A DNA stretch of 64,000 nt from Spirulina sp. (GTDB lineage: Bacteria; Cyanobacteriota; Cyanobacteriia; Phormidesmidales; Phormidesmidaceae): the NCBI GenBank assembly GCA_044070495.1, contig JBIPSI010000002.1, positions 160,001 to 224,000 on the forward strand, given 5' to 3'. Below, piece after piece: positions 1 through 64,000 of this stretch (the stretch's first letter is position 1; each line of letters opens with the position of its first letter). The notes beneath the pieces were generated by a model that searched no databases, had not been told where the DNA came from, and worked only from the letters and a program-made list of their open reading frames with translations. Position numbers and translations under genes: made by a program.

Positions 1-509
1 GCTTCATCACTCGTAAACACGGTTTTGCCGTCGGTGGTGATGCCGGGGGGCACAAAGGGCACGGAACCCGGAGCCAAAATGATGTCCTTGGCGGTGACGA
101 CCTTTTCGCCCTCGGCGGTGTCGATGGCCACCTTTTGTTCGCCCACCACGCGGCCCCAGCCCTTAATAATGTCTACGTTCAGGCGGGTGAGGCTGTTGGT
201 GAGGTCGCCCTGGATTTTGCTGACCAGGTTTTTGGCGTGGTCGGCGATGGCGCTGCGGTCGTAGCCCACCTGGCCGACCTGAATGCCCATGGACTTGAGG
301 TGGTGATCGTCGCGCAGTTCCCGCACCCGACCCGATGCCGCCAGCAACGCCTTGGAGGGAATGCAGCCCCGGTTAACGCAGGTGCCGCCCATCACATCCG
401 CTTCTACAATGGCGGTTTTTAGACCCGATTTAACGGCGTGGAGCGCGGCCCCATGGCCCCCAACCCCAGCCCCGATAATGATTAGGTCGTAGTCAAATGC
501 GTCGCTCAC
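1..509 (-). CDS. lpdA: Dihydrolipoamide dehydrogenase, 5' part (runs off window start)
   Basis: Manual translation from GTG at 509: [56 protein letters not shown] (FAD GxGxxG, redox CxxxGC); AGGAG upstream. Confidence 0.93.
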
Positions 510-767
510 AGCAGGCTCCTAAGGCAAACCCAAAACTTACAACATCATCGCCTAGGGGTACGGCTGAACCCCAGACAACGGAACATCCTCCATTCTTGAC
601 CACACAGGGCCAATTAGACAACACCCTAGGATGGGTAAGCACTGGAAGCGAAGCCTCTACAACCTGCCTCTAGGTTAAAACGCCAGCCCCCTGCCTCCAG
701 CGATGCCGAAACGACTGAAGGGGTCAGGAGGCACTATTCTGGACAGATCTGGACAGAAAATCGCGCC

Positions 768-1961
768 TCACAATAGCCGAGAGATTGCCAAAACCGCCTC
801 ACTGAGATGCTCGAAGGCCTGAGTTACGTCGGATGCGGTGGTAAATTTGCCCAATCCAAGCCGGAGGGAGCCTTCTACTAAAGGTTCCGGCAAATTCATC
901 GCCCTCAGCACATGGGACGGGGCCTCAACCCCAGAGGAACAGGCGGATCCGGTAGAAAGGGCGAGTTTGTGCCGCACTCTGGCGATGATGGCGCTGTTGG
1001 GGATGCCAGGTATGGAAATGTGTAGGTTCCCAGCCAGACGGTTTTGTGGGTCGCCGTTGATCACTAGGTTGGGAATGTGATCTTGGAGCAGGGCTTGTAG
1101 GCGATCTCGCTTTTTCCCAATTTCAGCCTCATCCACCGCCATTTCGTCTACCCGTAGCCGACAGGCTTCCCCTAACCCTACAATCCCCGGCAGGTTTAGG
1201 GTGCCGGGGCGGATCCCCCGCTGTTGTCCGCCGCCGTAGGTTAAGGGCGCGAGTTGATATCCTCGCTGAACAACCAGTGCCCCTACTCCCTGGGGGCCGT
1301 AGAGCTTGTGAGCGGACAGGGCCAGCAGGGTAAGCCCCCACTCGTTAAACTGAATCGGAATTTTGCCGACGGCTTGGCAGGCATCGCAGAGAAAGGGAAC
1401 CTGGTATCTCTGGGCGATGGCCGCAATTTTCTCTATCGGGTAAACCGTACCGACTTCGTTGTTGGCCGCCATGATGCAGAGCAGATGAAGGCCATGGGCA
1501 CAGGCTTGCTCTAGCGCATCCAGATCCAGACGGGCCTGGGTATCGACAGGGATATAAATGAGATCGATACGCCCTTGTTTCTGGAGGGCGGCGCAGGTGT
1601 CGAGGACGGCTTTGTGTTCAACGGTGGAGATGGCGATGCGGGGTTTGCCCTCACCCCCAGCCCTTTGGCCCTCACCCCCAGCCCCTCTCCCCAGGGAGAG
1701 GGGAGCTAGAGCGTTGATGGTGCCTTGGATGGCGAGGTTGAGGCTTTCGGTGGCCCCAGATGTGAAGATAATATCTCTGGGGGTAGCGCCCACCAGTTCA
1801 GCAACGTGGCGGCTGGCTTGTTTAACGGCGGCTTCGGCCCGATCCCCCACCTCATGATCGAGGCTGCTAGCGTTGCCAAAATGCGTCGTCATCGCCTGTA
1901 AAACCTTTTCCGCCACCCTTGGATCAACGGGAGTTGTGGCGTGGTAGTCAAGATAGATCAT
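768..1961 (-). CDS. Cysteine desulfurase (IscS/DndA/SspA type)
   Basis: MIYLDYHATTP start at 1961, FTSGATES, ANNEVG, SAHKLYGPQG (PLP Lys), STGSACSS (catalytic Cys); context suggests SspA role. Confidence 0.92.
   Translation of the reverse strand: MIYLDYHATTPVDPRVAEKVLQAMTTHFGNASSLDHEVGDRAEAAVKQASRHVAELVGATPRDIIFTSGATESLNLAIQGTINALAPLSLGRGAGGEGQRAGGEGKPRIAISTVEHKAVLDTCAALQKQGRIDLIYIPVDTQARLDLDALEQACAHGLHLLCIMAANNEVGTVYPIEKIAAIAQRYQVPFLCDACQAVGKIPIQFNEWGLTLLALSAHKLYGPQGVGALVVQRGYQLAPLTYGGGQQRGIRPGTLNLPGIVGLGEACRLRVDEMAVDEAEIGKKRDRLQALLQDHIPNLVINGDPQNRLAGNLHISIPGIPNSAIIARVRHKLALSTGSACSSGVEAPSHVLRAMNLPEPLVEGSLRLGLGKFTTASDVTQAFEHLSEAVLAISRLL
1647..1708. repeat. CCCTCACCCC/CCCTCTCCC..GGGAGAGGG palindromic repeat inserted in frame in the desulfurase
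   Basis: Encodes low-complexity APLSLGRGAGGEGQRAGGEG; same family at 11289, 12861, 14958, 19950, 54307. Confidence 0.8.
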
Positions 1962-2055
1962 TGTCAGGAAGGGTAATTCCAGGGATAACAGGGCAACGGT
2001 ACCCTGAATCGTAGTACAGGGCGGTGTGGGTTGCCCGGTCGCCCTGGCCAAGCTG
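1962..2055 (-). repeat. Junction repeat copy D (degenerate gene 3' end directly upstream of the desulfurase)
   Basis: Plus-strand core tcgtagtacag------ggcggtgtggg (2009-2030); minus strand reads QLGQGDRATHTALYYD. Confidence 0.75.
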
Positions 2056-2118
2056 CTCCTTCTGATTCTGTGACAATGGCATAATAGAAGCCATCCGACC
2101 CGCCAAGGATGCTGTCCC

Positions 2119-2877
2119 ATGGCCGAGACCACCGGACTCACCGCCGCACCCATCCTCTATCCCGATGGCGATGGCCAACCGATGACCGAAAGCGACGCCA
2201 CTCGCGATTACCTGCTGTACTGCGTTGAGGTGCTGCAACTGTATTTCAAGGGGCGGCCTAACGTCTATGTTTCTGGCAACCTGTTTGTCTACTACGAAGA
2301 AGGCAACCCCAAAGCCTCTATTTCGCCGGATGTCTTCGTTATTTTTGGCGCGAACAACCGCAAGCGCCGCAGCTACAAAGCTTGGCAAGAGGGCAACAGA
2401 CTACCTAATTTTGTCCTAGAAATTACCTGCCGCAGCACCAAACGCCAAGACCAGGAGGAAAAACCTCGCCTCTACGCCCGCCTAGGCATTGAGGAATATT
2501 TTCAGTACGACCCCACCGCCGACTATCTCCAGCCCCAACTGCAAGGAGCCCGACTGGTGGAGGGTACCTATCACCCCCTGCCCCTGGCTTCTACCCCCGC
2601 AGGTCTGCCCTTCATCCACAGCGACGTTCTAGGGCTAGACCTGCAACTCCATCCATCCTACCCCGAACTCGGCTTGGCCCCAGCGGCCCAGGCACTCCGG
2701 TTTTATGACCCCCAAACCGGGGCAAAACTGCTCAGCCGCTACGAACTCGAACGTCTGCGCGAAGCCCTGCAAGAGGAAAATGAGCTGATTCAGCAGGAAC
2801 GGGACGCCGCCCAGCAACGAGCGGAGAAACTCGCGGCCCGCCTACGCGCTTTGGGCCTAGACCCTGACGAGGACTAA
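2119..2877 (+). CDS. Uma2 family PD-(D/E)XK endonuclease
   Basis: YPDGDGQPMTES, SPDVFV, PNFVLEIT, LGIEEYFQYDP, coiled-coil tail ending LRALGLDP. Confidence 0.9.
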   Translation: MAETTGLTAAPILYPDGDGQPMTESDATRDYLLYCVEVLQLYFKGRPNVYVSGNLFVYYEEGNPKASISPDVFVIFGANNRKRRSYKAWQEGNRLPNFVLEITCRSTKRQDQEEKPRLYARLGIEEYFQYDPTADYLQPQLQGARLVEGTYHPLPLASTPAGLPFIHSDVLGLDLQLHPSYPELGLAPAAQALRFYDPQTGAKLLSRYELERLREALQEENELIQQERDAAQQRAEKLAARLRALGLDPDED

Positions 2878-2890
2878 GGGGAAAGATGGC

Positions 2891-2940
2891 CCTAGGCACG
2901 GCACAGGTTGTAGTACAGGTCTAGGGCGGTGAGGGCAATT
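2891..2940 (-). repeat. Junction repeat copy C
   Basis: gtagtacaggtctagggcggtgagggcaat (2910-2939); minus strand reads IALTALDLYYNLCRA*. Confidence 0.8.
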
Positions 2941-3331
2941 AGTAATTAGGGTTGCCAAAGTGTCGCTCGGCCCATTCAACCATGCGTTCGCTTTGCTGAA
3001 TCAGGTCTTGTGCATTGTCCGAGGTGAGTTTAGCCTCCTGATCGATGCCGTAATCGGCTTGGGTGCGCTTATCTTGGGCATCAATTAAAGAGCGATGAAA
3101 TTCTGTAGGAACTAATCCTGGTTTTGCCAGTTCTCTACCGAAGGCGGCAATGACAGCACCGTGACTAGAGAATGATAGCCCCTGCTGCCAAAGTAGGGCT
3201 TCAGCAATGTAAAACATGGTGTAGTAGGCTCTGGAGCCAGCGAAGTCATACATTTGGTTAGCCGCTAGCAATTTAGACGCTTGCAGGCTTTCCTTAGCTT
3301 TATCCAGAAAGGCTTGCAGGTCTTCCGTCAT
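2939..3331 (-). CDS. HEPN domain protein (toxin of MNT-HEPN pair)
   Basis: KAKESL..A, SRAYYTMFY, SSHGAVIAAFG, KRTQADY; 4-nt overlap with upstream MNT. Confidence 0.88.
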   Translation of the reverse strand: MTEDLQAFLDKAKESLQASKLLAANQMYDFAGSRAYYTMFYIAEALLWQQGLSFSSHGAVIAAFGRELAKPGLVPTEFHRSLIDAQDKRTQADYGIDQEAKLTSDNAQDLIQQSERMVEWAERHFGNPNY

Positions 3332-3651
3332 ATCACGATTCCCTCTTTTCTGATGTTTGACAGAAAGGGGTTTTGGCTAGAGATAAACTTTTCAGTCGAG
3401 ATAAAATGCCGTGAGATAACCACGTCATACTCAAGGCAAAGTTGGGCGATGAAGTCTCCAGTTTTGTCAATTTCTAGGTAGGGACTTGTGAGTTGATCAA
3501 GCACTACTAAAATATCAATATCAGAATCATTATGACTATCTTCCCTTGCCTGAGAACCATATAAAATAATGCTCTGAAGACGATCTGAATAGAGGGTTTT
3601 CAAATAGTCTTTAACGGCATTTAAGATGGCATCAAGGTTTTGGTGTTTCAT
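3328..3651 (-). CDS. Minimal nucleotidyltransferase (MNT antitoxin)
   Basis: IILYGSQARE..NDSDIDILVV (GSx10DxD). Confidence 0.9.
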   Translation of the reverse strand: MKHQNLDAILNAVKDYLKTLYSDRLQSIILYGSQAREDSHNDSDIDILVVLDQLTSPYLEIDKTGDFIAQLCLEYDVVISRHFISTEKFISSQNPFLSNIRKEGIVI

Positions 3652-3659
3652 GGTGCTAT

Positions 3660-3774
3660 TGAGTAGTAGCTATGTGACCCAAAATAGATAAGGCAATAGT
3701 GACAGGACTAATTAAGAGGATTCCTGGGCAATGGTAATCTGATCGTAGTATAGGTCTAGGGTGGTGGGGCAATT
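3660..3774 (-). repeat. Junction repeat copy B, including a degenerate copy of the desulfurase 5' end
   Basis: Minus strand TTLDLYYDQITIAQESS*, then a spacer similar to 1962-2005, then ATC TAT TTT GGG TCA CAT (A) GCT ACT ACT = IYFGSH-ATT versus IYLDYHATT of the desulfurase. Confidence 0.75.
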
Positions 3775-3802
3775 CGCTATAGCGATAGATAAGCTGAAAG
3801 CA

Positions 3803-4027
3803 TTAGAGATCCCCTAGCCTTTTGATTAAATCCTGATGTACAGCCTGCCAAATTCCTTGGGCCAGATGGGCAGTAAATCGAGCCTCATCCTCTGTGGGAT
3901 CGTCGCCATGGACGGGGTAACGGGCTTCAATGGCCCAGTTGGTGAGTTCTCGCAACTGCGGGAAGGCCATAGCATACTGCCACCAGCGTTTGATCAGCGC
4001 TTTTTGCTCAGGAGGTAGCTCGTTCAT
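3803..4027 (-). pseudogene. HEPN domain gene with in-frame internal deletion
   Basis: 74 aa from ATG 4027: ...KRWWQYA joined directly to MAFPQLRELTNWAIEARYP; the central AQQAAEK..HDL segment expected in this family is absent. Confidence 0.7.
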
Positions 4028-4352
4028 AGAGTGCGGTGCCTTCGCGCAGGGCGGGACGTAAAATGGTGCCGACGAGATGGCCGTAGGTGGCGATTTCCTC
4101 TGGGGTGGTGACGATAATATCTTTGCTGATGGGTACATCGGCGAGGGCTTGGCCGATGGCAATGGCCTGCTGGCGTTTGTGGGTTCCCGATGGCATCACA
4201 ATCAACAAATCGAGGTCGCTGTCGGCGGTGGCGTCGCCCCTGGCGTAGGAACCAAATAAAATGATTTTGAGGGGCTGAAATTGCTGAACGATGCGCTCTG
4301 TAATCAGGCGCAGGTAGGGCGCAGGGGTTGGCGGGATGGCAGCATGACTCAT
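4008..4352 (-). CDS. Minimal nucleotidyltransferase (MNT antitoxin)
   Basis: KIILFGSYARGDATADSDLDLLIV, C-terminal ALREG..LY. Confidence 0.9.
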   Translation of the reverse strand: MSHAAIPPTPAPYLRLITERIVQQFQPLKIILFGSYARGDATADSDLDLLIVMPSGTHKRQQAIAIGQALADVPISKDIIVTTPEEIATYGHLVGTILRPALREGTALYERATS

Positions 4353-4585
4353 GGGTCTTGGGGATTGTCAGTAGTGATCTGATCGTAGTACAGGTCTAGG
4401 GCGGTGTGGGCGATGTGAGCTAGGGTGGTGCGGTCGGTGGGGCTGAGTTGTCGCCAAAGGACGGGGTTGAATTTAAGCTGGGTGAGTTCTTGTTGCCGCT
4501 GTACAAATTTGCGCCGCTCGAATTTCCCGAAGGGCATGATTAACATAATATGCTTAACGTTGTCATCGGTAGACTTAGTGATGTC
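4349..4585 (-). pseudogene. 3' remnant of a larger gene (junction repeat copy A); resembles C-terminal tails of restriction-type SF2 helicases
   Basis: VKHIMLIMPFGKFERRKFV...FNPVLWRQLSPTDRTTLAHIAHTALDLYYDQI; upstream DNA switches to AT-rich; family assignment from memory only. Confidence 0.5.
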
Positions 4586-4701
4586 TATTGTATAAGAAAT
4601 TGATAACATAAGCCTCATCTATAACTTGACTAGTTCACTGCTCCGAGGGCACCTCGAATCTGTAAGACTGAATCTATATCTAGCGAAACAGTCACGAATC
4701 A

Positions 4702-5736
4702 TTGTCTAAAGTCATGAGAATTGAAGAAGGAAAAGAAAAAAAGAAGAAAATAAAATATAGTTACGCTTGGGATAATCTTAAAAAACTAGTTTTTGTTGGC
4801 GATCTTGAAAATTCAACTGAAACCAGAAAAAGAGAATTTACATGCATTTCTTGCGGCAATCTTCTCATTCCAAAGCTAGGTAAAATTAAGCAAAAGCATT
4901 TTGCTCACAAGAATATTTGTGACTGTAGCTTTGAGACATACCTACACCTACTAGCCAAAGAAATATTCTTGATAGAGTACAATAAATGTCTAGATAACAA
5001 CATTCCTTTCTATGTAGAAGTTTTAGTAGAAACTTATTGTGATGCCAATAAGGAAGATTTTAATCTGACATGTGAACTAGGTTCTAAATCTCAGAAATAC
5101 GACATTACGAAAAAATACAAGAAGATTCAGAAAGAAGTTGAGGTCGATGGTTTTATTCCCGACCTTTTGCTTTCAACGCCTGACAACAAAGAAAAACTCT
5201 TTATTGAGATATTTGTGACTCATAAATCCACAGAAAATAAAATTAAATCGGGATTCAATATTATTGAAATTCAGATAAAAAGTGAAGACGATATTGATCT
5301 TCTCAGAAGTAGGGTTTTATCGGAGCAAGAGAATATAAATTTTTACGGTTTCAATATTAAGCCCGTAAGAACAGTTTGTGCTGGCGATCTTGGATGCCCT
5401 CACAAAAAAAGAATATTTAATGTCTTTGAGAATGGTAAAAGCATCTGTATAACTCATGGACTTCCAGGAGTCTCAACGTTCTTAAAAAGAATCACTCAAA
5501 CAAACATCATATATTATGAAATTATTGACTTTGATTACTATTGGGATGGAGAAGACTATGTCAAAAAAGTTATTGAAGTTTATGGCAAAGGAATTCCAAT
5601 AAGAAACTGCTATTTATGTCGATATCAAGGAGATAATCATCGGTGGGATAATGAAGGAAAGCCAATTTTCTGTCGTTTCCTGAAAATTAGATGCAATTCT
5701 AATCAGGCTTCAGAATGCCAGTATTTTCGAGTCTAG
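4702..5736 (+). CDS. CoiA-like zinc ribbon plus PD-(D/E)XK nuclease domain protein
   Basis: FTCISCGNLLIPKLG..KHFAHK..C..ETYLH, FIPDLLL...IEIFVTH, C-terminal Cys cluster; very AT-rich. Confidence 0.7.
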   Translation: MSKVMRIEEGKEKKKKIKYSYAWDNLKKLVFVGDLENSTETRKREFTCISCGNLLIPKLGKIKQKHFAHKNICDCSFETYLHLLAKEIFLIEYNKCLDNNIPFYVEVLVETYCDANKEDFNLTCELGSKSQKYDITKKYKKIQKEVEVDGFIPDLLLSTPDNKEKLFIEIFVTHKSTENKIKSGFNIIEIQIKSEDDIDLLRSRVLSEQENINFYGFNIKPVRTVCAGDLGCPHKKRIFNVFENGKSICITHGLPGVSTFLKRITQTNIIYYEIIDFDYYWDGEDYVKKVIEVYGKGIPIRNCYLCRYQGDNHRWDNEGKPIFCRFLKIRCNSNQASECQYFRV

Positions 5737-5749
5737 CTCAATTACTTGT

Positions 5750-6463
5750 TCAAATCTTGTAGAAGATTTTTTTATCGATGTTTGAAACGTTAGGGTTTCG
5801 ATTTTGCATATAACTAACCCATTCCCATTCTGCCCACCTGCGGATAACCTTGTGGTTTTCCCTTAAATAGTCAATCCAGTTAGGATGAAGCATAATTAGA
5901 TCGCAATCTCTGTAATGAATCGAGTTGAATTTATACAGTGGCTTATGGCTTTCAAAATATTGAGATGCTATCTCCGGCATAGCCATCTCCAGTTCAGTTC
6001 CGCGTCCTCGATCAACATCTCCTAGACAATCTTCCAAGAAAGGAATAATTAAACGAAAAGGGACATTTCTACGCAGACGATCAACAGCATAAGATAGATC
6101 CTTTTTAGCGATCATTTTTCTGATCGTTGATTTATTGGCTAATCGACCATCTGTTAGAGATTTATCAAAAATCAAGTTTAGAGAGTTTATAATTGTATTA
6201 ATTTTATCCTGACTACCTAGCGAAAGGTTGGAAATCATGCAGGGAATCCAGGCATTAACCAACATTTCTAGAATCAAGTTCTGAAACTCGATCACCTGAG
6301 TGTTAAAGTTGTTTCGCTCCAGAATATCTAGAATTGAAAGAAAGAATAAGAACTTATAAGAGGTTGTATTTCGCTCGAAAATTCGAGAAAGAGCAAGTAC
6401 ATCAACTGTCGAGGAATTAGGTAGTCCTCCTGACTGACTGAGATCAGTTCTGGATTTAGACAT
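5750..6463 (-). CDS. N-terminal domain of a cyanobacterial HNH endonuclease family, HNH domain absent
   Basis: LSRIF..NTTSYKFLFFLSILD, NVPFRLIIPF, PLYKF, HPNWIDYL, YMQNRNPNV; stops before any CxY/DHxxP HNH motif. Confidence 0.6.
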   Translation of the reverse strand: MSKSRTDLSQSGGLPNSSTVDVLALSRIFERNTTSYKFLFFLSILDILERNNFNTQVIEFQNLILEMLVNAWIPCMISNLSLGSQDKINTIINSLNLIFDKSLTDGRLANKSTIRKMIAKKDLSYAVDRLRRNVPFRLIIPFLEDCLGDVDRGRGTELEMAMPEIASQYFESHKPLYKFNSIHYRDCDLIMLHPNWIDYLRENHKVIRRWAEWEWVSYMQNRNPNVSNIDKKIFYKI

Positions 6464-6498
6464 AAATCACCTGGGCATATTTTCCTAGGTTATTCTCC

Positions 6499-6729
6499 CT
6501 ACGAGCGAAAGTCATCAGGGAGTTCATTCAGTGTTACACCCAGAGCCTCGCAGAGGGCTTTCATTTGGGGAACTGTCAGGCTGGCCACACTCGTCCCCCG
6601 CTCCCAGTTGCTCACGGTTTTGCTGCTCACACCCACAATCCGAGCCAGTGCCTCTTGAGAAAGACCTGCTTGCTCTCTCAGAGACTTGAGGGGCTTGGGG
6701 GTGGCTGAATCGGACGACTGAGCGGACAT
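6499..6729 (-). CDS. XRE-family helix-turn-helix regulator
   Basis: LKSLREQAGLSQEALARIVGVSSKTVSNWERG. Confidence 0.92.
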   Translation of the reverse strand: MSAQSSDSATPKPLKSLREQAGLSQEALARIVGVSSKTVSNWERGTSVASLTVPQMKALCEALGVTLNELPDDFRS

Positions 6730-6730
6730 A

Positions 6731-6792
6731 TAGAAACTGATTTCTAGAAGCAGGTTGACAAAATCGGTGTTTTTCTAGAAACTGATTTCTAG
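6731..6792. promoter_or_regulatory. Two identical palindromic operator-like sites flanking a TTGACA hexamer in a divergent intergenic region
   Basis: TAGAAACTGATTTCTAG at 6731-6747 and 6776-6792 (TAGAAA-N4-TTTCTA); TTGACA at 6755-6760. Confidence 0.7.
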
Positions 6793-6879
6793 TTTGGTTC
6801 TAGAACAGGCTGAAAACACCGGGAAGGCGCTGATAGGCAGTGTCTCACCCTCCTTTGTCCTGGTTCAAGTTATTACAGC

Positions 6880-7389
6880 ATGAATAGCAGTCCTTTCCAC
6901 GTCTGGGCGATTGTGCGATGGTTGCCCGATATGCAGCGAGCCGTGGTTAATCGGTTTCGTCGTCGTTCTGATGCTGAAGAATGCTTGCGAGCGCTGCGAC
7001 GGTCTAGCCCCACTCGCGACTATACGTTACTCTACTATCCCCCCAGCGAGGAGTGTCAGCCCATGGTACGCAAGGATTACAACAAGCTGGTGCGAGATCG
7101 GATTCCTGAAGTTCTGACCAATCAACACGTTCGTTTCAGCGTCGAAACGATGAGCCACAGTGAATATCGTCGAGCGCTGCGGTTGAAACTGGTGGAGGAA
7201 GCTAAGGAAGCGGCTACGGCTCCTGATGAAGACTTGATCACGGAGTTAGCTGATCTCTGGGAAGTGATCGATAACACGATCAGCGCCTATGGCCTTTCCC
7301 GCAACCAGGTTTTAGCTTGCCAACTTCAGCGGCGGATGGAACGGGGAGCGTTTGACAGCAGGCTACGGCTACTTTGGACAGAATCTTGA
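6880..7389 (+). CDS. Small cyanobacterial domain in frame with a MazG-like nucleotide pyrophosphohydrolase
   Basis: N-terminal WAIVRWLPDMQRAVVNRFRRRSDAE; from M62 YNKLVRDRIPE...KLVEEAKE...ELADLWEV...RGAF. Confidence 0.75.
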   Translation: MNSSPFHVWAIVRWLPDMQRAVVNRFRRRSDAEECLRALRRSSPTRDYTLLYYPPSEECQPMVRKDYNKLVRDRIPEVLTNQHVRFSVETMSHSEYRRALRLKLVEEAKEAATAPDEDLITELADLWEVIDNTISAYGLSRNQVLACQLQRRMERGAFDSRLRLLWTES

Positions 7390-7504
7390 TCTCTGACGCA
7401 ACTGAACAATAAGCCACATCTGGGCTTGCGATAGATCCTAGCGGCGCAATTTGTGTCTTAATAGGGGAGCGGTTTTACAACAACTCCCCATTTTGCGTTG
7501 CGCT

Positions 7505-7876
7505 ATGGATATGGAGATTTTCCTAAGTCAGACAGCTACAAAGCGCCTAAACAGGCTAAAACGCATTTTAGGGGTTGATGAGTCGGCAATTATTGAGAGA
7601 GCAATCTATGAACTTCATGATCGATTAATTGCAGAAGAGTTAACTACGCAAGATAAATCCCCTCAGTCCTTGGTAGAGGTTCTTGATAGAGCTGATTTGC
7701 TCAAAGGATTATATCTCTGTACTAGAAATGCTATTGGAGCAGGTAATTCAGACAACAAACCGCTGATTTTAGAGGCCAACACTGAAGAAGAAGCATGGCA
7801 GAAAATGGCGATTATTTTCCCGTCTGAAACGGCACAAGGCTTTACTATTCAAGGAATTAGTCCCCTGCATTTGTAA
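7505..7876 (+). CDS. Hypothetical protein with possible ribbon-helix-helix N-terminus
   Basis: IFLSQTATKRLNRLKRILGVDESAIIERAI; start uncertain. Confidence 0.45.
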   Translation: MDMEIFLSQTATKRLNRLKRILGVDESAIIERAIYELHDRLIAEELTTQDKSPQSLVEVLDRADLLKGLYLCTRNAIGAGNSDNKPLILEANTEEEAWQKMAIIFPSETAQGFTIQGISPLHL

Positions 7877-7917
7877 GACAAATTTTGCGCTGGATCAGCA
7901 GACCTGCCCCAACCAAG

Positions 7918-8577
7918 TTAGGCTTCCGGTTCCACCCCCATCGCCCTCAACTGTTCAGCCAGCCGTGCCGCCCGTGCCTCAGATTGTTCCGCCGCTTCCT
8001 CTGGAGTGGGCAGCCGCTCCCCCGCCTCTGTAAAATACCGCAGCTTGCCCTCCTGCACCCCCAAATACAGCCCTAGCACCTGGCTCCAAAGCCATCCCGT
8101 TGGGTTGGGCGCAATCGGCTGATAGCGTTGATCCACCAGGTGATAGCCCTCAAACTCCAGCGTTTCTGGCGAGAACCAAAAATACTCCGGGGTGCGAAAA
8201 CGGTCTTGGTACAGCGTTTTCTTAAGGTTCTTATCGGTTTTTGCCGTCGAGTCAGACAGTAGTTCGATGATCAAATCTGGGTACTGTCCCCCTTCTTCCC
8301 ACACCACCCACGACTTGCGAGGTCGCCTGTCGGTATGGCTAACCAAGAAAAAATCTGGGCCTCTAAAATCTCGGTTCTTAAGCTGTTCTCGGCTGAAATA
8401 GATCGTTAGGTTTGCACCAATAAAAAAGTCATTGCGGTCACGCCATAGCCACTCTAAACAAGCCACCAACAGGGCAAGCTGAGCATAGTGCAGCGAACTT
8501 TCCATTTCGGGTTCATTACTTTCTAGCTGGGTTGCATCTGGCATTAGATCTGCCAGTTGTTGAGCGGTTAATGCCAT
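7918..8577 (-). CDS. Uma2 family endonuclease
   Basis: SNEPEMESSLH, FRGPDFF, PDLIIELLS, PEYFWFSP. Confidence 0.92.
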   Translation of the reverse strand: MALTAQQLADLMPDATQLESNEPEMESSLHYAQLALLVACLEWLWRDRNDFFIGANLTIYFSREQLKNRDFRGPDFFLVSHTDRRPRKSWVVWEEGGQYPDLIIELLSDSTAKTDKNLKKTLYQDRFRTPEYFWFSPETLEFEGYHLVDQRYQPIAPNPTGWLWSQVLGLYLGVQEGKLRYFTEAGERLPTPEEAAEQSEARAARLAEQLRAMGVEPEA

Positions 8578-8668
8578 AGTCTGACTAGCCTTTTACTGAG
8601 ATGGTTGTAAGTTAAGAAAACTTTGAGAATTGTGCATTTTGGGAATCTAGTCTTGGAATAAAACTATC

Positions 8669-9124
8669 CTATGGGTTGTCAGAGGCTGGGAAAAAGTCAG
8701 AATTGAGCAGATCCTTCAAATTATAGGGACATTCTGAGGGAAACCTATCTAGAGTCATCTGGGTTTCTTTTGCAGCATCTCGACGGGCGCGACGATAATA
8801 TTTTTCGACCCACTCTGAATTATTAAGAAATCGTTGTAGGCTAGAACTATCTTCTAAACAGTCCTGAATGGCATCACGGATATTAGAAATCGTCATTTTC
8901 CAACTCGTTGTTCTACATTCTGGCTGATATTGCCATTTGAGCAGGTGCATGATTAACATCTTTAGATAGCTGCCTAGCTCCTTCTGTTCGCTACGTCCCA
9001 AGTCCCCTAGTTCCTCAACTAGATTATCAATATCAATATTTTCCCACTGTCCTTGTTGTAGACAGACAATTTGATGCTCTGTCCACTCCAAAAAATCTTG
9101 ACTGTAGATGGTTTGCCTTACCAT
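8669..9124 (-). CDS. DUF29 domain protein
   Basis: YSQDFLEW, DIDNLVEELGDLGRSE, HLLKWQYQP, FPSECPY. Confidence 0.9.
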   Translation of the reverse strand: MVRQTIYSQDFLEWTEHQIVCLQQGQWENIDIDNLVEELGDLGRSEQKELGSYLKMLIMHLLKWQYQPECRTTSWKMTISNIRDAIQDCLEDSSSLQRFLNNSEWVEKYYRRARRDAAKETQMTLDRFPSECPYNLKDLLNSDFFPASDNP

Positions 9125-9141
9125 AAGACGGCTATCCTAAC

Positions 9142-9738
9142 TCACCAAATCAGCGACAAATCCAACACAAATCCTGGCAAAACCTCACCACCCGATAGCG
9201 TGGTTGGTGCCGTCAAAATTTCCACAGCTTGGCCAGGGCGATAGATCTCAATCTGTTGCAGCTTGCGGTTAATGAGCCAGCCAAGCTGAGTTCCATTTTC
9301 CAGGTATTCCAGCATTTTTTTGCGAGTACGATCCAGGGAATCGCTAGGCGACATCAACTCAACCACAAAATCTGGACACAGGGGCACAAACTGGTCTTGC
9401 TGCTCTGGGGTGAGGGCTTGCCAACGATCCTTCCGAACCCAGGCGGCATCGGGGGATCGGTCGGCCCCATTAGGCAGCGTAAACCCAGTGGATGAATCAA
9501 ACACCTCCCCCAGTTGGGTGCGGGTATTCCAGAGATCGAGCTGGGTGGTGAGCTTAACATTACGCTTGCCCGTATTGCCCCCGGTTGGCGACATAATGAT
9601 GAGCTCCCCAGTGGCAGTGCGTTCAAATTTTAGGTCGCGATGGTTTTGACAAAGCTGAAAAAACTGGTCGTCGGTTAGATCTAAATCTAGGATTAAGGGC
9701 GTGGGCAAGGGCGAAGATAGGTTCGTAGGAGAGGCCAT
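9142..9738 (-). CDS. Uma2 family endonuclease
   Basis: GELIIMSPTG, FDSSTGFTLPNGADRSPDAAW, CPDFVVELMSPSD. Confidence 0.92.
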   Translation of the reverse strand: MASPTNLSSPLPTPLILDLDLTDDQFFQLCQNHRDLKFERTATGELIIMSPTGGNTGKRNVKLTTQLDLWNTRTQLGEVFDSSTGFTLPNGADRSPDAAWVRKDRWQALTPEQQDQFVPLCPDFVVELMSPSDSLDRTRKKMLEYLENGTQLGWLINRKLQQIEIYRPGQAVEILTAPTTLSGGEVLPGFVLDLSLIW

Positions 9739-10397
9739 TAGTTGATCTCCTCAAGATATTGCTCAAACTCGCGCAGGGCCACGCTAGACCCCGCCACCCA
9801 GGCGCGTTCCACATACTGGGGCAACAGCGTTGCAACCTCCACCGTGGGAAAGGTGGAGCTGGTGGATAAACGGTCGTAACCAGTGGCGGTTAACCCATAG
9901 ATAAGAAGTTGGCCCTGGCGATAGATCCAAACCTCTGGCACCCGCAAAAGTTCGTAAACCGATAGATCGGTGTAGGATGTCCAGTCCATTTCAATCACCA
10001 GATCAGGGGGCGGATCTTGGCTGAGATCAATACGATCCTTTCCTAAAACAGCCTGCCAATTCTGAATATAAAAACAGGCATCCGGTTCAGCCCCAGCTTC
10101 GTCCATTTGCTTGAGGGTGATGGGGTGAGAACTATCCCAATTCCGACCCTGGTGCCGCAGAAGCGCCTTGACCAAATCCACCAGGGTATCAATGCGTCTA
10201 CCGTGGGCGGGAAGGGGAGCCATGATCCGTAGTTCTTGGGTGTGGGCGTTGAAGCGAATTTTGATGGCGGCATTTTCGCGGCGGCTGGTCAGCAGGGCTT
10301 CGTAGTCGGCCCAGGTTTGGTCGCTGAGGGTCACGCTGCTCCCGGCAGGCAGTTGAATGTGGTCGCGGCTAACGGACAAAACCATGGGAGAGGCCAT
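9738..10397 (-). CDS. Uma2 family endonuclease
   Basis: IMAPLPAH, EPDACFYI, PPPDLVIEMD, VPEVWIY. Confidence 0.9.
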   Translation of the reverse strand: MASPMVLSVSRDHIQLPAGSSVTLSDQTWADYEALLTSRRENAAIKIRFNAHTQELRIMAPLPAHGRRIDTLVDLVKALLRHQGRNWDSSHPITLKQMDEAGAEPDACFYIQNWQAVLGKDRIDLSQDPPPDLVIEMDWTSYTDLSVYELLRVPEVWIYRQGQLLIYGLTATGYDRLSTSSTFPTVEVATLLPQYVERAWVAGSSVALREFEQYLEEIN

Positions 10398-10445
10398 TGC
10401 TATTACTCCATGGAGACTTGGGGAAGATTTATCTATGATGCCCCA

Positions 10446-11243
10446 TCACACTTCATCGGGGTTGATGCCCAATGCTCGCAGGCGTTCGGCTAGGCGATTA
10501 GCCCGCTGTTCGGCCTGGGTGGCCTGTTCTGCAGCTTGTTCTGCCCGTTCTTCAGCCTGCTCCGCCCGTTCTGCGGCAGAAAGAATGAGTTGTCCATCGG
10601 CATCAAACCACCGCAGCCAGAGGCGTTCGATACCTTCATAGGTGCCCTGCCAAACCCCCAGGCTAAGCTGCCATTCTGGAATGGAAATGCGTTGATCGGT
10701 GATCTCCATCGGTTGATAATGGCCACCTACCAGACGAAAGGCCCGGAGCTGGTTGGTGTAGCGGTCAAAGATTACGTAGTAGGGAATCCGCAGAATTTGT
10801 TCGTAGACTTCCCACTTGGTCGGTGGCTGGCCCGCAATCCTGGACGTTTGGCCCAGGTCTTCTTTTTCGGTGCCAGGAGACAGTAGCTCCACCACCACGA
10901 AGGGATTTACCCGCTCTTGCCAGACCACATAGCTCAGCCGCATATCGCGGTTTTCGTAGAGCCGGGGCACCCCCACCACCGCAAACCAATCGGGCCGCTT
11001 GTGCCACAGGGGATGATCGACATCGTAGTAGAGGTTCATATCCCCAACGCTGAAGACCTCATTTTCGGCCACGGTGGCGAGGTGCAGCGTGGCACTGAGC
11101 AAATGGGGCTGGAGGTAATGATACTCGTCGGGCAATCCTGGCTCCTCTGGGTCTTCGCTCGGCAGGTCATACATGGTGGGCAAGGTTTCCCTGGCCGACC
11201 GGGGCGGGTCTGTCTGTTCTACAGGGCGCTTGAGTTCTGGCAT
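10446..11243 (-). CDS. Uma2 family endonuclease
   Basis: LPTMYDLPSEDPEEPGLPDEYH, RPDWFAV, VVELLSPGT; start placed at ATG 11243 because further upstream is repeat DNA. Confidence 0.9.
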   Translation of the reverse strand: MPELKRPVEQTDPPRSARETLPTMYDLPSEDPEEPGLPDEYHYLQPHLLSATLHLATVAENEVFSVGDMNLYYDVDHPLWHKRPDWFAVVGVPRLYENRDMRLSYVVWQERVNPFVVVELLSPGTEKEDLGQTSRIAGQPPTKWEVYEQILRIPYYVIFDRYTNQLRAFRLVGGHYQPMEITDQRISIPEWQLSLGVWQGTYEGIERLWLRWFDADGQLILSAAERAEQAEERAEQAAEQATQAEQRANRLAERLRALGINPDEV

Positions 11244-11288
11244 GGTGGTTAACATCCTCCACAAAAACTGTCCCGGTATCCTGACCTT

Positions 11289-11553
11289 GGCCCTCACCCC
11301 TGCCCCTCTTCCCACGGGCGAGGGGTTCTGAATCTAGCTCCCCTTCTCCCTCCTGGCTACTGTGTACACATAAGTCCTTAACGTAGACGATACAGGGAAT
11401 CGATCCCCCCTAGCCCCCCTTAAAAAGGGGAGATCGGAGTCAAAGTCCCCCTTTTTAAGGGGGATTTAGGGGGATCTCCAAGGACTTGCGGCATGAGATC
11501 AAGATGTGTGTACTTAGTAGCTCCCTCCTGGGAGAGGGGTTGGGGGTAAGGGC
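11289..11553. repeat. Double-hairpin CCCTCACCCC repeat element hosting a MITE in its second hairpin
   Basis: ggccctcacccctgcccctcttcccacgggcgagggg ... ggagaggggttgggggtaagggcc. Confidence 0.7.
11356..11521. mobile_element. MITE (166 bp) with 15-bp TIR and 9-bp target duplication
   Basis: GCTACTGTGTACACA ... TGTGTACTTAGTAGC (13/15); TCCCTCCTG at 11347-11355 and 11522-11530; related copy at 19974. Confidence 0.85.
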
Positions 11554-11585
11554 CAAACTTGCTTGCTAGATCATCTGCCATCGCC

Positions 11586-14102
11586 TTACCCCCTCGCCCG
11601 CCTAGGCCGGACTCTGCGACCCTTGATATCCGTTATTTTTTCCGGTGGATTGTCCTGCTCTGATTCTGACTCATCAAACAGGCGTTCGGTGAGGCGGGTG
11701 AGCAACACTTCCCGCAGTTGGGGGTCGGGGAAGCGCTGAAGAATCTCGTCAATGGAAGGATCGACCTTGGCCTGGTGCTCGTCGCTGGCCCACACCATTT
11801 TGTTGATCTCGCTGCCGTCGGGACGGGTAACGGTGAGGCGGCGGGCCTCGAATCCGCCGTTGTTGTTGGCCTTCACCGAGGCTTGCAGAGCTTCTAGGTT
11901 TTTAAAACGGCGGGAAAGATCGCTGAGGTTTAGCTCAAAGCGGGTCACGTCCTCATCCGTCCAAGATTCGGCGGGTTTGTCGGCAATCACCATGATCACC
12001 GCCTCTAGCCACGGGCGATCCGCCACCGCCTCATCCGCCGCCGCCCTGGCGAAACGGTTGAGGCTGGCCTCCACGCAGTTGCCCAACACTCGGCTGGCCC
12101 GAAACTGAAGGTCTTGGCGCAGTTGGGTGCGGTCGTGATGGACGCCAAAGGCACTGTAGAGCAGGTCTTGGCACTCCGAGAGCAGGGCATCGTAGGCCCC
12201 ATTGATCTCGCGCAGGGCTTCGACCAAACGTTCCCGGTAGGTGCGGGCGGTGGTGCCATCATCGGCCTCGGACACCACAATCGGCGCTAGGCCGCAAGCC
12301 TGGGGCAGGGCGTTAAACAGCAAATCATCCGGCTCCTGGGTAGAGCGCAGGGTTTGCAGCACGGCGCGGGAGGACTCACTCATGCGGCGGGTTTTAAGGG
12401 TGAAGTTGGGCAGCTTGCGAACAAACTGAATCAGCGGCTTCACCACTGACAACACCGTTAGGTTGCGGGTCTTGGCCCGACGGTTCGGCTGACCTGAGCC
12501 ACCCCGCAAAATAGCCTCCAGTTCCCGGAAGACCTGGCTCCTCACCCCGGTCACATCGATGTGCTTCACCGCAAATCGGGCTGGATCTTTGACCAGTAGC
12601 TCAAAATGTTCTGGCCCCAGCACCGGAATAAAGGTGCCCTCTTTGTAGACGCTGACCTCGTCGCTGTAGTGGAGCAGCACCGCCGCTAGCAGCACCGGAA
12701 TGGTGCCCGACTTCATGCCGTAGGGTGGGGCATTCAGGGTTTGGTACAAGTCCCCCAGGGAGCGGGGGGTATCGGTGGTGCTGAGGCAGAATTCGGCCAT
12801 CGCTGTCCAAATGGTGCCCAGGTTTGATTGGCCGAGGGTGGCCCTCACCTTCAAGTCTTGGCCCTCATCCCCCCAGCCCCCTTCTCCCACCTTGGGAGAA
12901 GGGGGAGCCGGATTCTCTTGACTCCCCTCTCCCCGTGGGAGAGGGGCCGGGGGTGAGGGCTCCGGCGGATGAAAGCCCCATTCGCCCTGAGCTTGGCGAT
13001 GAATTCCGGTCTGCTGAAGCACGGAAAAGTACATGGCCACCTCTGGGCCGTAGCCTTCTAGATTTAGCCGCTCAGCGTCGGGGTTCTCCAGCATCGCTTC
13101 GATCAAGATGCGGCGGGCCTTTGCGCCCTGGGTGGTGAGGGTGCGGCGGTTGATCAGCTCATTCCACAGGATGGGGGTTTGGGGGTAGGTGCGGTCGCAC
13201 ACCGCCGACAGCAAGGCATTGAAGTCGGTAACGCTACCGATATCCTGGGGCTGGCCCTCCACCCAACAGGCATTGTGGTGGGTGGCAAAGTTAAAGGCTT
13301 GGGCCAGGGTGTCGTCGAGCAGTTGCTTAAGCTGAAGGCGGCGGTGGCGCACTTCTCGCAGGGCCACTTTGTCGCTTTGCAGAGCGCTTTCGCGGCTGTG
13401 GATTTGACAGAGGGCGCGGTACTCCTGGGCGCGAATCGCCAACAGGGGCAGGTTGGCCGCCGCAATCACCACTAGGGGTTTTCCGTCCACGGTATGGGCG
13501 GGGACGGGGCTGGGGGGCGCATCGCTGAGCCAGTAGACCACCACGCCATCGCAATCGGCCTGGGTGCAGGATAGGGTTTCTAAGTCGCTGGTGGTCGCCA
13601 GGTAGTGACGCTCGAAGTAGCGTAGGGTGCCCGTGCGGTAGCTGTGGCGCTGGGCCACCAGGGGCTTGAGGGGGTAGGTTTCGCTCAGCAGGTCGGCCAG
13701 GGGCAGCGTGTCTTTAGCGATGTAGTCGCTGATCGCCCCTTCCACATCAAAATCCGACCCTTCCCACAGGCGCAGTTCATCCACCGCCCGCCGATAGGTG
13801 ACAATGCCCTGCTGATGGGTGACGCGGTTGATCTGGGCTTCCCAGTGATCCAGGGCATCGGGGTCGGGGGCATCCACTAGGGCCAACTTCACCAGGGGCA
13901 GGGTAGCGCGAAACAGACCCGTGCTGGTGACAAGGTTCAGCAGGCCAATGGTTTTCAGCAGAGCCACGGTGTCGGCCCCCCGGTGCTGGGCATCGGCCAC
14001 CAGGGTTTGGATCTCTAGCCACCGCTGAAGACCGGGCCGCGACCCCATCCCAGCTCCGAGGGATTCCACAAAGTAGTCGTAGAGGTGGTGCAGTTTGAGG
14101 GT
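11586..14102 (-). pseudogene. SspC-like large ATPase-family gene, C-terminal ~838 codons (P-loop region missing)
   Basis: TLKLHHLYDYF, LLKTIGLLN, LWEGSDFD, RHSYRTGTLRYF, NELINRRTLT..GAKARR, GYGPE, APPYGMKSG; downstream of DUF4007; no Walker A in the ORF; composition shift near 14100. Confidence 0.72.
12861..12960. repeat. Double-hairpin repeat inserted in frame in the sspC-like gene
   Basis: Encodes PSPPAPLPRGEG..PPSPKVGEGGWGDEG. Confidence 0.85.
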
Positions 14103-14171
14103 TACGAATCTTCTTGAGGATGCCTGCGATATTTCAAGGGTTTCAGGCCCTTCAAACTCGCAATAGGGCAA

Positions 14172-14522
14172 TTAATCTAGGTACCCTTTGTTGTACAAGA
14201 GGCTACAGACCTGACTACAGTAGATCTGTATTTCCACATAATTGGCATTTTGAACAAGTTGTTCATCTTGGAGGCTATCTACTCCAGGAAGTTCAGGGGG
14301 CCATAGCAATTCTAAGGCTTCTTCTTCTTCTTCTTCAATCTCCTGGACTAACTGCTTAGCTTGTCTCAGTAAAATATTGTAGCGCTTGCAGAAGTGAGCA
14401 GAAGGATCTTTCTTAATCAGTTCTTTTTTCCCAAGGCCAGTAGCATTAACAAAAGTACGCTTAGTCTCTGCAAACATACGTTCTATGTGCCTCAATTGCT
14501 CTAGTTTCTTTGCTTTCTCCAT
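14172..14522 (-). CDS. Hypothetical protein (AT-rich insert within sspC)
   Basis: 116-aa ORF, no recognised motif. Confidence 0.5.
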   Translation of the reverse strand: MEKAKKLEQLRHIERMFAETKRTFVNATGLGKKELIKKDPSAHFCKRYNILLRQAKQLVQEIEEEEEEALELLWPPELPGVDSLQDEQLVQNANYVEIQIYCSQVCSLLYNKGYLD

Positions 14523-14764
14523 TGTTTAGTCAATCTCACTTTTTCATTTCTTTTTGAACAAATACCTCTAGGGATAATCCCAACAAATCAGTTAAGTCTG
14601 GGGATATATGTTGTCTTTCATTATCAATAAATCAATTGGATATGTATCAACAATCTAGATATTTGTCTTGAGAAGCGCTTAGATCCCTCATTTTTTATTG
14701 GCCAAAACGCTGCGCTAAAGGTCTGACATTCACATTTTACCGTTGCTCATCAAAAACTGTCCAA

Positions 14765-15155
14765 CGCAGATTCAAATCTGAAGTGCAACACTCTGTCTCA
14801 GAGCCGCTGTCAGCCTCGCAGTCATGACCACAACCAGGAACACGGTACAGCGCAGCACAGTAGGCTATAGGTCTCCTTCATAGGCTTAGTATTAACCTGA
14901 GTTCGGGATAAGCCAAAGGCTTCAATCGCTAGAAAACCGCGTTTGGCAACGACGTTGGCCCTCACCCTAAATCCCTCTCCCACAGGGAGAGGGACTTTGA
15001 AACTCTAGCTCCCCCTCTCCCTGTGGGAGAGGGGGCTGGGGGGTGAGGGCTTCCGGGGCATCGGGCCACTGAGCTTAACCCGAACTGAGGTTAGTATTAG
15101 ATCCATGGCTGCAAGCGGATTTGAGCAGGTGTTGCACTTCAACCTTGAATTGGCC
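14765..15155. mobile_element. Non-autonomous element with IS30-like ends
   Basis: 26-bp imperfect TIRs CGCAGATTCAAATCTGAAGTGCAACA (14765-14790) and GGCCAATTCAAGGTTGAAGTGCAACA (reverse complement of 15130-15155); CAA duplicated at 14762-14764 and 15156-15158; resembles the IS30 end pattern ATTCAA...GCAACA. Confidence 0.75.
14894..15092. mobile_element. MITE (199 bp) nested in the IS30-like element
   Basis: AACCTGAGTTCGGGATAAGC ... GCTTAACCCGAACTGAGGTT (18/20); AGTATT at 14888-14893 and 15093-15098; contains a double-hairpin repeat at 14958-15050. Confidence 0.85.
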
Positions 15156-15330
15156 CAAAGTATTGGGATATTTTACTCGTGGTTTACCCTATGGCACCTC
15201 GAAAAATACAAATCTTATTGAGAATAAGTCTGGCCGTCCAATGGCTCAGACTCTTCAGGTTTATAATAAGACAATTAATCGATTTTTCCCATATTGGGTT
15301 CTCCTTTAACCTGCAACCATTTGTCAGCGA

Positions 15331-15390
15331 TCACCTGAGCACAAAACGGCGATTCACCGCCAAACAATCGGCTAAACGTTGGGAACTCAC
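15331..15390 (-). pseudogene. Probable 5' stub of the sspC-like gene
   Basis: GTG 7 nt after the DUF4007 stop: (M)SSQRLADCLAVNRRF then VLR*; matches my recollection of family N-termini (..NRR[FY]xRSxNLERD) up to the break. Confidence 0.55.
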
Positions 15391-15397
15391 TGACCTA

Positions 15398-16309
15398 TCA
15401 ACCCGCAAAATACTTGTTCAGAATAGCCTCAGACATGGTTAGCGGATCGCCTTCGTACTGAAGCTGTAGCAATCCGGCACTGTCTGAAATAAACAGATCT
15501 TCCCGGCGGCGGGCCACCTGTTCGATGGCTTCGGCAATGGCGGCTTCCGAGAGCTTAAACACCCGCCCCGGACTGCCCACCAAATGGGCCAAACGAGATA
15601 CCCCCATGGCCGAGCTTTCGTTTTCAGAAATTCCGGCAAATTCCAAACAGGCCGCCACCACGATTTCGGCGGGCAGGGTTTCCTTGGGGCCAACCTGAAA
15701 CTCGTAGCGCCGCCCATCTCCCACGCTGTAGAGCAGGCGCAGGGCGGTAAAGGGGCAATCAATGGAGTCTTCCGTCGGCCCTTTTTTGCTCTCCTGGTCG
15801 GCATACATTCGCAGAATGCAGCTTACGTCTTTGCGTAGGGAGGAGTCGGCAATGGAGCTACTAAAGCCGTTGGCATAGTCCCGTAGTTCATCGATTAGAT
15901 GCTCTGGGGTAAACTCTGCGGCCTGAAATTCCCCAAAGGCATAGGCCCAGGCCGTGGCGGTGCAGGGAGCCTTGAGCAAATTCCAGTGCAGCAGCCAGAG
16001 ACTCGCTGGGTTCTCTAGGAACGGATCCCAGCCGTCATCATCCAGCAGTTGTTGCCCCAGCCGCGTGGGCACAATCTGACCATCCTTCTCTGTCAAAACC
16101 TTAAAGGCGCTGCACCAGTAGCGAATAGAACGCACCATATTTTTACCCACGCCCAGCAAAACCGGGGCATCTTCGCGCAAGAAAATGTCGGGATCCGCTA
16201 GGGCGAGGTCATAGCCCTTTTTGAGCCAGCCAAAGCGGGGGTGGAAGGTCTCATGGCGGGCGAAGACCGCTGGAGCTTTGGGCTTTTCGGTAATGGCGGC
16301 TTTTGCCAT
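15398..16309 (-). CDS. DUF4007 family protein (SspB-like)
   Basis: FARHETFHPRFGWLKKG, LGVGKNMVRSIRYW, DPFLE..SLWLLHW, PGRVFKL. Confidence 0.92.
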   Translation of the reverse strand: MAKAAITEKPKAPAVFARHETFHPRFGWLKKGYDLALADPDIFLREDAPVLLGVGKNMVRSIRYWCSAFKVLTEKDGQIVPTRLGQQLLDDDGWDPFLENPASLWLLHWNLLKAPCTATAWAYAFGEFQAAEFTPEHLIDELRDYANGFSSSIADSSLRKDVSCILRMYADQESKKGPTEDSIDCPFTALRLLYSVGDGRRYEFQVGPKETLPAEIVVAACLEFAGISENESSAMGVSRLAHLVGSPGRVFKLSEAAIAEAIEQVARRREDLFISDSAGLLQLQYEGDPLTMSEAILNKYFAG

Positions 16310-16506
16310 GGCTAATAGATCAGATGTATTGCCTAATTATGACTTGTCTGAGGTGTTTTTTCAGTATTTCTCAGCTTGCTCGATGGACATCATCGGAAAT
16401 ACAGACACGCTACAGGCTGAGGTCGTCCTCTGTAAACCGTTGACTATCACCAGATTCGGTAGGATAGGAGCCATCAAGCGTCATTTATGGAGTTTGCCCA
16501 CAATCC

Positions 16507-18546
16507 ATGGCTAAGCTATCGACAGAGCCGCCAACTTACACAGAACTGTGTCAGATCAGTTCTGTGGGTAAGCGCCTGCCAGAAGCCCTCTATGTCCATG
16601 TTTCGGCGCTAACACACCTTGACCCTGCCCTACAGGCGGTGGAGAGAAGGGCGCGATCCAGCACTGCCATGGCGGAAAACGCAACCCTGGTCAAGTTCAG
16701 CCTCAACAAATCGCAAATTGCCTATCTGTTTTACCCAGACTTTGACAGCGAGGCTCACCCCGCCCTCCAGAGCAGCATTCAGATCAACCTAAACACCCTG
16801 AAAGCCACCAGCCGCAACTACAGCACCACCGACAATCCCCCCATTCTCCACCGCAAAGAGACCTTCGTTGCGCCCGACTATCCCCACTACGCCACCTTCG
16901 CCCACCTCACCCAGCAGCAAGTGGCGATGGGCCTGCTAGACAACTCCCGCGAAATCGGCACCCAGTTGAATTGGGAGCGCCGCCTTGCTGAGCAGGGCAT
17001 TGAAATCCATAACCACGCCCTCGCCTGCCCCCTCCCCGTAAGGGCGCACAGCGGTGCGCCCCAACCCAGAACTGCGCCCCAACCTGTCATCCCTAAAATT
17101 CAGCGGCATAAAGCAGCCATCGCCCGCGTCACCGCCTCCAAGCCCGTGCGTCTTGCCGTAGAAGCCGGACTTTTTCCGCCCGACACCACCTATTTCGACT
17201 ACGGCTGTGGCCACGGGGCCGACATAGAGTACATCCACCGCCTGGGCCTCACCAGTTCTGGCTGGGATCCCCACTTTCGTCCAGAGGTTCCCCACGCTTC
17301 CGCCGATGTGGTCAACCTGGGCTACGTCATCAACGTTATTGAAGATACTGCGGAGCGGCGGGAAGCGCTGATTAACGCCTGGAATCTGGCTCAAAAAGTG
17401 CTGATCGTAGCCGCCCAGGTGTTGATTGACGACCGCACCCGTGGGGTGATTGCCTACGGCGACGGCATCATCACCAGCCGCAACACCTTTCAGAAATATT
17501 ACGAGCAGGAAGAACTGAAAGCCTACATCGACCAGGTGCTAGGAGTCGATGCCATCCCTGTGGCCCTGGGCATTTACTTTGTGTTTCGCGACGAAGCCCA
17601 GGCCGAGACCTTCCGGGCCTCCCGGTTCCGCTCCCGCGCCACCGCCCCCCGCATTCGGCTCAAGGTCAGCAAGTTTGAGGAATACCGAGATCGCCTCCAA
17701 CCCTTAATGGATTTCTACACGGATCGCGGTCGCCTGCCCACGGTGGAGGAACTGGGCGCGGAAACCCTGGCCCCCCTCCAGGACACCTTTGGCAGCATCA
17801 AACGAGCCTTCACCGTCGTCCTGCAAGCCACCGATGCGGGGGAATGGGATGCCATCACCGACAAACGCCGCAACGATTTGTTGGTCTATCTTGCCCTCAG
17901 CCACTTCGGCAAACGCCCCAAGTTTAAAGACCTCTCACCCGACCTGCAGGCCGATATCAAAGCCCTCTTTGGCAACTATCAGCAAGCCTGCACCGCCGCC
18001 GACCTAATGCTGATGAGTCTGGGGCGACTGGAATTGATTGAAGAACGCTGTCGGCAAAGTCCGGTGGGTCAGCAGCGGCCCAATTCCCTGTGGGTGCATT
18101 TGTCGGCGTTGGATCAACTGGATCCCCTACTGCGCCTGTACGAAGGCTGTGCCTCCCGCACCCTGGGCCGTCCCGAAGAAGCCACGGTGGTCAAGTTCCA
18201 CGTCCAAAAGCCCCAGATTACCTACCTGGAGTTCTCCAACTTCGACAAAGACCCCCACCCAGCCCTCAAAACCAGCATGGCCATTTCCCTGCGCGATCTC
18301 CACGTTCGCTATCGCGATTACGACCAAGATAACCCGCCCCTGCTGCACCAAAAAGACCAAACTCTCTCCTCGGACTATCCCCACTACGCCAAGTTTGCCA
18401 AGCTCAGCCAGCAGGAACAAAAGTGGGGCTTGCTGGACGATGTGAAGGCCATTTTTGACCGTCGCGGCTGGGAGAAGTGTCTGTTAGACCATGGGGCCGA
18501 ACTGCGGGGGCATCGGGTGGTACGGCGCAAAGAATCAGATTTGTAG
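16507..18546 (+). CDS. DNA phosphorothioation-associated putative methyltransferase (TIGR04096-like)
   Basis: RHKAAIAR..SKPVRLA, FDYGCGHGAD, GWDP, VNLGYVINVIED, TFQKYYEQ; repeated GKRLPEALYVH..HPAL..NPPILHRKE domain at both termini. Confidence 0.88.
   Translation: MAKLSTEPPTYTELCQISSVGKRLPEALYVHVSALTHLDPALQAVERRARSSTAMAENATLVKFSLNKSQIAYLFYPDFDSEAHPALQSSIQINLNTLKATSRNYSTTDNPPILHRKETFVAPDYPHYATFAHLTQQQVAMGLLDNSREIGTQLNWERRLAEQGIEIHNHALACPLPVRAHSGAPQPRTAPQPVIPKIQRHKAAIARVTASKPVRLAVEAGLFPPDTTYFDYGCGHGADIEYIHRLGLTSSGWDPHFRPEVPHASADVVNLGYVINVIEDTAERREALINAWNLAQKVLIVAAQVLIDDRTRGVIAYGDGIITSRNTFQKYYEQEELKAYIDQVLGVDAIPVALGIYFVFRDEAQAETFRASRFRSRATAPRIRLKVSKFEEYRDRLQPLMDFYTDRGRLPTVEELGAETLAPLQDTFGSIKRAFTVVLQATDAGEWDAITDKRRNDLLVYLALSHFGKRPKFKDLSPDLQADIKALFGNYQQACTAADLMLMSLGRLELIEERCRQSPVGQQRPNSLWVHLSALDQLDPLLRLYEGCASRTLGRPEEATVVKFHVQKPQITYLEFSNFDKDPHPALKTSMAISLRDLHVRYRDYDQDNPPLLHQKDQTLSSDYPHYAKFAKLSQQEQKWGLLDDVKAIFDRRGWEKCLLDHGAELRGHRVVRRKESDL
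17036..17084. repeat. REP-like palindrome in frame in the methyltransferase linker
   Basis: ccgtaagggcgcacagcggtgcgccccaacccaga; near-identical to the recF copies. Confidence 0.75.
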
Positions 18547-18631
18547 GAAACGATGACCGCTCCTCGGCATTCTCGGTAAAAGCCTTAAACTAGACATAGC
18601 CGCTAACGGTGCCTCCTGACAAACCGCCTGA

Positions 18632-19279
18632 ATGCTCGGTATGACTTTAGCCACCTCACAGATTCAGACCGATACCTGGGTAAACGCCACCTGGGAGGAT
18701 TTCACAACCATCATGGACGATCCTCAGTACGAGGAAGGACGGGGCTATTTTGATAATGGCTACATGAGAATTGAAATGGCTCCATTGGGTTCAGGGCACG
18801 GTAGGCAAAACTCTGTCGTATCCAAGGTCATCAGTTTGTTTGGGATGATTCGCAATCTGCGGTTAGTGGAGTTCACCAATTGCAGTTTCTATCAAGCTGG
18901 AGAACGGGGCTGTCAGCCAGATACCGCCTTTTACATTGGGGCTGATTTTCGGCTACCTCCCCAAGATAATTCGCCTATTGATGTGAATGTCTTTGGGCCA
19001 CCCACCCTCGCCATTGAAATCAGCGGCAGCACCTTTAAGGATGATTTGGGTGCCAAACGACTCCTGTATGAGCGGTTGGGCGTAGCGGAATACTGGGTGG
19101 TGAATGTGGCTGAACACGATGTTATTGCCTTTGCCGTTGCCGACCAGCGCAGTGGCGAAGTGCAGACTTCCACCGTATTGCCGGGGCTAGAGATAGGGCT
19201 GGTGGAAGAATCATTGCGCCGATCCACGGTCGAAGACGATAGCACGATCATGCGCTGGCTGATGGAACAGTGGCAGTAG
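18632..19279 (+). CDS. Uma2 family endonuclease
   Basis: IEMAPLGSGH, CQPDTAFYIG, PTLAIEIS, LGVAEYWVVNV. Confidence 0.9.
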   Translation: MLGMTLATSQIQTDTWVNATWEDFTTIMDDPQYEEGRGYFDNGYMRIEMAPLGSGHGRQNSVVSKVISLFGMIRNLRLVEFTNCSFYQAGERGCQPDTAFYIGADFRLPPQDNSPIDVNVFGPPTLAIEISGSTFKDDLGAKRLLYERLGVAEYWVVNVAEHDVIAFAVADQRSGEVQTSTVLPGLEIGLVEESLRRSTVEDDSTIMRWLMEQWQ

Positions 19280-19823
19280 CGTCAATCCTGAGTTTAGTTG
19301 GCGTCCCTTGTTTCGTAAACGCCCAAATGTCGCCCTTGTGCTGGGGGCCATAGCTAATATGAATCGGGCGATCTGTCCCGTAAAAATAGAGCGAATCAAA
19401 GGGCAACTCTTGGGCCACAATCCACCGCACTAGGTCATCGCTGGATAGGTCGAGAATTTTGAAGTCACAAGCGGCTCCCAAGCGTTCACAGTAGTAGCGT
19501 CCGTTGCGGTTCACCTCATGGGCCATGTGTTGATCCAGGCTGGGGGTGGCGATGCCGTACTTCTTCCCGGTGGTGGGGTCTTTCTTGGCCAACCAGCGCT
19601 TCAGGTCTGCCGAGCAAACGCCGTAGGTAAGCTGGAAGCGCTCTCGGCCAAATTCGTCCATGACTGGGTCAAGGATGACCTGACACAGCGCCTCCAGAGC
19701 AGGCAAGGTTTCCGCTAGATTTTTTGGGAAGGGATCAATCTGATCCGCAAACCGCTGGTAGGTCTGCGTGCAGGTGCAGAACTCGTCCAGGGTCAGATAC
19801 TTCCCTAGGGGCTGGATAGCCAA
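19248..19823 (-). CDS. Peptidase M15-like (hedgehog/DD-peptidase fold) protein
   Basis: LGKYLTLDEFC, LCQVILDPV, LTYG, DQHMAHE..GAACDF, FDSLYFYG..PIHISY (H..D..H). Confidence 0.6.
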   Translation of the reverse strand: MAIQPLGKYLTLDEFCTCTQTYQRFADQIDPFPKNLAETLPALEALCQVILDPVMDEFGRERFQLTYGVCSADLKRWLAKKDPTTGKKYGIATPSLDQHMAHEVNRNGRYYCERLGAACDFKILDLSSDDLVRWIVAQELPFDSLYFYGTDRPIHISYGPQHKGDIWAFTKQGTPTKLRIDATATVPSASA

Positions 19824-19973
19824 AGATCACGATCTCCTGGGTTGTTTTCTGGGTTGTTTTCCTCTTTCACCCTAGGGTAGATCCGCATAGCCGATCAGTC
19901 CTGGGAGTGCCGCGCTAGCACCATGGCCAAAAAAGACAAGGGGGCTGGATTCAAAGTCTCTCTCCCAGAACGG

Positions 19974-20140
19974 GCTACCGCTTATACATAAGTCTCCATG
20001 ACGCTGGATGCCTGGGGTCGATCCCCCCTAGCCCCCCTTGTGAAGGGGGAAACTGGATTCAAAGTCCCCCTTCACAAGGGGGCTTTAGGGGGATCTCCAA
20101 GGACTTGCCGCATGAAAACAAACTGTGTATGAACAGTAGC
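19974..20140. mobile_element. MITE, second copy of the 11356 family, inside a hairpin repeat
   Basis: GCTACCGCTTATACA ... TGTGTATGAACAGTAGC; internal gatcccccctagcccccctt...gggggatctccaaggacttg shared with 11356-11521. Confidence 0.8.
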
Positions 20141-20264
20141 CCGTTCTGGGAGAGGGATTTAGGGTGAAGGTTACAAAAGTGAGATGTCCCCCATTTCGAT
20201 CCCCTGAGTCCGAAGACCGATAAGCCGATAAAATGCTATGGAGTTGCTAAGTCCGTGCCAGGTC

Positions 20265-20774
20265 ATGGCCAAAAAGAGTGCAGGGCTGCTGATGTACCGC
20301 TTTTCTGCTCAAGGAATTGAGGTGTTATTGGTACATTCCGGTGGGCCATACTGGGTCAATCGCCAGTGGCAGGCGTGGTCAATCCCAAAGGGAGAAATTG
20401 ACCCTGGCGAAGACGCCTTTACCGCCGCCCAGCGGGAGTTCCAGGAAGAAACCGGACAGCGGCCTGAGGGTCAGTTTCAATCGTTGCGGGCCGTCCGTCA
20501 ATCGGGGGGTAAGCTGGTGTTTGCCTGGGCCTTTGAGGGCAACTTTGACCCCAACACCCTCCACAGCAACACCTTCACCCTAGAATGGCCCCCCAACTCT
20601 GGGCGGATGCGAGAATTTCCAGAGGTAGACCAAGCGGCCTGGTTTCCTTTAGAGGAAGCGAAACGGCGGATCATCAAAGCCCAAGCCCAATTTCTAGAGG
20701 AACTGGTTACCGTCCTCGCCCAGTCACCGTCCTCCGATGCCCCCACTCCCCCCCATCTTCCCCGTTGCACCTGA
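20265..20774 (+). CDS. NUDIX hydrolase
   Basis: [37 protein letters not shown]. Confidence 0.9.
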
Positions 20775-22051
20775 CTCACCTCCTACTCAAACACTTCCGC
20801 AACTACCGCGAACAATCGGTTTCCTTCACCGCCCCCAAAACCATCGTGGTGGGGGAAAATGCCCAGGGCAAATCGAACCTGTTAGAGGCGGTGGAACTGC
20901 TGGCTACCCTCAAATCCCACCGCACCAGCCGAGATCGAGACTTGGTACAGCGAGATCAGCCCCTGGCCCAGGTCAGTGCCTCGATTCAGCGAGATTTAGG
21001 GCAGTCAGACCTCTCCCTCGTGCTGCGCTCAGCGGGACGACGCACCGCCATCCTCAATGGCGAAAAGCTGCGGCGACAGTTGGATAGTCTCGGCACCCTA
21101 AATGCGGTGCAGTTCTCTAGCCTGGATCTCAATCTGGTACGGGGTGGCCCTGGAGAGCGACGCACTTGGCTGGATACCCTACTGGTGCAGCTAGAGCCGA
21201 TCTACGCCCACATCCTCAGTCAGTACAACCAAGTCCTAAAACAGCGTAATGCCCTGATCAAGCGGCTTTATGGTGATGGGGATCTTGGCGCAGCCCCCGA
21301 CCACACCGAACTCGCCCTCTGGGATGCCCAACTCGCCACCCTAGGCACCCACGTTATGCGCCGCCGAACCAGGGCCATCCAACGCCTTGCCCCCCTCGCC
21401 CAGGAATGGCACCAAGCCATCAGCGGCCAGCGGGAGACCCTGCACCTCCACTACCAGCCCAACGTCCCCCTCCCAGATTCTCCAACTTCTCCGTACGGGC
21501 GCACCGCAGTGCGCCCCAACCCAGAGGTTCCCAACCCAGAGGCTCCCAATTCAGATGATCTCAATTCAGACGATCCCCCGTACGGGCGCACCGCAGTGCA
21601 CCCCAACCCAGAGGCTCCCAACCCTGGGCATTCTGCCCAGGGAGAGGCCCAGGGCATTCAGGCCAATTTTCTGGCCAAAATCCAGCAGCGGGCCATCGCA
21701 GAACAACACCAGCGCACCTCCCTGGTTGGCCCCCACCGGGATGACATTGACCTGATCATCAACGACACCCCCAGCCGCCAGTACGGTTCCCAGGGGCAGC
21801 AGCGCACCCTGGTGTTGGCCCTCAAGCTGGCGGAACTTCACCTGATTGAATCGGTGATTGGCGAGCCGCCCCTGCTGCTGTTGGATGATGTGCTGGCGGA
21901 ACTCGATCTCCACCGCCAAAATCAACTCCTAGAGGCGATTCAGGATCGGTTTCAAACCATCATCACCACCACCCATTTGGGGTCCTTTGATAGCCAGTGG
22001 ATGAATACCTCCCAAATTCTCACGGTGCGTCAGGGCCAAATTCTCGAATGA
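20765..22051 (+). CDS. recF: DNA replication and repair protein RecF
   Basis: [45 protein letters not shown] start at 20765 inferred. Confidence 0.95.
21491..21624. repeat. Two 37-bp REP-like units plus 15-bp tandem units in frame in recF
   Basis: ccgtacgggcgcaccgcagtgc(g/a)ccccaacccagagg at 21491-21527 and 21578-21614. Confidence 0.85.
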
Positions 22052-22486
22052 GCCTTTATGTCGCGCATTTGCACATAGCGGATTTCACCGGAATGAGGCG
22101 CACTGGGAAGATCCAACCCTGTCAAGGGGGCTAACGATTCCCCAAACGCCCATAGACTCAGGGACTCCAGCCACGACCACCAGGTAATCAATTCCCTGGC
22201 TGATCGCAAATGTCTGCTAAAGCAGACCGGGGAATTCGGATCCCAATCCTCTTTAGAGGATTTCAGCCTTGAGCCAAGGACTTCTAGTCCTTGACTGATC
22301 TGCTGGATCTGAAGCCCCACAATGTGTAGCTCTCTGAACCAAGAACCGCCCTAGAGCAAGCCATGAACCATGGATTCAATGGGTCATCAATTCAATGGGC
22401 CATCCTCTGAAAAACCATTTCATTGGTTCAATTTCCCCCATTTCGTCTACGATCCCATTCATTCCGGCCTGGTGGGAGGAGGAGTT

Positions 22487-23893
22487 ATGGGACGACGGAT
22501 CGGCGGACGGTGGATCGGCGTCAGCGAGAGGTCTGCCATGGCGGTTGTGGGTTTGGCCACGGCGAGCTGGGTGGGCATTACGCTACCCGCCCTCAGTCCT
22601 GGCATGGAAATCTCGTCGCCCGAAGCGGCCCTATCGTCGCCGCCCCAGTCCTTAACGGATCTCTATCAGCTTCGGGATCAACTTCAGAATCAGCTTCAGG
22701 CCCCCCAGCCATCGCCACTGCCCTTATCCCTAGGGCAGCCTCCTAGGGGCAACCCCACAACCGTCACCACCCTTGATCCAGCGGATCAGCTTTGGGCTGT
22801 TCATCACCGCATTCGCCATGAGGAATTGGCCCAGAGCCTTTGGCAGCAAGCCGCTCGACAAGGGGATCAGGCCTATGCCCTGGGGGATGCCACCACCCTA
22901 CCCGATGAGATCGTTCCCGTAGCCTATGCCCAATGGCAACAGACCCTTTATACGCTCAGCCAGGTGCCGCCAACCTCTTTCGTAGCCCCCGCCGCCGCTA
23001 CCCAAGCCGCCCTCTACCGCCAGCAGTTAGCCACCCTAGCCTATCGCTACGACACCCTGCGGTCGGAGTTTTTGTTTACGATTGCGAATCAGGTCGGTGA
23101 TGCCTCACGGGTACGGATCACCGTGTGCAATCTTCAGCGGGAATGTCGGCGCTGGCAGGGAAACCGCCCCCCGGCAAACCCCGCCAGTCTGATCAAAGTT
23201 CCCGTAGCCGTAGCGCTGATGGCAAAGCTACAGCAGGAAGGGGTCGATCCCCAAGTCGGCCTGTGGGTTAACCCCAGCAACTGGACGGAGGATGCGGGCT
23301 GGATTCGGGTGCGGTCACAGTATGCCGTTGAACAGGTTATGGCCGACATGATTAGCCGTAGCGGCAACGTGGCGACCAACCAACTGATTGACTACCTGGG
23401 CTGGGAGGGGGTGAATCAATCCCTCCAAGCCCAGGGCTACACCTCCACCCGCATTACCACCAAACTGGTGGGCGACAAAACCTACCCCGCCAACCGAGGC
23501 TTTGCCCCCAACCAACTCACCACCGATGAACTGACGGACATGATGGTGGGGATTTATAACCAGGAATATCCTGGCAGCGATGCCATCCAAGCGGCCCTAG
23601 CCAACCAAGTAGATATTCGGCTGGGCAAAACCGCCCTACGGCCCCCAATGATTTGGCTGGGGGAAAAAACGGGCCGCAATTCCCAGGTGATTGGCAGCAC
23701 CACCGCCGTCCTGATTGGGGGGAAACCCTACATCATCACCGCCACTCTGGATCACAGCGGCAACGAAGCCGCCCTGCGTTCCGTTATGGCGGATGTTGCC
23801 GAACACATCCTGACCCACCACGGGTTTGATTCCCTGGGGCTAGCCTTCCCTCCCACCCAGCCGCCCCTCCCGTCACGGGCCTTCCTACCTTAG
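22487..23893 (+). CDS. Serine hydrolase with class A beta-lactamase-like C-terminal domain
   Basis: PASLIKVP (SxxK), SGN, EKTG; start chosen after GGAGGAG. Confidence 0.8.
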   Translation: MGRRIGGRWIGVSERSAMAVVGLATASWVGITLPALSPGMEISSPEAALSSPPQSLTDLYQLRDQLQNQLQAPQPSPLPLSLGQPPRGNPTTVTTLDPADQLWAVHHRIRHEELAQSLWQQAARQGDQAYALGDATTLPDEIVPVAYAQWQQTLYTLSQVPPTSFVAPAAATQAALYRQQLATLAYRYDTLRSEFLFTIANQVGDASRVRITVCNLQRECRRWQGNRPPANPASLIKVPVAVALMAKLQQEGVDPQVGLWVNPSNWTEDAGWIRVRSQYAVEQVMADMISRSGNVATNQLIDYLGWEGVNQSLQAQGYTSTRITTKLVGDKTYPANRGFAPNQLTTDELTDMMVGIYNQEYPGSDAIQAALANQVDIRLGKTALRPPMIWLGEKTGRNSQVIGSTTAVLIGGKPYIITATLDHSGNEAALRSVMADVAEHILTHHGFDSLGLAFPPTQPPLPSRAFLP

Positions 23894-24106
23894 CTCACGA
23901 CCATCGCTACCCGATCCCGCCATTATCCCGACCGACCAAAGGTTCGCTCCACCTCCGAAGTAAAGGCCCAGGTCCTTTGTCCTGATCGCTGAATCTGATC
24001 GCTGAACGGGACTATTTTTTGCTGCGGGAGCAAAATTGTAACGAGAGTGGCGTCACGTAACTTAAAACTTCGTTAGCATTATTAATGACGAGCTTAAGTT
24101 TTATCA

Positions 24107-24664
24107 ATGACCCTCACTGCTCCACAACGCGTTCTATCCCTAGCTGGGCTAGCCCTTAAGCCCAACGCCTCTCCTCAGGCCTCCTTTCAGATTGCTTGGA
24201 CAATTCTGAGAATGGTGGCCGGAATCGTAATGATTCATAACGGTCTTGACAAACTTTCTAATATTGAGAGCTTTGCCGAGGCCTATGTAGCCTACTTAGG
24301 GTTGCCCTTCCCTATCACCCTCAGCTACCTCGCTGCTTTCACTGAACTGTTGGGAGCTCCCCTCGTTGCCCTAGGCTTGTTCACTCGCCCAGCCGCCCTA
24401 GGGTTGTTTTTCACCATGGTGGTGGCCATGTATCACCACATCAAGGTGGCGGGCTTGAGCATTCCCTACCTGGAACTGTCGGCCCTGTATGCGGCCACAT
24501 TCCTGTTCTTTGTGACAAATGGCGCTGGACGGTTCTCGGTGGACGCCTGGGTTACCCGCCGGATCACCGGGATGCAGACCGACCAAGCAGCGGATCAGCG
24601 GGAGTCCCTAGAAACGGCTTTCCAGCGCTCTGGTCTGCCCGAAGCCGAAACCCCCACTCGCTAG
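24107..24664 (+). CDS. DoxX family membrane protein
   Basis: LRMVAG..IHNGLDK, ELLGAPLVALGLFTR, GAGRFSVD. Confidence 0.88.
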   Translation: MTLTAPQRVLSLAGLALKPNASPQASFQIAWTILRMVAGIVMIHNGLDKLSNIESFAEAYVAYLGLPFPITLSYLAAFTELLGAPLVALGLFTRPAALGLFFTMVVAMYHHIKVAGLSIPYLELSALYAATFLFFVTNGAGRFSVDAWVTRRITGMQTDQAADQRESLETAFQRSGLPEAETPTR

Positions 24665-24693
24665 GAGTCACTGATCGCCCCAAGGGCCTAGCC

Positions 24694-26202
24694 TCAGCGA
24701 CGGCCCAATAGCCAATAGGTTGCCATGGAGCCACGTCCTTTAACGACTACGTGGCCCCTTGGCTCAAACAAGAATTGATCCTTCAGTTTTTCGTACAGTT
24801 CCGGCGTCACCTGAATGCGCTGGGGTTCTCCGGTAGCCTCCATGCGGCTGGCTAGGTTGACTGTATCGCCCCAGAGATCGTAGGCGAATTTTCGTTTGCC
24901 AATCACGCCCGCCACCACTGGGCCAGTGCTAATGCCGATGCGAATCCTAAAGCCTTGACCATCGGGCCTAGGAAACCGCTGAATCGCATCCCGAATATCG
25001 ATGGCAAACTGGGCAATGGCGGCATCGTGGTTATCCTGGGGCGTGGGCAATCCTCCCGCCACCATATAGGCATCGCCAATGGTTTTGATCTTTTCGAGGT
25101 GGTAAACCTCCGCCAATTGGTCAAACATAGAAAAGACCTCATTGAGCAGTTTCACCAGGTGGCGAGGGCTCATTTCTGTCGAAGCTGCCGTAAAGTCCAC
25201 CAAATCCGCAAACAGCACACTGACATGGTCGAGACTTTCGGCGATGGTGCGCGACCCAGACTTTAGCCGTTGGGCAATGCGATAGGGCAGGATGTTGACC
25301 AATAATCGATCTGCCTGCTGCCGCTGTTGCCGCAGTTCATCCTCCATCTGGCGACGTTCGCTAATGTCGTGAACGATGCCCTCGTAGTAAAGAAGCTGGC
25401 CTTCCTCATCAAAGACGCGCCAAATGTCTTCACTGATCCAAAAGCGACTGCCGTCCTGGCGAAAAACCTCAGACTCAGCGTCGGTAATTTTGTCAAAACG
25501 GCCTAGGTAAACCATCAACTCCTCCCGCCGCTTTGACTGCACGTAGATCTGACGGCCAATATTCTCCACAGCGGCGATCATGGTTTCGGCGGAGTCATAA
25601 CCGAAGAGACGCGCCATGGAGGGATTAACGCTGAGAAACTGGCCACCTGCACTGGCCTTAAAGATGCCAACGGTCGAATTTTCAAAGATACTACGGTAAT
25701 TCAGTTCCGCGACCTGTCGGGCTTTTTCGATCCGGACGCGCTCCTCAACTTCCCGCTGAAGCTGATAGTTTTTTTGGTAAAGCTGCCGCCGCTGCTGGGC
25801 TAGATAAATCTGGTTTTGCACCCGCACCAGCACCTCTTGCACCGCAAAGGGCTTAGCAATATAGTCAGCGGCCCCCGATTGAAAGGCCTTCACCTTATCC
25901 AAGGAATCGGCCAAAGAACTCAGAAAAATGACCGGAATATCCCGAGTCGCTGGATTTTTCTTAATCTGTTGGCATAGGCTGTAGCCATCTAAGTCAGGCA
26001 ACACAATGTCCAACAAAATCAGATCAGGAGGTTGCTCAGCAATCGTGGCGAGCCCAACCTCTGCGTTGGCGGCTTCGCGTAGCCGATAGCCCTGCTGGGT
26101 CAACAATCGAGATAGAAGACGCCGCGTATCTCCGTCATCGTCAATAATGACTAGATCTATCGATGGAGGGGCGAGATCAAGCGATGGAGCCGCGTCTTTC
26201 AC
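24694..26202 (-). CDS. REC-PAS class III adenylate/guanylate cyclase
   Basis: PDLILLD receiver, PAS, VLFADLVDFT, KIKTIGDAYM, YDLWGDTVNLASRME. Confidence 0.93.
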   Translation of the reverse strand: MKDAAPSLDLAPPSIDLVIIDDDGDTRRLLSRLLTQQGYRLREAANAEVGLATIAEQPPDLILLDIVLPDLDGYSLCQQIKKNPATRDIPVIFLSSLADSLDKVKAFQSGAADYIAKPFAVQEVLVRVQNQIYLAQQRRQLYQKNYQLQREVEERVRIEKARQVAELNYRSIFENSTVGIFKASAGGQFLSVNPSMARLFGYDSAETMIAAVENIGRQIYVQSKRREELMVYLGRFDKITDAESEVFRQDGSRFWISEDIWRVFDEEGQLLYYEGIVHDISERRQMEDELRQQRQQADRLLVNILPYRIAQRLKSGSRTIAESLDHVSVLFADLVDFTAASTEMSPRHLVKLLNEVFSMFDQLAEVYHLEKIKTIGDAYMVAGGLPTPQDNHDAAIAQFAIDIRDAIQRFPRPDGQGFRIRIGISTGPVVAGVIGKRKFAYDLWGDTVNLASRMEATGEPQRIQVTPELYEKLKDQFLFEPRGHVVVKGRGSMATYWLLGRR

Positions 26203-26350
26203 TCAGAACAATCTACCCAGCGAGTTGAAGTTTAACGCAAGACCTAGACAGAGACGCATCCGTGGGACACACAGACTTGCCTTTCCTGTCTGGCTATCCT
26301 ACTGGTCAAGTCCAGCCTGGTCAAGCTTAGCTAGAGTAAGCATATCAATG

Positions 26351-27436
26351 CTAACGGATCCGGAGACTTTGTCCCGTATTTCGGTAACCACTGACAAAGC
26401 CCTGGCGAAACACCACCTCACTATCCCCAAACTGCCAAATTTCCTCACAGCGATTATCGTTACGAGTAATGGCGCTAGGGGGCTGCTGCTGCACCCTCAA
26501 AACTTCTCCCCGACTCGATCCAATGGTCCACTGGTCAGGGGAAGAGGCCGGTAGGGCAGACTCCGCTAGGGTCAAAGACACCTTGAGGATGCGATCAACA
26601 TCCAGGTAGCCAATTACGTAATCGTCCTCAAACAGCACAGAGCTTTGGCCAAAATAAAGCGTATAGTGACGATCTGAAGCATAATATTGCTCCGTGCGGG
26701 ACGGTGCCCCCTCAATCCGAAGCACCTCCGACTGGTGACTCCCCATGGTCCAACTCTGGGGAGTAGCCTGGGTCGATTGTACCAGCGGTGCATCGGCTAA
26801 ACTACGCAGATTCCCCTCAAGGTTGGCGTACTGCCTCACATAACCGTTCTTGAGATCGACTGTGCTGTTACCGTAGTGCAGAATTTCTTGGCAGGAGGCA
26901 TCATACCGCAGCACCCGGGACGGGACACCTTGAATCGCCACCACCCAGTCTCGATCTGACCCCACCGTCCAGTACGTCGGATCCGCTGGGGCACGGGGGG
27001 GACGACTGCGGACATTGCTCTCCGCATACTGGGCATTGCGGCTATATTCAGCAATTTTTTGATCGGCGATGGCATAGTTAGGATGGTTCTTGGGCACCGC
27101 CTTCAGGGCTGTGGTAGCTTGCTGCCAGAGCCACAAAACCTCTACCCACTCCTCCTGAAATTCCGCCGTTTGAGTCAATTCGGCAGCCGCCATGGCCTGG
27201 TGAGTGGCCTTTTGGAAAGGATCATCCGTTTCCAAAGACGTTGTATCGGCTCGCCTTGGCCAAGACCAAGGCGTTTCTGACCAGACAAATAAAGCCGTTG
27301 CCCCCCCAATCCCGACGGCTATACCCAAGAGCCCCCAAGTGACGCGCTCAATCAAGGTTTGCCCCCGCCGCCGTAACTGCACGGTGTAGAGGGCTTGGGG
27401 TTGATCGCCTTCCAGTTCAGGATGATGATGGGGCAT
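26351..27436 (-). CDS. Membrane-anchored hypothetical protein with three WTxGS (SmpA/BamE-like) repeats
   Basis: One TM helix; WTVGS..QGVPS, WTMGS..EGAPS, WTIGS..QQPPS. Confidence 0.65.
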   Translation of the reverse strand: MPHHHPELEGDQPQALYTVQLRRRGQTLIERVTWGLLGIAVGIGGATALFVWSETPWSWPRRADTTSLETDDPFQKATHQAMAAAELTQTAEFQEEWVEVLWLWQQATTALKAVPKNHPNYAIADQKIAEYSRNAQYAESNVRSRPPRAPADPTYWTVGSDRDWVVAIQGVPSRVLRYDASCQEILHYGNSTVDLKNGYVRQYANLEGNLRSLADAPLVQSTQATPQSWTMGSHQSEVLRIEGAPSRTEQYYASDRHYTLYFGQSSVLFEDDYVIGYLDVDRILKVSLTLAESALPASSPDQWTIGSSRGEVLRVQQQPPSAITRNDNRCEEIWQFGDSEVVFRQGFVSGYRNTGQSLRIR

Positions 27437-27557
27437 AGGACGGCAACATTGGAGGCACGCAGATAGACATGGAGGAATGCTTGGGACGATAACGCTTTCT
27501 TAATTCAGCGATTTACCAGAGTCAGCGAACAGCTAGGGGCTATTGTCTGTACTAGCG

Positions 27558-28871
27558 CTAGCTATCTATCGCCCAACGAGAGTCTGACGACCAGAGATCC
27601 ACCCCACGGGTCAAGCGTTCAAAATCGCAGTTAACCGATAACGTCACAGCAATAAACAACACCCAACCAAGAGAATTCTGACTAATTAAGGCTGTCTCCG
27701 TAAGGTTCACAATAACGGTATACACGAGGAGGGCCAATGGCCACACATAAACCCAGTTAAATTGATGCCGAAGGATGAAGACAATCTTGATAATCGAGTT
27801 CCAAAGTAGCAGGAAGAATAGCGAAAATCCCACAAAACCAAGATCAAGCCAAAGATCCAAAAAACCATTGTGAGAACTTGGAACACGCCAACGAACGGCC
27901 AAAATCATATCTAAGGACTCTCCATTTAAGCCGTGCCAAAACCCGTTGAAACCATACCCCAGCCAGGGCCGTTCTTGGATTTTGGCAAGGCTCATAGGCC
28001 AAATATCGGTTCTCCCAGTCAGCGTCATATCTTTACCCAGTGCCTCCACAACCGCCTGGGCCATTGGTAGAAACCACTGAGTTAGTGCAAAGATAACCGC
28101 AGCTAACAGCAGCAATGAGAAAATAAGGTCTTTCCCACGGAGTTGAATAACCTGTGTTGAAAGCACAATGGACATCAACATGATCCCATTGAGCAGCGAA
28201 GAAGACGAATCAGACAAGATCACTAGCGCAAAGCTCGAGCCCACGCCAACCCATGGCCACCAATTTCCAGGCCTTGCGCTCTTCGCATAGATCAAGAAAG
28301 CTGCAACACTCAGAACCATGGCCTTTCCAAACATATTCTTATGGGTATAAATCCCTCGCATAGACCCTGCGTGAACTCCACCCATCACTCCATACTTAGG
28401 TAACAGAATGATAAAAAAGATACTCAGAACGATAGAAAGGCCAAACATATAACATATTAGCCTCAGTTGTTCCCTTAGGGTAAATCGACTGGCCAGGTAA
28501 ATACCAAAAAATGTAGTACCAATCATACGCATGGAGGCCGCAATCGTTTGATCAGGCATAGCTGACCAGAAATAGGATATTGGCAGAAGCGCCATTAGCG
28601 CAAAGAAAAGATAATGACCGTTAAGAAACTGTATAGTTTTTCTCCACCTTAACGCTAGGAGAGCCGTAACCGTTAGATAGTTCAACAGGAAGCAAAGCCG
28701 GTTGAGGGTGAAGTCAGCGGTGCTAAGGTCAAAACCATCCCCCTCGCTAGCACCACCCGTTAACACGACAGGCAGCAACGCAGCAGAATATAAGAAGAGT
28801 GACAGTACGGTAAAAACCTTCTCGAACCTGTCCAGCCAGTTCTTCAGATTGATATGACTTAAGTAATCCAT
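27558..28871 (-). CDS. O-antigen ligase/Wzy polymerase family protein
   Basis: Multi-TM; RGIYTHKN, TLTGRTDIW, PWLGYG, SHNGFLD. Confidence 0.88.
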   Translation of the reverse strand: MDYLSHINLKNWLDRFEKVFTVLSLFLYSAALLPVVLTGGASEGDGFDLSTADFTLNRLCFLLNYLTVTALLALRWRKTIQFLNGHYLFFALMALLPISYFWSAMPDQTIAASMRMIGTTFFGIYLASRFTLREQLRLICYMFGLSIVLSIFFIILLPKYGVMGGVHAGSMRGIYTHKNMFGKAMVLSVAAFLIYAKSARPGNWWPWVGVGSSFALVILSDSSSSLLNGIMLMSIVLSTQVIQLRGKDLIFSLLLLAAVIFALTQWFLPMAQAVVEALGKDMTLTGRTDIWPMSLAKIQERPWLGYGFNGFWHGLNGESLDMILAVRWRVPSSHNGFLDLWLDLGFVGFSLFFLLLWNSIIKIVFILRHQFNWVYVWPLALLVYTVIVNLTETALISQNSLGWVLFIAVTLSVNCDFERLTRGVDLWSSDSRWAIDS

Positions 28872-29110
28872 AGAATAAATCCAACAACATCAAAATATTT
28901 TTTATCGAAGCCGACGTGCATCCAAGTTGGATATTATGACTATTGACTCACTCTAAAGCTCTTAATCTAAAGAATTCCAGAGTAACCCTACCAGTTTGTT
29001 CCAGATAATTAACAGCTTACGGTGTATCCATGGTTGTTTTTTCAATCTGAATTTGAAGATCTTGACGACGATGAGATAAACATAGATTTCTCTGAAAAAA
29101 GCACCTATTT

Positions 29111-30445
29111 TTACGGGGAAAGATCATCCTTTGGGAGGGAAGATGAAGCAGTTCCAGCTTGGCTTTGATGGGCTGTTTTTTTTACGATACAGGCAATGAC
29201 CAAGAGCAACAGAATGAGCTTAGTCGATTCAGACGCTAAAGTTGCCCAGGTTGCGCCACGCCAGGAAAAAGCTGGAATCAACCAAAGATTTAACAAAATA
29301 TTAAAGCCCGCAGCGAAGGTTTGTACCGCACTCCTTAATCCTTGATAGTTAGAACCGCTTAAAATATCACCCAACATCTTCTGGGTAACAATCATGAACG
29401 GTAGCGGGGCGAACCACTTAAGAAGTTCGGTGGATTCTCGAAACTCCTGACCTAAGACCACGGGCGCGAGCGGAGAAAACAAAACTAACCCAACACCTGC
29501 GAACCCACCATACATAGCCAAGAAGGGGAAAAGCTTTCGAGCGAAATTGATTCCACCTCGAATACCAGAGGCTCCGTGCTGGAAGAATTTGGAGTAGGCA
29601 GAATCGGTTACAGCGGAAATCGCATACCAACTGAGATCTAGAAATCGGTAAGAAGCACCATACAACCCCGTTGCCTCTAGGGTAGACATACTCGCCAGCA
29701 TAGTTTTATCAACGTTGCTATTGACAAAGTCAGCACTATTACTAATAGAAAAGAAGAAGCCCTGCTGAAGCTCAGCGACGAGACGTTTCAATGAAAAGCT
29801 GGGCCAACTTAACCACTGAACGGCTAGCCCCACGGCCAGCAGAGCGGTTAACATAGTGCTTAAAAAATATAGCCCAGCCCAGGCCGTCACATTGATCTTA
29901 GGAATAACACTCACTAGCAGTAGAACCGCTATCAACTTTGACACAGCCAGTGCTATGCGAAGTAACGCCGTTAGAAAAGACATATCGAGCGCAAGGAAAG
30001 CAGCACTACTCATGTGCACAATCGGTAGGCCAGCCAAGTCTGCAAGGAAAATCAGGAAAACCACAAGAGATGTGACTCTCTCTTGGAGAAATATGGGCAC
30101 AATCAGGGCCGCAAGGCTGGATATAAGAAGACTGAAAACCGTCGTAATTAGTAAGGCATTTCCCCAGTAAATGGCAAATAGAGATCGATCTCTAGCAATA
30201 TATTTCACCAAGATAGAAACACTGCCCCAAGTGGCAAAGGGCCCAAAAATAGCCGTGAGTGCTGCTACCCCTACGTAGGCACCGTAATCAGATGTGCCCA
30301 GTCCACGGGCCAATACCACAAAATAAAGAACCTGAACACTAATAGTAATAGCCTGAGCTAACAGCATCCAGGATGAGCGTTTAAACAGAGACTTTTGGCT
30401 CAGCTCTGAAAGTTTTTCTTTAAGTCTTTGAATGATCTGAACCAT
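29111..30445 (-). CDS. Wzx oligosaccharide flippase
   Basis: Many TM helices; LARGLG..DYG, DKTML..GLYGASYR. Confidence 0.85.
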   Translation of the reverse strand: MVQIIQRLKEKLSELSQKSLFKRSSWMLLAQAITISVQVLYFVVLARGLGTSDYGAYVGVAALTAIFGPFATWGSVSILVKYIARDRSLFAIYWGNALLITTVFSLLISSLAALIVPIFLQERVTSLVVFLIFLADLAGLPIVHMSSAAFLALDMSFLTALLRIALAVSKLIAVLLLVSVIPKINVTAWAGLYFLSTMLTALLAVGLAVQWLSWPSFSLKRLVAELQQGFFFSISNSADFVNSNVDKTMLASMSTLEATGLYGASYRFLDLSWYAISAVTDSAYSKFFQHGASGIRGGINFARKLFPFLAMYGGFAGVGLVLFSPLAPVVLGQEFRESTELLKWFAPLPFMIVTQKMLGDILSGSNYQGLRSAVQTFAAGFNILLNLWLIPAFSWRGATWATLASESTKLILLLLVIACIVKKTAHQSQAGTASSSLPKDDLSP

Positions 30446-30474
30446 AGAATTTAGTCCTGAATTAGGGTTATGCG

Positions 30475-31509
30475 TTACCTCAAGAAATCATTCAATACCC
30501 GTTCCATAGCGCGACCTCTCGCCTCGGGAGAAAAGTGCTCTTTCGCGTAGGCCCTAGCGGCCTGACTCATGTACTGTCTTAACTCAGCATCATTCCATAG
30601 AAGTAGAATCGCTTCAGCCATGCTATCGACAGAGTTTGGTTCTATCAGCAGGCCAGTCTCCCTATGGATAACATAATCTTCCGCTCCAGCTCCTTGGGTG
30701 ACGACTAACGGACAGCCAATTTCCATCGCCTCTACAATGGCCCTAAACCCAGCGCTAGAGGTATCTTGAGTGATCTGAAGGGGGACAACATCGATGCGAG
30801 CTTTGGCAATCTGTTCCCAACACTCATATCGATTAATATCAAAGGGTGTTTGGACATGCTTTGGAATCTCAATCTCCTTGAGGGCTGGACGACTGCTTGC
30901 AATAACTGCAGGCAACTTTAGTTTTTCAATGGCCTGAATAAATGTAGGGTAATCACGTAATGCAGAGCCAAGGGCGATGACGAACGGGCTTTCATTATCT
31001 TCTTGCCAAGCTAAACCGCTTTCATCATAGTATTGATACAGCACATCGAAGCGCTCAATCGGCAACCCCAGATACTCGCTATAAATTTTGCGCTCATGCT
31101 GGCAAAAGACACCGAAACGATCAATTTTAGCTAACGCAAAGCGAGCAATTTTTTGGTGAATTCCGCCTCGTAGATGAGCAATAGTGAAATCTAGAGCCAC
31201 AACGGGCTTTCGGTTCATAAAGGGTAGACGCTTTAGCAACCCCATTGCTGTCGGCAACTGCACCAGCAATGTAATCACGCCATCACTATCCTGGGAGGTC
31301 AGGAGTTGAAAAGCTTGCTTGAAGCAAGTCAACCATTCACCAAGGGACGTATACTTATTTGTGCGGTTTGTGTAGTTGATGTATGGCTCCTTGCGCCAAA
31401 CAATTTTAGTGACGTGATGATCACTTCTCAGGAGATTTTCAATGTAACGAAAGGGCTCGGGGTTTGGTTGCGTTAGAATTGGCGACGCAATCAACCATCT
31501 CATTTTCAT
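30475..31509 (-). CDS. Glycosyltransferase family 4
   Basis: RDYPTF, IVEAMEIGCPLVVT, TGLLIEP. Confidence 0.85.
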   Translation of the reverse strand: MKMRWLIASPILTQPNPEPFRYIENLLRSDHHVTKIVWRKEPYINYTNRTNKYTSLGEWLTCFKQAFQLLTSQDSDGVITLLVQLPTAMGLLKRLPFMNRKPVVALDFTIAHLRGGIHQKIARFALAKIDRFGVFCQHERKIYSEYLGLPIERFDVLYQYYDESGLAWQEDNESPFVIALGSALRDYPTFIQAIEKLKLPAVIASSRPALKEIEIPKHVQTPFDINRYECWEQIAKARIDVVPLQITQDTSSAGFRAIVEAMEIGCPLVVTQGAGAEDYVIHRETGLLIEPNSVDSMAEAILLLWNDAELRQYMSQAARAYAKEHFSPEARGRAMERVLNDFLR

Positions 31510-31600
31510 GTACTTATAATTCTCCCAGAAACCAAGCCTACGTAGAACAATTGTAACTGGCGATCAACAAATCTAGTGATGGCTAAGAATATGCTGATGA

Positions 31601-33529
31601 TTAAGAGCCTAGAAATTTGGACAATAGTTTAACATAGGCACTTTGGTAGTAAATGGCGGGTTCTGTAATTTCCCACATTCTTTGGCTGCCGCTACTGCTA
31701 TCTAGATAAACCTTCATGGGCGGCAAGTGGGTAATCGGGGCATTGCCAGTATAGCCTTGATTAGGACCACCAGTAACATACCCCGGCGCAGGGCCGTTTT
31801 CAGACGTGAGCGCATTCCTATACATCCCTTGGCCAAACCACTCATGGTACATTTCGTTGGCAGAGTGATGTGCTCCAGCTTCGTACATATTCGTTAAATA
31901 GACCAGGCCGAGAGGATTCACTCCATGGATGTAGTGCAAGTGATCAAGAGCGCGACTTAGATAGCTTTCATGGTCGGAGTTTGTGCCGTATAAAATTGCA
32001 TCATAGTTACCATTTCCCAGCTTACTTTTAATCGAATTACTGCCCCAGTGGTATTGGTCGTTGGGCATATAAGCTCGATAGGGGTCAAGAGACACTTGAT
32101 CTGCGTACAGTTCTGGGTGCTGATCCAAGGTACGACGGAAACGATTAAGGATGGGTTGTTTTAGATCCTCGGCGGTGGTTTCTTGACTGGCTAAAAAAAG
32201 TAGGGCATCTCCAATATAGGGTTGGTAGACGGGCCAGAGTGCTGAGTGTTCAAAGGGGCGGGTGTAAGCGTAATGATCCCTCACGTATTGCTGATAGGCG
32301 GGTTCTTGGGTGAGGATAGATAGATAAACTGCCGCCGTAACGGCGACTCCAACTTGCTCAGATTCCGCCATATCTGCATCCCCAGATTTAATTTCCCGGG
32401 TATCACAGTCTGTTTCTAGGGGATGGACTTGAAACCAGTCCCAAGCCTCGGTGGCCTTAGTCAGGAGAATACGGGATTCATCTTGGAACTGAGGTAGGTC
32501 TTTAAGCACCAAGGCAGCGTGGGAGAACATGCTGGACAGAGCAATGGACGAGGAGGAACACTTAGGCCCGTAGAATCGGGGGCGTTGGTCCAAACTAGGC
32601 TTTTCAGCATGGTTGAAATCCAGGGTTCCTAGTTTAATAAAAACTCCACCATCCTCATCCTGCATGCGTTTCAACCAGTCTAATTCAAACAGAATTTCAT
32701 CCAGAATGTCTGGTACGCCGTTGCCCGACTCTGGAATATTGAAGTCATCGGTCCAGACGGATGGATTTTGGCTATAGGCATCGAGAAGTTGATGGATAGG
32801 CTCTAGGGCGAAGGTAACATACTTGTTAGTATCGCCAGCATCAAACCAACCGCCACGCATATCTCTGACCGTTGCAGGGTTTTCTTTATCATTCACAAAC
32901 CGGGCTTCAGTATCTTGATTTGGGCCTAGAAAAGCCGCATCATCGGTCCAGCGACTATCGGCGTAGGGTTCACGTTTGGCAAAGCCGCTGCGCTGATAGA
33001 AAAACATGCGGGTGGCGGCAACTAAGATGGGTTTATAAACATCCTCGGCCACGGTAAAGGGCGACGATTCTTCTCCAGTCCTTGTGTTTTTAATGATGTA
33101 GCGCCCAGGGGTATTGACGGTTGAAAAATCAAACCAGCTAGCCCGATCCCCTGACTGACTATGGACATTCCCTTGATCCCAAATTTGTGCTGCCCCCTGA
33201 TACACCGTTCGTTGGTTGTCGAGGCTGACAACGGCAAAGGTATCAAATAGGGAACGATAGGATTCTGAGTTTCGATCTGCCTCAGCGTTGGCGTCGGGCT
33301 GAACTAACACCGCCACCTTAGCGTCCTGGGGGCGGTAGCCAAACTGATCCACTAGGATATGGGTGGGGAGTGGTATCGGTAAACTGGAAGAGTAGGCGGA
33401 GGGAACCCCTCGACAGTTGGTTAATAACACACCCGCCAAGACCAAAAAACTGAGCAGCCAAAAACCGGTACGTCCCCTAACCCTAAATCGTTTAACGTTT
33501 TGGATTAGCCTAGACTGAAGCATAAACAT
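31601..33529 (-). CDS. Glycoside hydrolase family 9 with N-terminal Ig-like domain, probable lipoprotein
   Basis: LTNC lipobox-like, VDQFGY, FFYQRSG, GGWFDAGD, GVNP, EITEPAIYYQSAY. Confidence 0.88.
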   Translation of the reverse strand: MFMLQSRLIQNVKRFRVRGRTGFWLLSFLVLAGVLLTNCRGVPSAYSSSLPIPLPTHILVDQFGYRPQDAKVAVLVQPDANAEADRNSESYRSLFDTFAVVSLDNQRTVYQGAAQIWDQGNVHSQSGDRASWFDFSTVNTPGRYIIKNTRTGEESSPFTVAEDVYKPILVAATRMFFYQRSGFAKREPYADSRWTDDAAFLGPNQDTEARFVNDKENPATVRDMRGGWFDAGDTNKYVTFALEPIHQLLDAYSQNPSVWTDDFNIPESGNGVPDILDEILFELDWLKRMQDEDGGVFIKLGTLDFNHAEKPSLDQRPRFYGPKCSSSSIALSSMFSHAALVLKDLPQFQDESRILLTKATEAWDWFQVHPLETDCDTREIKSGDADMAESEQVGVAVTAAVYLSILTQEPAYQQYVRDHYAYTRPFEHSALWPVYQPYIGDALLFLASQETTAEDLKQPILNRFRRTLDQHPELYADQVSLDPYRAYMPNDQYHWGSNSIKSKLGNGNYDAILYGTNSDHESYLSRALDHLHYIHGVNPLGLVYLTNMYEAGAHHSANEMYHEWFGQGMYRNALTSENGPAPGYVTGGPNQGYTGNAPITHLPPMKVYLDSSSGSQRMWEITEPAIYYQSAYVKLLSKFLGS

Positions 33530-33587
33530 TGGTTAAACAACGCTGTAGGTTTTCACGGTTCCTGGGGATGGCGGTGCGGTAGGCTGA

Positions 33588-35045
33588 CTAGAGCATGGGC
33601 CGAGCCTTGGCCGATTCCTCTGAGCCGAGGGCCGGACGCCGTGGCACCGGGGTTGAGAGAATCTGGGTAGCCAAAACGATGGTGATGGCCACCAGAGCAC
33701 CTCCCAAAACACCTAGGGCTAGCACCTGTAGTTTTGCCCCGGAGTCGGGTTCTAGAGGGGGAACCGCTGACTGGATAATGCGGGTGTTGTAGGTGGTTTC
33801 GTTTTCCTGGACTTGGAGTTCCTGCAGACGGGTCAGCAGGGCACTGTAGGTTTCTTCAGCCACGGCTACCCGCCGCTCTAGGGCACGCTGTTCGGCACTG
33901 AGGGAGGGAACTGTCTTCAGACGCTCCTGATACTCCTGTTCGTAGGCTTTGAGCACCGTGAGCTGCTGTTGCAGGCCGGTATACTGCACTTCGGCGTTCA
34001 GATAATCTTGAATTAGGGTTTGAGTGATATTGACTTGCCCTGGGGTTCCTTGGAGGAGGCTATCGGGTACACGGGGAGCCCCTCCAGCCTGGACAACCTG
34101 TTCGGAAAGGAAACTGGCGAGGGATTCTTGCTGGGCCCGGAGTTGGCGGACTACTGGGCTGCTGGGGCTAAACCGAGCTTCCTGCACAGCAAGATCTCGT
34201 TCCACGGCTTGTAGAGCCAAAATCGCCTCTTGGACGCCAGGATTTTGGCTGAGCGCACCCACGGTTAGGGCTTCCTGGGGGTTGAGCCGGAGTTTACCCT
34301 GGAGGGATTGAACCTGGCGGGCTGTCCCCTCTAGGGTGGACTGAACGGTAGCAATCTCCCTGGAAAGATTTTCAAGGCGGGTGACCAGGGAAGAGGCTTC
34401 TTCATCGAGCACCCCAATTTGGTTGCGCTCTAGAAAGTTGCGGAGATCGGCCTCGGCTTGGCGCACGATGACCTCGGTTTGGGGCAGTTGAGCTAGGAGA
34501 AAATCCTTGGCTTCTCGGGCTTCCTCCCGATTAGTCTGGATAGATTGTTCGCGGTATTGCTCAATGAGCGTGTTCACCACGGAGGCGGCTACGTCAGGGT
34601 CGGGATGGGTAAACGCAACTTCTATGATGTCGGTGCCGCCTAGAATGTTCATATCCAGGTTAGGCGCAATCGCCTCAGGGCTGAGGGGCTTGCCGTCGTC
34701 ATCCTTGAGTTCGAGAATGTCGATGGTTTGTTGCAGCAGGGGGCGCGACTGAAGCACCTGCATTTGGGTGCTGAGCGGGGTCTGATCGTTGAGCAGAGAC
34801 TGAAGTTGTCCGGCATCACCAGCGCCAGCGCCAAACCCAGTGAGTACGGCTGTTCGGTCTATCTTGGTGAACAGCAGTTGGGAATCGGCGGTGTACTTGG
34901 GGGTGAGCTGGGTGCTGGCAAAGGCGGCCAAGGCAACGCAGGTGACAAAGGCTCCCGCCGCTAACAGCCCTGAATCGCGAATCGTTTGACCCATACGGTT
35001 CATACTGAGATTTAGGTCGATGGACTCTCGATCTTTACTGCTCAT
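33588..35045 (-). CDS. Polysaccharide co-polymerase (Wzz/GumC-like, no kinase domain)
   Basis: TM, PKYTA, TQMQVLQS, coiled coil, second TM; no Walker A. Confidence 0.85.
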   Translation of the reverse strand: MSSKDRESIDLNLSMNRMGQTIRDSGLLAAGAFVTCVALAAFASTQLTPKYTADSQLLFTKIDRTAVLTGFGAGAGDAGQLQSLLNDQTPLSTQMQVLQSRPLLQQTIDILELKDDDGKPLSPEAIAPNLDMNILGGTDIIEVAFTHPDPDVAASVVNTLIEQYREQSIQTNREEAREAKDFLLAQLPQTEVIVRQAEADLRNFLERNQIGVLDEEASSLVTRLENLSREIATVQSTLEGTARQVQSLQGKLRLNPQEALTVGALSQNPGVQEAILALQAVERDLAVQEARFSPSSPVVRQLRAQQESLASFLSEQVVQAGGAPRVPDSLLQGTPGQVNITQTLIQDYLNAEVQYTGLQQQLTVLKAYEQEYQERLKTVPSLSAEQRALERRVAVAEETYSALLTRLQELQVQENETTYNTRIIQSAVPPLEPDSGAKLQVLALGVLGGALVAITIVLATQILSTPVPRRPALGSEESAKARPML

Positions 35046-35474
35046 GGGAATCCTGGGGCTTTTTACGCGTTTTTGACAACAATCACTGAGACCGGGATGA
35101 CACTCTGGAAAAACGATCTAAGTCAGAGGCTTTCAACTATTCAACTAGGAGAAGCGCAATGAATAGGACGAATTTCAATACAACTAGGCCCACAGGCCTG
35201 AGGCAACATAAACCTAAGGTTAACCATATTTCTCAACAGGATATACAGCATTGAAGCATCAGCTTAGCCGCTAACCGGACAGTTACTTAAAATTCAGAAG
35301 CCTCGGCCAGTATGTAAAGCTTTCGTAAAGGTTCCGCAAGACTACGGAACTTTTCAGGTCTCACGGAAGGCATCACGCTATTCCTAAGTTCCCCGTCCTA
35401 TTTTATGGATATCTCTCTAAGAAGGGGTAGGGCTAATGTCTATGTTTTTGTAAAGTTTGGCGAATGTGTGGGGA

Positions 35475-37802
35475 TTAGTTCCACAGACCTTGATCCGTGG
35501 TTTCCGCAGTGAGGTGGGCTTGGTAGCCTTGCTTGGGTCGCCACAGGATAGCCCCATCCCGCTCGGTACACCACACTTGGATGCCTCGCTGGGTGAGGGT
35601 GGCTTCGGTTTCTGGGGATAGGCGACGGGTGGAGGCAATGGCGATGCGGGGCTGGATGGCGGCCACTAAATCGGGCTGGAGGGCTTGGCCATCCCACCAA
35701 AGCACATCGCTGGCGAGGGGGATGGCAGACTGTAGCAACGCCCGCTGATCGGAGGCCGTGAGGTGGGTCAGCAGGAGCCAGGTTTGTTGGTGAAACAATG
35801 TCAGCTTAAGGGCCGTAGCGGTTTCGGAGAGGGATTCGACTCGGTGCTGCCCCAGGGTGAGGGGTTGGTGTGGCCCTAGGGTGATCGGGTGATGGATATC
35901 CTTAGGGGCGACGCTCAGGCGGTGGGTTTGGTAGAAGTTTTGAATGGGAGCTTGGCCCATCAGGGTGTGCCAGTTTGGGGTATCACTGCTCTGCCCAGCA
36001 ATGGCGTGGTTAAGGCGGTTGATGCCCGCCTGTCTTAGAAACGGCCCCACGGTATAAAACGCGGTGGACTGAGTGCCGCTATTAACTAACAGAGTCGATT
36101 GACGATCCTGCACCACCATGACGGCATCATTACCCGCCGCCAGTACCGTGGCCTGGGCAAGGGTAGCCCCTCGGTACCACAGTGGCCCTAGGGCTGTGAC
36201 CAATACCAATAGCGCCACCAACCACCGCCATCGACGGCCTAGGGCCGACCATCCGCCCAGGCCATAGAGTCCGTACAGCCCAATCATTTGCCAGAGGGCG
36301 ATGTGGCCCATGGCGAGGGTACTGCTGGGTAGGCCAATTTCCCAGTGCACCAGGGCAATCAGCACCGTGGTAGGTAGCCATAGCACAGCGGCCAGGAGAC
36401 TGCCTAAAGCGGGCAGGGCCAGGGCCACCAATCCGCTGATCATGCCCCCCAGGCTGATCACAGTCACCAGCGGCGTCACCACCATGTTCAGCAGGACGCT
36501 GTAGGTGGTGAGGGTATTGAAATAGTACAAACTGAGGGGAATCGTCCAAAAATAGGCCGCTACGGGCACCGCGAGCAGGGTGGCCAGGGCCGGGGGCAGC
36601 CAGTTCAGCCGATCCGTCAGCGGCTGCACACTCACCATCAGGCCCAGGGTGGCCATGACGCTGAGGCGAAACCCGACATCGTCAACCCAGAGGGGATTCC
36701 AAATTAGCAGTAGAGTGACTGCCAAGAGCAAACAACCCAAGGGTTTGACCCTCCGCTCTAGGGCAAGGCCCACCAAGGCTCCCACCCCCATTAACGCGGC
36801 CCGCATCACGCTGGGCTGGACTCCGGTCATCAGCACATAGCCCGCCAAAACCGCGATCCCTACCCCCAGTTGAACCCGCCCTGGATGGGAGAACCGCCCC
36901 TGCAAGACGGGCAGGCGCAACATCCCCATCACCAAGCCCAGCAGCAGAGAGACATGGAACCCAGAGGCTGCCAGGGTATGGGCGAGGCCCGCTTGGATGA
37001 AGGCATCCTGGAGGGGATAGGGCACCTGCACCGCCTGCCGACCGAGGGCCATGGCACTCACCAAGGCTCCCTGCTCTGGCCCTAGCCCTTGGGCGTGGGC
37101 TTGAACAATGCGCTGCCGCAGTTGCCACAGCCCCCACCCAGCCTCCTGCTGCACGGTCACTTGCCGCCCGCTCAGGCCAGCGTAGACTTCTCGACTGGCC
37201 AGGTATTGCTGAAAGTTAAAGGCGTTGGGATTTTTGGCCCCAGACGGGGCATAGAGTTGGCCCACCACCCGCAGGGTTTGGCCAGGGCGCAGGTCTTTGA
37301 TCGCATCCAGGGGAGTGGTGACGTAGAGGGTGCCCTCGGTGGCTAGGGTGGCCCCTTGGGGTTGCCCCGATTCGTCCAAACGCCTGACCTGTTGGGCTTG
37401 CAGCCAAAACTGTCCCTTGCCGCTGCGGCTTTCCTTGGGCATTTCCGTGAGGCGGCCCCACACCTCTTGCTGGGTTCCGGTGGTTGCTCCAGGCTGGATC
37501 AAATGGCTGATGTCTAGCACAGAGGGCTGGGGATACTGCCAACCGTAGTTGAGGGCCGCCACCAGTCCCAATCCGCCCAGCCCCACCCAAAGGGCAGGTC
37601 GTGGGCCGAGGGGCCAGGATTTTGCTAGGGTGAGGGCCGCCCCTAACCCCAGCGCTACCAGGATTAGCCCCGTGAGGCCAACCCCCGCCCAGAGTCCTAG
37701 CCCTCCGTGCCGTACCCACAAGCTAACCACAAACAATCCGGCAACGTACGCGCCGCAACCCAACATTCCAGCAATGGAACCCATCGATTTTCTTGCACCC
37801 AT
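35475..37802 (-). CDS. comEC: ComEC/Rec2 competence protein
   Basis: NPNAFNF, GLAHTLAASGFHVS, PSVMRA, GFRLS. Confidence 0.92.
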   Translation of the reverse strand: MGARKSMGSIAGMLGCGAYVAGLFVVSLWVRHGGLGLWAGVGLTGLILVALGLGAALTLAKSWPLGPRPALWVGLGGLGLVAALNYGWQYPQPSVLDISHLIQPGATTGTQQEVWGRLTEMPKESRSGKGQFWLQAQQVRRLDESGQPQGATLATEGTLYVTTPLDAIKDLRPGQTLRVVGQLYAPSGAKNPNAFNFQQYLASREVYAGLSGRQVTVQQEAGWGLWQLRQRIVQAHAQGLGPEQGALVSAMALGRQAVQVPYPLQDAFIQAGLAHTLAASGFHVSLLLGLVMGMLRLPVLQGRFSHPGRVQLGVGIAVLAGYVLMTGVQPSVMRAALMGVGALVGLALERRVKPLGCLLLAVTLLLIWNPLWVDDVGFRLSVMATLGLMVSVQPLTDRLNWLPPALATLLAVPVAAYFWTIPLSLYYFNTLTTYSVLLNMVVTPLVTVISLGGMISGLVALALPALGSLLAAVLWLPTTVLIALVHWEIGLPSSTLAMGHIALWQMIGLYGLYGLGGWSALGRRWRWLVALLVLVTALGPLWYRGATLAQATVLAAGNDAVMVVQDRQSTLLVNSGTQSTAFYTVGPFLRQAGINRLNHAIAGQSSDTPNWHTLMGQAPIQNFYQTHRLSVAPKDIHHPITLGPHQPLTLGQHRVESLSETATALKLTLFHQQTWLLLTHLTASDQRALLQSAIPLASDVLWWDGQALQPDLVAAIQPRIAIASTRRLSPETEATLTQRGIQVWCTERDGAILWRPKQGYQAHLTAETTDQGLWN

Positions 37803-37993
37803 AACTAGACTTAGAAAGCCCGTTTTGGGTGAGAAATTGACGCTCGATTAGGATGGCTTTGTCCAGGCTAGGGCCACCGGATCGCAGATCACCTATCGCC
37901 TGGGGCTAAACCCAGGCCCCGACCTGGGTAGGCGGCACAAGGGGAAAGGATTAGCTTGGCATCCGGTGTGGCGATGGCCCTCAGCCAAATGGA

Positions 37994-38410
37994 CTAATCC
38001 GATCTGGACTCATTCGAGTCGGTGCTGTCTCGATTCAGGCGCTTGCGAGCCAAGTCTCTCAGGATAATGGCCCAGTCGGGGCGCATTTGTTCCAGGATCA
38101 GCATGGCCGAGGTGTTGTGGGACACCCAAGGATTATTGGCCTTCAGCCCTTCCAAATCCATGGCATAGCCCAGGCGGTGGAGGGCTTCGAGCCGCTGCTG
38201 CTGCCGAATTTGGTTGGGGTGGAGTTCCGGCAGAACATTCTTCAGGTCGGAAATCATGGGGCGTGAGGGAATATGCTTCTGCTGATACTCGGCCAGGGCG
38301 TCGGCCAAGGCTGGGGATCGCATCCGAATTTCAGCATGGTCTCTGGCTGAGAGCCGAACCTTTTTGAGACGGTTAAAAAAATCAGCTTCGTAATTGGATA
38401 GGCGCATCAC
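37994..38410 (-). CDS. Hypothetical protein
   Basis: 138-aa ORF with GGAGG upstream; no motif recognised. Confidence 0.55.
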   Translation of the reverse strand: MMRLSNYEADFFNRLKKVRLSARDHAEIRMRSPALADALAEYQQKHIPSRPMISDLKNVLPELHPNQIRQQQRLEALHRLGYAMDLEGLKANNPWVSHNTSAMLILEQMRPDWAIILRDLARKRLNRDSTDSNESRSD

Positions 38411-38597
38411 GATTTACCCCCTCCCTCCATCCTAATCTGAGGATTCAGCTTTGATGCGGATTGTGTGGTTATTTATTGTGTGGAATTTTCACCCATAACT
38501 AACTGGTATCAGTAGATCACGCCATGAATGGGGATTCGTTATCCCGGCGGTTCCTGTGGCAGGCAGGATGCCACCCTACCGTTACCTGCTTGGGTTC

Positions 38598-39458
38598 CTA
38601 AGGATGGTGATCACCTGGTTTTGCAAAGGAATCATCCGCCCCAAGGCCACCCCATTGCTTTAGAGCGGCTTTGAGGTTGTCTGGGGTGCCAATGTCTAGG
38701 TAGTGGCCGCCATCGAGTACTTCAGCCTCCACCCGCAGCCCCGCTTGAATGGCTTGGTGGATAACATCGCCGATGGGGACTTCGGTGTAGGGGGGCCAAG
38801 CGGTTAGCCCCTGGGGAATACGGTCGCCCAGAAGGCGGTGCTGGTGTTGAACAACAAACTGGTGCAGAAAGTCGGTAAAGCGCGGATTCCAAACGGCGAT
38901 GGCCCACATGTAGGGTAGATGGGTGAAGGCGGATTTCTCGTAGATGCCGATCACTCGCCCCGTTTCCTCCACATCCACCACACCCACTTTATCGGGCTGA
39001 TCGGTGGGGAAAAGCCCCAGCACCACATCGGCCCCTTGGGCCTGAAGCCGCTGAAGGAGCACCCGGTAAGCCGGGTCTGGGCCAAACAAAATGTCGGGAA
39101 AGCCCAGCAGCACCGTGGCCCCCTGAATAAAGGGATAGGCTTGGTTGAGGCTAAAGGGCACGCCAAAGGGCACATGCACCGTGAGGTAGGCCAAATGTAA
39201 GCCCAGATCGGCTCCATCCCCCAGATAGGCCGGAATATCCCACTTGCCGGGACGCAAAATCATGAATACTTCGGAGACCCCAGCCCCACGCATCTTTTCC
39301 AGCAGATAGTGACAGACCACCTTGGGCCTCGCCCCGGTCTGCCCCGGCACCGTCCGAAAGCCCAGGGGAAACAGTTCTTTACTCATGGGCAAGGGGGCGA
39401 GGCGGGTGCCCTGCCCTGCCGCTGGCACCAGGCCAATTAACCGGGGAGCCTCTGTCAT
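38598..39458 (-). CDS. Sugar-phosphate nucleotidyltransferase (RmlA-like)
   Basis: PAAGQGTRLAP..SKEL, GFPD, LDIGT. Confidence 0.85.
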   Translation of the reverse strand: MTEAPRLIGLVPAAGQGTRLAPLPMSKELFPLGFRTVPGQTGARPKVVCHYLLEKMRGAGVSEVFMILRPGKWDIPAYLGDGADLGLHLAYLTVHVPFGVPFSLNQAYPFIQGATVLLGFPDILFGPDPAYRVLLQRLQAQGADVVLGLFPTDQPDKVGVVDVEETGRVIGIYEKSAFTHLPYMWAIAVWNPRFTDFLHQFVVQHQHRLLGDRIPQGLTAWPPYTEVPIGDVIHQAIQAGLRVEAEVLDGGHYLDIGTPDNLKAALKQWGGLGADDSFAKPGDHHP

Positions 39459-39491
39459 GGGTCAGCCGAGATCCTTAGCCTAGGGGTAACG

Positions 39492-41207
39492 TCACGGTTG
39501 TAGCACTGCCTCCAGGCCTTCTTGGGAGAGGGTTGTGCTGAGGGATAGGGGATAAGGGCCATCGCTGAGGGCTTGCAGAAAGGCCGCCTGCACCATGGGA
39601 CGAAAGCGCTCGTCTTGGTTGAGGGTGAGGTGGAAGTAGGCCAGGGCCAGGGTGCGCATGTAGTACTGGGCTAGATCGGGGCGGGGGCCAACGATATCCG
39701 GGGGAATGGCGATGGGTTGGTCGGCAGCAGCCACATCGCCAATCACCGAAAAGTGGGTGCCAAAGCCAATCAGGGCTAGGTAGCGTTCGGGGGTGGCTAG
39801 CCACGTAAAGGGCTGAATTTGTTCGGGAAAGGCCGGGGCCACGGTGTCGGCGGCACTGCCCACCACCATCACAGGGACGGCAATGCGCTGGTAACCCGTC
39901 GGGCCAAACAGGACGCTGCCCACGGGATTCATGATGAAGATAGATTTCACCCGCGCATCCTGGAGGGGAGGCTGGGGGGGGGCAAGGCTGGTGGCCTGAC
40001 ACTGCAACAGCAGCGATGGGTTGAAGGTTAACACCGCTGGGGGGCAAGCGGTAGTGAGGGCCGTGCGGTCAACGGTGGCCCCCGCCAAGGCCAGGGCTGT
40101 GTAACCTCCAAAGGACTGGCCAATGACACCAATGCGGTTCCCATCGAAGCGAACCGGGAGGGATCCGCTATTCTGAAGCTGCTGGAGCGCATTGAGGGTA
40201 AGGGTGACATCCTGGGGGCGACGGAGAAATTCCTCGTCGGGAACCACGTTGTCGGTGCGCCCCTCTAGCAGAGCCGCCAGTTGTTCATCGTTGCTGCCCG
40301 CATGGTCGATGGCCACCACCATAAAACCGCCGCTAGCCAGATCGTTCGCGAGGTAGTCGTAGCTATGGCGGTTGCTGCCTAGACCGTGGGAAATCACGAC
40401 CAAGGGAAAGCCATCTGGCGGTGCCGCTTGGCCCTCCCGCAGTTGGGGCAGGTAGAGGTTCGCGGGCTTTTCAAGGCCCTCAATGCGTTGGTTGCGGCGC
40501 TGCACCCCGTAGGCCCGACTGGCTTGGAGCCGCCCCATCAGGGCCGAAAACTCGGCTTCGGTGAGGGGGAGGGCCTCCGCTTCCTGGCGGGACAGATCTT
40601 GCACCAGGTTGACGGCCTGGGTGGACTGAACAATGGCTCGGTTCACCTCCTCCGCCACCACAAAGCCCTCCAAAAGGTCAATGCGGATGGCCTCTAGGGG
40701 ATAGGCCCGCAGAACGTCGAGGAGCGTAATCCCATTTTCCGCGTTGGTGGCCCCCAAAATAATGGCTGCTCGCAGGGCCGAAAAATCGCCGACCCGCGCC
40801 GGGGTGCGCACCACCCGCGTCAGTTCCCGCAGTAGGCGTTCGCCTTGAGGGGTATACAAAAACTGCGCAATGCCCACTAGCCGAAGATCCTGGGCAGGGG
40901 CCGTCAGTGCCTGCTGGGCCTGTTTAAGCTGGGCTGGGGTGAGCTGGAGGTAGCGGTTGTAGGCTTGCAGTTGGGGGGTGAGCTGCCCTGTGGCAGCGAA
41001 GGCTTCAATATCGGCCATAGAGACCGTGCGCTCTAGGGCACCGTAGGAAATGATCAAACGCTCGGCGGCACGGCTAGGTGCGGCCAACAGACACAGCCCC
41101 GCCGTTGCTAGGGAGATCGCCCCATAGCGCCAGCGCGACCACCGCCAGCGCTGACTAGGCCGTTGGGAGGGGGTGATCCCGTCAGTATGTCTAGGGCATT
41201 GCCGCAT
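39492..41207 (-). CDS. DUF1400 alpha/beta hydrolase
   Basis: AAERL..YG, ISHGLGS, GQSFGG nucleophile, THFS; start uncertain. Confidence 0.85.
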   Translation of the reverse strand: MRQCPRHTDGITPSQRPSQRWRWSRWRYGAISLATAGLCLLAAPSRAAERLIISYGALERTVSMADIEAFAATGQLTPQLQAYNRYLQLTPAQLKQAQQALTAPAQDLRLVGIAQFLYTPQGERLLRELTRVVRTPARVGDFSALRAAIILGATNAENGITLLDVLRAYPLEAIRIDLLEGFVVAEEVNRAIVQSTQAVNLVQDLSRQEAEALPLTEAEFSALMGRLQASRAYGVQRRNQRIEGLEKPANLYLPQLREGQAAPPDGFPLVVISHGLGSNRHSYDYLANDLASGGFMVVAIDHAGSNDEQLAALLEGRTDNVVPDEEFLRRPQDVTLTLNALQQLQNSGSLPVRFDGNRIGVIGQSFGGYTALALAGATVDRTALTTACPPAVLTFNPSLLLQCQATSLAPPQPPLQDARVKSIFIMNPVGSVLFGPTGYQRIAVPVMVVGSAADTVAPAFPEQIQPFTWLATPERYLALIGFGTHFSVIGDVAAADQPIAIPPDIVGPRPDLAQYYMRTLALAYFHLTLNQDERFRPMVQAAFLQALSDGPYPLSLSTTLSQEGLEAVLQP

Positions 41208-41673
41208 TCCCAACCACCTGATCCAAAAACCCCTCACAGGCATCCATGAGCAGTTCGATAACGTATGTAAAACCTTCCGGGCCACCGTAGTAGGGATCCG
41301 GAACTTCTTTATCGGGATGGGTACGGCAATAGTCGCACATCATTCTGACTTTGTGGCTGTAGGTTTTGGCCAAATCCATGGCCAAGATATCCCGGTAGTT
41401 GTGCCGATCCATCGCCAAAATCCAGTCGAAGCGCTCAAAGTCGGCGGGTTCAAGCTGACGCGCTTGGCCCTTGAGGTCAATGCCAAACTCCTTAGCCGCC
41501 GCCGTCATCCGGCGATCTGGGGGGTTGCCCACATGGTAGCCAGCGGTTCCGGCTGAATCACAGGTTACCTGGTCGCCCCACTGCCGCTGCTGCACCAGAT
41601 GGTTCATGATGTTTTCGGCGGAGGGAGACCGGCAGATGTTGCCAAGACAGACAAATAAAATGCGCGTACTCAT
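41191..41673 (-). CDS. Low-molecular-weight protein-tyrosine phosphatase
   Basis: FVCLGNICRS, DSAGT, VPDPYY. Confidence 0.95.
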   Translation of the reverse strand: MSTRILFVCLGNICRSPSAENIMNHLVQQRQWGDQVTCDSAGTAGYHVGNPPDRRMTAAAKEFGIDLKGQARQLEPADFERFDWILAMDRHNYRDILAMDLAKTYSHKVRMMCDYCRTHPDKEVPDPYYGGPEGFTYVIELLMDACEGFLDQVVGNAAMP

Positions 41674-41790
41674 GGAAGTCTATGCAAAGGATTGGGGAAC
41701 GTCCGACTCAGCCGAGGGAATACCCCCCGCAGCGGCAGGAGGCTAAGGGTTCAGAGCCAGGGGTATTTGCTCAAGTTGGCGTCAGCCTAA

Positions 41791-41921
41791 GAGGGCGTTT
41801 GAAAAGGGTTGCCTCAGGTGCGATTGGTCGCTAGATCGGTGCAAATCTACGGGATTTTTGACGCTTGAGGCTGACCTCATCGGTATAACTTGGGACAAGC
41901 TTCGGCTTTTCAAACGTCCTC
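41791..41921. mobile_element. MITE (131 bp) with IS5/IS1031-like ends
   Basis: GAGGGCGTTTGAAAAG / CTTTTCAAACGTCCTC (15/16); TAA at 41788-41790 and 41922-41924. Confidence 0.8.
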
Positions 41922-42010
41922 TAAACCTTGGTTTCAGTGACCGATGGCCGTGCCGCTGCCCTCGGCGCATTGCTGCCGCAGACCGCACCACCGCCATCAG
42001 CCTTGTTGTT

Positions 42011-42355
42011 TTAGAGCCCCGGCAGATTGAGACCACCGGTCAACTCCTCCATCCGCTCTCGCATGGTGGAGGTGGATTTCTGGTAGGCATCTTTCATGGC
42101 GGCGGTGATCAAATCCGACAGCACCTCAACCCCTTCATTCAGGGCTTCGGGGGCCAGGGTAATGCCACGGGGCTCTTGGTTGCCGCTCATGGTCACCTTC
42201 ACCAAGCCGCCGCCCGCTTCGCCTTCAATCTCCATTTGCTCTAGCTCTTCCTGGAGCTGTTTGGCCCCTTCTTGAATCTGCTGGGCTTTTTTGAAGGCTT
42301 CGGTAAGCTCCTTCATTTTGCCTAACCCAAACCCAAATCCTTGACCTTGTGACAT
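42011..42355 (-). CDS. YbaB/EbfC nucleoid-associated protein
   Basis: [34 protein letters not shown]. Confidence 0.93.
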
Positions 42356-42533
42356 GGAGTTACTCTCGAACGAATGCTAATTACGTGCCCATGGGCTATA
42401 CGATTTTAGCGTCCAGTGGCTTTAGCGCCCAGTGGCGATTTCCAGGGGTGTTGTGGTCGCGGGGAAGCCGTTAGCCCATCCGTGATCACCGTGGTTAGTA
42501 TTCAGTGGCAAAGAAAGCCCCAATCCGAGGAGG

Positions 42534-43415
42534 CTAGGGGGAGTTAAGGCGATCCTGGAGGGAGGTGGGGCCAATATCTTGCAGGGTATAGCCCTGGGGG
42601 TAGGTGCGGATGGCTTGATCCACAAAAAAGTCCGGCTCGGTGCGAGGTGGTCTACGCCGCAGCAGGTGACTGCGGGCAGTGAGGGCCACCTTAGCCGCAG
42701 TCTGAAGCCAAGTCGGTGCAGGCTCCCAGCCCAGGGCCTTGATCAAGGCTTCATCTAGAAGGGCCGGAATACCGCCGTTGACGACACCCCGAAGCGGCGA
42801 CGGAAACCAGGACAACAGCATGGCGCGAGTGGCATTGGCCACCCGTTGGTTGCTGGGGTGGTGGGCAAAGTGCTGGGCTTCGTAGGCTTGGTTGAACTGC
42901 TCAAAGGCCTCATAGCTGGGCGGAATCTCCCGCAGCCCCATGTGCAGCCCCACCGCCTGCCAAAAGTAATAGCAGGCGAGCTTTTCGCTGTCGCAGGGGG
43001 GCCGCCAGCCAAAGCGATCCAACCAGCGAATCGGCTCGTAGATAAAGGTAGACAGGACGTAGAGAAAGTCCTCGTTGGCAATGGCGTAGTGGCCATGGAT
43101 GGCATTCATGCGCTGAATAAAGGCCATCCCCCTAGGGCTGTCGTAACCCTGCTTGAAGACTTCCGAGACCACAATGCCCGTGTCGTCGTAGCGCTTTTGG
43201 GCGTGGTGCTGAAATTCCCCCGTGCGGTCTAGCAATTGGGCAATGCTGGGCACACAAAAGGTTCGCAGCAGCGCCACTTCTAGGGATCGCGTCATGTCCC
43301 AGGGAAACTCATAGCCCGCCATCAGGTGACAAATACGCTGATGATCGACCTGGGGATCAAGCTGTTGAATGTGGCGCAGCGTTGCATAGCGATCCATTGC
43401 CCTACTCCATGTCAC
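42534..43415 (-). CDS. MpaB/DUF2236 oxygenase family protein
   Basis: RTFCVPSI..LL..TG, KRYDDT, MNAIH, YVLSTF. Confidence 0.85.
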   Translation of the reverse strand: MTWSRAMDRYATLRHIQQLDPQVDHQRICHLMAGYEFPWDMTRSLEVALLRTFCVPSIAQLLDRTGEFQHHAQKRYDDTGIVVSEVFKQGYDSPRGMAFIQRMNAIHGHYAIANEDFLYVLSTFIYEPIRWLDRFGWRPPCDSEKLACYYFWQAVGLHMGLREIPPSYEAFEQFNQAYEAQHFAHHPSNQRVANATRAMLLSWFPSPLRGVVNGGIPALLDEALIKALGWEPAPTWLQTAAKVALTARSHLLRRRPPRTEPDFFVDQAIRTYPQGYTLQDIGPTSLQDRLNSP

Positions 43416-43453
43416 CCCAAGACCGCCGATTCACGGTTTTTCTCAGGATAACG

Positions 43454-44137
43454 TCAGTCGGCGTCTAGGGCATTGACATACTGGCTGACCAGGCTGTCTA
43501 TCCCGGTGATGGCGGTGCCCACCACCACCGCATAGGCTCCGGCCTCTAGGGCCGCACGGGCCATTTCTGGGGAGGCAATCCCCCCCTCGCACAGGACGGG
43601 CACCCCACAGCGGTCTACCATAGCCCGCAGCAGATCGAGGCTAGGAGGCGTTTCCGTTTGGGTGGCCTCGGTGTAGCCAAACAGGGTGGTGCCGACGCAA
43701 TCAGCCCCGGCTTCAACGGCCAGCAGAGCATTTTCTAGGCTGTCCACATCGGCCATCACGGGCTTGTGGAGGTGGGTGTGAATGTAGTGAATCAGATCGG
43801 CAAGGGTTTCTTGCCCAGGACGGGGGCGCTGGGTGGCATCCACCGCAATAATGTCGCTACCCGCTTGGGCGACGGCCTCGGCATGGTGGGCCTGGGGGGT
43901 GATATACACCGACGACGGCGGCAACACCTGTTTCCACAGGCCAATGATCGGCTGGCTGAGCCGACTTCGCACCGCCTGAATGTGGCTGGGGGAATCGATC
44001 CGCACGCCAACTGCCCCCCGCTGCACCGCCGCCGCCGCCATGGCCGCAATCACCTCAGGATGGTGTAGCGGTGAGGAAGCCGGGGCCTGACAGGACACCA
44101 CCAACCCACCCTGAATCCCCTGCAAACTTGCATTCAC
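43454..44137 (-). CDS. nanE: N-acetylmannosamine-6-phosphate 2-epimerase
   Basis: GLVVSCQA, PIIGLWK, YITP, GTTLFGYT, EGGI, VVGTAIT. Confidence 0.92.
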   Translation of the reverse strand: MNASLQGIQGGLVVSCQAPASSPLHHPEVIAAMAAAAVQRGAVGVRIDSPSHIQAVRSRLSQPIIGLWKQVLPPSSVYITPQAHHAEAVAQAGSDIIAVDATQRPRPGQETLADLIHYIHTHLHKPVMADVDSLENALLAVEAGADCVGTTLFGYTEATQTETPPSLDLLRAMVDRCGVPVLCEGGIASPEMARAALEAGAYAVVVGTAITGIDSLVSQYVNALDAD

Positions 44138-44296
44138 GCGACAAACTCTCTTTTTTAGATATTTTTCCTAATCGATAACAGATTCCCGATGCCGAACGGA
44201 CTCCCGGTATCGATGCGAGTATACGGTGTGGACTTCTCCTTGCGAAAGGGCTTCACTACGGGGTAATCCTACATTCTGATTAATTGCCGCTGATTT

Positions 44297-44319
44297 GGAC
44301 GGGGAGACCCCGTCCCTAC
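44297..44319 (-). repeat. GTAG-type REP-like hairpin
   Basis: Minus strand GTAG-GGACGGGG-TCT-CCCCGTCC just downstream of the CocE gene. Confidence 0.6.
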
Positions 44320-44322
44320 AGG

Positions 44323-46134
44323 TTATGGGGTTGGGGCCTGGGGTTGGACATCGGTAGACAGGAGGGGGAGATGCAGGCAGGAGGCCCAGTCTGCCCCATG
44401 CCATAGGGTGAGGGTAATGATGCGGTGATTGATTTGGGGCGTGAAGTTTCCTTCGTCCCCGGTGCCGCTGTTGACGGGGTAGGCCGGAAAGGCCGCAGCA
44501 GCCACACTAAGCCGGAGGGCGTGGCCGGGGGGCAGGGTGAAACAGGTAGTTTGCAGCGCTAGGGAAAGGGCCTGGGGGGTAGGTTGACCCGATATTGGAT
44601 TCGATTCTGTGAGGTTCTCTGCCCCTGCGAGGTTATCTGATCCTCCGAGGTGAATGGGATTCTCTGACAACCTAAACCGACCGTAGCCCTGGGTGAGGTT
44701 GAAGGCACGACCATCGGGGTAGACCTCGGAGAGGACGGCACTGAGGTCTACGCTGGGGGCATCGGCGGTGAGGTAGAGGGTGAGGGTGGGGGTGCCCGTA
44801 ACCTTTAGGAAATCCGCGAGGGGTGGGGTGCTGTAGGTGAGGACATCACTGCGGCCATCGAGGGCGGCGCGGTCGAAACTGCCGGAGGGAATGCCGCTGT
44901 GGCCCCCTAGGGAAGGCACGGGTCGCCAGGGGTCGTGGACGATGACATCGTAGCTAGCGGGAAGATTCACGGTCTTGGGAGATAGGTGCCCATCATCGAG
45001 GCGCATTCCGGCCAGTCCGCTGCTATGGAGGTAGTAGGGGGTGGAGTGCGCTTGAGGCCAGTGGAGCCAGTCTTGCCAGCGGTTGGTGCCCATAGCAAAC
45101 AACCGCACCGGAGAATCCTGGCTTAGCCCTTCATCCTGGCCTTTCAAATCCTGACCCTTCAACCAGTGGTTAAACCAGCGCAGTTGTAGCCGATCCACCG
45201 GGTTATCGGCCTCTGGGCCAAAGTCCCTCGCGCCCACCCGCCGACTCCAGGGCAAATGCCCCCAGGGGCCAATCCACAGGTATTGGGGGGCCTGACTCTG
45301 GGCCTGCATCTGGTGATACAGCCGCAGGGTGCCGCGTAGGTAGGGGTCGAACCAGCCGCCTAGGTGCAACATCGGCAAATCCACCCCGGTCAAATCGGGA
45401 TGCAGGGCTTGCCAGTAGGCATCGGGGTTGGGGTGGTTGCGCCACAGGTGAAAAAACGAGTCGGGGGCCAGGTCTCGCAACAGGTCAGGATCGGCGGGAT
45501 TTGGGGCATCCAGGGGAAGCTGGTGGCCCGCCTGATACAGGGCGTGGTAGGCCGCTGCATCCCCCGACCGCCGAGCCGTTTCCGCCGCCAGTTGGAAAGC
45601 CCAGCCCAGCCCAGCCTGCAACAGCAACGCCCCATTTTCGTAGGCCCAGTCGGCATAGAGGTCGTAGCCCACCATGGCCGGAGCGATGGCCTTCAGCGGT
45701 TCTGGGCGGCGGGCGGCGGCATAGAGTTGGGTCATGCCCTGGTAGGAAAAGCCATACATGCCCACTTCGCCGCTGCTTTTGGGCAGGTTGGCGGCCCACA
45801 GCACCGTGGCATAGCCATCGTCCGCCTCGTCCTCAAACAGGCGAAACGTGCCGCCAGAACTGCCCCGCCCCCGCACATCCTGAATCACCACAAGGTAGCC
45901 GTGGCTGGCATACCAGGTGGGATGGGCATAGACCACGGTGGAGGCAATGGCCCGTCCGTAGGGCTGTCGCATCAGCAGAACAGGGAATGGCCCTGGCCCG
46001 TCGGGGTAGTAGACATCGGCCTCTAGGGTGATGGAGGAAGGGGGGAGTCGGGAGTCGGGAGTTGGGGAAGGGGGGAGTGACCCTGGCAGGGTGAGGGTCA
46101 GTACTTGCTTTGGACAAACGGTGTATGGCCCCAT
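44323..46134 (-). CDS. CocE/NonD family hydrolase
   Basis: QDVRGRGSS, GFSYQG, GGWFD, GPWGH; short heptamer repeat insert (PTPDSRLP) near the N-terminus. Confidence 0.9.
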   Translation of the reverse strand: MGPYTVCPKQVLTLTLPGSLPPSPTPDSRLPPSSITLEADVYYPDGPGPFPVLLMRQPYGRAIASTVVYAHPTWYASHGYLVVIQDVRGRGSSGGTFRLFEDEADDGYATVLWAANLPKSSGEVGMYGFSYQGMTQLYAAARRPEPLKAIAPAMVGYDLYADWAYENGALLLQAGLGWAFQLAAETARRSGDAAAYHALYQAGHQLPLDAPNPADPDLLRDLAPDSFFHLWRNHPNPDAYWQALHPDLTGVDLPMLHLGGWFDPYLRGTLRLYHQMQAQSQAPQYLWIGPWGHLPWSRRVGARDFGPEADNPVDRLQLRWFNHWLKGQDLKGQDEGLSQDSPVRLFAMGTNRWQDWLHWPQAHSTPYYLHSSGLAGMRLDDGHLSPKTVNLPASYDVIVHDPWRPVPSLGGHSGIPSGSFDRAALDGRSDVLTYSTPPLADFLKVTGTPTLTLYLTADAPSVDLSAVLSEVYPDGRAFNLTQGYGRFRLSENPIHLGGSDNLAGAENLTESNPISGQPTPQALSLALQTTCFTLPPGHALRLSVAAAAFPAYPVNSGTGDEGNFTPQINHRIITLTLWHGADWASCLHLPLLSTDVQPQAPTP

Positions 46135-46377
46135 GGATCGTGGTGTAAAAAGTAGTGTGAGCAGTGGTGTGAACAGTTGTCAGGCGCTTAATCCCAGTGT
46201 GACCTAGTCAGGGCGTGACCTAGTTAGGGAGAAGGGCAGGCGGCCAAGGGGAAATCCCTGGGGCAACAGTTCGGCTTTCAATACCTAGGCAATCCCATAA
46301 TCTCTGACAGAATAGAGCCGTGGGTTGCTCGGTAGCCCGCTGATTCACCCCCATCCTCGCGGAGGAGCGCTTAAATT

Positions 46378-46701
46378 ATGGATACCAACAACCTGCTACG
46401 GCAATTGCTAATGATTGGCGTGGGCACCACCTCCCTGGTGGCGGAGCGGCTGAAGCAGGTGACCGAGGACTGGGTGCGGGAGGGCAAGTTTAACCCCGAC
46501 CAGGCCAAGGGCTTTGTGGATGAGGTGATGGCCCAACTCAACGTGAACAATGCCGCCCTCGAAGATCAGTTTCAGCGGCTATTTCGCAACACGCTTCAAG
46601 ATTTGGGTGTGCCCCGACAGGCGGAAATGGACGAACTGCGGGGTCGTCTCGACCGCCTAGAACGGCAGATGCGCGATCTAGAAAACCGCACCTGGAAGTA
46701 A
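46378..46701 (+). CDS. Phasin-family protein
   Basis: GVGTTSL, LGVPRQAEMDELRGRLDRLE. Confidence 0.75.
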   Translation: MDTNNLLRQLLMIGVGTTSLVAERLKQVTEDWVREGKFNPDQAKGFVDEVMAQLNVNNAALEDQFQRLFRNTLQDLGVPRQAEMDELRGRLDRLERQMRDLENRTWK

Positions 46702-46714
46702 GTCGGTCGCGAGT

Positions 46715-47665
46715 TCAATAGGCGGGCTGATCGGGGGGAGGGACAAAACCAGGGGGTAGCGGGCTGAGTTGTCCGGTATACACCAGGGTTTGGCGCAGCA
46801 TAGCGACGACTTCGGCACGGCTGGCGTTGCGATTGGGTTCTAGGCGCTTGACCTGGGGGTAGCGCGTCACCAAATTGGCCTCTAGGGTGGCAATTAGGGC
46901 GGGTTTGGCCCAGGCGGGCACTTGATCCGTATCCAGGTAATCTCGCAGCACCCGATCTGGACTGCTGCTCGACTTGAGGTTTAGCCCATTGGCGAGGGCC
47001 AACATCACCTGAAGCCGAGTCACAGCCTCGTCAGGACGGAAGGTGCCATCGGGATAACCCGTGAGAAACCCCTGCTCAACGGCGGCTTGAATATGGGGAA
47101 CCGCCCAGTGGTTAGCATCAACGTCGGTATAGGCGGTGGGGCGAAGTTCCTGGGGCGTGAGGACAAAAAGGCGGCTAAGCTGGGCGGCAAATTCGGCTCG
47201 GCTCATCGGATCATTGGGGCGAAAGGTGCCGTCGGGGAAGCCCTTAATGAATCGTCGCTGGGCGAGGTCTTCTAGAATTGGAGCCGCCCAGGGGGCAAGG
47301 TCAAGGTCGTTAAAAGAAGGGCGGGGCGACTGACTGGGGTTGGATGGCCACACCTCCTGGGGGGAGAGGGGTTGTAGCATCGGCGGTGGCGGAATCTCCA
47401 GGGGCGGGGCGGGGCGAACCCTAAGGGATGCCAAAAGACGCAGGGGATTTGGGAAACCGGGAACGGTCACCTGATCGACGGGGTGATCGCCTGGGAGATC
47501 GGAATTCAGGTGGGTTTGGTTAGAAGGGTGCTGCCGTTGCCGTTGCCAAAACCCTCCGGTGATGCCCGCCGCCACCCCCATAATCAGCACCGCTAGGGCG
47601 AATTTTGGCTGGAGACGAGCAGAACGTCGTTTGAACCCTGGCAAAGACGGCATGGGTACCCCCAC
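46715..47665 (-). CDS. S-layer homology (SLH) domain protein
   Basis: GFPDGTFRP..SRAE, GYPDGTFRP..TR, ASRAE. Confidence 0.88.
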   Translation of the reverse strand: MGVPMPSLPGFKRRSARLQPKFALAVLIMGVAAGITGGFWQRQRQHPSNQTHLNSDLPGDHPVDQVTVPGFPNPLRLLASLRVRPAPPLEIPPPPMLQPLSPQEVWPSNPSQSPRPSFNDLDLAPWAAPILEDLAQRRFIKGFPDGTFRPNDPMSRAEFAAQLSRLFVLTPQELRPTAYTDVDANHWAVPHIQAAVEQGFLTGYPDGTFRPDEAVTRLQVMLALANGLNLKSSSSPDRVLRDYLDTDQVPAWAKPALIATLEANLVTRYPQVKRLEPNRNASRAEVVAMLRQTLVYTGQLSPLPPGFVPPPDQPAY

Positions 47666-48038
47666 AACACAGGCAAGCTAAGGCTAGCGCAGTTTTTAAG
47701 GTTTGACGTTGTTGCCTCGCCCTGGGGATGGGCCGTGGGGATAGGCAGAACAGATGGGCGAAGAAGAATGGGACAAAACGAGGGAAAAGTCAGTTTAGTG
47801 GGTAAGTATACTGGATCGGTGCAGCGGTTGTGGTCTCATTTTGGCAGGTCAGACTTGGCGCAGATCTTCCTTAACAGGGCAGAACCAACTAGGGCGGAAC
47901 AGGACGACAACTCAGCCATGCGCCGAGTAGAGGCGATCCCTGGGCGATCCCCAACGCTAACCCGTCCATCGCGCCTAGTCTATACTGCTGATAGTCTGTC
48001 AGAACGATGACTCGAAGTTCCCATTGTCGGAAAAGCAT

Positions 48039-48768
48039 GAAACAGCGTATCGGACAACTCACTCTATTGACCATGGCAGCCCTAACCGGGGCAATCATGA
48101 TATCCCTGGGGCCGAGGATGGCTTCCCCCCAGGCCATGGCCAAACCCTCCCCCGGACAGGTTGCCGCCGCTACGCCCATCCCAGTCTATCGTCCCCAAGC
48201 CCCCATTCTGCTTCAGGGGGTGGTGGCTCCCCTCAATTCCCTGCGCCTGATGAAGCGGGCCTTGGCTGTAGCCGAGGATCCCAACAGTCGCACAGGCCTG
48301 CCCCTGCTGGATATCCTCAACGAACCCCTCAAAACAACGGGCCTTGGCCCCATTCAAATTGGCATGACCCTCGATGAGCTAGCGGACACCGGCCTGACAC
48401 CCATCGCCATGGATGGGTTAGGTCAGGGTGCTTGCCAGTACTATCGCATTCAGGGCAACAGCGAACCCATCGGCTTGATGGTTATTGATGATCGCATTCT
48501 GCGTATAGATGTGTGGCCCGGGAGCTTAATTGAAACGCGCAGTGGCGCAAAAATTGGCTCCACGGAGGCCGATCTGGTACGGCTCTACGAAGGTCGGCTC
48601 GAAGCCACCGCCAACCCCGTTACCCTGGGTAAGACTATTGTTTTTAGGCCCAGGGATCCCGGAGAAGATCTCTTTCGCCTCGTGTTTGAGACCGATGACC
48701 GAGGGCAGGTGGTGCAGTATCGTGCCGGACAGTTTCCCTCGGTGACTTGGCCAGAGGGATGTCTGTAG
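48039..48768 (+). CDS. Secreted hypothetical protein
   Basis: Signal-like N-terminus; GLGPIQIGMT, TRSGAKIGS, EGC end; start uncertain. Confidence 0.65.
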
Positions 48769-48902
48769 GGTCTCGGCTTCAACTGGCTCTAGAGGGTGCA
48801 TTGCTTCGAGTGTAGTCAGCCCTTCGGGCATGGCGGACGCTAGGGCGCTAGCCTTGCCTTGACGTTATGCATCCTACGCCTGTTGACACGACCTGGAAGA
48901 AG

Positions 48903-50351
48903 CTAGGGTTCTTGCTGAGCTTTCTGAGCTTTGTATTTTTCTTTGAAAATGGCCTGCTGGATTTTGTGATCGACGATAGGGGTGGGATAGCCCAGGCGAT
49001 CACCGATCTGCGCCGGAATCTTCCCAGTCACCAAGACCTGGGTATCGAGGGATTTTAGCTCCGGCACCCACTGGCGGATGTAGTCGCCATCGGGGTCAAA
49101 CTTTTGGGCTTGGCTGGCGGGGTTGAAGATCCGCAGGGGCTTTGGATCCATACCGCTGGAGGCGCTCCATTGCCAGCCGCCGTTGTTAGCCGCCAGATCG
49201 CCATCCACCAGGGTTTGCATAAAGTACTTTTCGCCCCACTGCCAGTTGATGATCAGGTCTTTGGTCAAAAAGCTGGCCACAATCATGCGGCAGCGGTTGT
49301 GCATCCAGCCCGTTTCCCGCAGTTGACGCATGGCGGCATCCACGATGGGGTAGCCCGTACGGCCCTCACACCAGGCGGCGAACTGGTCTTCGTCGTTAAC
49401 CCAGGGAAAGGTTTTCCACTGGGGACGATAGGGGCCATCGGCCAGTTCTGGGAAGGCGTAGAGAACGTGCTGATAAAACTCGCGCCAAGCGATCTCCTGC
49501 TGCCAGGTTTGCACATTGTCGCGGGCTTCGTCGCTGCGGCAGCGGTCGTAGGCTTCGGCGGCGGCGGCCCACAGGGTTCGGATGCCAATGGCCCCAAACT
49601 TGAGGGCGGCGCTGAGCCGGGAGGTGCCATCGACGGCGGGGAAATTGCGCTGTTCGTCGTAGGTGCCGATGGCGTGGTCGTCGTCGCAAAATTCCAGCAG
49701 CCGTGCCTGGGCGGCTTCCTCCCCCGGTTCAACGGGAAAGCCGTTGTCCCACAGAAAACCCAAGTCCTTAGCGGTGGGTAGCGGCAGACACCCCACCGTT
49801 TTGGCCGTCTGACGTTCGACCTCGCTGAGTCCTTGAAGTTTGGCAGGAGCAGCTACGGGGGCGAGCTTGACTCGCCTGTTCCAGTTCTTCCAGAAGGGGC
49901 CGTAGACGGTATAGGGCTGGCCTGCCCCGGTGCAAACCTCCCCCGGTGCGTGGAGGAGTTGATCCCAGAACACCGTTTCGTAGGCGACCCCCACCGCCTT
50001 TAACCCCTCGACCACCGCCTTATCTCGCTGACGGGAGTAGGGTTCCACATCCCGGTTCCAGTAGACTGCCGTGGCTCTGAGGGCCTGGGCAAGGGCGGGA
50101 ATTTTCTGGCGGGGATCCCCCTGGAGAATGAGCAGATCACTGCCCAGTTGGGCGTAGCGCTGTTGAAGCTGCTCTAGACAGCCAATCATATAGGCCACCC
50201 GCACCGGGGCAACCTCATCCCCTTGCAGCAAGCCTGGATCCAGGCAGAATAGGCCCACCACTTTGGGACTGCGTTCACGGGCAGCGGCGAGGCCCAGGTT
50301 ATCCGCGAGGCGCAGGTCGCGACGATGCCAAAAAAGGATTAAATCTGCCAT
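48903..50351 (-). CDS. CPD photolyase / cryptochrome family protein
   Basis: [52 protein letters not shown]. Confidence 0.93.
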
Positions 50352-50488
50352 TAAAAACGCTCGAAGCACAGGAATGCCGGGTTACAGTATAGTCCTGAAT
50401 TTGGCGTCCTTGCAGCGGCGGATCTGGCCTAGGTTTGGCCCTCGCGGCAACCGCCACTTCCCCCAGACCCTTTCCAGGAGACCTTGCC

Positions 50489-50653
50489 ATGCAGCAGAAC
50501 AAATTGATCATCACCAGCACCTTCCAGGGCTACCTCACCTTTTTGGCCGAAACCCAGCCCAGCCTCTCCCCAGAGGTGGCCTGCCAGGTGGCCGCTGTGC
50601 TCACCCAGGCGGAATTTAGCCTGCAAATGGCCGAAAATACCCGTAAAGCCTAG
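50489..50653 (+). CDS. Small hypothetical protein
   Basis: GGAG RBS before ATG 50489; 54 aa. Confidence 0.4.
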   Translation: MQQNKLIITSTFQGYLTFLAETQPSLSPEVACQVAAVLTQAEFSLQMAENTRKA

Positions 50654-50677
50654 GCCAAATCGTCAACAACAAGGCGT

Positions 50678-50713
50678 AAAAAAACGGGTCTGGGGCCAAG
50701 GCCACCACACCCG
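50678..50713 (-). terminator. Probable intrinsic terminator after the DUF1028 gene
   Basis: Minus strand CGGGTGTGGTGGCC-TT-GGCCCCAGACCCG followed by T7. Confidence 0.5.
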
Positions 50714-50763
50714 CTAGTGTCAGACGTAACTCGGAATCAGCGGTACCGCCAAGCCCGACGGCC

Positions 50764-51480
50764 CTAGACGGCCTTGGGTAGCCAGATCGGATCGACCTTG
50801 CGGGGCATGGTTAGGTGGTCGGGCATGGTTTGCCGGAAGGACTGGTAGTAGTCCTTGTGGGCCTCGTCGTGGAGGGTACGCAACAGGACAATGGGGTCAT
50901 CGTGGTGATCCACCCGTAGATCGAGGTGGGGGTAGACGGTTTTATCCACCACGTAGAGCGCCGCCGACTGTCGGCCCCGCTTATCGCCCCCGGCCTGGTC
51001 ACCCGCCTCTAGGGCCAAGAGCAAACGGTCGGTGAAGCTAGCCTCTGGGTGGGATTGGTAGGCGCTGGCCATGGCCTCTAGGACGGCTGGCCCCACCAGC
51101 ATATTCCCGGCTACCGAGAACCCCGGAAAGGTCAGGTGTCCGGCCCAGTCGGTGCAGTCCTCCCCTGTCCAGGCGGCACTGTGGCCATGGTGATCGACGA
51201 GGTGCACCTGGCGCTGCTGGCGATCCCCATCGTTTTGCAGCAGCAAATCCAGCACCACATCCGCCGAAGCCGTGCTAAAGGGACTCTCGGTGGCCTGCCG
51301 ACGCTCTAGCAGGTCTAGCCCCCAAACCCCTAGTAGAGGGTTAGTCTGGGCCTGGGTGGCCACCGCCCCTACGCCAGCCCTGGCATGGGGCACCAAGGCC
51401 CCCACGGCCAAATGTTTTGTGGCCACCGCCACCCCAGTCATGCCCGTAGTAGCATCCCAAGCGACAATGGAAAACGTCAT
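50764..51480 (-). CDS. DUF1028 (Ntn-hydrolase-like) protein
   Basis: MTFSIVA, GAVATQA, AGNML, GGDKRGRQSAA. Confidence 0.9.
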   Translation of the reverse strand: MTFSIVAWDATTGMTGVAVATKHLAVGALVPHARAGVGAVATQAQTNPLLGVWGLDLLERRQATESPFSTASADVVLDLLLQNDGDRQQRQVHLVDHHGHSAAWTGEDCTDWAGHLTFPGFSVAGNMLVGPAVLEAMASAYQSHPEASFTDRLLLALEAGDQAGGDKRGRQSAALYVVDKTVYPHLDLRVDHHDDPIVLLRTLHDEAHKDYYQSFRQTMPDHLTMPRKVDPIWLPKAV

Positions 51481-51740
51481 AGGTAAGTCCGTAAGGATTT
51501 AATTAAGATTTGTATTCAGTGCACATTGTTATTCTGAAAGGTTTCTGAAATCAAGACTGTTGTGGATCATACGGTTCTTGGTGGGCAAAAACGGCAACGG
51601 GGTTGCTGTAGATTGGGAAAAATCTAGGCGACAGGGGCAAGTTGACGGCTTTCCCAAGGGTGCCGCCCTATCCCTCGACGGCCTGTGATTCCCCAAACAA
51701 CCCTGCATCCACCCCCGATCCACCCCGTCCACTCCCCACG

Positions 51741-52751
51741 ATGACCACCTGCTTTCAACAACTAGCCCAGGCGTTGACCCATGGCCCCGCTGTTTTGGCT
51801 ACGGTCATCGGTGTCCGGGGTTCGGTTCCCCGTGAGGTGGGGGCGCGGCTGGTGGTAGATGCCCAGGGCCAAGCCTTCAACACCATCGGCGGCGGGGCAG
51901 GGGAGGCCAAGGTGCTGGCCCAAGCGCAGATCGTGCTGCAAACGGGCGTGTCCCAAATGGTGGAGATTGACCTCACGGGCGCACCGAATCGCCAAACCCA
52001 GGGCGTTTGTGGCGGTCAGATGCAGGTGTGGCTAGAGCGCTGGCAAGGGGAAACCGCCCTGGCCCTGGCCCAGACCATTGTGCAGCGGCTCCAGCGGGGG
52101 CAAACCGTCACCCTGGTGACCCCCCTGGATGGGGCAGGCACCCCCTATCTCAGCGAAACGCCCTCTGATCTTGACCCTGGCCTCGGCCCCGCCGCCGCCT
52201 TTGTAGAGACCCTGCAACCACCGCCCCTGCTGCTGATCGTGGGCGCTGGCCATGTGGGGGTGCAACTGGCCAAGGTAGCCCACCTGGCCGGGTTCGAGAT
52301 CGCCATCCAGGACGACCGCCCCGACTGGGCTAATACGCGGCTCTATCCCCAGGCAAGCCACCTGCTGGCCCAGCCCATCGAACCGGCCCTCGCCCCCTTG
52401 GCCAACCATCCCAGCCTCTACGTTGCCCTGGTTACCCGTGGCTACACCTACGACCTAGAAGCCCTCACCCAGCTTTTACAACGCCCTATCCCCTGCCCCT
52501 ACATCGGCATGATCGGCAGCGAAAAGCGAGTGCGCCAGGTGTACCAAGCCCTCGAACAATCGGGTATCCCTCGCTCCAGGTTGGCCAATATCTATGGCCC
52601 CATCGGCCTGGATATCGAAGCCCTCACCCCCGAAGAAATTGCCGTCAGCATCACCGCCGAACTGATTATGGTGCGACGCGGCGGCACCGGACGGCCCCTG
52701 TCTGAACGCCTCCGCCAGCAAATGCAGGGTGGCCATAGCGTCACCCTGTGA
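51741..52751 (+). CDS. XdhC/CoxI family molybdenum cofactor insertion protein
   Basis: GSVPR, TIGGG, CGG, GAGHVG, YIGMIGS, PIGLDI..TPEEIAVSI. Confidence 0.9.
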   Translation: MTTCFQQLAQALTHGPAVLATVIGVRGSVPREVGARLVVDAQGQAFNTIGGGAGEAKVLAQAQIVLQTGVSQMVEIDLTGAPNRQTQGVCGGQMQVWLERWQGETALALAQTIVQRLQRGQTVTLVTPLDGAGTPYLSETPSDLDPGLGPAAAFVETLQPPPLLLIVGAGHVGVQLAKVAHLAGFEIAIQDDRPDWANTRLYPQASHLLAQPIEPALAPLANHPSLYVALVTRGYTYDLEALTQLLQRPIPCPYIGMIGSEKRVRQVYQALEQSGIPRSRLANIYGPIGLDIEALTPEEIAVSITAELIMVRRGGTGRPLSERLRQQMQGGHSVTL

Positions 52752-52817
52752 ACCTGGGCACTGCGTAAACCTTTATGGCTAACTTCGTTTGGGGCCAAGT
52801 CCAGGGGCAGGATAGAC

Positions 52818-54221
52818 ATGTTGTTCCATCGCCCTAAGGTGTCTATGCTAGAGGCCACCCCTTCCCCCCAACCCCCTGAATCTGCGCCTAGTGATCCGGT
52901 TGTTACCGCCCCTGTACCCTCTAGCGAAGAATTGTGGGAGATCGTTGACCACCACCTGATTCGCTACGGCGGATCCTTTGCTCCCCGGTTGATTGAACGG
53001 GCGCGGGGCAGCTATCTCTACGATCAGCAGGGCCGCAAGATTTTGGACTTCACCTCTGGGCAAATGTGCGCCACCCTGGGCCACAACCATCCTGAGGTGG
53101 TGCAGGCCATCCACAAAGCCTGTGAAGAGGTGCTGCACCTGTTTAGCGGTATGTTGTCGCCCTCGGTGGTGGAACTGGCGGATACTCTCTGCAAGCTGCT
53201 GCCCCCCACCTTGCAAAAGGCCATCTTTCTAAACACAGGCAGCGAGGTGAACGAAGCCGCCCTGCGCATGGCCAAGCTGCATACCGGAGGCTTTGAAGTC
53301 GTGGGCCTCAGCACCTCCTGGCACGGCATGACTGCCGGAGCCAGCGCCAGCACCTTTGTCGCAGCCAGAAAGGGCTATGGGCCGATGATTCCTGGCAACT
53401 TTGCCCTGCCCACCCCCAACTGCTACCGCTGCCCCGTGCGCCACTGCCAAGACCAGTGCGACATGACCTGCCTAGCGGTGGGGTTTGAGTTAATCGATAG
53501 CCAGTCCGTAGGGGCCTACGCCGCGCTGATTGTAGAACCTGTCCTCAGTTCGGGGGGCATTATTGAGCCGCCAGAGGGCTATTTTCAGCGGCTTCAGGAC
53601 TACTGCCGCCAGCGGGGTATGCTGCTGATTTTGGATGAGGCCCAAACCGCCTTTGGTCGCCTGGGTAGTCTCTTCGCCTTTGAGCAACTGGGCATCGTGC
53701 CAGACATCCTCACCCTGTCGAAAACCCTGGGCGGCGGACTGCCCCTAGCCGCCACCGTCACCAGTGCCGCCATCGAGGCCGACTGCTACGACAAGGGCTT
53801 TCTCTACTACACCTCCCACGTCTCCGACCCCATGCCAGCGGAGGTGGGCCTAGCGGTGCTGCGGGTGCTGACCACCCAGAACCTCGCCGAACGAGCCACC
53901 ACCATGGGAGCCTACCTAAAGGCCGGTTTACTGAAACTCAAAGACCGCTACGAGGTGATTGGCGACGTTCGCGGTCGGGGGCTGCTGCTGGGGGTAGAAC
54001 TGGTGAAGGACCGGGCAAGCCGCACACCCAACCCCGAACTAGGAGCCGCCATCACCCGCCGCTGCATGGAACTAGGCCTAAGCATGAACATCACCGCCCT
54101 GCCCAACATGGGGAGCGTCTGGCGCATTGCTCCGCCGTTGACGGTGACCCAGGAAGAACTCGACGAAGGGCTAACTATTCTAGAACAGGCTATTGGCGAC
54201 TGCCTTGCCGCCGCTGGATAA
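52818..54221 (+). CDS. Class III PLP aminotransferase, 2,2-dialkylglycine decarboxylase-like
   Basis: LIRYGGSF, DFTSGQM, HLFSGMLS, EPVLSSGG, DEAQT, LSKTLG, SHVSDP. Confidence 0.8.
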   Translation: MLFHRPKVSMLEATPSPQPPESAPSDPVVTAPVPSSEELWEIVDHHLIRYGGSFAPRLIERARGSYLYDQQGRKILDFTSGQMCATLGHNHPEVVQAIHKACEEVLHLFSGMLSPSVVELADTLCKLLPPTLQKAIFLNTGSEVNEAALRMAKLHTGGFEVVGLSTSWHGMTAGASASTFVAARKGYGPMIPGNFALPTPNCYRCPVRHCQDQCDMTCLAVGFELIDSQSVGAYAALIVEPVLSSGGIIEPPEGYFQRLQDYCRQRGMLLILDEAQTAFGRLGSLFAFEQLGIVPDILTLSKTLGGGLPLAATVTSAAIEADCYDKGFLYYTSHVSDPMPAEVGLAVLRVLTTQNLAERATTMGAYLKAGLLKLKDRYEVIGDVRGRGLLLGVELVKDRASRTPNPELGAAITRRCMELGLSMNITALPNMGSVWRIAPPLTVTQEELDEGLTILEQAIGDCLAAAG

Positions 54222-54306
54222 GCCATCTGCCAAGCGCTACAATCCCGCGTCCCAAAATACCAAGTTGTCCGCTAGCTCGATGCTGGGGGGATGGGCGGCG
54301 AGGAGA

Positions 54307-54348
54307 CCTCACCCTAGTCCTCTCCCACGGGGCAAGGGGTTGGGGATA
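54307..54348. repeat. Degenerate CCCTCACCC hairpin repeat
   Basis: cctcaccctagtcctctcccacggggcaaggggttgggg. Confidence 0.55.
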
Positions 54349-54441
54349 TAGACCAGGAGGGGCTTCTCCTTGAGTGGGCCAGAAACGTTTGTCAGTCAAC
54401 CAGGGGCTTGGCATACTGTAGCGGTACAAGAGAGACCTACC

Positions 54442-54804
54442 ATGCTGATTCGTAAACTGCTGGATTGCCCAGAATTCATCGCCGGAGACGGCACCCGCCT
54501 GCGAGAACTGCTGCACCCCGACAAGCAGGATCTTGCCCTAGGCTATAGCCTCGCCCATGCCATTGTGCCCGTGGGACAGGTTTCGGTTCCCCATGCCCTT
54601 ACGACTTCTGAGGTGTACTACCTCCTCTCTGGGGTGGGCGAAATGCACATCAACGACGAAGTGCAGCGGGTGGAACCGGGGGATGCGGTCTACATTCCGC
54701 CCAATGCCCGCCAATTTATCAGCAATGTCGGCGAGGAACCGCTGGTATTCATTTGTCTGGTGGATCCGGCCTGGCGCAAGGAAGATGAGACTATCTTCGC
54801 CTAA
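54442..54804 (+). CDS. Cupin domain protein
   Basis: SEVYYLLSG.G, GDAVYIPP. Confidence 0.88.
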   Translation: MLIRKLLDCPEFIAGDGTRLRELLHPDKQDLALGYSLAHAIVPVGQVSVPHALTTSEVYYLLSGVGEMHINDEVQRVEPGDAVYIPPNARQFISNVGEEPLVFICLVDPAWRKEDETIFA

Positions 54805-54993
54805 CCTGATCTCACATCCTGGTTAGCTAGCTCTGATTCTCTAGGGGTGCATTGCGGCTAATCAAAATGATTAGTGCGTGACTATGGTGCGTGACTGTGT
54901 AGGAGTTGAGCCGCGTAGGCTGTGCCGCGCCCTTGGCGCTATGCCCCCTACGATTCTGGGGTGGGAGGGGTGGGGAATTGGTAGGGCGCGGCC

Positions 54994-57804
54994 CTAGGGG
55001 GTTTGCTCGCTAAGCTGCTGAAGGAGATCCTCAAGGCGTTGCTGGGCCTGGCCATAGCGTTGCCAGTCTCCCTGTTGCAGGGCGGTTTGACCCTCCTGGT
55101 AGGCGCTCAGGGCCGCCTGGATGAGGCCAGAGAGATCGGTGGGGGTGGGGGGCGGGGCGGCAGGATCGACGGGCACCGGGGCGGGGCGGGTGGCCCCAAA
55201 AATGGCCTCTAGGGCTTGGTCGAGGGTTTCTTGCATCACCACTTGGTCACCGTAGGCGACGATCACCCGCCGCAGCTCGGGTAGTTCGCCCTGTTCGGCC
55301 CGCAGATAAATGGGCTGCACGTAGAGCAAAGACTGTTCGATGGGAATCACCAGCAGGTTGCCCTTCAGCACCCGCGACCCCTGTTGGCTCCAGAGGGTAA
55401 TTTGCTCGGAGATTTCGGGGGTTTGGTTAATGCGGGCCTCGATCTGGCTGGGGCCAAAGATCAACTCCTGCTTAGGAAATTCGTAGAGCAGCAGCCTGCC
55501 GTAGTTGTCGCCATCGGAGCCGCCCGCTAACCAGGCGATCATGTTGTCGCGGTTGGCGGGGGTGAAGGGCAGAATTTGCAGAAACTCCTCCCGCTCCAGT
55601 TTGGGCAGCTTCATGATCACGTAGTAGGGGGCCATGGTTTCCAGGTTGCCGTCCTGGCTGTGTTCGGGGAAGCGCCAGAGGTCTTCGCGGTTGTAGAACA
55701 CTTCCGGGTTTTCCATGTGGTAGGCCCGATACATCTGGGCCTGGATGGTGAAGATGTCGTGGGGGTAGCGCAGGTGTTCCCGGTAGGTGGCGGGCATGGC
55801 CTCGCTGGGCTGAAACAGGCTGGGAAACATCTTCTGGTAGGTGGCCAGCACGGGGTCGGCGGTGTCGCGCACGAAGAATTCTAGGGTGCCATCGTAGGCA
55901 TCGACAAACACCTTCACCGCATCCCGCACATAGTTGGCGCTAGGCGGCAGCAGGCCATAGCTAGGGTCGGCGACGGCCAGCATTTCGCTGTAGCGGTGCA
56001 GGGGTTCGGAGTAGGGGTAGCGGTCGCTGACGGTGTAGCCGTCCATCACCCACTTCAGCCGTCCGTTGACCACCACCATGTAGGGGTCGCTGTCGTAGGT
56101 GAGGAAGGGGGCCACCCGCTGTACCCGGTCGCGGATCAGGCGGTGGTAGTGGATGCGGGAATCGGCGTTGAAGTAATTCGAGGTTAGCAGGCGCAGATTG
56201 CCGAGGTCGTAGGCGTAGACCAGGCGGCGCAGCAGGGAATTGAGTGGCACCCCGCCCTGGCCGGTGTAGCGGTAGGTGGCGTTGGTGTCGCCCAGGGGGT
56301 AGTCAAACTCGTCGGTGTTGGTGCCCGTGAAGATGTAGTTGGCGGTGTCTTCTCCGTAGTAGATGCGGGGTTGATCCAGGGCTAGATCCACCGTGGAGTC
56401 GGGGGGCACATTGCGCAGGAAAAATTCTGGCATACCGTTGCTGGCGGCTCGGTTGACGGGGCTCATCACCAGGCCAAAGCCGTGGGTGAATTTAAGCTGG
56501 CGGTTAATCCAGTTTTGGGCCTCCGGGGGCAACTGTGCCACCGATAGCTCGCGGGCGGAGAGCGTCACCTGGCGGTAGTCGCCGTTGAGGGTGTAGCGGT
56601 CGATATCGACATCGCTGAAGTTGTAGTAGAGCCGAATTTCCTGGAGCTGCTTATAGGAACTCAGCAGCGGCGCATCGTCCCAGAGGCGAATGTTGCGCAC
56701 CGTGGGCTGGTTGGCATCCAGCAAGGCTCGATCCAACTGATTGTCGGCGGGGAAGGGTTCGGCGACAACGTTCGTGAGGCTGTAGGCTTGGCGGGTGAAG
56801 GCAATGTTGTGCTCAATGTAGGGTCGCTCGATGGTGAGTTCGTTGGGCTCTACCACGAAATTTTGCTGAAACCAGGGATACAGCCCGTTGGCCAGCACCA
56901 GCACCGCTAGGTAAAACCCCATGCCCACCATCGGCAGGTAAAAGCCGCTGCGCCACAGGGCCATCACAAACAATATGGCGATGGACATCGTGACAAAGCT
57001 CATCAGCCAGTAGGCTTGCAGCCGCGCATGGACATCGGTATAGCCCGCCCCAAAGATCACTCCGCCCTCGGAGAACAGCAGGGAATAGCGATCGAGCCAA
57101 AACCCCCAGGCCAACACTGTCGCCAGCCCCGCCAACAGCAGGCAGATGTGGGTCTTGGTCTCTCCAGTGAGGAAATATTTCCAGCCCCGTTCGGGCCGGA
57201 TTTCCCCCTTTAGGCCATAGACCGCCAGGGCCAACAGCAGCGCCCACACCCCCAGGCCCACCAGTTGGCTCTGCAAGCCCTGCCACAGGGGCAACCGAAA
57301 CAGGTAGAAACCAATATCCTGATTAAAAATCGGGTCGGTTTGGTCAAAAAATGATGGATTGAGGAATTGCAGCACCGTTTCCCAGGCCGCCGCCCCCCGC
57401 CAAGCCGTTCCCAAGGCCAGCAGCCCAATAACCCCCAAACTACCCAGGTGCAGCAGTTGCTCAAACTGTTCTCGCTGCTGCTGGCTGCTGTAGCGGCTCA
57501 AAAATCGGTAGCTGCGTTCGCGGGTGGCCACCATGGCTAGGCGGTAGTTGCCCCACAGCCAAAGGGCCGTTAGCCCAAAGGTGCCTAGCCCCAGGCCCAA
57601 CTGCCAGCGCAGCCGTTTGCCAAACACCGCCCCATAGCCCACCGACTCAAACCACCAAGACTCGGTGAGCAGGTGCACCAGGCTACCCGCCGTCACCAAA
57701 ATCATCACCGCCACCAAGAGCCAAGGCAACAGTCGTCTCCCTCGGTAGGGATGGGCGGCGGATTTGGGGTTAGGGTAAAAAGTCACAGGGGCCAGAGCAA
57801 TCAA
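54994..57804 (-). CDS. UPF0182 family membrane protein
   Basis: DPIFNQDIGFY, GAGYTD, NIRLWD, QLQEIRLYY, NLLVIP. Confidence 0.93.
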   Translation of the reverse strand: MIALAPVTFYPNPKSAAHPYRGRRLLPWLLVAVMILVTAGSLVHLLTESWWFESVGYGAVFGKRLRWQLGLGLGTFGLTALWLWGNYRLAMVATRERSYRFLSRYSSQQQREQFEQLLHLGSLGVIGLLALGTAWRGAAAWETVLQFLNPSFFDQTDPIFNQDIGFYLFRLPLWQGLQSQLVGLGVWALLLALAVYGLKGEIRPERGWKYFLTGETKTHICLLLAGLATVLAWGFWLDRYSLLFSEGGVIFGAGYTDVHARLQAYWLMSFVTMSIAILFVMALWRSGFYLPMVGMGFYLAVLVLANGLYPWFQQNFVVEPNELTIERPYIEHNIAFTRQAYSLTNVVAEPFPADNQLDRALLDANQPTVRNIRLWDDAPLLSSYKQLQEIRLYYNFSDVDIDRYTLNGDYRQVTLSARELSVAQLPPEAQNWINRQLKFTHGFGLVMSPVNRAASNGMPEFFLRNVPPDSTVDLALDQPRIYYGEDTANYIFTGTNTDEFDYPLGDTNATYRYTGQGGVPLNSLLRRLVYAYDLGNLRLLTSNYFNADSRIHYHRLIRDRVQRVAPFLTYDSDPYMVVVNGRLKWVMDGYTVSDRYPYSEPLHRYSEMLAVADPSYGLLPPSANYVRDAVKVFVDAYDGTLEFFVRDTADPVLATYQKMFPSLFQPSEAMPATYREHLRYPHDIFTIQAQMYRAYHMENPEVFYNREDLWRFPEHSQDGNLETMAPYYVIMKLPKLEREEFLQILPFTPANRDNMIAWLAGGSDGDNYGRLLLYEFPKQELIFGPSQIEARINQTPEISEQITLWSQQGSRVLKGNLLVIPIEQSLLYVQPIYLRAEQGELPELRRVIVAYGDQVVMQETLDQALEAIFGATRPAPVPVDPAAPPPTPTDLSGLIQAALSAYQEGQTALQQGDWQRYGQAQQRLEDLLQQLSEQTP

Positions 57805-57899
57805 GGTTCGCCCCGATCCTAACGCAAGGGGTTGAGGGGTTTTGTCCTTGGTAACGTTTTCTCAAGGGTGGCCTCAGCCAGGGACTTGCCAACGACCCC

Positions 57900-58961
57900 C
57901 TAGGCCGAGGGTGTCATGCGGTTGAGGTGACGATTGCGCCAAGTCCGAATGGCCTGGGCCTGACGCTGAACCGCCGTTAGGTATTGGGGCACAGCGGCGG
58001 CGGGGGACGTCTGCACTGGAGCCGATGGCGTGGTGTAGAGGCACTGGGAGAGGCTGTCGAGGTGGGGCTCTAGGGCCAGATCGCGCACCAGGTGGTCGAT
58101 GGAACTATAACGTTCGGTGGGATCGGGGCGGATCATTTTGTCGAGCATTCGACCAAAGTGATCACTGACGGTGACGTTGGACTGCCAGCGCACTTGGCCT
58201 GTTCTAGAATCCACATCAAAGTCTGAGGGCAGACAGGTGGTCAGCATAAATAGGCAGGTCATCCCCAGGGCATAGATGTCGCTGCCGTAGCAGGGGCGCA
58301 GGGCCAACTGTTCTGGCGGCGCAAACCCCGGTGTGCCCACAAACTGGCTGACGGGAGACTGGTAGGCATTGGCTTCCTCTAGGTCGGCCAGAAACTCTCG
58401 CACCGCCCCAAAGTCGATCAACACCAGGCGGCGGTCAAACTCGCTGCGGATGATATTGGGAGGCTTGATGTCGCGGTGAATGATCCGGTTGCGGTGGATG
58501 AACTGCAACACCGGGATCATTTCCTGCAAAAAGTACTTCACCTGGGCTTCGGTTTGTCGCCCCTGCCGCCGCACCTCCTGGGTAATGGTGTGGCCCTGGA
58601 TATACTCTTGCACCAGGTAAAACTCGCCCCGAATAGTGAAGTAATCGAGCAGGCAGGGAATTTGGGAGTGGCTACCTAGATTGGCGAGGGCTTTGGCCTC
58701 TCGCCGAAACCGCACCTTGGCCCGTTCTAAGGAAAGATCGTTGCGGGTGCGGGGGGCCAGTTGTTTAATCACACAGCGGGGCTGGCCCGGTAGCCGCATA
58801 TCCTGGGCGAGGTAGGTGACACCAAACCCCCCCTGGCCCAAAGCACGCAGCACTCGATAGCGCTGCCGAAACAAATCCTGGGACTGATAAAACGCACCGA
58901 TTGCGCCGCTAAAGCTGCGGTCGGAGTTCCCGTAGGACGATGGGGCGGCGGGGTTGGGCAT
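57900..58961 (-). CDS. Serine/threonine protein kinase
   Basis: LGQGGFG, VIK, HRDIKPPN, DFG, APPE, SDIYALG. Confidence 0.95.
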   Translation of the reverse strand: MPNPAAPSSYGNSDRSFSGAIGAFYQSQDLFRQRYRVLRALGQGGFGVTYLAQDMRLPGQPRCVIKQLAPRTRNDLSLERAKVRFRREAKALANLGSHSQIPCLLDYFTIRGEFYLVQEYIQGHTITQEVRRQGRQTEAQVKYFLQEMIPVLQFIHRNRIIHRDIKPPNIIRSEFDRRLVLIDFGAVREFLADLEEANAYQSPVSQFVGTPGFAPPEQLALRPCYGSDIYALGMTCLFMLTTCLPSDFDVDSRTGQVRWQSNVTVSDHFGRMLDKMIRPDPTERYSSIDHLVRDLALEPHLDSLSQCLYTTPSAPVQTSPAAAVPQYLTAVQRQAQAIRTWRNRHLNRMTPSA

Positions 58962-59063
58962 GGGGAAAGTCTAGGATGGCTAAGGACAAGGAGTCAACCA
59001 AAACGGAACTCAGCCTCGCGGGTTACTTCCATGCGGGTTAGTTCCATTCTATCGGACATGGCC

Positions 59064-60155
59064 CTAGGCTTGGGGTAGCCAAAAAGTGAAGGTAGCGCCC
59101 TGGTGGAGCTGGCTAGTGACGGTAATTTCGCCCCCCTGCACGGTGACGAGGCGGCGACAGATGGTCAGCCCTAGGCCCGTGCCCCCAGACCGACGGTTGC
59201 GGGAACGGTCGGCCCGCCAAAAGCGCTCAAACACGTAGGGTAAGTCGGCCTCGGCAATGCCCGATCCGGTGTCGGCGACTGAGACATAGACCCGCTGGGG
59301 TTCGGCCCAGGCCCGCACCTCCACCTTGCCGTAGTCGGTGTAGCGGAGGGCATTGCCCAGCAGGTTAATCAGAATTTGCTCGATGCGGCTAGGGTCGGCG
59401 TAGACCGCTGGTAAATCCGTCGGCACCTCCAGCAGGAGGGACACCTGGTCAGGGTTGGCACGCTGTCCCTCAAAGGTTTGGATTAGGCTGGTGAGCAGCG
59501 GCGGCAGGTCAACGCTCTGGGCCTGGATCGGCAGATATCCGGCCTCCAGTTTGGAGAGTTCCTGAAGATCGTTCACCAGCCGTTGTAAGCGGGTGGTTTC
59601 CGTGGCTAGGCGCTCGTAGAGTTCGGGCTGGGGGGGGATGGTGCCATCGGCAAGGCCCTCCAGGTAGCCGTGGAGAATGGTGAGGGGGGTGCGCAGTTCG
59701 TGGGTGAGATCGCCCACCAGTTCCCGCCGCCGCTGCTCAACGCCCTCCAAATCGGAAGCCATGCGGTTGAAGCTGTTGGCCAACCGCTGGATCTCCAGGA
59801 TTTCCGAGGGGGGTACCCGCGCCGTGAGTTGTCCGGCGGCAAACTGGCGGGTAATCTCCGCCATCTGATCCAAGGGTCGAATGATCCGGCGCGACACCCA
59901 GTAGCTCAAGACTCCGGCGGTGCCGCCCCCCACCAGGATCGACCACACCATGCCCTTGCTCCAGGCGTCCTCAAACCCCTTCAGCAATTGGGTGCGACGA
60001 TGGAGACTCATGACGCCGTTTTCGTAGCGTTGCAGGGTAATCACCATCTGCCGGGGGGTATACAGCCGCCCAATGGCCAGCAGGGTCAAAATCCCAACGG
60101 TCATCACCGCCATGTGGGAGAGGAACAGACGACTACGTAGGTTGCACTTGGCCAT
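59064..60155 (-). CDS. HAMP sensor histidine kinase
   Basis: Two TM, HAMP, THELRTPL, NALRY, DTGSGI, GTGLGL. Confidence 0.92.
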   Translation of the reverse strand: MAKCNLRSRLFLSHMAVMTVGILTLLAIGRLYTPRQMVITLQRYENGVMSLHRRTQLLKGFEDAWSKGMVWSILVGGGTAGVLSYWVSRRIIRPLDQMAEITRQFAAGQLTARVPPSEILEIQRLANSFNRMASDLEGVEQRRRELVGDLTHELRTPLTILHGYLEGLADGTIPPQPELYERLATETTRLQRLVNDLQELSKLEAGYLPIQAQSVDLPPLLTSLIQTFEGQRANPDQVSLLLEVPTDLPAVYADPSRIEQILINLLGNALRYTDYGKVEVRAWAEPQRVYVSVADTGSGIAEADLPYVFERFWRADRSRNRRSGGTGLGLTICRRLVTVQGGEITVTSQLHQGATFTFWLPQA

Positions 60156-60163
60156 GCCACCCC

Positions 60164-60391
60164 TCAAGCGGGGGTGTGCTGAAGGTCGGGCTGTTCCTCC
60201 GGCACAATGGCCCCCTCCACCGGGCAGACCTGGAGGCAGATGCCGCAGTCGATGCAGGTGGAAAAGTCAATCCAGTACCAGTCGGTGCCCTTGGTGTTTT
60301 TGCCGGGGCCTTCGTGGATGCAGGCAACGGGGCAAGCCTCGACGCAGTCGGCAACCCCTTCACAGACGTTCGTAACAATGGTGTGGGCCAC
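60164..60391 (-). CDS. Dicluster Fe-S ferredoxin
   Basis: CEGVADCVEACP and CIDCGICLQVCP. Confidence 0.92.
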   Translation of the reverse strand: MAHTIVTNVCEGVADCVEACPVACIHEGPGKNTKGTDWYWIDFSTCIDCGICLQVCPVEGAIVPEEQPDLQHTPA

Positions 60392-60502
60392 GGCCTATCC
60401 TCAATCGCAGACAGATCAACAGAGCGCATCAACGGAGCGCCAACCGAGCACATCGGGCCAGGAAGCAGAGCTAGTCTGTCCGACCCGTGGCCATTTATCA
60501 CG

Positions 60503-61738
60503 TTAGTGTAGGGTTTCGACTTGTGGCAACCCGTTGGCGTTAATCCAGGCGATGTGCTGAATGCGGCGATGGCTGGCGATGGCCCGCAGATCGTCCTGGG
60601 AGGGCACCGCCGCCAAATGCACCTCTGCCCGCACCAGGGTGGCCGAGGCCCGCAGGGTTTGGGCGTAGGTAAAGGCCGCCGCCGCCGCCTGGGGGCTAGT
60701 GGGCACCACCAGCCAATCGCAGGGGGGGGTGCTCTGGGGCAGGTGCCCGGTGGGCAGCAGAGCCTGGTGCAGCATGTCGGTATCAAACACAAAGCCAATG
60801 CCGGGGAAGCCCTTGCCCTCTGGGTTAAACACCCCCAGCAGGTGGTCGTAGCGGCCCCCTCGGCCCAGCACCTGGCAGCCCAGTTCCGGCGGACTCACCA
60901 CCTCAAACACTAGGCCCGTGTAGTAGTCGAAGGTTTGAATCAGGCTGAGGTCGAGGATCAGCGGCGGACGGTAGGCGGATTCGCCCTGGGGGGGCACCTC
61001 CCGCAGCAGCGCCACCAAGGACTTCAGCCGTTCCAAGGACTCCTGACCCGCTGGCCCCAGATCCAGGCTGCCGAGGGATTGCAGGATGTCCTCCGGTGCC
61101 CCCCGCAGGTCGAGCAGGTAGAGGGCCTGTGCCCGCTGGGCCTCGGACAAATTCAAGGTTTCCAAGGCCACTCGATCTAATTGAGCGAGGGCTTGGCGCA
61201 CCTCGGCCCGCACCGCCACGGGGAAAGGCTCCAACAGGGCGCGGGTGAGGTTCGCATCCCCTAGCAGCAGACTCCAGCCCCTCAGGTTGAGGCTGGCCAG
61301 CCCATCGGTGAGCAGCAGCAGCATTTCGGCGTCGGCCAGGGTGTCTCCGGCCCCCAGTAGCTCCACCCCCGACTGGAAAAACTCCTGCTGACTACCCCGG
61401 TGGCCCTGATCGGCCTGACGAAAAACGTTGGCGTTGTAATAAAGCCGCTGGGGGTAGGTGACCCGGCTAAGCCGACTGACCGCCGCCCGCGCAATGGAGG
61501 CCGTTAGTTCGGGCCGTAGCCCCAGGCGTGGCCCAGCGGTGTGGTGCAGTTCTATCACCGCCGCTTGGTCAATGGCACCGCCAGCCATCAGGGTATCGAG
61601 CCGCTCGATGGTGGGGGTGATGATGCGGTGGTAGCCCCAGCGTTGGAAGACCTGCTCCAGACGATCCTCAATCCAGCGCTTTTGGGCGACATCTAGGGGT
61701 AAAAGGTCGCGGGCTCCGGTGGGTGGCTGATAAACCAT
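60503..61738 (-). CDS. hisZ: ATP phosphoribosyltransferase regulatory subunit
   Basis: GARDLLP, LRPELTASIAR, EFFQSGVEL, YYTG, GGRYD. Confidence 0.92.
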   Translation of the reverse strand: MVYQPPTGARDLLPLDVAQKRWIEDRLEQVFQRWGYHRIITPTIERLDTLMAGGAIDQAAVIELHHTAGPRLGLRPELTASIARAAVSRLSRVTYPQRLYYNANVFRQADQGHRGSQQEFFQSGVELLGAGDTLADAEMLLLLTDGLASLNLRGWSLLLGDANLTRALLEPFPVAVRAEVRQALAQLDRVALETLNLSEAQRAQALYLLDLRGAPEDILQSLGSLDLGPAGQESLERLKSLVALLREVPPQGESAYRPPLILDLSLIQTFDYYTGLVFEVVSPPELGCQVLGRGGRYDHLLGVFNPEGKGFPGIGFVFDTDMLHQALLPTGHLPQSTPPCDWLVVPTSPQAAAAAFTYAQTLRASATLVRAEVHLAAVPSQDDLRAIASHRRIQHIAWINANGLPQVETLH

Positions 61739-62700
61739 TATTTTTTCTTTCCTCCAAATAGTCCCCCCAGGAAGCCGCCGCCCTTGTCCTCTGGCTTGCC
61801 CTTGGCCGGGGGTTTGCTGCGGTCGGTGGGCTTGGCCGCGCCGCCCCCGGAGGCGGTGCTGGGTGTGCTTTTTTCCAACTTAGCCTGAATCGCTTGGGCA
61901 ATCTCATCCTCGGGGTGGAGATCCAGCGCCCGTTTGGCATGAACCTTGGCCATGGTGGCCTGCCCCGCCTTGAGGTAGAGGCTAGCCAGGTAGCTGTGGC
62001 AGCGGGCACTGCTGGGATAGGCCTTGAGCGCCTCCCGCATTTCTAGCACCGCCCGACTATAGTCTCGCCCTGTTTCAAACCCCTGGGCCCGTTTGATATA
62101 GCTCTCTAAGATCGAGGCCTGGGTCTGGGGCTTGCGCGGCGGCGGGGCCGCCGAGGGCTTGGCACTGGCGGCGGGGGCCGTGGCGGTCGTACTGGTTGTC
62201 GAGGCCGGACGAGCGGCGGCGGCGGGGCCTTCGCTGGTGCGGTAGAGGTAGATCATGTTGATCTCGCTGATCTGGCCAATCACCTCTAGCACTTGGGATA
62301 GCTGCTCATACTGCTGCTCGGCAAGGGCCTTAACGGCCTGCTGATAGGCCAGATCGACCTGGGGAGCCTGAAGCAAAGTTTTGGCGGCCTCGCTGGTGAT
62401 GTCGGGTGGGGTGGAGGATCGCTTTAGCCCCTGTCCCTTCAGCTTCAGCATGAGCTGGTGCTCGGTGAATAGTTTTTCTTGGCTGAGGGCTTCGTAGGCA
62501 GGGTTGACCCACTTAGAGAGCAGTTCGTTGGCCTGCTGGGCGGCCTGATCAGAAATGCCCGAAAGACTGTCAGGATGGAGTTTGCGGGCAATGGTGAGGT
62601 AGCGCTTTCGCACCGCCCGCGCATCCGCCGTCACGGGGATACCCAGCACCGCATGGTGATCTTCAAAATCGAGTTTAAAGAGTCCAGCATCCAGTCTCAT
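61738..62700 (-). CDS. J-domain protein with TPR repeats
   Basis: ARKLHPD; C-terminal TPR-like helices. Confidence 0.88.
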   Translation of the reverse strand: MRLDAGLFKLDFEDHHAVLGIPVTADARAVRKRYLTIARKLHPDSLSGISDQAAQQANELLSKWVNPAYEALSQEKLFTEHQLMLKLKGQGLKRSSTPPDITSEAAKTLLQAPQVDLAYQQAVKALAEQQYEQLSQVLEVIGQISEINMIYLYRTSEGPAAAARPASTTSTTATAPAASAKPSAAPPPRKPQTQASILESYIKRAQGFETGRDYSRAVLEMREALKAYPSSARCHSYLASLYLKAGQATMAKVHAKRALDLHPEDEIAQAIQAKLEKSTPSTASGGGAAKPTDRSKPPAKGKPEDKGGGFLGGLFGGKKK

Positions 62701-62841
62701 ATATCCCCTATCCCTTCGCCATTACCGAGCGGCCTAAGACTTTTCCAGAGTATTCCATTTCCAGGGTTGTCTGTATCACCGATGCCCCTCGATTTCCGTT
62801 CTCCGTGGCCTCGACCCAGTTTCGCCGCCGAGGCCGACTGC

Positions 62842-64000
62842 CTAGCCCTGGTGGGTCGGCAGATGCACCAGGAATGTGGTGCCCCGATCAACGTGGCTAT
62901 GGACGACGATGGTACCGCCGCAGAGCATCAGCAACTGCTGCACGATGGACAGCCCCAGTCCGGCTCCTTCGCTGCCGTTGCTGGGGAGGTTGCGCCCCCG
63001 ATAGAAATAGTCGAAGACCTTGGGTAGATCGGTGGCGGCAATGCCGATGCCGGTGTCGCGAATTTCCAGGGCCACTGCGTCCTCGACGGGGCGGGCGGTG
63101 ACCCACACCTCACCACCGCTCTGGGTGTATTTAATGCTGTTGTTCAACAGATGAATCATGATTTGCCGCAGCCAGGCATCGGGGCAGGCCACCTTGGGCA
63201 GATCGTTGGGGATGGTGTAGGCCAGCATCACCCCCTTTTCCTCGGCCAGGGGCTGGTAGGTACTCACCACCGGGGGGACGGTTTCATCCAGGTAAACCGG
63301 AACGAGCTGGGTTTGGCTGGCGCTGGTCTCAATTTGCAGCAGGTTCAAAACACCGCTGATTAGCGCACTCTGGCGATCACACTCGTGGCTGATCATCTCC
63401 ATGTAACGCTGCCGCTGGGGGGATTTCAGGTGGGGAGAATCGAGCAGGGTAAGGGCGGTTTTGATGGTGGTTAGGGGCGTGCGCAGCTCTTGGCCCACGG
63501 TGTTGAGGAACTCGTCCTTCAGCCTGAGGGTATCGATCAGCACCTCGTTTTGGGAAGACAGGGTAGACATATCGAGGGCCTGCTGTCGGTAGGTAACCAT
63601 GGCCTGGCGCAGGTGCTCTTGCCAGCGCAATTGCCACAGCAGCCACCGATCCACCATGATTAAAACGTCCGGGTTGGATGGATTTACGGGCGGGCAGTAT
63701 CGTTCCCAGTGGCGCACCAAATCCACCAGAATGGGATGGGTTGTGCCCTGGGCACAGTACTCTACCACAGGGCGCAGGAGATCCTGCATCCCCACGACCA
63801 AACCCGGTTGAATGGAGGCGCAAACGGAGAGGTAGACCGACCGTTGGGCGGCGGCAGAGTCGCTAGCCAACACCTGGGGATGAAGTTCGACCCGGTGGAC
63901 CAGGTCGCCCTCCACCTCTGGGTCTGGATCGTCCTCTAGGGCCACCGTGGAGAGGCGCTGGAGGCGATGGGCCACCAGCAGAGTGGCAAAGGTGTCGGCC
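62842..64000 (-). CDS. Histidine-kinase-like ATPase, 5' end beyond window; H-box His replaced by Gln
   Basis: KDEFL..GQELRTPL, NSIKY, DTGIGI, GAGLGL. Confidence 0.85.
   Translation of the reverse strand, partial: ADTFATLLVAHRLQRLSTVALEDDPDPEVEGDLVHRVELHPQVLASDSAAAQRSVYLSVCASIQPGLVVGMQDLLRPVVEYCAQGTTHPILVDLVRHWERYCPPVNPSNPDVLIMVDRWLLWQLRWQEHLRQAMVTYRQQALDMSTLSSQNEVLIDTLRLKDEFLNTVGQELRTPLTTIKTALTLLDSPHLKSPQRQRYMEMISHECDRQSALISGVLNLLQIETSASQTQLVPVYLDETVPPVVSTYQPLAEEKGVMLAYTIPNDLPKVACPDAWLRQIMIHLLNNSIKYTQSGGEVWVTARPVEDAVALEIRDTGIGIAATDLPKVFDYFYRGRNLPSNGSEGAGLGLSIVQQLLMLCGGTIVVHSHVDRGTTFLVHLPTHQG

Follow-up and report, generated by a model that had tools for sequence, protein, structure and literature searches.

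Toxin-antitoxin and Uma2 cassettes between direct copies of a helicase gene end in Spirulina sp.

Integrons and CALIN (integrase-less attC clusters) collect small co-oriented cassettes of variable content, and toxin-antitoxin (TA) cargo is common in them. The minimal mobile elements of Neisseria carry alternative cargos between conserved flanks and are moved by transformation and homologous recombination, with one cargo at a time; they are not known to have duplicated junction copies or arrays. The pdif (Xer) modules on Acinetobacter plasmids are bounded by 28-nt dyad-symmetric sites of alternating orientation that are common to all modules. In homology-facilitated illegitimate recombination there is one homologous anchor and an illegitimate joint at the other end, and in experiments recipient DNA is mostly deleted, not duplicated. 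Insertion with long target duplication was reportedly described for restriction-modification (RM) genes by Nobusato et al. in 2000.

Furuta, Abe and Kobayashi 2010 (PMC2853133) treat long target duplication of RM genes, including one Microcystis case, and define it by an insert between direct repeats of more than 30 bp; the cases come mostly from naturally competent species. A 2026 study (PMC13617665) still describes the ways in which TA modules get into and out of chromosomes as unclear, and the words 'direct repeat' do not occur in the portion of its text that was available. No published description of TA cassettes with duplication of a gene end was found in a literature search restricted to journals outside paywalls.

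The window, that is the whole stretch of 64,000 nucleotides analysed here, contains an array of small modules separated by copies of the 3' end of a helicase gene (Table 1). The array probably arose by accretion of small selfish modules, through insertion with long target duplication at the junction between the helicase and a cysteine desulfurase gene. It has in common with the published RM cases that small addictive modules without a mobility gene lie between long direct repeats, that relatives with an empty site have the repeat only once, and that the repeats are found at no other place in the genome and in many cases overlap the 3' end of a gene. It differs in that insertion is iterated at one junction, with up to 3-4 cassettes that vary between genomes, and in that the repeats are short. 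The array is a variant and not a strict member of the class because the cargo consists of MNT-HEPN pairs and Uma2 and not of RM genes. The initial annotation had regarded it as a candidate for a new system, but the kind was already published for RM genes (PMC2853133). The finding would extend insertion with long target duplication from RM genes to other selfish modules, and iterated long target duplication would yield integron-like arrays without an integrase.

Table 1. Features of the helicase-desulfurase junction (positions in the window)
Feature	Position	Strand	Evidence
Class V cysteine desulfurase (IscS/NifS/DndA-like), downstream of array	768..1961	-	Pfam Aminotran_5, E = 1.1e-63
Spacer between copy D and desulfurase start (junction right arm)	1962..2007	-	Aligns with G019 and G027 single junctions
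Copy D of helicase-tail repeat, without 6 nt	2008..2030	-	G030 degenerate copy, same place, also lacks 6 bases
Uma2 unit: 49 nt upstream + ORF 2119-2877	2070..2880	+	Pfam Uma2, E = 3.9e-16
Copy C of repeat (core 2910-2931), overlaps HEPN2 stop	2895..2942	-	Motif scan, self-blastn
HEPN toxin of AT-rich cassette 2	2939..3331	-	Pfam HEPN, E = 2.2e-17
MNT nucleotidyltransferase antitoxin of cassette 2	3328..3651	-	Pfam NTP_transf_2 + Polbeta
Degenerate spacer + first ~12 desulfurase codons, joined to copy B	3661..3744	-	Local alignment
Copy B of repeat (core 3745-3766, 2 mismatches)	3734..3773	-	Motif scan, self-blastn
HEPN remnant of cassette 1, 75 aa	3803..4030	-	HEPN profile positions 76-114, E = 0.035, under cut-off
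MNT nucleotidyltransferase of cassette 1	4008..4352	-	Pfam NTP_transf_2, E = 9.7e-13
Last 62 codons of ~761-aa ResIII/Helicase_C gene	4349..4537	-	Matches C-terminus of intact 761-763-aa frames, G004 + G048
Copy A, primary copy, within helicase tail	4369-4414, core 4385-4406	-	Motif scan, self-blastn
AT-rich island (GC 0.31-0.38), in place of most of helicase	4546..6480	.	GC profile, Pfam
CoiA_N-like ORF in AT-rich island	4702-5736	+	Pfam
HNH_4-family protein, N-terminal part, in AT-rich island	5750-6463	-	Full proteins in relatives
XRE-type HTH gene	6499..6729	-	Pfam HTH_3; 90.9% identical in G027

The 22-nt motif GTAGTACAGGTCTAGGGCGGTG occurs without mismatches at 4385-4406 (copy A) and 2910-2931 (copy C) and with two mismatches at 3745-3766 (copy B); 100 shuffles of the window gave 0 matches. 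Copy D (2008-2030) consists of both motif halves, and the 6 nt between them are absent. Sensitive self-blastn paired A with B (87.8% over 41 nt), B with C (90.3% over 31 nt) and A with C (93.3% over 30 nt), so that 30-41 nt are clearly identical, which is borderline by the 30-bp definition and at the low end of the published class. The gapped match of D with A is 79% over 29 nt and has E = 0.5 taken alone. These results confirm the recurrence of the motif reported in the initial annotation, at about 4385, 3745, 2910 and, minus 6 nt, 2011. All four copies have direct orientation. When the whole genome (5,313,730 bases, 74 contigs) was scanned with up to three mismatches, the motif was found at 2910, 3745 and 4385 only, and the reversed pattern gave 0 matches; the motif is not a repeat dispersed through the genome, the counter-case that the annotation had raised.

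The motif is the 3' end of a ResIII helicase gene, and copy A on the minus strand codes for ...TALDLYYDQ... at the end of an ORF at 4349-4618. Of the modules first annotated, MNT, MNT-HEPN and Uma2 are recognised by Pfam, while the first HEPN is only a remnant. The Uma2 gene runs against the direction of the other modules and includes an upstream region of its own; the boundaries of its unit were set by a paralogous unit at locus C13 of the same genome, which is 89% identical. A CDI/Rhs-type orphan array was considered and rejected: the reading frames past the repeat copies are only about 5-18 codons long and the modules are complete TA pairs.

Beyond copy B, a degenerate stretch of about 85 nt can be aligned to the spacer plus the start of the desulfurase gene (~12 codons), as had been noticed earlier; its local score of 37 was reached by 0/2000 shuffles (17.2 +/- 3.1). 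Copy D aligns with the single junction of a cassette-free relative (G019) with a score of 164, also reached by 0/2000 shuffles, and its leftward extension into the tail is not significant (187/2000 shuffles attain the score). The AT-rich cassette carries the degenerate copy of the spacer and desulfurase start and therefore entered inside the 5' end of the desulfurase gene. The left and right boundaries of the repeat copies vary by cassette, and the insertion points of three different cassettes fall within about 10 nt, which is tighter than random illegitimate insertion predicts. At the place where the primary copies read ATCGCC or ATGGCC, the internal copies have the derived letters ATTGCC in common. 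The proposal that cargo was repeatedly inserted at one junction holds for the accumulation of modules bounded by copies, but a fresh duplication did not accompany every cassette, given the common letters of the internal copies and the desulfurase-start copy in the AT-rich cassette. The clustering and the common letters would be compatible, too, with a site-directed process or with the copying of a single internal repeat.

A site-directed process could be integron-like. In that case a recombinase encoded elsewhere would recognise the core CACCGCCCTAGACCTGTACTACGATCAG (coding strand), and circular cassettes would be inserted at, or excised from, the helicase tail; of each site, the left half would move together with the cassette upstream of it and the right half with the one downstream. 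The core hardly varies but the arms do, the right arm GATCAGATTACC... accompanies the AT-rich cassette in two genomes, and left arms accompany the preceding cassette. The clustered insertion points fit such a process too, as do the co-orientation of the TA cassettes and the presence of the same cassette at different positions in different arrays. As in integrons and CALIN, small co-oriented cassettes with TA cargo lie between repeats and their content varies in relatives, but the array has neither IntI nor a structured attC, one cassette (Uma2) is inverted, and the repeats are a local host gene end, each array having its own. The genome contains five matches to Phage_integrase (PF00589) and one to Resolvase (PF00239), none of them on the window's contig (C2), which has no tyrosine or serine recombinase; Pfam analysis of all modules revealed no integrase or transposase in or beside them. 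No attC-like hairpin and no stem spanning the core appeared in eight folds (four copies, both strands; z-scores -1.73 to +0.83). The absence of integrase and attC nearby, stated in the initial annotation, stands.

The motif is confined to the present locus in all collections scanned, and therefore the cassettes do not take it elsewhere. The repeats of other arrays in the genome are unrelated: no common 6-mer beyond chance was found among the repeats of 16 arrays (best 5/16 vs 0.8-0.9 expected). A shared CCCTAG/CTAGGG motif, seen by eye, was rejected with a genome-wide frequency of 1.4 per kb. A short core site also does not explain the ~85-nt extension of copy B into spacer and gene start, and recombination at such a site is improbable here. 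The pdif modules are likewise small, often TA pairs, with short bounding repeats and no recombinase of their own, whereas the copies here are direct, without dyad symmetry and specific to the locus.

Among 185,579 species genomes the core pattern was found in three contigs, and in addition in one metagenome contig, all four being the same locus. Within the genus the motif is present in 9 of 53 genomes, a count that takes in two matches with three mismatches (G064 and G021); the other seven were inspected and all have it at this locus. Cassette content and number vary between relatives, as the check suggested in the initial annotation was to establish, and the fixed gene content that it named as a refutation is contradicted by empty and differently filled sites. 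In G019 (contig L046, 1254-1450) and G027 (L016, 5981-6090) the helicase tail is followed by one copy of the repeat, the spacer and the desulfurase, with the same flanks and no insert. G030 has an intact helicase, a reversed Uma2 gene (87.9% identical to its ortholog in the window, at the same place), a degenerate copy and the desulfurase. Contig L048 reads tail, DUF2281 and PIN, copy, MNT and HepT, copy, the same AT-rich MNT-HEPN cassette, desulfurase. The order in L056 is PIN, copy, MNT, and L051 has a broken MNT1, an IS630-like fragment, a copy and the desulfurase. Alternative cargo at the same flanks without mobility genes of its own recalls the minimal mobile elements of Neisseria, from which the present locus differs in having junction copies and arrays.

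Over 820 nt that take in the AT-rich cassette and its left repeat, the window and L048 (5213-6032) are 95.0-95.7% identical. The adjoining desulfurase genes are only 80.7% identical, and this difference shows that the cassette has spread horizontally between lineages. The left repeat is common to both genomes and the right-hand homology stops inside the 3' end of HEPN, which would be consistent with one homologous anchor and an illegitimate joint, as in homology-facilitated illegitimate recombination.

Further arrangements were seen in contigs assembled from four sequencing runs, which represent other strains (no run >43% of sampled words). Position 2939 is joined to 4470 in contigs from two studies, so that both MNT modules are absent. 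MNT2 stands ahead of MNT1-HEPN1 in one run contig, and a contig of run X3 carries another 197 letters between positions 3964 and 3970, inside the HEPN remnant region. A joint of 2931 to 3724 in a run contig is weak, with 38 letters on one side.

Draft and metagenome assemblies make up many of the compared genomes, and repeats can lead such assemblies astray; two very small contigs of G067 stop within or close to the repeat. That draft contigs were misjoined at the short repeat is nevertheless very improbable: copies are bridged in the independent assemblies L048, L056 and L051 and in runs X1 and X3 (X1 is perhaps the window's own sample), and with 22-41 nt they are shorter than sequencing reads. 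Tandem segmental duplication of a unit of tail plus MNT-HEPN, followed by divergence, would explain why two adjacent modules both consist of an MNT gene followed by a HEPN gene. It is already contradicted, and its probability is minimal: apart from a 16-28-nt patch the two modules are not alike in nucleotide sequence, one has a GC content of about 0.57 and the other of 0.37-0.49, the third module, Uma2, is unrelated and points the other way, and relatives hold VapBC or HepT-type modules at the same places.

The same build is found elsewhere in the genome. Direct-repeat pairs (28-260 nt, >=84% identical, 350-2600 nt apart) occur at 45 loci and inverted pairs, with the same thresholds, at 13. 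Pfam was run on 20 of the 45 loci, and TA, Uma2 or RM genes lie between the copies at 14 of these (1 ambiguous, 1 weak). At least 13 loci besides the present one have such modules between direct copies of the end of the neighbouring gene, and at locus C51 the cargo is an RM pair. Seven of 23 PIN matches fall in direct-repeat intervals, which make up 1.48% of the genome (binomial p = 3e-8), and the genome-wide enrichment is about twenty-fold. A 175-nt stretch of the uvrA 3' end has one copy in G010, two in G000, three in G005 and four in G027, and the cassettes in between differ across members of the genus. The build is thus not specific to ssp loci, with which the initial annotation had linked it.

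Several candidates were rejected as cassette arrays. C54 is a diversity-generating retroelement (bAvd and RT), C10, C12, C13, C34 and C15:1700 have no TA-type cargo, and the flanking repeat of C4 also matches inverted. In the search for relatives of the C9 array, which was swamped by TPR paralogues, only G005 matches (98% over query positions 1238-2602).

The junction might instead have been duplicated only once or twice, with cargos then swapped and stacked by unequal crossing-over and transformation and without any special insertion process. The derived letters common to the internal copies suggest a single internal ancestor copy, and the core variant of copy B (CACCACCC...CCTATAC) is identical to the primary copy of genome L060, a mosaic pattern. 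The cassette is more alike between genomes than its flanks, and a comEC-like gene is present at about 36249-37028, in agreement with the initial annotation. Such a course leaves the first entry of each cargo between copies unexplained, and the copies do not begin and end at the same points in every cassette. At many unrelated loci a single cassette lies between target copies of 49-215 nt, which points to a process that duplicates the target at each insertion. Exchange after one or two duplications is considered rather unlikely.

According to the preferred explanation, accretion by insertion with long target duplication, the cargo would be two MNT-HEPN pairs and a Uma2 nuclease gene, placed between the truncated helicase 3' end and the desulfurase start. 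Incoming DNA would end between two direct target copies of tens to hundreds of bases, in an entry step without an integrase or transposase travelling along. The repeat copies would then act as portable homology by which recombination may delete cassettes, add them from other alleles or reorder them, and it is plausible that they mediate cassette loss and exchange. Cassettes would pass between strains faster than the flanks diverge, probably by natural transformation anchored on the repeat, and would be expressed by read-through from the upstream gene. We infer the order of events, the deletion by repeat recombination, the anchoring of transformation and the read-through. Counts in a promoter and terminator scan of 1900-4700 were at shuffle level and none lay in the repeats; the scan was weak, with 3 promoter-like sites against 2.8 expected.

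A general integrase-free process in the filamentous cyanobacteria of the genus, which stacks addiction and defence modules (TA pairs, Uma2, RM) in one direction at gene ends and copies the end or start of the host gene with each insertion, is a possible but tentative extension. If it exists, each locus would grow its own 'private' recombination site, and transformation and homologous recombination would fill, empty and shuffle an integron-like cassette bank. Chromosomal TA modules in such bacteria could move mainly by this route. Two natural series are available in the genus, one at the helicase-desulfurase junction and one at the uvrA 3' end, and both include empty, single and multiple states. 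Together with the one moved cassette and the roughly twenty-fold enrichment, they allow the process to be tested by transformation assays and with long-read population data, and the recurrence of the same build at many loci gives a tractable view of integrase-free module movement.

The junction was initially described as a gene end followed by the start of sspA. The gene end is the truncated helicase tail and not an established ssp gene. The desulfurase scores 325.8 bits against the DndA model (cut-off 480) and higher against the NifS and IscS models, again below the respective cut-offs, as is the case for all its NCBIfam matches. A DUF4007 gene (15398-16309) and a gene for the phosphorothioation-associated methyltransferase TIGR04096 (16507-18546) are located 13-16 kb from the desulfurase. 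On the other side of the array, G019 and G027 have full HNH_4 proteins of 387-388 aa at the site of the truncated copy in the window, and in every relative seen the XRE-type HTH gene stands before the helicase or the HNH gene.

Four direct copies (A to D) of a 22-nt motif, the first within a truncated helicase tail, precede the cysteine desulfurase gene of the window, which confirms the observation of the initial annotation. The motif is present without mismatches at 2910-2931 and 4385-4406 and with two mismatches at 3745-3766, and the fourth copy (2008-2030) consists of two motif halves with 6 bases absent between them. No match arose when the window was shuffled 100 times. In a sensitive self-comparison, copies A and B match over 41 nt (87.8% identity), A and C over 30 nt and B and C over 31 nt; the match between D and A taken alone is weak (E = 0.5). 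A genome-wide dispersed repeat, the check set for this reading, is ruled out because matches in the 5.31-Mb genome are confined to the array locus (reversed control 0).

Features of the array, listed in minus-strand reading order, followed by neighbouring genes (window positions)
Feature	Position	Remark
XRE-type HTH gene	6499-6729	
AT-rich island	4546-6480	GC 0.31-0.38; CoiA_N-like ORF and front part of HNH-family protein
62-codon reading frame	4349-4537	ends ...TALDLYYDQITTDNPQDP; contains copy A
MNT1	4008-4352	
HEPN remnant	3803-4030	75 aa; beside MNT1
Copy B	3734-3773	
MNT2	3328-3651	low-GC cassette
HEPN2	2939-3331	same low-GC cassette as MNT2
Copy C	2895-2942	
Uma2	2119-2877	opposite strand to rest of array
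Copy D	2008-2030	
Spacer	1962-2007	46 nt
Class V cysteine desulfurase	768-1961	
Four Uma2 genes and one DUF29 gene	7918-11315	between array and the next two genes
DUF4007 protein	15398-16309	E = 2.3e-97
Putative DNA phosphorothioation-associated methyltransferase	16507-18546	TIGR04096, 841 bits
comEC-like gene	36249-37028	Pfam Competence E = 2.8e-51; 790-aa open frame

The 62-codon frame is the C-terminal end of a ResIII/Helicase_C protein of ~761 aa, which is intact in the genomes G004 and G048 with the same kind of HTH gene ahead. Among 53 genus genomes, true orthologues of the helicase were found in G004 and G030 only, and the remaining matches are at most 37% identical. The gene 3' of the common HTH gene is either the 761-aa helicase (G004, G030 and G048) or a 387-388-aa HNH_4-domain protein (G019, locus L046 66-1229; G027, locus L016 4816-5982). 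The matching region in the window is the AT-rich island, where the HNH protein is reduced to its first 237 aa and the CoiA_N-like ORF has been inserted. This alternation looks like allelic replacement between nuclease or helicase modules, beside phosphorothioation-related genes.

The core pattern of the repeat was scanned for in three collections, in which many of the compared genomes are draft or metagenome assemblies. It was found in 3 contigs from 185,579 species genomes, in one contig of the metagenome collection and, at ≤3 mismatches, in 9 of the 53 genus genomes; controls were all 0. Each match examined (in the genus seven of the nine, all but two with three mismatches) is the helicase-desulfurase locus in a differing state. 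G019 has an empty site with truncated tail, a single copy, spacer and desulfurase, and so has G027, where the tail is shorter still and lies behind the full 388-aa HNH_4 gene. G030 has the intact helicase, a reverse Uma2 gene (87.9% identical to that of the window), a degenerate copy in which the six bases missing from copy D are also absent, and the desulfurase. Locus L048 has the tail with a copy, DUF2281 and PIN, a copy, MNT and HepT, a copy, and the AT-rich MNT-HEPN cassette followed by the desulfurase with no copy between these two. Locus L056 holds PIN, a copy and MNT, and L060 has the tail on a contig that ends in the repeat. L051 has a broken MNT1-like gene, a fragment resembling an IS630-type transposase (~1400-1560, translation judged by eye), the last copy and the desulfurase. 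Empty, single-cassette and multi-cassette states thus occur with junction copies still bounding the cassettes, and the predicted variation in number and content between relatives was found. Public-run contigs from two studies join 2939 to 4470 with both MNT modules absent, which represents other strains and not excision here, and one public-run contig from another strain has the order MNT2, MNT1 and full-length HEPN1.

The cassettes move independently of the flanking genes. The AT-rich cassette (MNT2-HEPN2) and its left repeat are 95.0-95.7% identical between the window and L048 over 820 nt, and the adjoining desulfurases are 80.7% identical. The common stretch runs from the left edge of the repeat to within the HEPN 3' end, and the sequences diverge beyond. 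Anchored integration during transformation would give one homologous and one illegitimate end, as in this cassette. Beyond copy B lies a segment that can be aligned with the spacer plus the initial ~12 codons of the desulfurase gene at a score reached by 0 of 2000 shuffles, in line with the original description of that segment, and in L048 the AT-rich cassette is directly ahead of the real desulfurase start. These two observations indicate that the cassette entered within the desulfurase 5' end, duplicating the spacer and gene start but not the tail. Uma2 and copy D are probably older than the helicase truncation because they are common to G030. G019 and G027 have the truncation as in the window without Uma2, and the right arm of their junction is of the D type (GATTCAGGG...); the simplest reading would be loss of Uma2 by recombination between the primary copy, at the helicase gene end, and copy D. 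We infer both this chronology and the part played by transformation.

Right arms of the copies (from GATCAGAT...) associate with the following cassette and left arms with the preceding one. The internal copies have ATTGCC in common, primary copies carry ATCGCC or ATGGCC, and the two core variants of copy B recur in the primary copy of L060. Some copies are therefore descended from one another or recombinant.

The array bears resemblances to integrons and CALINs, minimal mobile elements and pdif modules, as well as to homology-facilitated illegitimate recombination. The initial annotation described it as integron-like with no integrase or attC nearby. The second half of that description holds, since no tyrosine or serine recombinase was found on the contig and the copies formed no hairpin in eight folds (z-scores -1.73 to +0.83), but these same results are evidence against an integron-like system. 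The repeats also have no promoter-like or terminator-like site in a weak scan, and because the motif is restricted to the array locus in all collections scanned, the cassettes do not carry it elsewhere. The interpretation that cargo was inserted repeatedly into one junction, duplicating it with no integrase involved, largely holds.

Insertion with long target duplication was reportedly described for restriction-modification (RM) genes by Nobusato et al. in 2000. In a later account, which gives the closest description, such RM inserts are flanked by direct repeats of >30 bp (PMC2853133). The repeats are single in a relative whose site is empty, have no further copies in the genome and frequently overlap a gene 3' end. 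Mobility genes are not involved, the cases are mostly from naturally competent species with one from Microcystis, and double-strand breakage was suggested as a mechanism (PMC2853133). Compared with these published features, the window locus agrees in structure but not in RM cargo, and adds repeated insertion at a single site. The presence of a comEC-like gene in the window, noted at first reading, was confirmed. A literature search found no paper on toxin-antitoxin (TA) or Uma2 arrays of such build, and TA integration is termed unclear in a 2026 study (PMC13617665).

The desulfurase is under all NCBIfam cut-offs (DndA model, 325.8 against 480 bits), and the label sspA given to it initially is not established. 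The DUF4007 and methyltransferase genes do lie 13-16 kb away. The reading of the locus as a new ssp-linked system is not upheld; it is a clear, comparatively rich case of a genome-wide accretion of selfish modules.

Genome self-comparison (repeats of 28-260 nt, ≥84% identical, 350-2600 nt apart) gave 45 direct-repeat loci against 13 inverted-repeat loci at identical thresholds. A Pfam run on 20 of the 45 (111 ORFs) found 14 in which the copies enclose TA, Uma2 or RM genes, including a weak MqsA-like match (C35) and an ambiguous Uma2 locus whose repeat also matches inverted (C4). By contig the others are DUF433 and a RelE-like pair (C9); PIN, DUF4160+DUF2442 and DUF6036 (C15); DUF433+DUF5615 (C1 and C44); RelE (C39); UPF0175, PIN+DUF2281 and HicA (C37); Uma2 and PIN+VapB (C30); XisH/XisI, UPF0175 and DUF3368 (C27); PIN, HNH and ParE (C46); PIN (C20 and C19); and PIN with an Eco29kI restriction enzyme and C5 methylase (C51). 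The remaining six loci hold a diversity-generating retroelement, paralogous genes or unrelated cargo. The 45 intervals constitute 1.48% of the genome and contain 7 of 23 PIN matches (binomial p = 3e-8), a lower bound because the short repeats of the window fell under the scan thresholds. No 6-mer was common to the repeats of 16 arrays beyond chance, which argues against a single sequence-specific enzyme.

The repeats of the arrays are the ends of neighbouring host genes. On C9 (8600-10300, L065) the repeat is the 3'-terminal ~90-110 nt of a TPR gene and is present three times, enclosing two TA cassettes (the RelE-like pair, and DUF433 plus a DUF5615-like gene); the intact-gene copy ends ...KLDEDKG and the two downstream copies ...KLDNGE. 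On C15 (112400-115800, L066) the repeat comprises the upstream region of an LRR gene together with its first ~26 codons, and its five copies delimit four cassettes. A common ~25-nt stretch (TATCTAGGGAGCTTACAATAG-like) extends three of the copies and is absent from the real gene, so the internal copies must derive from each other. C51 (1900-6100, L075) is an RM example of this build, one repeat bounding the PIN gene and also the Eco29kI-type enzyme with its C5 cytosine methylase.

The C44 repeat, 175 nt long, covers the final 58 codons of uvrA to the stop. G010 has a single copy of this uvrA 3' end (empty site), the host genome two, G005 three and G027 four, and the TA cassettes that separate them differ (loci C44:3800-5500, L068, in the host; L097, L098 and L090). 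The G027 array additionally carries a 379-aa ATPase-like gene with a 235-aa partner. In G004 (L012 7745-8113, 6277-7707) a desulfurase without its 5' two thirds comes straight after the intact helicase, and an MNT-HepT pair alongside is flanked by direct repeats from the 3' part of a small gene, one of 156 nt (91%) and one of 72 nt (93%).

The retroelement on C54 (9700-14000, L079) comprises bAvd, a reverse transcriptase and ~130-nt repeats ending FGE-sulfatase-type genes, likely the template and variable repeats, with a ParE pair between them. On C3 (53900-58750) five direct repeats of ~75-90 nt, 85-94% identical, divide genes judged by eye to be phage- or plasmid-like (ParB-like, RadC-like and a 386-aa protein), which may be another kind of repeat-punctuated array.
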